Of a stretch of DNA of 46,261 nt, positions 1-46,261 are shown one piece after another (the stretch's first letter is position 1; each line of letters opens with the position of its first letter). Position numbers and translations under genes: made by a program. Source of the DNA: Octopus bimaculoides (Eukaryota); the NCBI RefSeq assembly GCF_001194135.2, contig NC_068995.1:25790516-25836776 (forward strand). Direction: 5' to 3'. Below the pieces are notes generated by a model. That model saw only the letters and a program-made list of their open reading frames with translations. It ran no database searches and had not been told where the DNA came from.

Positions 1-225
1 TTAGCCATATTCGTTTTAAAGAATATGGCTAGGAACGAGGAAGATATGTTTGAATTTTTGGAAATAAGGCTCTAAATAGAGCTATTTCCGATTTGAAAAA
101 TATATGTTCACGAAGTATTTTGTGTTATACACAACTTATACAAAATTTTAAAACAAAATAGGTCTTTTAAGAGGTGAAAAATGCAACTTACATGGGAGCC
201 GATGTGTCTACCGTCCGTCCATGAT

Positions 226-289
<64 letters not shown>
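226..289. repeat. (GATA)16 microsatellite
   Basis: Directly visible. Confidence 0.98.
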
Positions 290-292
<3 letters not shown>

Positions 293-567
293 TGAGGGGT
301 TTAGTTCACTTATAATCTAAACGTAAAGGTACGCAGAGTAAGTGATCGTCCGTTAGATTCCAAGTTCACAGCTGAGGCGGGATCTAGGGATTCGTATTAG
401 GGTTTCGTTAAAGCAGATATATATTATATGAGAGGAAAACGCAAAACCAAAGCAGGACGAGTATCTCAAGTCATTTAGAGCAATTTATTTAGGGTAAGGT
501 GAATTTGAAGCCGTTTCTAATAACACCACCACTAATGTTAATTGTAATACGACCACTACCACCATCA

Positions 568-592
568 CTACTACTACTACTACTACTACTAC

Positions 593-642
<50 letters not shown>

Positions 643-653
643 GCAACAATAAT
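568..653. repeat. Compound (CTA)n/(ATA)n microsatellite next to a gap
   Basis: Directly visible; source of the poly-L/poly-I ORFs. Confidence 0.95.
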
Positions 654-729
654 NNNNNNNNNNCCTAATAACACCCTTCATTTTAATATCCCCATAAGTT
701 GTACTGCATCTTCCCTTTCTCCCAATACC

Positions 730-1090
730 CACGTAGGACAGATTGCTGCAACTGCAGATCCGCGATCGAATGGCCGTTGCAAGCTCAATGCAGGTCTTAA
801 TAGTATGCAAATGCACGGTTCACAACATATTGCATAATTCAACTAACTACTATATCGGGTCTTTTATTAATTTTAAACAGAGATCTTCTGCACATATATA
901 CTCATTTAAGTATGAGGAGCATAGCAAATCTACCTCCCTAGACAATCACATACACCATCTAATAAATAGGAAGATACCATATTTGATATCCTGAGCCATA
1001 ATAGATTCCAGGGTCCCATACTAAGGCCAGCGATCAACTTGTGGACTATTCCTAAAAGAAGCCCCCCAAATATAAATATAAATTCACCGC
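730..1090 (+). mobile_element. Penelope-like retroelement fragment (degenerate GIY-YIG endonuclease)
   Basis: Across frames: CCNCRSAIEWPLQAQC (CNC..CPL..C-like motif), YYIGSFINFKQRSSAHIYSFKYEEHSKSTSLDNHIHHL..IPYLISWAII. This matches the PLE pattern YIG...FK.R...H..SF....T.LS.HI..L....Y.I.W.I. Confidence 0.7.
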
Positions 1091-1220
1091 AATTACTAAA
1101 TACACAATACAAAGCTTTTTTCTATATGTTGCCATAGGTTCTATCGCACCTTCAAATTTTCCATACAACCAAATACAAACAAAATCATCACGCATAACAC
1201 ATTCATCCACGGTCCGTACA

Positions 1221-1282
<62 letters not shown>

Positions 1283-1422
1283 NNNNNNNNNNNNNNNNNN
1301 NNNNNNNNNNNNNNNNNNNNNNNNNNNNNNNNNNNNNNNNNNNNNNNNNNNNNNNNNNNNNNNNNNNNNNNNNNNNNNNNNNNNNNNNNNNNNNNNNNNN
1401 NNNNNNNNNNNNNNNNNNNNNN

Positions 1423-1467
<45 letters not shown>

Positions 1468-2039
1468 GTCTGTCTGTGTATGTGTATACACATTTTCTTT
1501 TTTCTTTTTCTTTTCCTTATTTTCTTTTACCTGTCTATCATCATAAATATCTTAGAAACTAGCTAGTTTCAATTTAACAATTTTTAGGTTTTCTAGTTTT
1601 TAGGTTTTAGTTTTCTTTGTTTGTAATTTAAGTTTTAAGTTTGTTTGTAGTTTAGGTTTTAAGTTTTAATCTTTAATTTAACTTTAATTCTTAATCCTTT
1701 ATCTCATATCATTTAATTGTTATTTAGCTTGAAATATAATTCTAAATCTCTGCACTAAATTATTGTCCTTTATGACCTTACCTAGATTGGCCCTCCGCCC
1801 CCACTTTACTGAAACTTTAACGTTTGATCTCTCACTCTGATACAATACTGACATATCTCTATCATTACCTTTATTTTTATTTTATTTTTTATTTTTATTT
1901 CATATTTTTATTCTTATTTTTACCCTTTTATACATACCTTATTTTTATTCCTTTCTTCTCTCCTCTCTTTCTCCTCTCTCTCCCATATACACCTCACAAA
2001 ATCCATTTATGTCTATCTCACTTTCTCGCTCTTTATACA

Positions 2040-2420
2040 TATTTTCACACTATCTATGGCTTCAATATGAATACATCATTCAAAATACTGCCAAAATACT
2101 GCTTAGATTTACCTGGGATTTTAACTGAGGACCTGTACCTTCATGGAAGTACTGACCAACATCCATATCCTCTGGAAAAAAATGGGTTGCGAACATTATT
2201 TTCCCGCCTATATTCTATATTTACTCTTTATTCTTCTATTTACTCCTTTATTCTTCTATTTTATTCCTTATAAACTGTGAATATATTTTATACCTTGTAA
2301 ACTAAATTTTCCGTCTAAAATATTCATATTTTGTCTCTGATGATGGAATGCCTCAGTACGTGGACATGCTAACCTACCACTAGAAACGGCAGTAGTACTT
2401 CAAATTCACCTTGGTCTAAT
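2040..2420 (+). mobile_element. Probable Penelope-type terminal (pseudo-LTR) fragment with hammerhead-like core
   Basis: Shares ttgtctc(t/c)gatga(t/c)ggaat...agaaac and an upstream TIxGF-coding stretch with 5270-5525; contains CTGATGA...GAAAC. Family assignment is inference. Confidence 0.5.
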
Positions 2421-2937
2421 TAAATTTTTATAAATGATTTGAAATACTCGTTCTGCCTTGGTTTTTGTTTAGAGCGTCAAACTAATACATCTGCTTGTTC
2501 TCCCGTCACCTGTTTTCGTCTTCCGTTTTCTGTAAATTCGGGCTATACTATATATATATATATATATATNNNNNNNNNNNNNNNNNNNNNNNNNNNNNNN
2601 NNNNNNNNNNNNNNNNNNNNNNNNNNNNNNNNNNNNNNNNNNNNNNNNNNNNNNNNNNNNNNNNNNNNNNNNNNNNNNNNNNNNNNNNNNNNNNNNNNNN
2701 NNNNNNNNNNNNNNNNNNNNNNNNNNNNNNNNNNNNNNNNNNNNNNNNNNNNNNNNNNNNNNNNNNNNNNNNNNNNNNNNNNNNNNNNNNNNNNNNNNNN
2801 NNNNNNNNNNNNNNNNNNNNNNNNNNNNNNNNNNNNNNNNNNNNNNNNNNNNNNNNNNNNNNNNNNNNNNNNNNNNNNNNNNNNNNNNNNNNNNNNNNNN
2901 NNNNNNNNNNNNNNNNNNNNNNNNNNNNNNNNNNNNN

Positions 2938-2964
<27 letters not shown>

Positions 2965-2968
<4 letters not shown>

Positions 2969-3125
2969 ATGAAGAGGTCACAGATGTGTGATGAAAGATT
3001 TCCTGACAATGTACGGGCGTTAAAATAATAAAATAACAGTAATAAACGACTGAAGAAAAAATATACAGTGCGTGTGTTTATTTGGCAAAAAAATGATAAT
3101 AAATAGAATGACCATCCCGAAATAC
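2965..3125 (+). repeat. Dispersed repeat, copy 1 (copy 2 at about 34715-34860)
   Basis: Both copies share gaagagg.cacaga, gaaagatttcc, aataaacga.tgaagaa, atata.agtgcgtgtgtttattt.gcaaaaaaa and atgaccatcc.gaaata. Family unknown. Confidence 0.7.
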
Positions 3126-5087
3126 AATTTAATCGAGGCGAGCTTCGTACTTTTATTGCTACTCCTATAATAATTGGTAGGAAACTTTTCCTTTTGGTTA
3201 CCGGTTTTGCATCGTCTTCAAATTCTACAGCTGTACGAGTTGTATTTCGGTTGTTGCGGATTTTAAGTCTACCAATGTTTTTTTTTAATTCCTCAGTCCC
3301 ATTACCCTTTATTTTTTGTTGTCTCTATTTGCTTTTTGGTTGTGTTTTTTTTCTCTCTCTTTTCTTGATTGTTCTGTATTTCTAGAGGACCATTTTTGTT
3401 TGCAACAAATAACTTCAGTTTTTGTTTGTAAAGTTCATCTTAGTTGCGAGCTGATACTGTTTGTCACTTGTTTAGGAGGTACTTAATTAGGATGACTAGG
3501 TCCGTGATACCGTTAAGGTAGCTATGAAGGTGAGAAATTATAAACTTGTCAGTATATAAATGTGGCTTATTCCTTCTACGGTCTGTTTTTTTATTCAAAA
3601 GACGCATATATATTCCTCCTATGACTACTGTCTTTGTGAAGTCTTTTGGCTATTGTACTAGAAAGAGATCAATGTCAGTTTTCACTTCATATTTTCGGTC
3701 AAATTCATTAGTTTTTAATCATATTTTCTTTTTCTTTTCTCTTTTTTTTATGTTCATAAACTTGAGACAGTTATTGAACTATTTCTCTGCTGGAAATGTA
3801 TCAGCGTTATATTTCTCATTATAAATTATGTTAATAGAGGTTTAAGCCTACGATAGCCTTCTTGTGTTGGAAAATATATTTTCAATATAATCCCAACAAC
3901 ACGTTTAACATTTCTATCTTTATGATCTTGTAGTGACCAATTCAGGAGCCCAAATATACGTGTCAGGTTGAACACTACAAAGTTATTTTCATCAATATGT
4001 TTGATATCGGTTAAGATTTCAGATGACCCTGTTTTCTTCACTGATGTATTCATTTCTTGCTCCTCTCTTATTAATTCGTTCATCATACATGATTTTCTCA
4101 CCTTTCTCTGGCTGTTCATTTTTATGATTTTGGTCAGGACATATTTTTTTGTCAACAGAGAAACAGCGAGAGATTCGGAGTTTCCATTTGTGTAAACACT
4201 ATGTTTTGCCAACATGTGTGATAACGAGCTTAGAGGGAGCTGTGCTGAAATGTTGTTGCTCTGTTGGATGCCTTTTAAACAGTGTATAATGTTATATATA
4301 ATTAATTTCCTCTTCCTCTTAGGTTATGTGCTAAATTTGATTTACTGTTATAAAGCGGTTATCATATGCTATGGAACTTTAATTGTAATGCTTTATGAAT
4401 CTACTTCGGTGACAAAGTAATGGCAGGAATTCCTACTAGATATAACAGACAACTCCACTCAGATAGTATACTATAGTCACTAAAAAGGAAGGATCAAAAG
4501 ATATATCAGGTTCTACGATTGAAATACTTTTAATATTAGAGCTACTCATTCCGAACGCACCTGGGCATAAACAATAACAACTCTCAAAAAAGTTTTCTGA
4601 TAGTCGAGTTAACTAAGAACCAAAGTCATGTGTTCGTAACTGCCTCCTCTGATCGCATTTTCTTAATTAGCAGTTTCTTTATGTAGCCCAATAATCCGTT
4701 TCCACGAGCTTGATGGTGTACTGTTTTTTCCAACAAACATTGCGACACTAATTCTATAAATTATACATTGTGTTTTGGCTAGGTATTAAGCGTTAATTTT
4801 TAACCTGGGTAGTTTGAATAGTTTTGGGGATGCGAAGAGATCTTACTTGCTAAATTTATCATACAGTTCTACCGATTACATTGGGGCTATTTTTCAAAAT
4901 GCCTCAGCTCCGGCGCGCAAAATTCCGGAAAACAATTCAGCAGAGAATAATTCACTGCAGTATATGTTGCCGGCTGGAGTACATAACTATTTAAATTATT
5001 ATTTATATTTCTTTGTGGTTGGGTCGTTGATGACCTCTTTCTAGCATATTGGATGTCCACCTAATGGTCATCCCTTATACACGTGTA

Positions 5088-5125
<38 letters not shown>

Positions 5126-5464
5126 NNNNNNNNNNNNNNNNNNNNNNNNNNNNNNNNNNNNNNNNNNNNNNNNNTATATATATCTTAAACACATCCAGTT
5201 AAAAATTATCTTTTTGTCTATTTTTCTTCTCTTTATCCGCTACCATTCTCTTACGAAACTTCGATACGTTCGCGTTTATCTATGGATATTTACACTATTA
5301 AGGCTATAACCATACATGGATTTACACAGGATTGCACCTAAGTACTTATGGACTAACATCTACACTATCGGAAAGTTGAACTGTGAACTTCTATGCTTCC
5401 TTTTTCTTTTTCTTCATTTCTTTATTCATTTTCTCCTGTCCTCTATGTCATTGTTTCCGTATTT

Positions 5465-5520
5465 GTCTCCGATGACGGAATATCCCATATATTGGGATAT
5501 CCCAGAAACAGCTGTAAGAC
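5465..5520 (+). ncRNA. Putative minimal type I hammerhead ribozyme (degenerate, retroelement-associated)
   Basis: Stem I GTCT/AGAC; core CCGATGA (U4C versus consensus); stem II hairpin with 10 of 12 positions paired; GAAA; palindromic stem III ACAGCTGT; GUA cleavage triplet. Confidence 0.55.
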
Positions 5521-6082
5521 TTTGAATTTTTTCTATAATAATAACGTATATATGACTTGAGATGTTTGTTTTGCCTTAACGTTTGTTGTCCTCTTTAACA
5601 ATTATATGGATATAGATATATGTATGCATGTATGTACGTACGTGTGTGTGTGTGTGTGTGTGAGTGTGTGTGTGTATGTGTACGAATGTATGTATTTAGA
5701 CGAGACGCAAGCCCGTCGCTGGATTACTCATTTTTGCCAGCTGAATGAACTGAACCAACATGAAGAGCAGTGNNNNNNNNNNNNNNNNNNNNNNNNNNNN
5801 NNNNNNNNNNNNNNNNNNNNNNNNNNNNNNNNNNNNNNNNNNNNNNNNNNNNNNNNNNNNNNNNNNNNNNNNNNNNNNNNNNNNNNNNNNNNNNNNNNNN
5901 NNNNNNNNNNNNNNNNNNNNNNNNNNNNNNNNNNNNNNNNNNNNNNNNNNNNNNNNNNNNNNNNNNNNNNNNNNNNNNNNNNNNNNNNNNNNNNNNNNNN
6001 NNNNNNNNNNNNNNNNNNNNNNNNNNNNNNNNNNNNNNNNNNNNNNNNNNNNNNNNNNNNNNNNNNNNNNNNNNNNNNNNNN

Positions 6083-6126
<44 letters not shown>

Positions 6127-6187
6127 ACACACACACATACATACATATATACGTACAAACATACATGTATATGTGTGTGTGTATTTC

Positions 6188-6310
6188 TAAAGGGTAAAGA
6201 CCCTCTTCGGTCATGAATGGCCATGGGATTGCATCTAGAAAATTACCCTCCGAAGCATAAGTCCGGGCAAGGTTGTTTATGGAAGACCAGCAGTGGCCCA
6301 CGCATACCAG

Positions 6311-6366
<56 letters not shown>

Positions 6367-6571
6367 CTCACCGATGTTTTCTATGGGAAACGCGAAGACC
6401 GATACAGCTTGGCACCAGTGACATCACAACGCATTTCTACGGCTGAGCAAACTGGATCAGCATGAAATAAAGTGTCTTGCCCAGGAACACAACACACAGC
6501 GCGGTCCGGGAATCGAACTCACTACCTCATGACTGTGAGCCCAATGCTCTAACAACTGAGCCATGCGCCTT
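6188..6571 (-). mobile_element. tRNA-derived SINE with internal (GA)n expansion
   Basis: Minus strand has A-box TGGCTCAGTTG, B-box GAGTTCGATTCC, then core tgtgttcctgggcaagacacttta; (CT)n on + at about 6312-6364. Confidence 0.85.
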
Positions 6572-6789
6572 CGCATTGTATTTATGTATAAACGTATATA
6601 CTACATATGTTAATAACACCTAGAAGTTGCCTTTTCCACTCACCAAAGTGAATGAAGCTTTGGCCAGAAAGAACAGTTGTCATCAGACGGTATCCAACAT
6701 CCATTGGATGATTTGACCCTGAACCGTAACGCCCTCCCATTTGTAGGTCATGATAGGTGGCCGAATCACTGCTCCTCATCTCCTGACTT

Positions 6790-7510
6790 TAACCTTAACT
6801 CCTTTGTCTTGCTCCAAAGCCAACAAGAAGCTCTTTCAGCTGCCTCTCCCATCCTGCGCACAACCACCCTTCGCGCCTTATCTCTCATCCCAATGGCTGT
6901 AAGCATCCTCCGTGCCGACTGAACAGGGAACCCCCTACAGTCAACCTTGACTATGAAAAGCCATAACTAGCAGCCCTTCTTCCTGCAATCCTGCAGAAAG
7001 TTCTGATATTTGGCATGCTTCAATTCATAAGGCTCATCACACACCCCCTCTTCCCGCGAGACTGTGAGCTCGATTAAGATCATTTTCTTGGCCTTTTCAG
7101 ACTACAGAACCACATCTGGCCTCAGGGGTGTATGGACAACCTGAGGAAACCGTAGTCTTTCCTCCAAGTTTACTTTCATATCCCACGATTGGGATCCACG
7201 CAGCAAGCTGTGTCCTTTTTGATGACTTTACTGGCTTTTCTACCTCCTTCACGAACTTAATTGCTACTGTTGCCTTCCTCTGATGATGATGGATGATGTT
7301 TCTTGAGCCTTTCCTACTCAGGGAAAATGTTGGAAGCACCCTATCATGGTACCACTTTGTCTTCAGAAAATGTGTGCCCGTATACCTCCTTGACAAGATG
7401 CGTGCCAGTGTGCCTCTTACTCCACAAAGACTACACAGCTGGTTTCCCCCAAACCCTATTTGAGCAGGTTTGTTGGCGTCGGGAGTGTACCAGACACCGC
7501 TCACAGCAGG
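6790..7510 (-). mobile_element. HERO-like (R2 group, RLE) LINE, 3' fragment, pseudogenised
   Basis: CSLCGVRGTLARILS (decayed CCHC), KWYHDRVL, LRPDVVL*SEKAKKMILIELTV (RLE PD..E motif), CRGFP..S..RMLTAIG and MGEAAERASCWLW. Confidence 0.8.
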
Positions 7511-8748
7511 AAGGGGATGCGGAAAGGTTTCGGTCTCCTTTAAGTTAACTATCTCAATTTATGCTGTTGGACACCTGAGTTATTTTTCTACCTTTTCTTC
7601 TTTAATAATTCGAATTACCTTTGGCGAATTTTTACCTAAGTCTTTTTCTATATTTAACAATGTAATTTCTACAACAAAGATCATAGTATCCTATATGTAA
7701 TATGTAAATAAATTTGGAAAATTTACACCAAGTTCTTTTGAAACCGCCTCATTTTCTCCTTGAAAATTGCTGACAGTTATCACCTTGGTATTTACTCTTT
7801 CTCTTAATTGGATGTTTCAAATTCAAATTATCCCAAGATAGACTTCTGATTCTTGGATGAACGCATTTCCTGCGAACTACGTCCCAAATACTTTATCAGT
7901 GACGAATATTTCATAACTTCTCAAATAATTCTACCCAGAAGAATTATTAAGACCTTTTTTTATATTCTTGAATACCAATACGTTTATAAACATAAGACTG
8001 TAACTAATTAATCTACTTTCGTGATTTTCATTCGTAACACGTCTACAGAATTTCAGAATACTCTGTAAATGAGAAAACTCATATCTACATAAGAACTTTT
8101 TATAACGTATTTAATTTCATATGTCAAATTTATATAAGGAAAATTAAGATTGCTTGACAGTAAAGAGAACAAAATGACAGTCTTCCTAAAGTTCGACTAC
8201 GTATTCAGTCACTGGCTTTTGGTTTATGTCGATAATCTTTTTTCCATATGCTCCATGTCTATAACCGTCAACAATAATGAACTTATACCACATCTCTTCA
8301 ACATTGATATGCCCTTGGACGTGTTTGTTGATGTTCCAGGTCACAACGATACGTAAGCGTAGCTTATATATAAATGCCCCCGAGGACTCTTTCCTTTACA
8401 CTTATTCGTACATCGTCATTTATTTGACAATATACGTTTGATCAAAACCAAAAGCAAATTTGGCCTATCCGATCTTAAACTAACTTTTTCTACGTGTTTT
8501 CCTGTTTGATGTTAATTTAAGCATTCTTAATAATGCGCATAGATAGAGCCCACGCTTGGACACGAAGTCAAACAAAAACGAACGCTTCCCAGTGTATCAT
8601 TTCTCGATTCCTTTTTTATTAAACTTCAACTCCATTGCTTTTATGAATTGTGACAATACGTGATGTGTAGTGGCCTTGAAAATAAAAGTTTAGCAAACTG
8701 GAAATAGAGCATGTATTTTTTACTTCGTTTCTTTTTTCTCCATTTCAG

Positions 8749-8903
8749 GCATTAAAGTTCGCTTAGCAGATGGACCAAATGAATCTTCTGGTCGTGTAGA
8801 AGTGAGCAGTGACGGTGTGGAATGGGGAACAGTTTGTGATGATCTATGGGACAAAGATGATGCTGATGTGGTGTGTCGAACTTTGGGTTATATCTGGGGA
8901 AAC
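8749..8903 (+). CDS. SRCR domain 1, N-terminal half (exon, phase 1-0)
   Basis: Acceptor ttttttctccatttcAG, donor GTAAGT at 8904. Translates [51 protein letters not shown]. Confidence 0.95.
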
Positions 8904-9669
8904 GTAAGTACATACGCTATAATCCAATATAAACCTCCTTTCAATTTCTTGTGCAATTATTTGACAATTATTATTAACACTGCTTTAAAAATACTCGTGA
9001 TGAAGAATATCTTTATCCATCTGTACATGTATTGTTAATTATGTTATAGCAGAATTTATATATAATTCTGTTAATGTTGAATAGTTTGGTGTATATACGT
9101 GTGAGTTTTTTAATGTATGAACCTATGTATATGTAACCTTTCTCTCCTTCTTACATTTAAATCTTCAATTTCCTTCAAAACAGTTTAATTTTAAAACTAA
9201 GCCCACTAGATCTTCATTCTTCTCACAAGAAAATTTCTGCAGATTACGTTCTAACCAGAATTCTCATTTTTCTATCGAATATAATTCAAATTCGTTTTAT
9301 GATTTTAAACCAATTCGACTTCGTAGTTCATTTTGATAAATACAGGACAAAACCAATAATTTGGTAGATACTTTTCAACTTATATACCCATTCTATTAGC
9401 ATTCGTTGTCTTATTTTTACCCCTCCATTTCTCATTCTCCACATCATTTAACATCTAACTTCTGTTTTCCCTATACATGCTTAATTATATATAAGCATGT
9501 TTTCAGAATACCTTAAAGCAAATTTAAGATAGAAATAAAGCTATTACAGATAGTATATAATTTATTCGCACTGCTTTAAGAGATGTGCATATTAGTTTAT
9601 AACAGCTCATTAAGTTTTCTGTGTGAATGCAGCCTGTAATAAACTGTATTAACGCTTATACATAGATGC

Positions 9670-9702
<33 letters not shown>

Positions 9703-10324
9703 TGTATGTATTACATGCATTCATACAGGCACACATATATGTGGTTTAGTAATCAATCATACAAACGAATTCACCTAAGTTCGAGCTTTATATAAGAATG
9801 ATAGCCGTACGTTCGTCAGATCTTCAGATGTGTACATTTACAATCTTTAGATGAACACTGCAAAGATGGTTACAAAGGATGTGTATTTTGCATACAAAAC
9901 CTTTATGGGAAGGTAAACTTCAAAAGAAACTTCTAAAAAAAATGCCGTTATTATGTGGTAATACTTTAGGGGTAGTAATTCAGGCTTGAGAACCGAGGAG
10001 GTATGCCCTTAGTAAAAGAAAAGATAAGAACACGTGTAGAGACATAGAGAAGCGGAAAACTAGATATGAAAAGAAAGAGGGAGAAAAAGACAATAAGGAA
10101 GGAATGGGAAAAATGAAGAGGGAGAGGGAGAGGGATAGAAATAGAGAGAGAAGAGAGAGAGAGGGAGAAACGTACAATCAGCAAAAAAACGGATAAAGAG
10201 AAGCGTATGTATGTATGTCTCTTCAATTTTTTTATTATTATAAATCTTCCACTGAGAAGGGAACTGATTTCCGACAAGGAGACAAGGCTCTATCTTTGGG
10301 AAGTAGTTAACACAGACAAATTCA

Positions 10325-12100
10325 CTTTTGGAACTTGAGAAAAGTCTTGCACGTTTTTACTGTTTCACTCACAGATTGGACTAGTAATGTACTAATCAGC
10401 CGGTCAATTTCTCTCCTGAAAATCCCAGTTTATCCAGATTCTCCTTTAAGCATTTTCTAACAAAATCTAGTGCTCCAATTATTATTGATATGAATATGAA
10501 TTCAAAGTCTGGATATAGAATCCTGAGGTATCGAAGCAGTTCTCCAAAGATATCCACTTTTTTTTTTTTTTGATTTTCAAAGAAATATTTATATCTGCAG
10601 GGCAGCTATGACGGTACGTATCTTTGTGCCTCGGTCCCAAACAACAACACCTGGCCTGTTGTGCTTACATTTGACAGAAATTTTGATGGGAATATTCCAC
10701 TAGTATTCCTTGAGTTGGTATTTATGAATGTATTCCAAAGCAGGGATTTTCTAAGTTTATTTCAAGACAGTCTTTTTTGCTGGTGGTATTGTAAATTGTT
10801 TTAGAGATAACATCGTGCCGCATAGAGAGATAGTAACCGTGATGACATTTTAGGACTGCTGCTAATCACATGAGTAATGACTTCCACAGAAACATGACAT
10901 AGCCTATACATGCTGTTGAACCTTGGAATTACACGAGCATCACTGTCTCTCTTGTTTACCAGGTACTCTGTGGCAATCTCCTGTTCCTGGATTGCAAACG
11001 TATAGCCTTCAAAGTGTGATGTGATGTAGTGGCCATGTATCCAAGAGAGGCTGCGCTTCGTGTTAATTTTACTATCTCCTTCAAGCTTCCGAGCAACATA
11101 TAAATACATGACCGTTTTTTGTATGCTGAGTGCTTTCCATCCATGTCATCTTTGAGATAAGAGAGCCCAGCTGTTTTGGGGCTGTATAGGAGATCATCAG
11201 GAAGAGAGTGTTTCTTGAGGAGTTCACTGCCAACTCTTAAAATGTTGCTCACTTTTCAGGACTGCATTAATATATTTATTTTGGCTGCTGTTGTTTAGCA
11301 AGTGCTACCTGAATGATACCATACGGGATTCGAAGACGGTCTGCACTGATCTCAGGCCTCTACCACCTTCATTTCTTCTTAGGTAGAGCATGTCAACATC
11401 ACTGTTTCTGTGGAAGTTCCCAGTTATTGTCAGGNNNNNNNNNNGCATGTCAACATCACTGTTTCTGTGGAAGTTCCCAGTTATTGTCAGGATTTTGCGG
11501 GTTTTGATATCTATGGAGTGGATTTCCTCTATAGACCAATCGAGTGTCTCAAATGTTAAGATCAGTACTGGCACTACAGATGCATTGTGGGATATTGTTT
11601 TGTTGTAAGAAGAGAGTTCCGACAGCTATATTTTCCTAAGTCTGGTGTAATATTCTCGGGTCACTCTATCTTTATTCATATGATACATTTCTGTCTATGC
11701 CCAGGTGCTTGTAACATTCTTTGTGTGGAATGGGGCAGATAGAGAGACCGTTGATGCACAGGTTTTGGGTTTGGGGGACTGACCTGACTTTCCTCATTCT
11801 ATCACTAAATATGAACATTTCTCTTGGCCTTATTCCATGCTTATATCAGCTGAAAATGTTATTAATTCCAGTTGTTTTTTTTTTTTATTTTGGCATTGTT
11901 AACACTTTTAGCATAAATCTTCAAGTCGTCTACAAAGAAATTATGAGCTACATTGATATTTCTAGCAGTTGAAGATCCTAGCATGTAACCATTTATTTTC
12001 TGCAGTAGAAACGATTATGGATTCAGTACGAAAATGAAAAGTACAGAAAGACTATCTCCCTGGAATATTCCTTTTGTAATGCTTATACTATTAGAAACAA
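10325..12100 (-). mobile_element. R4/Dong-clade RLE LINE, 5'-truncated (late RT to RLE), degenerate
   Basis: KGIFQGDSLSV, FVDDLKIY, LYLRRNEGGRGL, AIQEQEIAT, RLCHVSVEVITHVIS, WWNIPI...KHNRP, IIIGALDFV. Confidence 0.82.
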
Positions 12101-12951
12101 TTATTCGTTCTCAGTTGTAAGGGTAATAATAGTCGTGCACGTCTTCCTATGTATGTATGTATGTATGTATGTATGTATGTATGTATGTATTAGGTGGTGA
12201 GCAAAACAAAGAAGACAAAGTGAGGGACAATTTTTAACAAAGGTGTTATTAATATAATGCCTGAAAAGAAGGGAGCGTTTTTGACATTTCGAACACAAGT
12301 CCGGTTTCGTATAACTGAGATGAGACAGAAACAGTATTAATACCCGAAGCCATCTTTATATCCAAATTAACGTGGATGCTTTGTTAGAAGGCAGAATACT
12401 GCGATATTCGCCTTAGACGACCTCTCATAAAGGCGTATGTTGAATAAAAGCACACACAAGTTGGTACATGAGAATTATCTGCTATGGACACCAGAACTGC
12501 CAGATTTCGTCATACTGCGTATCTTCAGGACGGCTGTCCGATCGCTACATACCGGCCAAATCTCACTGTCAATGATGTACAGAATTACAGTGACTTTTCA
12601 GGCACTGATACCTCAAATAGCCAGCAGGCTTATTAAAAATTAATTATTAGCGATGTATAAAATAATATAGACTAATTTTTAATTGACAGAAAGCTTCAAA
12701 TGTGACCCAAGGGCCGAGAGTTTCATGCAAGCTATTTATAAAAAAAAATGATATCAAATATGGTATGTTCTTTTTAATATAGAATGGATTAAAATTATTT
12801 CTGGAAAGTGGAATGTTCGATAAAACTTTTTTAATTGAAGTGCTACGCGTATTCTGCCCCTTAAACAGACAGAATTCTCGGCAGGATAAAATGGCGTGTG
12901 CAAACATACAAATATATTTGTATATTCATACACACAAGTATGTATTCTATT

Positions 12952-12991
<40 letters not shown>

Positions 12992-13249
12992 CATGCACAT
13001 TCATACATTTATACATATGCATATATATACATACACACACATACACACTCTCACACACACACACATATATATTTCTGAGTCTGTTGATATCTGTTTTGAG
13101 AGGGAGAGCTCGTCCATTTTTTTTTTTTTTTTTGTGGAAGTGTCCCGTTTCGCTCGAATGATGGGTCCAAAGGATTGAAAGAGGAAACTACTCGGAATGT
13201 ACTAAAGACCACGAGGTCAGAACGAACACCAGGCTTCTAATTTATCTGT

Positions 13250-14925
13250 GGTCGGAGATTCGCCTCTGAAAAGGGAATGAAGATTCATCGGACAAAAATT
13301 AAACGTACCACCAAAACAGTAATTCATGAGCAGTGCACTAAAAATGCAGATAAGGCCAAAGCCAGGTTGCAAACCAGAGTGCAAATGAGTTTACTATGGG
13401 AATACAGTCCCAAGAAGCACAAACAGTGTCCATGATTCAAATTCCTTCCAGCGAGCAGTGAACGGGCTTGGGATCCACTTTACAAGGAAATCTGCAAGGC
13501 TTAATACAAAACCCTGGGTACCTAGAAGTATGACAAGCACCCAGAGGCTTGGGGCGAAATAATATACAGTATTAGCAGACAGTACTTTGGTGTTAAAGAA
13601 GCGAAGAGCAAGAAACCGACCGGAAAGAATAAGCAGCAAAGGGAGATGGGATCCAGAGGATATAGAAAGAGATGCCTGAAGAAACAACTGCAGACTTCAA
13701 GTCCCGAGGAGAAAGAAGTTTTGTTGCAGATTCGCAAAGACCTGAAGAAAAACAGCACAGCGCCCTCAGCAGTGCAGACTACTTGAGGAAAAGTAGATTT
13801 ATACCGGAAAAAGAGCAGGACCGGTTCTTCAATGAGCCGCTCAAACACGCTAGGAGCCTCTTTGATCGACCACGGTCAGATGTACTAGACATTGAGAAAA
13901 AGTCTCTTGAAGCTCACCTGAGAAGACGTATTCCGACCCTAAACGACAACAACCACTTGACCATAATACAAACTTAGTGTGGCCAAGTCGTCCTGGGGTG
14001 GAATTCAACAAACCTCCAACACGTGCTGAAGTAAGGAAAGTTGTCAATAAGACAAGGAACAAATAAGTTCCTGTATAAGAAATGCCCAAATATTCTGAAA
14101 TGGTTGCATGCAAGATTCACACTGGTTTGGAAGAATTGGATGAAGGAAAATGGATTGTACATACCAAAGAAACAAGACACAAGGAATCAACCAATTCCGA
14201 TTAATTTCACTCCTGAATGTCGAATGGAAAATATTCTTCTTGATAATGGCTCTCAGACTAACCAATTATCTACTCCATAATGGCTATGTAGACACGTCTT
14301 TTGAGAAGGTTGGTGTGCCAGGGATAGTTGTATGCCTTGAACATGGGAACATGATCTGAGAATCTATTCAGAAAGCAAGAGAGAATAAGACTGGCCTTGA
14401 TGTAATTGGTTAGATCTAAAAAACGCGTATGGCTCTGTTTCACATCAGATGATTCAGCTGACACTCCAGATGTATCATGTACCGGAAGCAATGCGCGAAA
14501 TGCTTGATTCCACTTCTCGGGATTTCAGAAGCAGTTCAGCCCCAAGAGATACACAACTGCCTGGGCTAGATTGGAGATTGGAATTGGGATAGGTTGTGCA
14601 ATGTTACCAATACTCTTCGTGATGATAATGCAGGTAATTCTTAGGGCAGTAGAAAGCAAAGCAAGTGTGGCAGACCTTGGCAGTGGATGTAAGGTGCCAC
14701 CCCTGAAAACCTACATGGACGACACTACTATCCTTGCATCATCAAAGGAGTCAGAAACCTGGAATCTACTCATCCAACTGGACGAGTTGATGGTCTGGTG
14801 TGGATTGGCTTTCAAATCCAAGAAATCTAGGAACCTCTCCCTAAGGAAAGGAAAAATGAAGGAAAATATTAGCTTCAAAGTCGGTGGCCCAAAGTTTCCT
14901 ACTGTATCGAAGCAGCCAGTGAAAG
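13250..14925 (+). mobile_element. HERO-like LINE, N-terminal and RT region, degenerate
   Basis: QGINQFRLISLLNVEWKIFF, KVGVPGIVVCLEH, WLDLKNAYGSVSH, GIGIGCAMLPILFVM, PPLKTYMDDTT, FKSKKSRNLSLRKGK, PTVSKQPVK; many frameshifts. Confidence 0.82.
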
Positions 14926-15115
14926 AAAGGCATGGTCTGTCACAAACTGTGCACACAAAAAGGTCATTGTGATCCGTCTTCTTGATCGTAACATTATTCT
15001 TGAAATCTCTCTTGAGTCTTGCATGCGTTTTCCTGGCCTCTTCAAACGCTTTCACTCCACACTTTTGTTTGCCATCCAGTTCGATCCGAAACAAAGGGTT
15101 TCTATGTCGTCTGTA
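14915..15115 (-). mobile_element. RTE-type LINE C-terminal fragment
   Basis: GVKAFEEARKTHARLKR...FVCTVCDRPCLS resembles the RTE ORF C-terminus (G...FE..R...A..KR followed by a C-x2-C zinc-finger-like motif). Confidence 0.55.
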
Positions 15116-15121
15116 AATATA

Positions 15122-16235
15122 CAGGGTGCGTACGGTATTTCAGAACATTGGGTGGGGGGGTTGCTGCAATTTTTGCTAAATCTGTATAATCTTTGCTTCA
15201 GAAAATAATAATGGCAGAACCTCAGCTTACTCAAGAAATGAAGAGGCATGCTGTTATTGTGGTTATAAAAGCTGAGCATAGCCATTTAGAAATATCTCGA
15301 TTTTTAAAAGTTGCCAGATCTTTCGTAAGGTGCTACATACTGAAGATGGAAATGTATCACCAGTATCAAAGCATTTAAAGCATCTTAAACGCCCTGAAAT
15401 CATCAGAACACATGAATTTATCAAGCAAGTTCAACAGACCATTGATTACAATCCCAGAAAGTCCATGACGTCAAACGCAAAAGATCTCCACATGTCAGAA
15501 GGAACAGTCAGAAATGTTGTCCACGAAGACATATAAGTCTTATATGATGAGGAAAGGTCAATTTGTCAGAAAAGGCAAAAGAAAATCGCTACACTCTGAT
15601 CTAAAAGACTCTTAAACAAACTGAGAAATCCAGAAGAAGATTTGATTTCGTTGTTCGCAAACGAGAAAAACTTCGACAAAGATAAAAAAAGTTAACAGAA
15701 GAAATGACAGATGTTTATATACATGCACTTCCGAAGTTCTGAGTGTTATGCATACAAAATTTCCTGCAAGTGTCATGGTTTTAGGGGTTGTCAGCAATGA
15801 AGGACATGTGATGCTTCCTTACTTCTTTCAACAAGGCCTTAGAGTTATCTCTGCCGCCTACATTGAGGTCCTGGAAATAATTAAACCCTGGATAGACTGT
15901 AAGCAACGGGAGGTCATATGTGTTTCAGTAAGACTCTGCACTATCAAACATGACTCTAGTAATTCAGGAATAGATGGCTGAAAATGTTCATGATCACATA
16001 ACCCCTAACATTTGGCCTCCTAATTCCCCAGATCTCAATCCATTGGTCTATTACAGTGGAACATTGTTGAGAGAGAGGTCAATGGACACGCCCATAACAC
16101 CAAAGATACTTTGCTAGCTGCCATAGTCAGAGTAATGTCCAAAATGAACCAGGACCACTTGATTCGAGCATGTAGATGATTTAGATCTCATATAGAAGCA
16201 GTTGTTGAAGCTGAAGGTGCCTTTGTTGAATAACA
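15122..16235 (+). mobile_element. Tc1/mariner DD37D (maT) transposon, dead; transposase pseudogene 15211-16233
   Basis: TA then CAGGGTG left terminus. MAEPQLTQEMKRHAV, HTH-like region, NEKNF, SVMVLGVVSNEG, FQ*DSA and WPPNSPDLNPLVY with 37 residues between the second D and the third catalytic position. Right TIR not seen (gap 16254-16410). Confidence 0.88.
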
Positions 16236-16410
16236 TTATAGAAAAGAAAGTTTNNNNNNNNNNNNNNNNNNNNNNNNNNNNNNNNNNNNNNNNNNNNNNN
16301 NNNNNNNNNNNNNNNNNNNNNNNNNNNNNNNNNNNNNNNNNNNNNNNNNNNNNNNNNNNNNNNNNNNNNNNNNNNNNNNNNNNNNNNNNNNNNNNNNNNN
16401 NNNNNNNNNN

Positions 16411-16441
<31 letters not shown>

Positions 16442-17018
16442 GGAATAAAAACGCAATGGAGGACAATAAAAGTAGATCTAATATATAAATCCATTGAACT
16501 ACATTTCACATGTTTTTCCACACAATAAATACCACATACATACCTACATACCTACATACATACATGCATACCTATACGTATGTATATGGACGTATATATA
16601 CGCGTGTGTATGTTTAATTATGCTTCTGCCACACATCTAACTCTATTGTCACTTCATTTTGACTCAATATATATCGTAGATATCAACAATACCCTGTAAT
16701 AGATAAAAAGAAAAAAAAAACACCATCAATAAAATATCAGTTTGAGACAAAGTCTTCCCTTGAATCACATCATACAGATAACATTGATATTTAGTATGAA
16801 ACTAAGTCATTAAATATTAGTCATTTGTTCTATTATAATAGACTTTTTCTACACAACGTATTGAATACCATTTTTGTTCATGAAAACATAAATTGTTGTT
16901 GTTGTTGTTGTTGTTGTTGTTATATGATGGATGTATGTATGAGTGTGCGCACGTGTGTGTGCTCACACACACACACACAATTAAATAAACATATATATAT
17001 ATATATAATCACCTACAG

Positions 17019-17184
17019 GGTCTTCGAGATGCTGCATATGGAGAAGGTACTGGACCTATTTTCATCGATAATGTGCTTTGCTCAGGCAAGGAGAGTCACT
17101 TTTATCAATGTCCACATAATGGCTGGATGAACCATAATTGTAATCACAATGAAGATGCAGCAGTACAATGCTTCAACTCATCAG
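17019..17184 (+). CDS. SRCR domain 1, C-terminal half (exon, phase 0-1)
   Basis: Acceptor cctacAG, donor GTTAAT at 17185. Translates GLRDAAYGEGTGPIFIDNVLCSGKESHFYQCPHNGWMNHNCNHNEDAAVQCFNSS and completes the domain begun at 8749. Not called in this frame by the ORF track. Confidence 0.93.
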
Positions 17185-17439
17185 GTTAATACAGCTAATT
17201 ATTTTTTATTATGTACTTGTGTATGAATCTTTAGAATTAAAAGAATTTGGATAGTGTATTACTGAATGCATAGTTTAAGCAGTTTTAGTCGTCTATTCAG
17301 GGTGATATGTTAGTGAATAAGTTTAGTCTGGGACCTGAGTTAACATTGAGGAAGGATGGGTTAAATTTCCGAAGTGAAAAATAGTTATGTGGCAAATTGT
17401 GAAGGAACGGGAGCAAATAGTGTTACTCTGCTCTCCACC

Positions 17440-17985
17440 TCTTCTTTAATGCATATTAATCTTCCACGTATTGACTTTACCAAAGTCAGCTGTGAACTGG
17501 AAGGAGTTCTTTAAAAAGGCCTTCCTTTGCCTCCGCTTCTCTTTCTGCTTTTTCCGAAGTAATTCTGCTCTGCCGAGCAGGTTTCTTGCATGCTAAGATG
17601 GTTTAAAGCTACTTTATTTTTATCATTTGCTTTTTTTCAGCTTTGCTTCAGCTGCTTAGCTCTTTCCTGAATCCAGCCATCTGACGCTGCCTCCTACTAG
17701 TGGGCGATCTGCTCGTTGCTTTTGTTTTCCCTCACACCAAAAGTATCTTGGAATGCCTGGTATACCACTTGCACAATGGTTCATGTCTTCCTGGTTGCGT
17801 CAACCTTCAGAATGTTGTCCAGGATGATATTCAAGTCCGTGTCGAATTAGACCCATCTCTGATCTGTAGTTGGTGGTTAATTCAGCTCTGGTTTCTTCTC
17901 GAAACTCTCGAGACTTTCAAATTTATCCACTGCTCTTGTGCACTGAGGAAGCTGAACATCTGGGCACTATAGTTTACCTCCATGA
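17440..17985 (-). mobile_element. HERO-like LINE N-terminal fragment
   Basis: LDTDLNIILDNILK..VYQAFQDTFGVRE..AKQLKQS*KKA..; same region as 13400-13900 in the opposite orientation. Confidence 0.6.
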
Positions 17986-18696
17986 CAATGAAAATATGAC
18001 ATGAATATAAAGACAAATGGCAATCATGTAATGATACACACGCCAACCAATAAAAGGAGTACCACCAATGAATTGGTAAACAAAATAACGATAACCATAC
18101 CCAGTGCTTTAATATGTCATTCGGAGACCGTACTATAAAATTTATAGTAATAACACAAAATGAAGCTGCTTCAATGTATATAAGACAATCCCAAAATACT
18201 GCCTTATGGTTACAGGGATGTTAAACAATAGTTGCAGGGAAAAGGAATCGGTTTCAATAAACAACATACTCCACACCATGTATTGGTAACATGTTAATGT
18301 GCGCACGCACACACACACACACACATACACAAACACACACGTACACACACACACGTACACACACATACACACATTTTACAAAGTAATTATCTCATTACTA
18401 TTTACGAAGATTTGCTATGATATAAACCATAGCTATAGGAATACTATACTGGGCTTCATTGAAACAACTATCTAACGAATTAAATTCGGAACTATCGATG
18501 CGAAGCACTGCATTAACAGCAGCTTGAATGGCAACCGTGTTTGTAATGATTTAAAAACCATTTCTTAGATGGAAAACTGTGGTTATTATGTATTTGTATC
18601 TATACATTTTTCTAGAATTATGTCTGAAAATACGAATTCATGTAATTCTTTTAATCAGAGAGATTTCCACAAAATTCTTACTTTCCTCTATTGCAG

Positions 18697-19026
18697 TGCG
18701 CTTGGAATCTCGCAGCGGAATTAATGCTGGAATCGTTATGATGAGAATTAACGAAGAATGGTTTATGGTCTGTGATTCGATGTGGGATGATATGGATGCT
18801 CGTGTAGTTTGCACTCAACTTGGTTTTGTTGATGGCAAAAGCATGTGCTGTTCTACACTTGGTAACAGAGATTCCCATGCAGTGTCCACTGTGGAAAATA
18901 TCAACTGTACTGGTAACGAAAAAATCCTTCAGGATTGCAAACATACAAGAAGACTTTGGGGACGTTGTTACGATAATGCTGCTTCTGTAATTTGCTACAA
19001 TACATCAGCGCAGGACGTTGATAATT
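18697..19026 (+). CDS. SRCR domain 2 (single 330-nt exon, phase 1-1)
   Basis: Acceptor ctttcctctattgcAG, donor GTAAGT. VRLESRSGINAGIVMMRINEEWFMVCDSMWDDMDARVVCTQLGFVDGKSMCCSTLGNRDSHAVSTVENINCTGNEKILQDCKHTRRLWGRCYDNAASVICYNTSAQDVDN. Confidence 0.93.
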
Positions 19027-19064
19027 GTAAGTCATTAAGGATTTACAAGAATTGAAAAAAAATT

Positions 19065-19111
<47 letters not shown>

Positions 19112-19149
19112 TGAGTGTGTGCTGTTATGTGTATGTGTGTGTGTGTGTG

Positions 19150-19455
19150 TAGGCGCTGCCTGGTCAAATGCTTCAGAAATTTGCTTTGTAATCATGAGGC
19201 TCTAATTTCGATTCTGCTGCTTGGTATCTTTAGTAAAAGTCATTTTCCATAGCATCGCGTCGACCTATACCTTCTGGACGGAAAGTGTAGAGAAACCCGT
19301 CGGGTGCATTGGTTATGTAATGCAAAGGTCCAGCTTTGTCACACTGTGTCACGTTAAGGGCATACCTGTCTATGGAATAGTCAACAGCTGAAACACCTAC
19401 CCGTTAATTTAATGACAGGTATTGCAGTTGATTGACCAACTGAGCACTCATGATC
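19150..19455 (+). mobile_element. Decayed tRNA-derived SINE
   Basis: Degenerate tRNA-like head (tggtcaaatgcttcag...ttcgattc), core related to the 46005-46133 copy (gtcgacctatacc, agaaacccgtcg), 3' tail cccgttaatttaatgacagg. Confidence 0.5.
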
Positions 19456-21433
19456 GGAATTCTGTTAACTGCATTGTATTTATTTTTCTCAAAAAATTTG
19501 GATAACCGCATATCATTGGAATTTTTCCATTTCTTGCCGTTTTACATTTTTATGTGCAATAATGTTAATAGATTTTCAACGTAATACAATGCAAATGTGA
19601 ACATACTACATACGTTTTTTGCCAAATAGGACGTTCCTATGATATATTTTCCACGGCCCTGTTGTTGACATTCATAATCAGCATAACTACTTTCACTTTA
19701 TATACTGATCAAAGTTAACCCAGTATTCTACTGAGACCGTCGCTCCTTTGCGTACTTAAATGATTTGCAACGTCTTAGTAGCTATCCATACGAGCAGACT
19801 CGCGCTTATCAGGAGACTGATCAGTTCTTCTTATCAATTCATATATTTTCTCTTTATTGCTTTTAGTCTTCTTTGAATTAACATCACCACACATTTTCCT
19901 GGTTGCATACGCTCTTCGAGTTTACTTTATTGTCTTATTAGCAACTTATTGCTATGAAAGCGACGCCTCCGTGTCTCTGAATCAACTTGAGTCCTTTCTC
20001 CTTTTACTTTTTCTTGTTCTTTGATATATCCCTTCATGGACTCCTTCTCTCACTTCTAACACAATTTTGATCTTGCTCTTATTTCTAAGCCCTCTATCGA
20101 TTACCGTTATTTCCTTCTGATAACAAAGTGATTGTTAATGGAATTTAAATTTGTGTTGTATATACATTCGTTAACACCAACTTACTTCATACATATATGT
20201 ACGTGAATTACACAAATACTGAGCACCATAAAAAATTCTGCACTTACTAAGCACCAAAACCCAGAAACAGCTGTAAAGTATTAGCTGTATCCTCCTGTCT
20301 CTTATTTATGAAGTTCGAATATGCACTCTTCTAATATCTACCGATGTATCTATGAATAACTGCTATGGAGGATTATTGGGATCCTGCTCTCTTTTATCTG
20401 TGATATTAGAGCTTTCTGGATATCCGCATTTCTATTAAGAACTATGATGAACTCTCGCCTTCTTGATTTTCTTGTTTTTCTGCTTAATTATATTTTTACT
20501 CACTTCTTTACACCTATTTTATAAATGCCTTGATGTCATTAACAACAGCCTATCCCTCTATTATTTTATTATACTTTAATTAACTCGACCGATACATTGC
20601 TTGTAGCCAACTCGTATTTGCTTGATTTCCGTCCGTCTTCCTTTGACTTAGGACCTTATGTATCTAGTTCGGTCTCAGCACTAATTAGCTGTATCTATTA
20701 TACACGTTTTTGGCGTATTCTTACCCATTATATGTGTGTGATTTAATATATATTTGTGTGCGTGTGTGTATGTGTGTGTGTGTGTGTGTGTGCGTGCGTG
20801 TGTGTGTATGAGAGACAGAGAGAGTACGATTATGATTATGATTGCATAAACCGATCAATATCAAGGGATTTTATGGATATCAGACTTCAAATTTGATGAA
20901 CGCCATAATTAAACCTTTGTAACATTGAATATTTCCTTCTAGAATTATTTATGTCTTTTTCTAATTAACATCAAATATCCAGTTTTGGAGGTTTCATTTG
21001 AAACTGACGCTACTCAAAATTCCGTCCTTTCACTCTATTATCCAATGTAAGTATCAGTACGATAATAAGGAAGTTCAAATCCTAATCGGGTATTCTTTTT
21101 AACCGAACAGGTTATATGACAGACTTTAGATGTGTTAATGAATATGCAACGTTTATTTGCTCAAAGGATAAATTAAGCAGCTCCCACGAAATGCAAAATA
21201 TACTTTCACAATTTAATCTTAATATCAATAAATATGAAATACACTGAACTGCGAAAGAAACGTGAGACGTATGTGACTGTGAAATACGTTTTAATTTCAT
21301 TATGTCAGAAATGAATTTTGCTAAATCTGATAAAGTCAATTTCTTGGATTACTTTGACCACAGTCTATAGGTCGCTGTCATGTGTTCTGCTAGTGGGCTG
21401 ATACAGCACATCGAGATTGTAGGCGTGACATGT

Positions 21434-22437
21434 TCAATACCGTGTATGCGCTCCTTGGGTGTTCAAAACGGCCCTACACAGTCGGTACAGGGAGTGCATG
21501 AGGCGGTTCGCAAAAGCCATTGGCATCTGTGCCCACACCCTGAGGAAAGCTGCTTCCAGATCCACATGAGTTGTCGGACTTGTGATCACCTGGTTCAGCT
21601 GTCTCTGGATTTCATCCCACAGGTATTCAATTGGGTTCAAATCCGGGCTGAGAGCCGGCCACGGCATGGTTCTGATGCTGTACTGACGTGTGGGAGGGAG
21701 CATTGTCCTGCTTGAATATGTAGCTATGTTGACGCGCGAAGAAGGGTACGATATGAGGCCTTAGGATCTGGTCGATTTAGTGCTACGCTGTGATGCCATT
21801 CCCTCTGCTTGCACCAACATTTTGTAACACATAGGGCCCAATTCTCTGATTCAGGCCAATAGCACCCCATGATGCTTTGGCCACTCCATGGGTGGCTCTC
21901 CATGCTGCATGCGTCTCTGTAGGGTTCAACCCTCCTACACCATACCCTCATTCTGCCATCCGAGTTAGAAATGCAGATTTGGCTCTCGTTAGAAAAGACT
22001 ATCAACTTCTATTGTTAATGCCGCCAATGTCGGTGCTGTGTTGTTCACTGCATTCGCGCCTGACGGTGGCGGGCGGAGAGGACAAACCCTCGCGCAGGAC
22101 GACGGCAACGCAGGTTGTTGGCGGGTAGTCGACGTCATACCGTGTCGTCGCTGATGGGTCGCTGTCCAGTGCCAATGGTCTCGTGAGCTGTCACGCTGGT
22201 CAGTCTGAAGCGATCACGGAGATGTTGCAGGTGGATGAAGCGGTCCTGCCTGAGCGTGGTCACCCGAGGGTGCCCTCTGCGGGCACGGTCTGCAGTGCTG
22301 TTGTTGTTGTACGGCTGTTGCAGGCGATCGATGGTGCTGACATGGACATTGTAAGCATTCACAACAACCAGGGCATGCTGTCCTACTTGCAATCGGTCGA
22401 TAGCTTGTTCTCTCTGCGCTGCTGACAATCGGGTCAT
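21434..22437 (-). pseudogene. Tc1 (DD34E-type) transposase pseudogene
   Basis: MTRLSAAQREQAI.., GHPRVTTLRQDRFI, VFSNES (D to N), KQDNAPSH, WPALSPDLNPIEYLW, GAHTRY*; frameshifts and a deletion between the second D and the E. Confidence 0.92.
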
Positions 22438-22675
22438 ACCTGATGCGTCCAAATTACGAATTTATTTTGCATAAACTATACAAAGTTAAACAGAGAAGAG
22501 ACAGCACAAGGACAAACAGGGGTCGGGAACAAAACTCGAATGATATGGCATGATGTACAGAAAGATTACAAATTTATGACGATAGTATATCATACAGCGA
22601 ATGAAAATAAGGAGCGAGCGACCCCACGAACCACATCCATTCACTGAACCGATTGGTAACCCTTTGTGCTCTCGT

Positions 22676-25373
22676 TTAATTAGGTCCTTTCACTCCCAAC
22701 ATTCGCGCAACTTTCTTCCATCTCTTTTCATACTTACTTCGTGGCAGACTTACTTTCCTTCTAAGGTAGAAGAAAAAGAAGCTTACTAAAGCAAGGCCGG
22801 AGATGAAGGTGTATGTCATGATACCGTTCACACGTGTCTTCCACACTACCTCTTTTGCTGTAGCCACTACAGCTAGGAAACAAGCCTGCCCTTCTCTGTT
22901 TAGGGAAGGCGGTGGAACAATCTTAACTATCGACACGGTTAGCAGTTGTACTCTTCCTAGTTGTAACAGCAATTGTTCGACATCAAACCCACAGTTCCAA
23001 GAGCCCTGGCCCGAATGTTCTCCGGTACAAACTGGCATGTTGACTATCACCCAAGCCCAGAGTTGTCCCCTAGTCCGTTGTCACACTTCGTCTCTACCAA
23101 CCCTCTATAGAGTGCTGAGGTGGAACCTCCGCTGCCGGCATTACTCTCCGGGAGAGAAGTACGAGTGTCTGACTTGGTCTATACTTGATCCCCGGTTCCA
23201 GTTCACCGAAAGAAGTGAACCTGGAAAGTANNNNNNNNNNNNNNNNNNNNNNNNNNNNNNNNNNNNNNNNNNNNNNNNNNNNNNNNNNNNNNNNNNNNNN
23301 NNNNNNNNNNNNNNNNNNNNNNNNNNNNNNNNNNNNNNNNNNNNNNNNNNNNNNNNNNNNNNNNNNNNNNNNNNNNNNNNNNNNNNNNNNNNNNNNNNNN
23401 NNNNNNNNNNNNNNNNNNNNNNNNNNNNNNNNNNNNNNNNNNNNNNNNNNNNNNNNNNNNNNNNNNNNNNNNNNNNNNNNNNNNNNNNNNNNNNNNNNNN
23501 NNNNNNNNNNNNNNNNNNNNNNNNNNNNNNNNNNNNNNNNNNNNNNNNNNNNNNNNNNNNNNNNNNNNNNNNNNNNNNNNNNNNNNNNNNNNNNNNNNNN
23601 NNNNNNNNNNNNNNNNNNNNNNNNNNNNNNNNNNNNNNNNNNNNNNNNNNNNNNNNNNNNNNNNNNNNNNNNNNNNNNNNNNNNNNNNNNNNNNNNNNNN
23701 NNNNNNNNNNNNNNNNNNNNNNNNNNNNNNNNNNNNNNNNNNNNNNNNNNNNNNNNNNNNNNNNNNNNNNNNNNNNNNNNNNNNNNNNNNNNNNNNNNNN
23801 NNNNNNNNNNNNNNNNNNNNNNNNNNNNNNNNNNNNNNNNNNNNNNNNNNNNNCAAGACATACAGCAGAGGCAAGAGTGGACATCCTTGACGGACCGAGC
23901 GCCTGATGCAGAACGGCTCCGAGAAGAAACCGTTCACCCGAACGACCGACTTGATGTTGCTATATAAAGCGTTGATCCATCCGCGAAAGGTTGGGCTAAA
24001 TCTGCCCGTTGCGAGGACCGCCGCCGGATACTGATGGTCTACCCTATCAAAGGCTTTATATTGGTCTAAATGGACCAAGCCTTACCCTAGCCAGTAATTC
24101 TATTAACCCTCTCTAAGATGGAGATTGTCGTGTATAGACCTACCGGGGTTGGCGCAGGTTTGCGCCTCTCCGACAAGTCTACCCACGACTCGTGCCAATC
24201 TTTTTGCTAGTACTTTGGCCAAAATCTTCAACTCTGCGTTAAGCAGAGTGATGGACCTAAAATTATCAATTACATCCCCCCTTGTTTGAGTCCTTTCTAA
24301 GTAGCACCACTACCCCATGGCTCACAGACTTAAGAATACTCCCGTACTGCTGCCAGTTGGTGTAGACGCATGCTAGTAGGTACCCAAACAAGTCTAGCAT
24401 ACTATAATAAAGTTCATAAGGGAGACTATCTCGTCCCGGCGACCTGTCCCCACCACAGTCGACAAGGCCTCTTTCACTTCCTCGGCTGTGATTGGCCCTT
24501 CATAGCATTCCACATCCCACCCCGAGAGGCCCGGAAAACCGACGAGGAGGTCCTCTCTACGTCTCCTCCCTCCCCGAACAGCTGAGCGAAATGGTCGCGA
24601 AAGACCTTACACATTTCATCGTGCACTCATGCTGGTCCGTCAAGGACCTTAATGTGGCATTATTGACACACTGCGTCTCTAACACATGAGCCCATTCAGC
24701 AACGTTAATTTCCTCTCTGACAATGCAAAACTTGTATTTAACTTCGAAGTGATGGTTGAGTGCCATTCTCGCTGCCAGACTTCAATGTCGTTTCTAGATC
24801 ATTCTAAGTATGATCTAGAAGACCCATTGCTATTTTACTACGTCCACTGTGGAACATCCAGGTAATCTAGTTTATATCGATCTGCCAGCTGAAAACGACT
24901 AAGCAGATCGTTGAGGAAAGAGTTTCCCCTACGCGTGCATCGCAAATTGCGTTGAAGTCACCTAATAACACTAATGTGTGTGACGTACCAAGAATATTCT
25001 CTAGGCTTCTGAAAAGGTCAGACTGTCTAGTCCTGCAAGGGGCACAGACAGCTACCAAACTGAAAGTCTTACCACTTCTGTGCGTCACTTCAAGGACGAC
25101 CAGCCTGCCCTTCGTGTCAACAAAGTTTATTCTTGAGTAGAATTGCGACTCCTCTCCTCTCACCACTACCACCTCTAGGTTGACATGGAGAAATAACTTT
25201 CTCGTAGTTGTTTAGGTGAGGTGAAAAAAAATAAGCCGGCAATCCACTCAGTCTGGTCTTAGTAGTGACTATTACATCTAAAGGATGCGACCTGAGATCG
25301 ATAAGGAAACGTCTTTGTTTCCAATCCGACCCCAGGCCGCGAAATTTATACATCCTAAGTTAAACGAAAGCAT
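22676..25373 (-). pseudogene. L1/Tx1 ORF2 (APE endonuclease plus reverse transcriptase), disrupted
   Basis: MLSFNLGCIN/RGL, GVAILL, GRLVVLEV, AVCAP, LGDFNAI, SRSYLE; DNFRSITLLNAELKILAKVLAKRL, LDQYKAFDRVDH, VRQGCPLLPLLYVL; C-terminal AKEVVWKTR. Gap 23231-23853 and internal deletions. Confidence 0.9.
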
Positions 25374-25379
25374 AAAATG

Positions 25380-26600
25380 TCACATTGCCTTCAATTGTAG
25401 TTAATGGTGTATCCTTTATTAGCTCCTGGTAAAGTGAGTATAATATATCTCTCAACCAAGGGCCAACGTCTTTCGGATATGATTTTTTTTAATTGACTAT
25501 GATTATCTTTCTCAATGATAAAGAATTTTATGCGGATGGGAGTATCAGAATTAAACGGATGATTATATGCTTTAACATTTTTAGTTTTGTTATTTCTGTT
25601 TTTTAAAAGGTCTATTTTAGTGTTTATTGCCGTTATAGCTATGGGGAGAATTTGTGTGTCAACTTTGGGGAGTGAAGAGGGTTAGTTTGTGTGTCAGCGT
25701 TGGAGAGTGGGGAGGGGAGAGTTTGTGTCTTGTGTATGTGTTTCTGTGAGGGCAGTGTCTGGGCTTTTTTCTTTTTTCTAAGCGAAACAGTAGTCCGCTT
25801 ATTTTTGTCTTCGTCTTTTTCTTCATCTGTGTTCTTTCTTTTGGTCAACGAGGTCTCTCCCTCCTTCTTCGGCACCACTTTAGCCAGCAGTGGAGGTGCG
25901 ACTTGTTTTTCTCTTGGTGGGGGAACAGATGTTTCCACGGTTGATGGAGGGCATTTCACTCTTATGTGGCCCTTCAGGCCACACTTGTAGCACCGAGGCT
26001 TCCTGCCCTCCACCGCAACTCTCAACTTGGTGTTTTCCTTCACGTAATTATGTCTGTAATATCTTCAAGTTCCTCTGAGGCAGCCTGGATTAATATTTTC
26101 AGTGTCTGCCCCATCCAGTTGTGTTTTAGGAATTTTGTAGCTTTGAGGATTATGATTTTTCTCCTCCAAGCCCAGAAGGATGACATCTCTGATCCAGGCA
26201 ACATCTACGTCAGGTGGTATTTCTCCTACCCTAACCCTAGAAGTGCGTCTTCTAAGATATATGGGTAGGAGAACCACCTCAACTCTTTTTAGTGTATTTG
26301 TGGAATGCTGCTTGGCTATCTCTTCTTACCGAAACTGCACTTCTACTGTCCCGTTCCTTTTCGCCCTGGCAAGATAAAACACATCCTGCCAGAGTGGGCG
26401 AAGGCATTGTTTCATAGCGTACTTCGAAACCAAGTCGATTATTTTATTCATGATGACAAAAGTCTTGTAAATAATTGTATTATTTCTCAGGGAGGGGTTA
26501 TTTTAGCTTCGTGTCCCTCCCTTTTGAGTAAACCTTTGTGTCTTCCTGCTACAAATTGAATTTTCTCCTTCGCCACACTGGTGGCCGCCGCGAAATTTAT
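25380..26600 (-). pseudogene. L1/Tx1 ORF1 (gag-like, CCHC) of element B
   Basis: LLPIYLRRRTSRVRVGEIPPDVDVAW; LRVAVEGRKPRCYKCGLKGHIRVKC (C-x2-C-x4-H-x4-C). Confidence 0.82.
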
Positions 26601-26884
26601 TGTCTTTTTCTCATTCCTTTCCAAGCTTTTTTTCATTATTCTCATAGTTACTCTCCGTAGTCTGGGTCGTGTCCTGGTTCTTCTCCCGGTCCGTAATCAA
26701 AGTTTCCAACATTTTACCATCGAAAGCATGTTTTGCAGGGGAGAAGCGCAAAACAGTCTGCAAAAAGTAGAAAATAAGGTTTCTAAACAACAACAAAAAT
26801 CCAGCTGTAACAAACCAGCAGTAACAGCAGCAAAAAATTCAACAAGCACAGCAATCAACAGCGAGAGGCGTCCAAATTTCGAAT

Positions 26885-28633
26885 TTATTCTTTACTAACC
26901 ACACAGGGTCGAAGTACAGAGGGGACAATACAAGGAGAGACAAAAAAACGAAGTGGGGAAAAAACGAATGAAAAACAATGAAATGTGAAAAATATGAAAG
27001 GTGAAATCACAGCCACTCGAGCCTCACATCCAAAGTGGCCTCACTGAACTCTTTTTAAAAAAAAAAAGTTTATAGCTTGAGTCACTTTATCTCTTTTTTA
27101 AAACACTTTTTTTTTAAAGAAAACAGTCAACCTCAAGTTTGTTCAATACAGTGTGGTCAATAACCAGAGTTAGCAAATCAATCACTACTTCTACACACAA
27201 CGATCCAACGTCCGACTCACACGTCTCTCTCAACACACAGTGCCTTTCCCCATTGACGAGTACACATCTTATATGTGAGGAAAAATCCCCGACATGCGCG
27301 TTCACCCTTATTACTGACTTCATTTTTAATCGTTTTTCTATCTCTTTTGCCTTTATATCGTGCATAAATACGAAAGCCATTTTGGGGGTACGGAGCTGAG
27401 AAGTTTGATTCTTCTGTATGTACGTTTGTATATTTGTAGGTGCAGGGTTGGGATTAGTGACTAGTGGGGCAGGACGTAGATTGCCGTAGGGTGAGGGAAG
27501 AGTGTGGGTAAGTTGGGGGCTAGTATCAGAGGAGTGAGTCTTCCTTTTTTCCTCTTTCTCTTGGAAACCGTCCACTATTCGTTCTCTTTTGATTCATCAC
27601 TTCATCTTCTTTTCCTCCGCATTTGTCGTTGCAGGCGGCAGATACGCGATTTCCTTCACCACTGGTGGGATCACTGGTGCTTTTGCGGGAGGTAGAGGGC
27701 ATTCTGCTCTTAGGTGACCCTTCTGGCCGCACTTGAAGCAACGAGGTCTCCTGCTCTCCACCACAACCCTCAACCGTTTTTCACCCACCAAAATGGTGTC
27801 TGCGGGGCAGCTTGGACATTCATTTCCAGTCTCTGCCCCAGCCAGTTTTGAGTTGGCATTCTTGTTGCTTGGAGGATTAATATTCTTTCTTCCAAGCCTA
27901 ATGTTATGGCTGCCACCAGCCAGGCAACGTCCAACTCAAGTGGGATTTCATCCACCCTTTCCTTGGAAGCACGCCTTCCAAGATAAGTTGATAGTAATAT
28001 TATCTCGTCTGTCTTCAGGGCGGCTATGGAGTGTTGCCTGACCCTTTCCTCTGTGTGAAAACGTACCTCAACTATCGCATACTTGTTGCGCCGGACCAGA
28101 TACTTGATTTCCGACCAGATAGGTCCCAAACACTTCATCCCTCTTTGCCAGTCGATTTTATTAAATATGACCTGTCGTCACCATTTTTGCCAGCATATCT
28201 TGTGACACTTCACTGGGAGTGGTCAGTTCAACTACATACCCCACCTTCTTCATCATGTTTTTATACCTTTTCACGTCTTGCATCTTCGACGTTATATCCT
28301 CCTTCACAGCACCTGTCGCGACCGCAAAACCTTTAACACTTTTTTCGTTTTTCTTCTCTCCATTTCTCTTGACATCTCCTCCATATTAATCAGAGGCTCC
28401 ACCATTCCACTTTCTGACGAATCAGAAAGACTCAACCTTTCACAATCGAAATTATTTTCGCTAACAAGCGTTTCTTCCCTCAATCAAAGGAAAACGATAG
28501 TAAGACCGCCGCAAAGCAGCAAAACAATGGTGCACCAACAACACACAACAAAAACAATGCTCAACAATTCAACAACTGTAATACAACAAGCAAACAAGCG
28601 ATAACGACCGCAAACAAGGATTACCAACTCTTA
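26885..28633 (-). mobile_element. ORF1-only L1/Tx1 derivative (element A, HAL1-like)
   Basis: ORF1 homologous to that of element B (LLSTYLGRRASKERVDEIPLELDVAW; LRVVVESRRPRCFKCGQKGHLRAEC), followed directly by a 3'UTR sharing GTTCAGTGA and TGGATGTG with B and ending in AATAAA. No EN/RT motifs found. Confidence 0.75.
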
Positions 28634-28670
28634 GCGGACGGATTTTGAATGCCAGGAACACGAAGTTGAT

Positions 28671-28677
28671 TTTTATA
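28671..28677 (-). promoter_or_regulatory. Putative TATA box of the Tc1 transposase
   Basis: TATAAAA on the minus strand inside the Tc1 5' segment, 27 nt upstream of a CATTC initiator-like site and about 50 nt from the ATG once the inserts are removed. Confidence 0.4.
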
Positions 28678-29117
28678 CCCATAACCTCCACGAGATTCAC
28701 GTTCATTTCGGTTTTCATGACAACTGTTTGCCACCCACGGCATTCAACACAGTTGTGTTTTGGCATCTCGTTTCAGGAAAAGTTGAAAGGTTACCTGCAA
28801 TTTGGGTCCCAGCCATAAACTAGCATGTCTTGGAATATTTACACTTACATCCCCGAAATAAATTTTCAGAATTTACAATATAAAAATGACATTTGAAAAA
28901 ATGCCGTTTCTTTTGCGGTTCAGTGTAGATACTTCATAAGATCAATATCATGTTCTTGCTCACAGGTAGCACAATGTTCAGTTCATATTTTAAACTGAAA
29001 AAAGAATTATTTGAAAATGTTTAAAATGTAAGTACTGAACCAGCTTTAAATATTGTATTTTGAAAAGGAAAAATCTTTATCTCCCAGCATATTGTTGATA
29101 TATACTACCCACTTGTG

Positions 29118-29375
29118 AGATCAGGACATCTCCAAAGTAGTGCTACGGGCTGTAGCACTACTTTGGAGATGTCCTGATCTTTCGAAGAAAGAATTTAATT
29201 TCATTAATGTTATAAAGGAATGCTGTGTGGGTAAATGATGTCACCCACCAACACCGAAGGACATCTCCAAAGTAGTGCTACAGCCCGGTTTCTTTCGAAG
29301 AAAGAATTTAATTTCATTAATGTTATAAAGGAATGCTGTGTGGGTGAATGATGTCACCCACCAACACCGAAGGAC
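29118..29375. repeat. Perfect 29-bp inverted repeat plus 84-bp direct duplication
   Basis: Arms 29118-29146 and 29152-29180 with loop GGGCT; 84-bp copies at 29179-29262 and 29292-29375 with one mismatch. Confidence 0.97.
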
Positions 29376-29763
29376 TGCCATACACACAAAATTATTCATG
29401 TGCACACGTGCGTGCGCGCGCGCAAGCGTGTGTTTATCTGTGTATCTATGTAATATAACACACACACCGGTTCAATCGCACTCCTTCATTATTTAATTCC
29501 ATAAATGTCATGAAGGATAGTTATTTAACCTATTGACTAATAATAAAGGAGTGGAACTGAACCGGTGCGTATGTTATTTATATTAGCGTAATGGCTCTCC
29601 CTGGACACTACAAAAGTTGTTTTAGTACATGAATTCCCATAAAAATTCTTACAAACAAAATGCCAAAACGAAGTACGTGTGTGCGTGTGCGCGCGCGCGT
29701 GTATGTGTACTATATATACACACAAGTATACGTACATATATTCAGTGACAAACACGCACACAC

Positions 29764-29804
<41 letters not shown>

Positions 29805-29887
29805 NNNNNNNNNNNNNNNNNNNNNNNNNNNNNNNNNNNNNNNNNNNNNNNNNNNNNNNNNNNNNNNNNNNNNNNNNNNNNNNNNNN

Positions 29888-29918
<31 letters not shown>

Positions 29919-31044
29919 ATACCTTGATTACATGAAGTTTACATTGTCGCTAGGAGTTCCCGTGTTAACTTGCAGGGGATTTGATCAGCATTTCGTTCCG
30001 GACGTGAACATGCTTTCGCTGTTGTTTTAGGAAAACTACTCTCTTTTGACGATATTGATAGAGTGAATTCCAAGACACTAATATTTTGGCATGACAGCGC
30101 TTCCTTAATCAAAATCACCGTCCGAATCTCTAAAGCTGTTGGACTTTTTATTCCTCAAATCTGGAGTACCCCAATCACAGCAACAAAGTAATGTTAGTTC
30201 AAACTAACTGCAATTCTGTAAATGTACGAATGCATCGCCATATGGAAATTTGTTCGGCCAATACTCACAAGAAATGCATAGCAATATCATACACCAAAAA
30301 GGACTCAATTTAATGGTTGAAGTACACTTAAAGCATTTAGAAAAGCCAACGATCAGTCACAGTACATAAAGACAAAATTATTTATTATAAGATACAAAAG
30401 AAGTACAAGCAAGTATGCAAACTCTACATCATCTGATGGTAAAACCTTCCAGAAAATCTGATATCCCGTCCATCCAACTGTAACGGAAGGATATCAGACA
30501 TTTCATTTTGATAATTCCAATACACTATTATGGCTAGTTAACTTACTTTATTTAAAATGTATTTAATAAACAATGAAGATTAAGTTTTTAGTACTACACT
30601 ATCATGCTTCTTCATATTTTTGTTACTTAATCTAAGTTTTGAGTTATCCATTTATATTCCTTTTGCCACCTTTCTTTACTTTCCTGTTACTACTTCTATA
30701 TAGCAAATCAATGCTGGCACGGTCAATTTTATTGATAATTTCGTAATTTTTCAGTACAGTAAACCAGACAATGTAATGCAGTGACACTAACTGCAGATCA
30801 ACACTATATTTATTTTAACCCGTCATTAAGCTAATTGCTTTAATTCTTCATTAAAATCTAATTAGTCGTCGACGTGCAAAACTGGACTACGTTTTTCAGT
30901 TTGGATCCTCACTGTTCTAATTTCAATTTATAAAGTCAAAACAGAGTTAAATTAATAGACTTTCTTTTTCGTCCCGATAAATTATTTTTCTGTCTATTAA
31001 AAATTCAATTCAACAATAATTTTTTTTCTGATTGTTACTTCTAG

Positions 31045-31353
31045 CATTTGCATTCCGATTGAGAGGTGGTGACTACAATTGGGGCCGCGTTGAAGTCCGT
31101 CATTTAGGTATTTGGGGCCAAGTATGTCGGGAGTATAACAACGAGAAGGAAGCACAAGTTGCATGCAGGTCAGCAGGTTTTCAGGGAGGAGTTCAATATG
31201 GATCTGTAAAAGAAGGTCACATTCCTTACTGGTTAACATCATTAACTTGTCGTGGCAACGAAACCAGTTTAGACGAATGTGTTATAGACAGATGGGGACA
31301 GCCGGCTGCACTTGCTAGCTGTACTCCTACCTACGTCTTGTGCTACCAGCATA
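31045..31353 (+). CDS. SRCR domain 3 (single 309-nt exon, phase 1-1)
   Basis: Acceptor ttacttctAG, donor GTAAGT. FAFRLRGGDYNWGRVEVRHLGIWGQVCREYNNEKEAQVACRSAGFQGGVQYGSVKEGHIPYWLTSLTCRGNETSLDECVIDRWGQPAALASCTPTYVLCYQH. Confidence 0.93.
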
Positions 31354-32035
31354 GTAAGTTAATGTTACGTTTTATTTTCGTTATCGTTTTATTTTCGTTA
31401 TCTTTTAAATTCTATATCCCGTGGGTATTGTTTTACTTTATGTTGTTTTCATATTGCATTCTCTGTCTGCAACAACAAACATTTTTTTTTCTCTTGAAAA
31501 CCATAAGGTGAAATGAAGCACCGAGGCGAACACTGTTGACATTGCACTATTTTGAGTGTTTTCAACATTGTTCTGCCTATCCTTCAATCGCAACTTATGC
31601 AAATGTTACTACAATTTCCCAAATCAAATTTTGTTTCAATTATTCGATACGTGATAGATTGTCCCACTTCATAACGCAGACCTAGCTAAAGGTATTTTGT
31701 AGAAGACCAGTGGTTTTCTGTGCATGCAATTCTACTATTGATATGGAGTAAATTCTACTATTGATATTGATAGTAATTGCAACTATAGCTTGGCATCAGT
31801 GTCGTTGCAGGCTAGCATCAGAACGCAAAAAGCTAGAGAAGATGGTGAAGGTCATCCTGTCGGGCATTGTAACAATTTTTCCAGTCATCCACCCTGCAGT
31901 AGAACTTTATCTCCACTAAAATTATAAATGTCAAACTTGACCTCGACGAACTCAGAGCGCAGTGCAGGAACAAATTCTATTCGATGCTTTAACATCATAC
32001 CCACAAACCCCCAATATTTCAATGTGTGTGTATGT

Positions 32036-32096
<61 letters not shown>

Positions 32097-32411
32097 NNNN
32101 NNNNNNNNNNNNNNNNNNNNNNNNNNNNNNNNNNNNNNNNNNNNNNNNNNNNNNNNNNNNNNNNNNNNNNNNNNNNNNNNNNNNNNNNNNNNNNNNNTGC
32201 AGAAATTGAAAAGCTATCCGAAAACACAAAATAAAGCAACAGACACAGGATATAACATTTAAACAATAACGAAAACAAAACGAAAAACGTCTTGAGAATT
32301 TTATTGATTAAATCGTTATTTTCTTTTGACTTTTGTTTTCTTGTTTTGCCTCCTTCCAAACCTCTGTTATTCCTATTCATCGCCTGTCGTATATGTCATC
32401 TCTACTTACAG

Positions 32412-32729
32412 ATTTAACACTACACTTAGTGGGAGGAGATAAAAATGACGGTGCTGTAGAAATAATTTACGATGGACAACGCGGATCTTTGTGCGTGGAA
32501 GACTGGGATTACGGTGACGTTGATATTATATGTAAACAACTTGGTTATATAGGTGGAAGTTTCCAGCGATCGTTAAAGAAACGTTACAAGTCTACCATAT
32601 TTATGTCAGATATGCGTTGTCTTGGTTTCGAGACATCAATATTTCAGTGTACCAATACTGGATGGAATATTACAAAAGAAGTTGGTTGTGGAAACAACCA
32701 CGATGCCACTGTACACTGTTACAATAAAG
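32412..32729 (+). CDS. SRCR domain 4 (single 318-nt exon, phase 1-1)
   Basis: Acceptor tctctacttacAG, donor GTACGT. LTLHLVGGDKNDGAVEIIYDGQRGSLCVEDWDYGDVDIICKQLGYIGGSFQRSLKKRYKSTIFMSDMRCLGFETSIFQCTNTGWNITKEVGCGNNHDATVHCYNK. Confidence 0.93.
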
Positions 32730-33804
32730 GTACGTGTTTTTGTTTTCTTTCTCTTTCAGTAAAATTCTTTTGACAAAATATTTTGAATGACAGTTGATGA
32801 TATTTTTTTCACATTCCACAATAATTACCCTTAGAAAAGTAGTAAGAAAACCTTTATACACGGTGAACAATTGAGATATTCTGTAATCCTAGCGGGGGTA
32901 AATTGGCTTTCATAAGGAAATTATATTTGTGAGAAATTATCGAAAGTCTTGAAATAATTTTTCAAGAATAGGAATACGTATCACAACATAATACTAACAA
33001 AAATAACACCATCTAACGATTGTAATCGGATTAAGAATGCTTAGATATAATGGAAATAGATTTCTGAAGTGTGAAATTTCCAGCACTCATATAGTTTACG
33101 TGCAGGATATACTCGTTTGATATACATCGAGTGAAAAATTTGAAAGAAATTTGTGCATTTAAAAAAACTTTCTACTGATACAGAACCTGAAATTTTGTAG
33201 GTTTCTCTCATTAGTGTTTGCAGTGGACCTAAAACGAGTTAAATACGTTTACAAACATGGTTTGACGAAAACTTCCCAGTTTACCGAAAAAATACACTAT
33301 AGTGGCCACTACATATAATCTATTACAAGCCAACGAGTAAGTACTTACGTGGTTGCTTGTTCTGCTGGAAGTAGCAAACACATCTCCTTTCAATCACACC
33401 ATATTGTCTTAAAAAAAGCAGAGCACATTCTATAACGTGGCCTGGGGTTCACTAGATAGAGAAAGATAGTATCGACGCAGCTGTGTAATCTTTAATCATA
33501 AATCTACTCAATCAGTGTTACTTGGGACTAAGCAACATCTACAGTCAAATTTATATGAAAAACGCACATTACTGTGTGTGTGTGTGTGTGTGTGTGCGTG
33601 TGTGTGTTTGTGTGTGTGTGTGATATTAAATATGAAAACATAAAATCTAGCTGCTGAAAACGTTAATCTAACGTCAGTTATTTTGCTGCGCTTTTATTAA
33701 TCTTTTTCATATATATTAACATATTTGTTGAATATCCTGGAATCTTTCAATTAATGCCAACAACTTATAGTTGTAACTACAATCTCTCTTTCAGTCTTTT
33801 TATG

Positions 33805-33854
<50 letters not shown>

Positions 33855-33943
33855 AATAATGTTAGTGTGATAAAGTTGTTACTAAATAGAATACATGCAC
33901 ACGTACTTGAATGAAGATAAATATAACATTGATTTATTTTCAG

Positions 33944-34282
33944 TGAGAATAATTAACAGTGGATATCGAATACATTATCATGGAGTGTTGGAAATTAATA
34001 CTGAAAACGCATGGGATATGGTATGCCCTGAGGGATTTGATGACATAGATACGCAAGTCGTTTGCCGTGAGCTCGGTTATAAAGGAGGAATTATGTTTCC
34101 CCGACGCACATATGGTTTTCTCGAAGACCACGGACCTTATTTAACCCGCCCACACCTTAGTTGTACTGGCAATGAAAGTTCTATTTTGGAGTGTCCCTAC
34201 AACACCAAAGCATTTTGTGCCGGTGAACCGTATAAAGACTATGTCAGTATTATGTGCCTTAATGACAACAGCACGCAGGAAG
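33944..34282 (+). CDS. SRCR domain 5 (single 339-nt exon, phase 1-1)
   Basis: Acceptor tttattttcAG, donor GTAAGA. VRIINSGYRIHYHGVLEINTENAWDMVCPEGFDDIDTQVVCRELGYKGGIMFPRRTYGFLEDHGPYLTRPHLSCTGNESSILECPYNTKAFCAGEPYKDYVSIMCLNDNSTQE. Confidence 0.92.
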
Positions 34283-35763
34283 GTAAGATTAAAACATTTG
34301 CTCCCTCTTTCAAGAAATTTTTGGTTTTCTAATTATCTTCTTCCAAAATTTTAGTGTTCTATTCAGGAAATTAAATACGAAATATAATTATATGGTAGCA
34401 AAAATAAAATAATTTGTACGAATATGTGTTATCGGGTCAGATCTATATTTTGACCCGAAAGATATTGTTTCTGAGAACCCCATCACCACAGATGCATTAT
34501 TCTGAACGCCCTTGCAGTGAATACAGCGATCTGTAACAGACCGAGATCTCTAAATATCAATTACTCTCTCCTCAAATAAACCAGTCATCCACAAATGGTC
34601 TAGTGCTGAGTATGCAGAACGGGCAGATTTTTATATATAAATATTCTCGAAACTGAAACGAAAGAAAGAGAATGGACTAGGCGAAGTAGGTGGATACACG
34701 TGGATGGAAAGGGTCGGTGAAGAGGCCACAGACCTGTTACGAAAGATTTCCAGATAGTGGACATAAGATAAAATAAGAACAATAATAAACGAGTGAAGAA
34801 CGAATATATAGTGCGTGTGTTTATTTAGCAAAAAAAAAATGACCATCCTGAAATATAAGAAACGAAACTAAATCTCTTGTAATATGTTCGCAAGGTAACA
34901 ATGATACAATGTTAGAATTTATAACCCTTGTGATAATCAAAGTACATTATTATTATTATTCACAATTCAATTTTCACTACAACCGAATAACTGTGGCTTC
35001 ACTAATTTTCTGCACTACATCTTTTGTTTTATTTCTATCCATAAACAACAAGTGCTACCACACATGTTACCCAGTTTTCGAAGGACTCGATGTGTGCCCA
35101 TCAATTTGCTGCACAAATAAATATCTAGGCCTCGCAGCTTTTTCAGTCTGTAGTTGATATCAACTACAGACTGAAAAAGCTGCGTTGATAAATTCAAATT
35201 ATTAATGTATAAAATAATATAAGTTAAGTTCGGGCTACATAATGCAGTGACCAAAGAACATATTATCTTTAAGATTTTACGTGTAATGAGATGAAAAGTC
35301 AGTAATTTTCTTTTCAAAGAGTGCGTGAAAGACTTCGAAATTACTAAAACTTAAATGGATATTCACAGTGATGAGTTACTCTAATTTTAACAGCTATGGT
35401 GATAACTCCGGACATTCTTCGGTCTTATTAAACATCCTCAGAAAACGCGTAACTAACAAATGCTTTTAAGAATACATTATTTTCTGAAAATAATTATTGA
35501 CTTGGCAGCATAAAATAATGACATTAGAAAATTACCCAGGAGTGACTTCTGCATAAAGAATATATACTCAAGTGCGTGCTAACATATTTAATGGAATGAG
35601 TCAAAAAAAATTCTCATCAACTGATTTAGAAATGTTTAATCATCAATACAACCTCTTTCTGTAATTTTCAATATTATTTTGTCTGCTTCCCTTTCTCACT
35701 TGTCCTCTATCTTTTCCTTTTTCTTCTACTCTTCATTCTTGTCACCTCTTTCTCTCTCTCTCT

Positions 35764-35821
<58 letters not shown>

Positions 35822-36074
35822 GTAATACATTCTTAAAAGATTACATTCATGTATTCACTCCGTTTAATTTTGGATGGAAAAATTAAGTTTTGTCTTTGGA
35901 CATCTTAAAATGTTCATATTTTGTAAATATTATTGCTACAAACACAAGGTGTCTTTTTTCTTATTGGAGGAGAGAAAAAGTATGCACGTTATGTTAGTGG
36001 TAGCACGAATATAAACAGAAAAGCCAAAATGAAATTAGTAAATAAACGCATTTTGAGGTCAGTAAATGGTAAAT

Positions 36075-36149
36075 TACACCATAGAATGTAAATATTTTAC
36101 ACTGAGAAAAATTATACACCATAGAATGTAAATATTTCACACTGAGAAA
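36075..36149. repeat. Tandem duplication, 35-bp copies with period 40
   Basis: tacaccatagaatgtaaatattt(t/c)acactgagaaa at 36075 and 36115. Confidence 0.9.
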
Positions 36150-36329
36150 GACTATACTTTTTTCCTTTACATAAAAGTAATTTTCATGTACTAGCAACGC
36201 AAAAAACCACTGATCTTGACATGGATGAACTGACAGAGAAATCTACTTCGCAAAGTTTTGTGACCAAGACTTCTGCATCTGTCTTGAAGTTTTAACTCAA
36301 GAATTAGAGAAGAGAAAAGTTGCCTATCT

Positions 36330-36720
36330 ATTTATTGCTAAAACTGAGGAAGTTTACTCCAGTCATTATAAAAGTTGCAGAATTGTGTGCCTGGTTTTTA
36401 AATCTGAAAACGGTATGAAGATGTAGGCTGAGCCGGTGCGTAGCACACATTCCCATACACTATTAGTGCAATAGATAAGCTGGTGTATTACGATGATCAC
36501 AGCTAATGATAATAAAACTAATGTTAACTCCGATTCGGAAAGTGGATAATCGCCGAGCTGGTCAAGAATAACATGCTGTCAGCTGGATTTGAATGGACAC
36601 AAACATACTGGAGCAATTTCGATGGCAAGGACTTGAAACTGATTGTGCAAGGTAGACGGCCTAACTGCTACATGTCAAACAGTAAGAGCCGTCTGAAGGT
36701 TTTCTGCCTGGGAGATTTTG
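36330..36720 (+). mobile_element. Ancient relic of the same L1/Tx1 ORF1 family
   Basis: RCRLSRCVAHIP and DLKLIVQGRRPNCYMSNSKSRLKVFC align to LRVVVESRRPRCFKCGQKGHLRAEC with a decayed CCHC. Confidence 0.5.
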
Positions 36721-38556
36721 AGAAACAGAGGATGCATTCCTGATAAAACTGAGGAAAGGCTTAAAGCGCGACGATAAAAATCAGTTGTTCTTAGGGATGC
36801 AGAAATGAAACCAAAAGATTCACAAAAACACTTGTATGATTGAGTATTGATAAAAACTACACTACTAAAATTTAACAACACGAAACAAGTCCATCAAGAG
36901 AGCATGGTTTTCTGCCTCTCACATACAGCGTAAATTTGGATATTCCAGATCCCAATGGGAGAAATAGCAGGTAGGAAGAACAGTGGGATGTTCTGGTCCA
37001 AATTACTTCTGACTGTGTTCCTTATTTGTTTTTTTTTTTGTTTTTTTTTTAGCTTCCTTTTTTAATTACTTTTTAATTACAATTAAGTTTTATGTAATTA
37101 CTAGAGTACCGGATACGTTAATAATGACGGAGGCTTTACTGAAATATGTACATGAAGAAAGTTGCTTATGAGAGCATGTGGATGTAAATAAAAATGGCAA
37201 AATAACAGGAAAATAAGTAAATTATATTTATCACTCCTCAAATATAGTACAGGTTTGATTACTTTTAATATGTATAATATGTTTAAATCAGGTTTTCAAG
37301 GGACAGCAGGTCTAGTTTATGCAAAAGCTACGTATTTACAACATAATAACACATTCCATGCAAAAGCTACAAAATACACAAGCATTATTCACATTCACTG
37401 CAAAAGTTCCCGAAGAACAATATTTTTCGTTTAGACATGATGAGACACCAACACACCTTAACAATCTTAAATTTCAATCTGTAATTTCAAATTATTTCTG
37501 CTCTTTGTTGACGAGTTATCTAAAGTTAGGCGTTATAGCAAGTCACTGGATTAGTCAATTATTTGGTGGAATTTTTCACTTTTATGTGTATTCTAATCAC
37601 TGTTTTAAGAAAGATTAGTCCACCAAGCTAAGGCTACAGTAATGATGATGAAATCTCTTATAAATGTTGTCACGGCGAATCATCACCATTGTTATCAAGC
37701 ATAATGGGACAAAGATGACAACAGATTCAACTTTCAAATAGCAAAAAAATAAACAGAACAACTATGTAGAAACGCTGTTACTGCGAGTAAGTGGAGGTAT
37801 TGTTGGATAATTTAGAAAAGTTGTTACTCACATTAAGCATCATGAGACAAACAAAACAGCAGAACTAATTTTCAGATACAAAATATAAACAGAACTACTC
37901 CGGTTCGTGTCGAATGATTTAGAAAGTAAATCTTATAAAATGGAACGTATTCAACAGGTTAAAATACTTAAATGTTACTCACAAAAATATATATATATAC
38001 AAAGACACATAGCATATTTTATATATATTGCTCTATTTTGTGTAATAGGTCTATTTAACTTGAAAAGTTTTAACATGTGTTCATATATATTTTAATATCT
38101 CTGCCGTTCAGCTCGTTTTTATAAACCTTTGATTCGTTTATCCCTGCATCTTTTGTAACACCTTTGTATTTGTTGTATTGAATGTATGAAAGGACCCTGG
38201 TGGTAATGATAAATGATAATAATAATAGTAATAATAATAATAATTATTATTATTATTATCAGCAGCAACAGCATCATTATTTCTAATTTAAAAGCAAAGC
38301 CAGCAACTTAGAGTTAACTCGTACTTTATTTTATAGACTCCGGATGATGAATAAATTAGTACTGGAGTCGAAGTATTGATTACTTCCCCACTCCTCAAAG
38401 TTATTGGTTTGGTGCCTAGATTAGAAAGACTTTCTAATGATAAGTACGGGAAATTATTTTTATAGTTTTCGCTTTTAATTTTTCTCGCTTTTTATCACTT
38501 ACACTATTCTTTAACTTTCTCATTCTCTATTTTCCTCTCTCTCTCTCTCTCTCTAG

Positions 38557-38874
38557 AGAAACCACTCCGTCTCTCAGAAGATATAATTCCAGAAGCTGGA
38601 ATGATTATTGTCAACAAAGACGGCGTTGATGGTTTTGTGTGTAACATGAATTGGCAAGACGACAATGCTCATGTTGTATGTAATCAGCTTGGTTATAAAG
38701 GAGGGATTTCACTTCGCTATGAAAGACAGGAAAGCGGTCCACTTTTTATACCAAAGGCTTTCAGATGTACTGGTTATGAGGCAAATTTAGACGAATGCAA
38801 CGTTACCAATGAGGTTTGTGTCTCTGATTTCACAGCTAGTTCTGTTTCCGGCGCATTCTGTTATAATACACAAG
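38557..38874 (+). CDS. SRCR domain 6 (single 318-nt exon, phase 1-1)
   Basis: Acceptor (CT)n-AG, donor GTAACT. EKPLRLSEDIIPEAGMIIVNKDGVDGFVCNMNWQDDNAHVVCNQLGYKGGISLRYERQESGPLFIPKAFRCTGYEANLDECNVTNEVCVSDFTASSVSGAFCYNTQ. Confidence 0.92.
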
Positions 38875-39055
38875 GTAACTCTCTCACTCTTTCCACTATT
38901 TATTATGTACTACTTAATTTTCATATATAATTATTCATTGTCAATTTGATGATATATTCTTTTGGTTATTAGGATGATGGTTAGCACATCTAATATCAGC
39001 GTGTCAATTTTTAACTGTCTGGTGAATCACGTCCACATTTTGCAGAATTTAGTAG

Positions 39056-39057
<2 letters not shown>

Positions 39058-39134
<77 letters not shown>

Positions 39135-39170
39135 TTACTACTATTACTACTACTATTACTACTACTAACA
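39058..39170. repeat. Compound (TAT)n/(TAC)n microsatellite
   Basis: Directly visible; source of the poly-Y/S/N ORFs. Confidence 0.97.
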
Positions 39171-39234
39171 CTACTACTTTTGCTGCTGCTACTATTACAT
39201 ATACTATTATTATTGCTAATAATTGTTTCTGATA

Positions 39235-40060
39235 CAGGCACAAATCCTGAAATTTGGGGGAGAAGTAAGTTGATTAAAATGGACTCCAGTAAACGACTGA
39301 TACTACATTTTAGCGATCCTGGGAGGAGAACAAGAACAAAAGAAAATACTGCAAGTCATTTTTGTCGACACTCTAACGATTCTGCCAATCCACTATCCTT
39401 AATAATTTCTATCATTCTTTGGAAGGAGCATCAATCGTTACCATTGATCGCATACTTAACTGGTACAATATTTTATCGATCATAAAAGCATTAAAGGCAA
39501 AGTTAACCATGACGGAATTTTAACTCAGGACATAAAACGACAGAATAAATACCGAAAGGTATTTTGTCCGATGCTCTAAAGATTTTGCCAACCCATCACA
39601 CTAGAAGGTATTAATAGTTATTTCAAATATAGGCATAAGGAATAGAATCTTGTGGGAGAGGATTAGTCCATTAAACGGGGCCACAGTACTTGACTTGAAG
39701 CTTTATTTTATTGGCTTCAGATGGATGAAAGGAAAATTTGACCTCGCCAGGATTTCAACTAAGAACGTAATTGACGGAGCAAATACCACCTAACATTTTC
39801 TCTGGTGCTACAACGATTCCACCTTGCTCATTGTCTCTAATATAGGTACAAGGCCAGAAATTTGGATGTGGCGATTAGTCGATTACATGGACCTGGTATT
39901 TGAATGGTACACTAATTTATCGACCCAACTGGTATGAAATGCAAATTTATTGACAGTTGTATTTGAACTCGGAACATTAAAATTCAAAACAAACATTACA
40001 AGACATTTTATCCGATGCTCTATCAAGTCTGCTAATTCACCTCTTTGTTATAGTAGATTA
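39235..40060 (-). mobile_element. Cluster of about 3-4 decayed SINE copies
   Basis: Recurrent aggtacaagg.cag.aattt, tcgattac, ttttatcga, atgaaagg.aaa, tttgaactc and ttttgtccgatgctc motifs; same family as 42625-42806. Confidence 0.65.
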
Positions 40061-40968
40061 ATTGAGCAGCCGAGAAAATGCTTCACGGTATTTAGTTACG
40101 TTTCTCTTTTTTTTTTATCCAAATTCAAATAAAACCAAAGTTAGCTTTGCCTTTTATCCTCTATGGTCAATAAAATAAGTTTTATATTCGGATTAATTGA
40201 CTTTCTCTCCTCTCAGGTAGCCTTTTGCTAAAGTTAGGCATTCATTGTTGTATATTATATTTCTGTAGTTCAGTCAGTTAACAGAGTAAATTGTTGGGTC
40301 TATTGGAACTAGATAGTTAAATTATTCTGAAAGTGATGTAAAACGTACTGGATTAAATTTCGACTTTATGGTTTAATATATAACATACAATAGCCATGGT
40401 TAATATTAATCTAATACTAATTATGCTTATTTATATTGTGCTCAAGCGATGAATTAGCAGAATCGTCAGAGCGTCAAACGCCTTATAATAATAAAAACAA
40501 GTCATTGCTTTCAACGCCTAACATTGTGTTTGTTTCGTTATCAAATGCTACTGTTACGAGCCGAAGCACATTACGACCCTCTAAAATCATTTTATGGAGT
40601 TACTGTCCAAACCGAATTTTGATTTTTACCCTAAAATAACAAACTTTTACTCCTGATACAAACGTCAGGAAAATAATAACATTAATGAAACTTCAAAGTG
40701 TTAACCATGTATTGATTATTTCCTTAATTCTCATTTGACTTGTTATAGGTGTTATTTAAATATCTCTATTATTATCTTAGATATATTTAAAACAGATTTG
40801 GATATATTTCGATCACAACACATACAACATAAGATAGTGACATAAACAATTTCACTGATCTCTCACAAGTTGATTTTGATGATTCTTTTTTCTTTTACCT
40901 TTGATAAACAGCTAAGAGTGATGTATATACTCTTAACTGAACGATTTATGCTTTTTTTATATTTGTAG

Positions 40969-41125
40969 CACCGCAATTACGTTTGGGAGGTGGCAATACA
41001 AACTCTGGCTGGGTAGAAGTTGTTGTTGATGGCAAAGTCGGCGTTATATGTGCTACAGAATGGTCTCAAAATAATGCTGAAACAGCTTGTAGACAAATGG
41101 GTTTTTCTGAAGGGAAGTCTAAAAG
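40969..41125 (+). CDS. SRCR domain 7, N-terminal half (exon, phase 1-2)
   Basis: Acceptor tttttttatatttgtAG, donor GTAATG at 41126. APQLRLGGGNTNSGWVEVVVDGKVGVICATEWSQNNAETACRQMGFSEGKSK. Absent from the ORF track. Confidence 0.9.
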
Positions 41126-41505
41126 GTAATGCTTCCAAAGAACGCTCTAATTGCAATTACATAATTAAAAAAGTTTGATCACAATTAGTTTTTTACATAC
41201 TGTTAAATATAAACTTTTTCACAAATATCAAATTACAATGATACTCCTTGATATGATCTATACATTACAACATTTTCATTTAGATATATTTTTAACTTGA
41301 TACGAAGACAAATGTATCCTAAAGAGTAATAATAAATAACAAACCATATCTCATCAGTAGCGCTATTGAATGAATCACAGAATGCAGAACGATGTAAAAG
41401 AATGAAAGATCAGAAAAAGGAAAATAAATGTACAAATGCAATAGATTCTACTCAATACACAGATGAACCTGAAAAGAAATAAAACAAGGATAGTGTGTGT
41501 GTGTT

Positions 41506-41536
<31 letters not shown>

Positions 41537-42624
41537 GGAAAGTAAACATAACTACACCACGGCGGATATTTGATGAAACTGGCCAACAGAGAGTGGGGAA
41601 TAAGGTACCAGTAACCAAACATAGATGTATGATGAGAAATATTGGTGTTTACACTATATTTAAATATATATAAAAAAGAACTGAAATTACTCCACTTCAG
41701 CAATGCTAGTAAAATACATGTGCTTTTCTTACTAGCCAGCAAAGAAAACTGCTATGCTATGAATAGTGCGAGCAGATCGAAACATGAAAACATATATTCG
41801 TTTGAATATAAATAGTATGAGATTTTCTTCTCGTTAAGACATATTTTCTTCCGGACCCAATGAATTAACTGATAATATTATTTTTATGTAATATACTTAC
41901 TTAATGCTGTTAATTATTAATAATATTAATATGGTTTGCTTTTATCCTTTTTATATAGAAATCATACACCCTTCTGCTGATATCGTTAATTAGAAACTTT
42001 TCTCGCTCTTCCGTCTCTGCATAGATGTATTGTAAGAAGGAGAATTAATTGCGAAATGTTTTCTCTACGTTTCTCAAGACCTCACGCACCCCTTCTCTCA
42101 ATCATCCTCCCTCTATTCTACCCGATAAACACATGTTTAAAAGCTAGCCAGTGCTTTGCCGCACCCGATGCATCCCCGCGCCCCAACCCCTTTAACTCTA
42201 TCTCAGAGAAGCCTCTCACGATGTCTTCCCTTAGAAATTTCAGCCTAATTCTGAAAATGCTCCTAAAAGTCCTAATTTTCTTACCCGTAACATTAAAAAA
42301 AATCAAGCGTTTACATCCACATAATACATCCACATATTACATTGACGCTATATTGCATAATTTATGTTATTCTTCTATTGTATATTTTTCTCGCCAACAG
42401 CCATTATATAAGTGCACATGCCAGTTTCTGCATGCATGTCGGTGTTGAGAACCTTATCCCACCCCCTTTTATGACAACCCAGGCAAATAAGACTAACTCT
42501 TACCATGTTTGATATCTTTAATAAAACTAATACGAGCTCTAACTGTAGGGTTAAATAAGTATCTTTAATATTTTGATAATTGTCTCAAACATTTAGTATT
42601 CTTCTAAATTAATATTGGTTTCAA

Positions 42625-42806
42625 ACTTTGGTACAAGGGTAGTAATTTCGGGCAGGAGGTAAGTCGATTACATTGACACCCAGTGACTTATTTTATTGAC
42701 CCCGAAAGGATAAAAAATAAAGTGGACGCCGGTGATATTTGAACTCAAGATGTAAAGCCGCTAAGCTTTTTGCCCAGCGTGCTAAAGATTCAGCGAGCTC
42801 ACCGCC
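42625..42806 (-). mobile_element. tRNA-derived SINE
   Basis: Minus strand begins ggcggtgagctcgctgaatc (A-box-like) and contains gagttcaaat (B-box), then cctttcggggtcaataaaataagt. Confidence 0.75.
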
Positions 42807-43699
42807 TTATTTTTCTAAAATTAATATTAATGTTTATTTGGGGAAAGCGACAGAAAGAATACAGGGAGATTTCCCTGTACCCTTTTCTGATGCTTTTTCG
42901 AAACAGTACTAGTCTTACCGACGGAGACAACCACCAGTCTCACAGGATTCTGTAAATCTTTTAAGGATAATTGTTCAGTATCGATTCATGGGAGAGTGAG
43001 GCACAGTGATGGTAACTCAGCCGAAATTCCTAACGAGTCTGCTCATTGAGGAGAATGATATTGTAGTTTTCTTTCTATATTTTAACATACTGCTAAATAA
43101 AAAGCAAAACTTATTAAACAGAGGTGAATTCAAGAATCAATGAATTTATATTGATAATGTATATATCAGGCTAGAATCACATCCACAACAGTCTGCTAAC
43201 TGTACTACTGTACCGTAGTCGAAAGAAAATATATATGTGAGGGATAAAGTACTGGTGTAGCAACTAACACAGTATAATCTGCTCATTAGTCATGGTCAGC
43301 GACCATCATAGAGATGAGAGCTTGAAAAAATACAAAGGTAGCAGTGTAAACTTAAAGTCGCTATACTCTACTCATATGAGTGAATTATGTCAAACTGAAA
43401 TCAAAGCAAAATACTATGAATGAAATTGAAGCCTCTGATGACTATCTCCCAAAGAGTAGATCTTTTCGCTACAGCAGGTCTGGTCGTAATCCGGATACTA
43501 TTGTGTAAAAAATTAAGTGGAGAAAGAAATCAACAAGATAGCAATAGTGTGTTATTTAAAAAGTAAACCAAAACAGCGAAGATTCTAGAAAAGAATGCTC
43601 GACGTTCGAAATTGTATGGGAGCATTTAAACTCAGTGAACAGTAGCTTGCAGGCCAAATATTGTGTATTAGGAATAGAAAACTACCTCTCTGAACTGAA

Positions 43700-44570
43700 T
43701 TTTGTAGAAATGCAGAGTAAAACCATCATGCAATTAAACAGTTAAGACTCAATATATCAAAATGAGTATGTTGATAAAAACTCTCCAGAGAATCATGAGA
43801 CTGAAACTATGATACCCACCTTGAAGAATACAACGCTTGCGTTTAACAGAAGATCAAGAAGTGGCACACCACAGGAAAAAGAAGTTGTTGTGGGTAGCCT
43901 TGATGAAAATCAACAAAAGGTCCTTGGAAAAGTGAAGCAGCAACTGAATGAACTAGAGGCCCTAGAGTCAGTTTCGAACTAAGATTAATGAACAAACATC
44001 AAGAGTGAACAGAGTGATTGATAAGATTACCTGTGAAAATATGAAAGATACTAACACATTCATATTAGTAGGTGCTAAGGTGCTAATATAGTTGCAGAAT
44101 TATTAGTGAAAAAGAAAGGAGAAAACAAGGACCAGGAGGTACCATGATGGAAAAGGCGAATACCGAAGAAGATATAAATTAGCTGAAAGAGTGAAAGCAA
44201 TTCAAACCTAAAGAAAGAAGAGAAAGGTAGTTTAGAGGAAATGTATGGCGTGAGAAAAATGGGAATAGTGAAATATCGAAGAACTAAAGCAGAGGGTAAA
44301 GGAAAGAGCTGCCAAAATCAAAATATACGACGAAAGAAACAACCAGGTTAAGCATAATCACCGTTTTTAATCAAATAAGAAAAAAACATTTCATATATCT
44401 GAAAGAAATGGGCAGACAGGACTGAATACTGAAGAAATCAAGCTATTTTGAGGGAAAATTTATGGGGAAATGCCAAACGCAATAAGAAGTACAGTGGATA
44501 AAGCAAATAAAATATTATAATGAAGATGTTGAAGCGCAGAAATATCAAATTCCAATGTTACCATTTGATA
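43700..44570 (+). mobile_element. R4/Dong-clade LINE, N-terminal region, heavily decayed
   Basis: Fragments EVP*WKRRIPKKI, LKQRVKERAAKIKIYDERNNQVKHNHRF*SNKKK and EEIKLF*GK match the pre-RT region pattern of R4-type ORFs (PWWKRR; KQR....AAKI.RY......Y.QN..F). Confidence 0.6.
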
Positions 44571-45314
44571 CTCTTTATATTGCTATTCATTACAACATAA
44601 TATATATATATATATATATATANNNNNNNNNNNNNNNNNNNNNNNNNNNNNNNNNNNNNNNNNNNNNNNNNNNNNNNNNNNNNNNNNNNNNNNNNNNNNN
44701 NNNNNNNNNNNNNNNNNNNNNNNNNNNNNNNNNNNNNNNNNNNNNNNNNNNNNNNNNNNNNNNNNNNNNNNNNNNNNNNNNNNNNNNNNNNNNNNNNNNN
44801 NNNNNNNNNNNNNNNNNNNNNNNNNNNNNNNNNNNNNNNNNNNNNNNNNNNNNNNNNNNNNNNNNNNNNNNNNNNNNNNNNNNNNNNNNNNNNNNNNNNN
44901 NNNNNNNNNNNNNNNNNNNNNNNNNNNNNNNNNNNNNNNNNNNNNNNNNNNNNNNNNNNNNNNNNNNNNNNNNNNNNNNNNNNNNNNNNNNNNNNNNNNN
45001 NNNNNNNNNNNNNNNNNNNNNNNNNNNNNNNNNNNNNNNNNNNNNNNNNNNNNNNNNNNNNNNNNNNNNNNNNNNNNNNNNNNNNNNNNNNNNNNNNNNN
45101 NNNNNNNNNNNNNNNNNNNNNNNNNNNNNNNNNNNNNNNNNNNNNNNNNNNNNNNNNNNNNNNNNNNCGTATTGTAACTTGCGATGAAAAGTGGATAGTA
45201 AAAAACGTTCTCCACATTGTTGAAATATATTGATATGAATTTCTTTTTTCAAAACGTTGCTTACTTTTTGAACAGCCTGATATATATATGATATATATAC
45301 ATACATACATATAC

Positions 45315-45348
<34 letters not shown>

Positions 45349-45349
45349 G

Positions 45350-45389
<40 letters not shown>

Positions 45390-45450
45390 TGTATATAAGC
45401 AATAAGAGTGGCTTGTTCGCAATCTTATAACCGAGAGGTAGAACTATATA

Positions 45451-45978
45451 CGTTACTAAAGTGACTGAGGGCATTATTCAGCACCAGTATTGCTAGAAAT
45501 AAGGGCTAAAACAACTCATAGCCACAAGAAGCACTTAATTTAATGACTGACAAGGAAGGCAAGCTCCCTCAGCACTGAGGCAAAGTCAGGTCACAGTCAT
45601 ATCGCATTTATATTTATGCACGTCAGTGACACTCACCTAGCCCTTGGGTTAAACTCAACTTGCCCTGTCAGTTTATAAGATTATCGTTGTAATCATACGC
45701 TGATTTTCAAAACAGTTTAGGAAATCAGTATATGATTTCTACGAGAATCTTATAAACTAATAAGGCGAGTAGAGTTTAACCCAAGGTACTCGGTGAGAGT
45801 CACTGACGAGCAGTAATATAAATGCGAAATCACTGAGATGTTGCTATGCCTAGACGCTGAGGTAACTTGCCTCCCTAGTCATTCATTAAGATAAGTGCTT
45901 CTTAAGGCTATGAGTTGCTTTAACCCTTACTTCTAGCAATACTGGTGCTGACTAATGCCCTCACTCACTTTAGTGACG
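45451..45978. mobile_element. MITE, 528 bp, 132-bp terminal inverted repeats, TA flanks
   Basis: 45451-45582 versus the reverse complement of 45847-45978 aligns ungapped at 113/132 (counted by hand); TATATA on both sides; no ORF. Confidence 0.9.
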
Positions 45979-46004
45979 TATATATATACATATATAAATA
46001 TACA

Positions 46005-46133
46005 CGACGGGCTGCTTTCATTTTCCATCTACCAAATCGACTCACAAGGCTTTAGTCGGCCCGAGGTCATAGCAGGAGACACTTGCCCAAGGAGCCACGC
46101 AGGGGACTGAACGCGGAAGCAAACTTCTTACCA
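46005..46133 (-). mobile_element. tRNA-derived SINE fragment
   Basis: Minus strand: gtggtaagaagtttgcttcc, gttcagtcccct (B-box-like), ccttgggcaagtgtctcc core, tagatggaaa, gcccgtcgt. Confidence 0.75.
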
Positions 46134-46195
46134 CACACACACACACACACACACACATAAATATATATATACATATATTTAGAGAATTAACATTG

Positions 46196-46237
<42 letters not shown>

Positions 46238-46261
46238 AGTAAATAGTGGGGTTGTGTTAAC

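What the first reader, a model, noticed from the sequence alone, without database searches (positions are those of the whole stretch)
21242..28925. Two L1/Tx1 retroelements stacked head-to-tail inside a Tc1 transposon, joined by the same 17-22 bp motif: possible transposon-targeting retrotransposon family
Seen: an intact-TIR Tc1 element is split just upstream of the transposase ATG (22437) by elements A (28633-26885) and B (26867-22462), both co-oriented with the transposase. The B/Tc1 junction (22445-22466, GCGTCCAAATTACGAATTTATT) and the A/B junction (26868-26889, GCGTCCAAATTTCGAATTTATT) match at 21/22, although the A and B ORF1 proteins are clearly diverged. A degenerate third copy (28634-28650, 12/17) lies at the Tc1/A junction. 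No poly(A) tail is visible. Established: Tx1-clade elements include sequence-specific families (Xenopus Tx1L inserts into the Tx1D DNA transposon), and specific elements build tandem arrays by re-inserting into the regenerated target. Inference: this family may target a conserved site in a Tc1 transposon. Alternative: the motif is the elements' own conserved 3' terminus (AATAAA plus 16 nt) and the stacking is chance.
Basis: partly seen in the sequence, partly recalled or inferred. Interest (0 to 1): 0.8.

Follow-up and report, generated by a model that had tools for sequence, protein, structure and literature searches.

The report
LINE retrotransposons stacked in a Tc1 transposon
Two different, decayed L1/Tx1-type LINE retrotransposons sit head-to-tail at exactly the same 17-bp site in the 5' leader of a Tc1 DNA transposon, which looks like a mollusc example of the already known habit of Tx1-type LINEs of inserting into other transposons.

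Summary
A decayed Tc1 element (21242-28925, minus strand) has intact inverted ends and TA flanks. It is split 7 nt before its transposase ATG by LINE A (ORF1 only) and LINE B (ORF1 plus endonuclease/RT ORF2). Each LINE is followed by ATTCG[A/T]AATTTGGACGC.

Three uninterrupted copies of the same Tc1 family from other datasets read CCTGGC-ATTCGTAATTTGGACGC-ATCAGGTATG. The 17-mer is therefore Tc1 sequence, not the LINE terminus. The LINE tails are homologous to cephalopod LINE and SINE tails and end at ...AATAA, just before the 17-mer.

The best reading is two insertions by related but diverged LINEs (ORF1 37% identical) at one Tc1 site, with a 17-bp target-site duplication sandwiched between them.

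The assembly gap lies inside B's RT. Its flanks are collinear with a homologous octopus ORF2.

Limits: only this one locus was available, no other A or B copies were found, and more distant relatives are dispersed.

Tx1-clade LINEs that target DNA transposons are already known (Tx1L into Tx1D; Tx1-Mar into Mariner). This is at most a new member of a known kind.

The parts
21242..28925 (-). Whole composite: a decayed Tc1-family DNA transposon carrying two nested LINEs. TA target duplications lie at 21240-21241 and 28926-28927.
   Evidence: Inverted repeat I2. TA flanks read directly. 86-89% nucleotide identity to the empty Tc1 copy L001 on both sides of the insert.
28905..28925 (-). Tc1 5' terminal inverted repeat.
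28647..28904 (-). Tc1 5' leader. It aligns to the empty copies up to ...CCTGGCATTC.
   Evidence: BLASTN to L001 ends at L001 position 451. Alignment A2.
28634..28650 (-). Degenerate 17-mer ATTCAAAATCCGTCCGC at the Tc1/A junction. ATTC (28647-28650) is Tc1. The origin of the other 13 nt is unresolved: a diverged target copy, or the 5' end of A.
   Evidence: 7-8/13 matches, empirical frequency 0.005-0.023.
26885..28633 (-). LINE A, an ORF1-only element. 5' UTR, then ORF1 remnants about 27597-28405 with CCHC (CFKCGQKGHLRAEC), then about 700 nt without ORF2 homology, then a conserved 3' tail (26885-26975) ending ...GTAAAGAATAA. No poly(A).
26868..26884 (-). Middle copy of the Tc1 17-mer (ATTCGAAATTTGGACGC), sandwiched between the 3' end of A and the 5' end of B. 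Read as a target-site duplication.
   Evidence: 16/17 identical to the native Tc1 sequence in L001/L014/L015.
22462..26867 (-). LINE B, a decayed full-length-type element. 5' UTR 26713-26867. ORF1 remnants about 25639-26712 with CCHC. ORF2 remnants 22676-25353 (APE endonuclease and RT). 3' tail ending ...CAAAATAA. Carries many frameshifts and internal deletions.
   Evidence: Deletions relative to O. sinensis ORF2a aa 203-329 and ORF2b aa 523-582, the latter including the zinc finger.
23231..23853 (.). Assembly gap inside the RT domain of LINE B.
   Evidence: Flanks are collinear with O. sinensis ORF2.
22445..22461 (-). Native-position copy of the Tc1 17-mer (ATTCGTAATTTGGACGC). It is continuous with ATCAGGT and the transposase ATG.
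21434..22437 (-). Decayed Tc1 transposase ORF (HTH_Tnp_Tc3_2 and DDE_3) with stops, frameshifts and a 26-nt deletion.
21242..21262 (-). Tc1 3' terminal inverted repeat.

Best explanation
A Tc1-family transposon was hit twice, at the same nucleotide, by two related but well-diverged L1-group (most likely Tx1-clade) LINEs.

Shown:
- The site is a 17-bp stretch of the Tc1 5' leader, CCTGGC^ATTCGTAATTTGGACGC^ATCAGGT-ATG, ending 7 nt before the transposase start codon.
- Both LINEs lie in the sense orientation.
- Each LINE ends in its own conserved non-poly(A) tail (...AATAA) joined directly to ATTCG...
- A second copy of the 17-mer lies between the 3' end of A and the 5' end of B.

Inferred mechanism, by analogy with target-primed reverse transcription in L1, Tx1L and R1:
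1. The LINE endonuclease nicks the antisense strand of Tc1 at ...CGAAT^GCCAGG.
2. Reverse transcription starts on the 3' tail of the LINE RNA.
3. The sense strand is cut 17 bp downstream, after GGACGC.
4. Repair duplicates the 17-mer on both sides of the insert.
5. Because the duplication regenerates the site, a second element can enter one of the two copies. That gives the observed order: LINE, 17-mer, LINE, 17-mer.

Other inferences:
- The order of the two events cannot be decided.
- The irregular 5' junction of A (ATTC plus 13 odd nucleotides) may be a 4-bp duplication with added bases. Alternatively it is a diverged target copy carried on the 5' end of A's RNA from its donor site.
- Insertion in the sense orientation downstream of the Tc1 promoter region would allow co-transcription with Tc1.
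- The intact inverted ends would leave the composite mobilisable by transposase supplied in trans.

All partners are now dead: transposase, both ORF1s and ORF2 are broken.
For: - The 17-mer is native Tc1 sequence. Three independent empty copies (L001 from NCBI GCA_029935955.1, L014 from a JGI metagenome, L015 from a Logan run) read ...CCTGGCATTCGTAATTTGGACGCATCAGGTATG. L002 and Haliotis L018 carry 13/17 variants at the same place.
- The window's left Tc1 part aligns to L001 up to position 451. The right part aligns from position 448.
- The 17-mer occurs exactly twice in the window, at the two LINE 3' junctions.
- A and B are different elements: ORF1 proteins are 37% identical, and the best DNA block is 68%. 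They share about 100 nt of homologous 3' tail.
- That tail is also found in O. sinensis and Argonauta LINEs and in cephalopod SINEs, where it ends at the same aligned column and is followed by unrelated DNA.
- B has APE endonuclease and RT domains. An intact O. sinensis relative has APE, RT and zf-RVT, and aligns to human L1 ORF2p over residues 3-868 with E=2e-60, against 7e-24 for R2.
- Related LINEs in O. sinensis form a head-to-tail array of at least 5 elements, with short repeated sequences at the junctions.
- Published precedent: Tx1L inserts into Tx1D. Crocodilian Tx1-Mar and SINEU-3 insert into Mariner-N4_AMi with a 16-bp duplication and 'tandem insertions sandwiching a TSD' (PMC4494074).
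Against: - There is only one locus. No further copy of A or B was found in any searchable collection.
- All five other copies of this Tc1 family, from other genomes, are empty at the site.
- The expected third perfect 17-mer upstream of A is absent; only 11-12/17 match.
- SINEs sharing the LINE tail are dispersed in cephalopod DNA.
- The P0038 LINE family (about 44% identical to B's ORF2) is in a mariner in only 1 of 3 copies. Target specificity is therefore not a property of the whole group.
- A 16-17 bp duplication is also normal for non-specific L1-type insertions.
- Tx1-clade membership was not tested phylogenetically.
Confidence: 0.62

Rival explanations
1. The LINEs are ordinary, weakly specific L1-type elements. 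The first one hit the Tc1 leader by chance. The second re-used the same nick site only because the duplication preserved a locally favoured site, or because this LINE group tends to stack next to resident copies. On this view there is no Tc1-targeting family.
For: - SINEs with the same tail are dispersed.
- The P0038 relatives are not transposon-specific.
- O. sinensis relatives stack head-to-tail at a place with no detectable Tc1.
- A 17-bp duplication is typical of non-specific L1 insertion.
- 0 of 5 other Tc1 copies are filled.
Against: - Re-use of one exact phosphodiester bond by a second, 37%-diverged element is extremely unlikely for an enzyme with many alternative sites in a large genome.
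- A's 3' end abuts target DNA, not a resident LINE tail. Homology-driven 'homing' onto a resident copy therefore does not fit.
- Stacking with a duplication sandwiched in between is what the literature describes for target-specific Tx1-dependent elements (PMC4494074).
Confidence: 0.22
2. The pair arrived, or was assembled, as a unit. Either a read-through transcript 'A, 17-mer, B' from an older donor Tc1 was retrotransposed in one event, or unequal recombination between two Tc1 copies, each filled by a different LINE, joined them. Targeting of the Tc1 site is still implied, but by earlier events elsewhere.
For: - Only one well-formed duplication pair is seen, around B.
- The junction upstream of A is irregular.
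- The LINE tails lack a strong terminator, and an AATAAA is completed only at the junction.
Against: - No donor locus is known.
- The model needs the same site-specific insertions it tries to replace, so it is less parsimonious.
- It cannot be separated from the main model with a single locus.
Confidence: 0.1
3. The motif is the LINEs' own conserved 3' terminus (AATAAA plus 16 nt), and the stacking inside Tc1 is coincidence.
For: On the window alone, the motif follows both LINE bodies.
Against: - The 17-mer is present, uninterrupted, in three empty Tc1 copies with Tc1 sequence on both sides.
- Homologous LINE and SINE tails end before it.
- It is absent from the related LINE loci checked, L003, L004 and L005, at up to 3 mismatches.
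Confidence: 0.01
4. The arrangement is an assembly artefact: a draft scaffold joined repeats wrongly.
For: The scaffold has 11 N runs, one of them inside B.
Against: - All three junctions lie in uninterrupted sequence. The nearest gap is at least 770 nt away.
- The shared repeat at the junctions is only 22 nt, too short to mislead an assembler.
- The gap flanks are collinear with a homologous ORF2.
Confidence: 0.03

Closest known systems
Tx1L inserted into Tx1D in Xenopus laevis (composite Tx1c elements)
   Same: An APE-type LINE of the L1 group sits at one specific sequence inside a DNA transposon, giving a composite with intact transposon ends. The target is duplicated. The endonuclease is the presumed determinant of the site (PMC1950540, PMC4494074, PMC6719617).
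   Different: Here the host transposon is an autonomous-type Tc1, whereas Tx1D is a non-autonomous piggyBac. The site is the 5' leader just before the transposase ATG. The duplication is 17 bp. The host is a mollusc, not a frog. Specificity here rests on two insertions at one locus, whereas Tx1L has many copies and an endonuclease assay.
Tx1-Mar LINEs and SINEU-3 targeting Mariner-N4_AMi in crocodilians; also Tx1-9_AMi targeting Harbinger (Kojima 2015, PMC4494074)
   Same: Tx1-type LINEs prefer a defined site in a Tc1/mariner-superfamily transposon. The duplication is 16 bp (17 bp here). Tandem insertions 'sandwiching a TSD' are described. Co-transcription from the host transposon is discussed.
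   Different: Different host phylum and a different transposon family (Tc1 rather than mariner). The crocodilian case rests on genome-wide statistics (more than 20% of flanks), which could not be done here.
R1 and R2 rDNA-specific LINEs
   Same: Site-specific insertion, dependence on transcription of the target, and tandem or repeated occupation of a multicopy target. This comparison is a working analogy only (PMC1919474, listed; discussion in PMC4494074).
   Different: R2 uses a restriction-like endonuclease and R1 belongs to a different clade. Their target is a host gene, not another transposon.
Cephalopod L1-Tx1 LINEs and tRNA-derived SINEs
   Same: The closest protein relatives of A and B are cephalopod. 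ORF1 is 43% identical to Octopus sinensis and O. bimaculoides proteins, and the RT is 62% identical to Argonauta hians. The 3' tail ...GCCCCTTGTGGnTAATAAAGAAAT is shared with LINEs and SINEs there. L1-Tx1 is an annotated, active LINE type in Octopus vulgaris (PMC13282606).
   Different: Those relatives are dispersed or arrayed at non-Tc1 sites. No Tc1 targeting has been reported for them in the papers found.

Membership tests
Tc1 family (Tc1/mariner superfamily DNA transposon) | Terminal inverted repeats flanked by a TA target duplication | tested here: met
   23-nt inverted repeats, 91% complementary. TA lies on both sides.
Tc1 family (Tc1/mariner superfamily DNA transposon) | Transposase with an HTH DNA-binding region and a DDE catalytic domain | tested here: met
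   The window copy hits DDE_3 at 29.9 bits (above the cut-off) and HTH_Tnp_Tc3_2 at 28.8 bits (just below the 31.5 cut-off, as the copy is decayed). Intact relatives P0001 and P0002 (373 aa) carry both domains. The DNA is 86-89% identical to L001.
L1-group LINE (L1/Tx1) | ORF2 with an N-terminal APE-type endonuclease followed by an L1-like RT | tested here: met
   B hits Exo_endo_phos (8e-07) and RVT_1 (1e-12). The O. sinensis homologue aligns to human L1 ORF2p over residues 3-868 at E=2e-60, against 7e-24 for R2. Caveat: the PDB holds no CR1, RTE or I-clade ORF2, so this comparison does not by itself exclude those clades.
L1-group LINE (L1/Tx1) | C-terminal zinc-binding motif (zf-RVT type) after the RT | tested here: inconclusive
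   Present in relatives: O. sinensis E3 hits PF13966 at 2e-08, and P0037, P0050, P0084 and P0087 are annotated with it. In B itself that segment is deleted and Pfam finds nothing (protein 5).
Tx1 clade | ORF1 protein with an RRM plus a CCHC knuckle ('type I' ORF1p; this definition is from my own knowledge) | tested here: inconclusive
   CCHC is present in A (27.2 bits) and B (16.8 bits, below the cut-off). No RRM is detected by Pfam. The AlphaFold model of homologue P0099 was too poor to use (pLDDT 48).
Tx1 clade | RT phylogeny placing the element among Tx1 references (Tx1L, Keno, Kibi, Koshi, Mutsu) rather than L1 proper | not testable with these tools
   No reference Tx1 sequences (Repbase) were available. 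Indirect support only: surveys list L1-Tx1 as the L1-group LINE type found across molluscs (PMC10294476, PMC13282606).
Target-specific LINE (criterion of PMC4494074: one kind of sequence in more than 20% of flanks) | Most or many copies of the family are flanked by the same target sequence | not testable with these tools
   Only two insertions at one locus are available, and both are at the identical Tc1 site. The source genome is not searchable here.
Target-specific LINE | The junction motif belongs to the target, that is, it is present in unoccupied target copies | tested here: met
   Three empty Tc1 copies carry the exact 17-mer in an uninterrupted leader.

The most novel reading that the evidence does not exclude
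A mollusc (cephalopod-related) Tx1-type LINE lineage, including an ORF1-only derivative, is a dedicated parasite of one Tc1 family. It would insert only at the 17-bp site just upstream of the transposase ATG and be transcribed from the Tc1 promoter. It would shut off the transposase of the copy it occupies. It would then ride inside the still-mobilisable composite, possibly even during horizontal transfer of the Tc1, which is found from gastropods to this genome.
Probability: 0.15. Interest if true: 0.6.

Novelty: new member of a known kind. Interest (0 to 1): 0.4.

Why it matters
If a genome-wide census confirms it, this would extend transposon-targeting by Tx1-type LINEs from vertebrates (frog, crocodilians) to molluscs and to an autonomous Tc1 as host.

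The target is precisely defined: 17 bp, 7 nt before the transposase ATG. That placement both silences the host copy and puts the LINE under its promoter. Such a compact target would be convenient for studying how APE endonucleases acquire sequence specificity.

As it stands, this is a well-documented single fossil locus of a known phenomenon. It does not represent a new mechanism.

Tried and rejected
- Other copies inside the window: none for Tc1, A, B or the LINE tail.
- Exact look-up of ten window ORFs in the protein collection: none present, so the source genome could not be reached.
- Pattern scans of public collections:
  - The 23-nt site pattern in metagenome contigs gave 0 hits.
  - The inverted-repeat pattern in metagenome and prokaryotic genome contigs gave only chance hits and one distant Tc1, 67% identical, with no motif.
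- Protein searches found relatives only at 43-62% identity, with no close A or B copies.
- P0038 LINE family: one copy sits next to a mariner transposase (L004), which looked like a second transposon-targeting case. It is split-mariner in 1 of 3 copies only, so this is treated as chance.
- Haliotis Tc1 copy (L018): empty at the site. It is interrupted elsewhere by an unrelated 1.26-kb insert.
- Structure prediction of the ORF1 homologue, to test for an RRM: pLDDT 48, unusable, so no fold search was run.
- Apparent similarity between A's 153-aa downstream ORF and the C-terminus of the O. bimaculoides ORF1-like protein: not significant (E = 0.2-9.7).
- Consensus fold of the 3' tails: only a 4-bp hairpin at -3 kcal/mol, which is not evidence of structure.
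- Papers on Tx1L by PMC id (PMC85248, PMC362770): not held.
Full report
**Observation.**
- On the minus strand a Tc1-family transposon runs from 28925 to 21242. It has 23-nt inverted ends and TA on each side.
- Its transposase ORF starts at 22437 and is broken by stops, frameshifts and a 26-nt deletion. It still hits DDE_3 and HTH_Tnp_Tc3_2.
- Two LINEs lie between the Tc1 leader and the ATG, in the same orientation.
- A (28633/28646 to 26885) has only an ORF1 with a CCHC knuckle.
- B (26867 to 22462) has an ORF1 with CCHC and an ORF2 with an APE endonuclease and an RT.
- Each LINE is followed by ATTCG[A/T]AATTTGGACGC, at 26884-26868 and 22461-22445. These are the only two matches in the window, against 0.29 expected.
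- There is no poly(A).
- A and B ORF1 proteins are 37% identical.

**The gap.** The N run at 23231-23853 lies inside B's RT.
- An intact homologous ORF2 from Octopus sinensis aligns with residues 60-206 to 24300-23875 and with residues 475-504 to 23142-23053. Strand and order are the same.
- The two sides therefore belong to one element. About 268 residues (RT motifs and thumb) are missing.
- That needs about 804 nt against 732 nt spanned, so the N length is probably a slight underestimate.
- The frame cannot be determined and does not matter in a copy full of frameshifts.
- No junction is near the gap.

**The decisive test.** A protein search with the conceptual transposase found intact 373-aa relatives.
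- The contigs of these relatives hold complete, uninterrupted Tc1 copies 86-89% identical to the window's copy.
- Three independent copies come from an NCBI assembly (L001), a JGI metagenome (L014) and a Logan run (L015). All read ...CCTGGC ATTCGTAATTTGGACGC ATCAGGT ATG.
- Two more distant copies, L002 and a Haliotis cracherodii copy (L018), carry 13/17 variants at the same position.
- The window's left Tc1 arm aligns to L001 up to position 451 (GGCATTC). The right arm aligns from position 448 (ATTCG...).
- The 17-mer is therefore Tc1 sequence.

**Second line of evidence.** The last ~100 nt of A and B are homologous to each other.
- They are also homologous to the tails of LINEs in O. sinensis and Argonauta hians, and to SINE tails there (...GCCCCTTGTGGnTAATAAAGAAAT).
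- In all of these the tail ends at the aligned column that precedes the 17-mer in the window, and it continues into unrelated DNA.
- The LINE 3' ends are therefore ...AATAA.

**Model.**
- The simplest account is target-primed reverse transcription at one site, used twice.
- The antisense strand is nicked at ...CGAAT^GCCAGG and the sense strand is cut 17 bp downstream.
- Repair then duplicates the 17-mer, and a second LINE enters one of the two copies. This gives A, 17-mer, B, 17-mer.
- The two copies flanking B are 16/17 identical.
- The junction upstream of A is irregular. After the Tc1 bases ATTC come AAAATCCGTCCGC, which match the target at 7-8 of 13 positions (empirical frequency 0.005-0.023). 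They share the A at position 6 with the middle copy.
- This could be a 4-bp duplication with extra bases, or a diverged target copy carried on A's 5' end. One O. sinensis array member (E4) likewise carries a diverged copy of its junction sequence within its 5' region.
- I leave this open. The order of the two insertions is also undetermined.

**Relatives.**
- The closest ORF1 relatives are from Octopus sinensis and O. bimaculoides (43%). The closest RT is from Argonauta hians (62%).
- The O. sinensis locus (L005) is a head-to-tail array of at least five related LINEs with a period of about 5.3 kb. The first is ORF1-only, like A. Short sequences repeat at the junctions: GGATGTGATATAATGA twice and ACTGAATACTCGTCAT three times. 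No Tc1 is present there.
- An intact ORF2 from that array has APE, RT and zf-RVT domains. It aligns to human L1 ORF2p almost end to end at E=2e-60.
- Counter-indications to group-wide specificity:
  - SINEs with the same tail are dispersed.
  - The more distant P0038 LINE family lies inside a mariner in only one of three copies.

**Comparison with what is known.**
- LINEs of the Tx1 clade that insert into other transposons are established. Tx1L targets Tx1D in Xenopus.
- In crocodilians, Tx1-Mar and its SINE partner target Mariner-N4_AMi with a 16-bp duplication and tandem insertions sandwiching the duplication. Another Tx1 family there targets Harbinger (PMC4494074).
- L1-Tx1 elements are common in molluscs and active in Octopus vulgaris. 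I found no report of Tc1 targeting there.
- Membership in the L1 group is supported. Tx1-clade placement could not be tested for lack of reference sequences.

**Verdict.**
- Two diverged LINEs used the same Tc1 site. This is best explained by sequence-specific insertion (confidence about 0.6).
- The main rival is a chance first hit followed by local re-use (about 0.2).
- Family-wide targeting is unproven because only this locus could be examined.
- The kind of system is already known, so this is a new member of it, of moderate interest.

Noticed in passing
window 18579-19055, 31032-31511, 32333-32773, 33895-34332 (+ strand): ORFs with scavenger-receptor cysteine-rich (SRCR)-like sequence, for example RVEVRHLGIWGQVCREYNNEKEAQVACRSAGF. 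By eye these look like exons of a multi-SRCR host gene, and the composite Tc1 would then lie in an intron in antisense orientation. No domain search was run on them.
   Followed up: no
window 29118-29180 and 29123-29313: A perfect 29-nt palindrome (AGATCAGGACATCTCCAAAGTAGTGCTAC / reverse complement, 5-nt loop) lies just outside the Tc1 end. Nearby are direct repeats of the same sequence plus a repeated about 110-nt unit. This may be a MITE-like or foldback repeat.
   Followed up: no
window 14571-14972 (+): An ORF with an RT-like motif (…YMDDTTILASS…), probably a fragment of an unrelated retroelement.
   Followed up: no
L005 (Octopus sinensis CM016867.1, 70968137-70988986, reversed) 2479-20850: A head-to-tail array of at least 5 related LINEs with a period of about 5.27-5.3 kb. 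E3 and E4 are up to 98% identical over the best 300-nt block, while E2 is 73-80% identical to them. E1 is ORF1-only and is bracketed by GGATGTGATATAATGA on both sides. The later junctions share ACTGAATACTCGTCAT. Whether these short repeats are targets or LINE 5' termini is unresolved.
   Followed up: partly
L005 420-652; L003 several sites (e.g. 12220-12309): tRNA-like SINEs in Octopus and Argonauta carry the same 3' tail as this LINE group, which suggests a LINE-SINE partnership. Window LINE A's tail is closest to the O. sinensis SINE tail.
   Followed up: partly
L004 5392-6479 and 11630-11878; L016 13347-14261: In ENA assembly ERZ21867824 a 5.1-kb LINE (P0038 family) splits a mariner element. 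An empty copy of that mariner lies in L016 with about 5 bp of overlap at the site. Two other copies of the LINE are not in a mariner.
   Followed up: yes
L018 (Haliotis cracherodii JAJLRC010000001.1) 9757-12561: The same Tc1 family (79-80% identical) is present in an abalone. It is interrupted by an unidentified 1.26-kb insert at L001-equivalent position 1139/1140. L001 and L014 are 99.7% identical, which suggests recent activity in their source.
   Followed up: no
window 26885-28633 and L005 2495-4185: Both loci contain an ORF1-only element with the family's 5' and 3' ends, directly upstream of a full-length-type element. From my own knowledge this recalls 'half-LINE' (HAL1-like) non-autonomous derivatives. 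No significant similarity was found between their post-CCHC regions.
   Followed up: partly
tool coverage: L014 versus the metagenome-contig scan: L014, a JGI metagenome contig, contains the exact 23-nt pattern, yet the metagenome-contig scan returned no hit. That collection therefore does not hold every JGI contig, and the negative scans are weak evidence.
   Followed up: no
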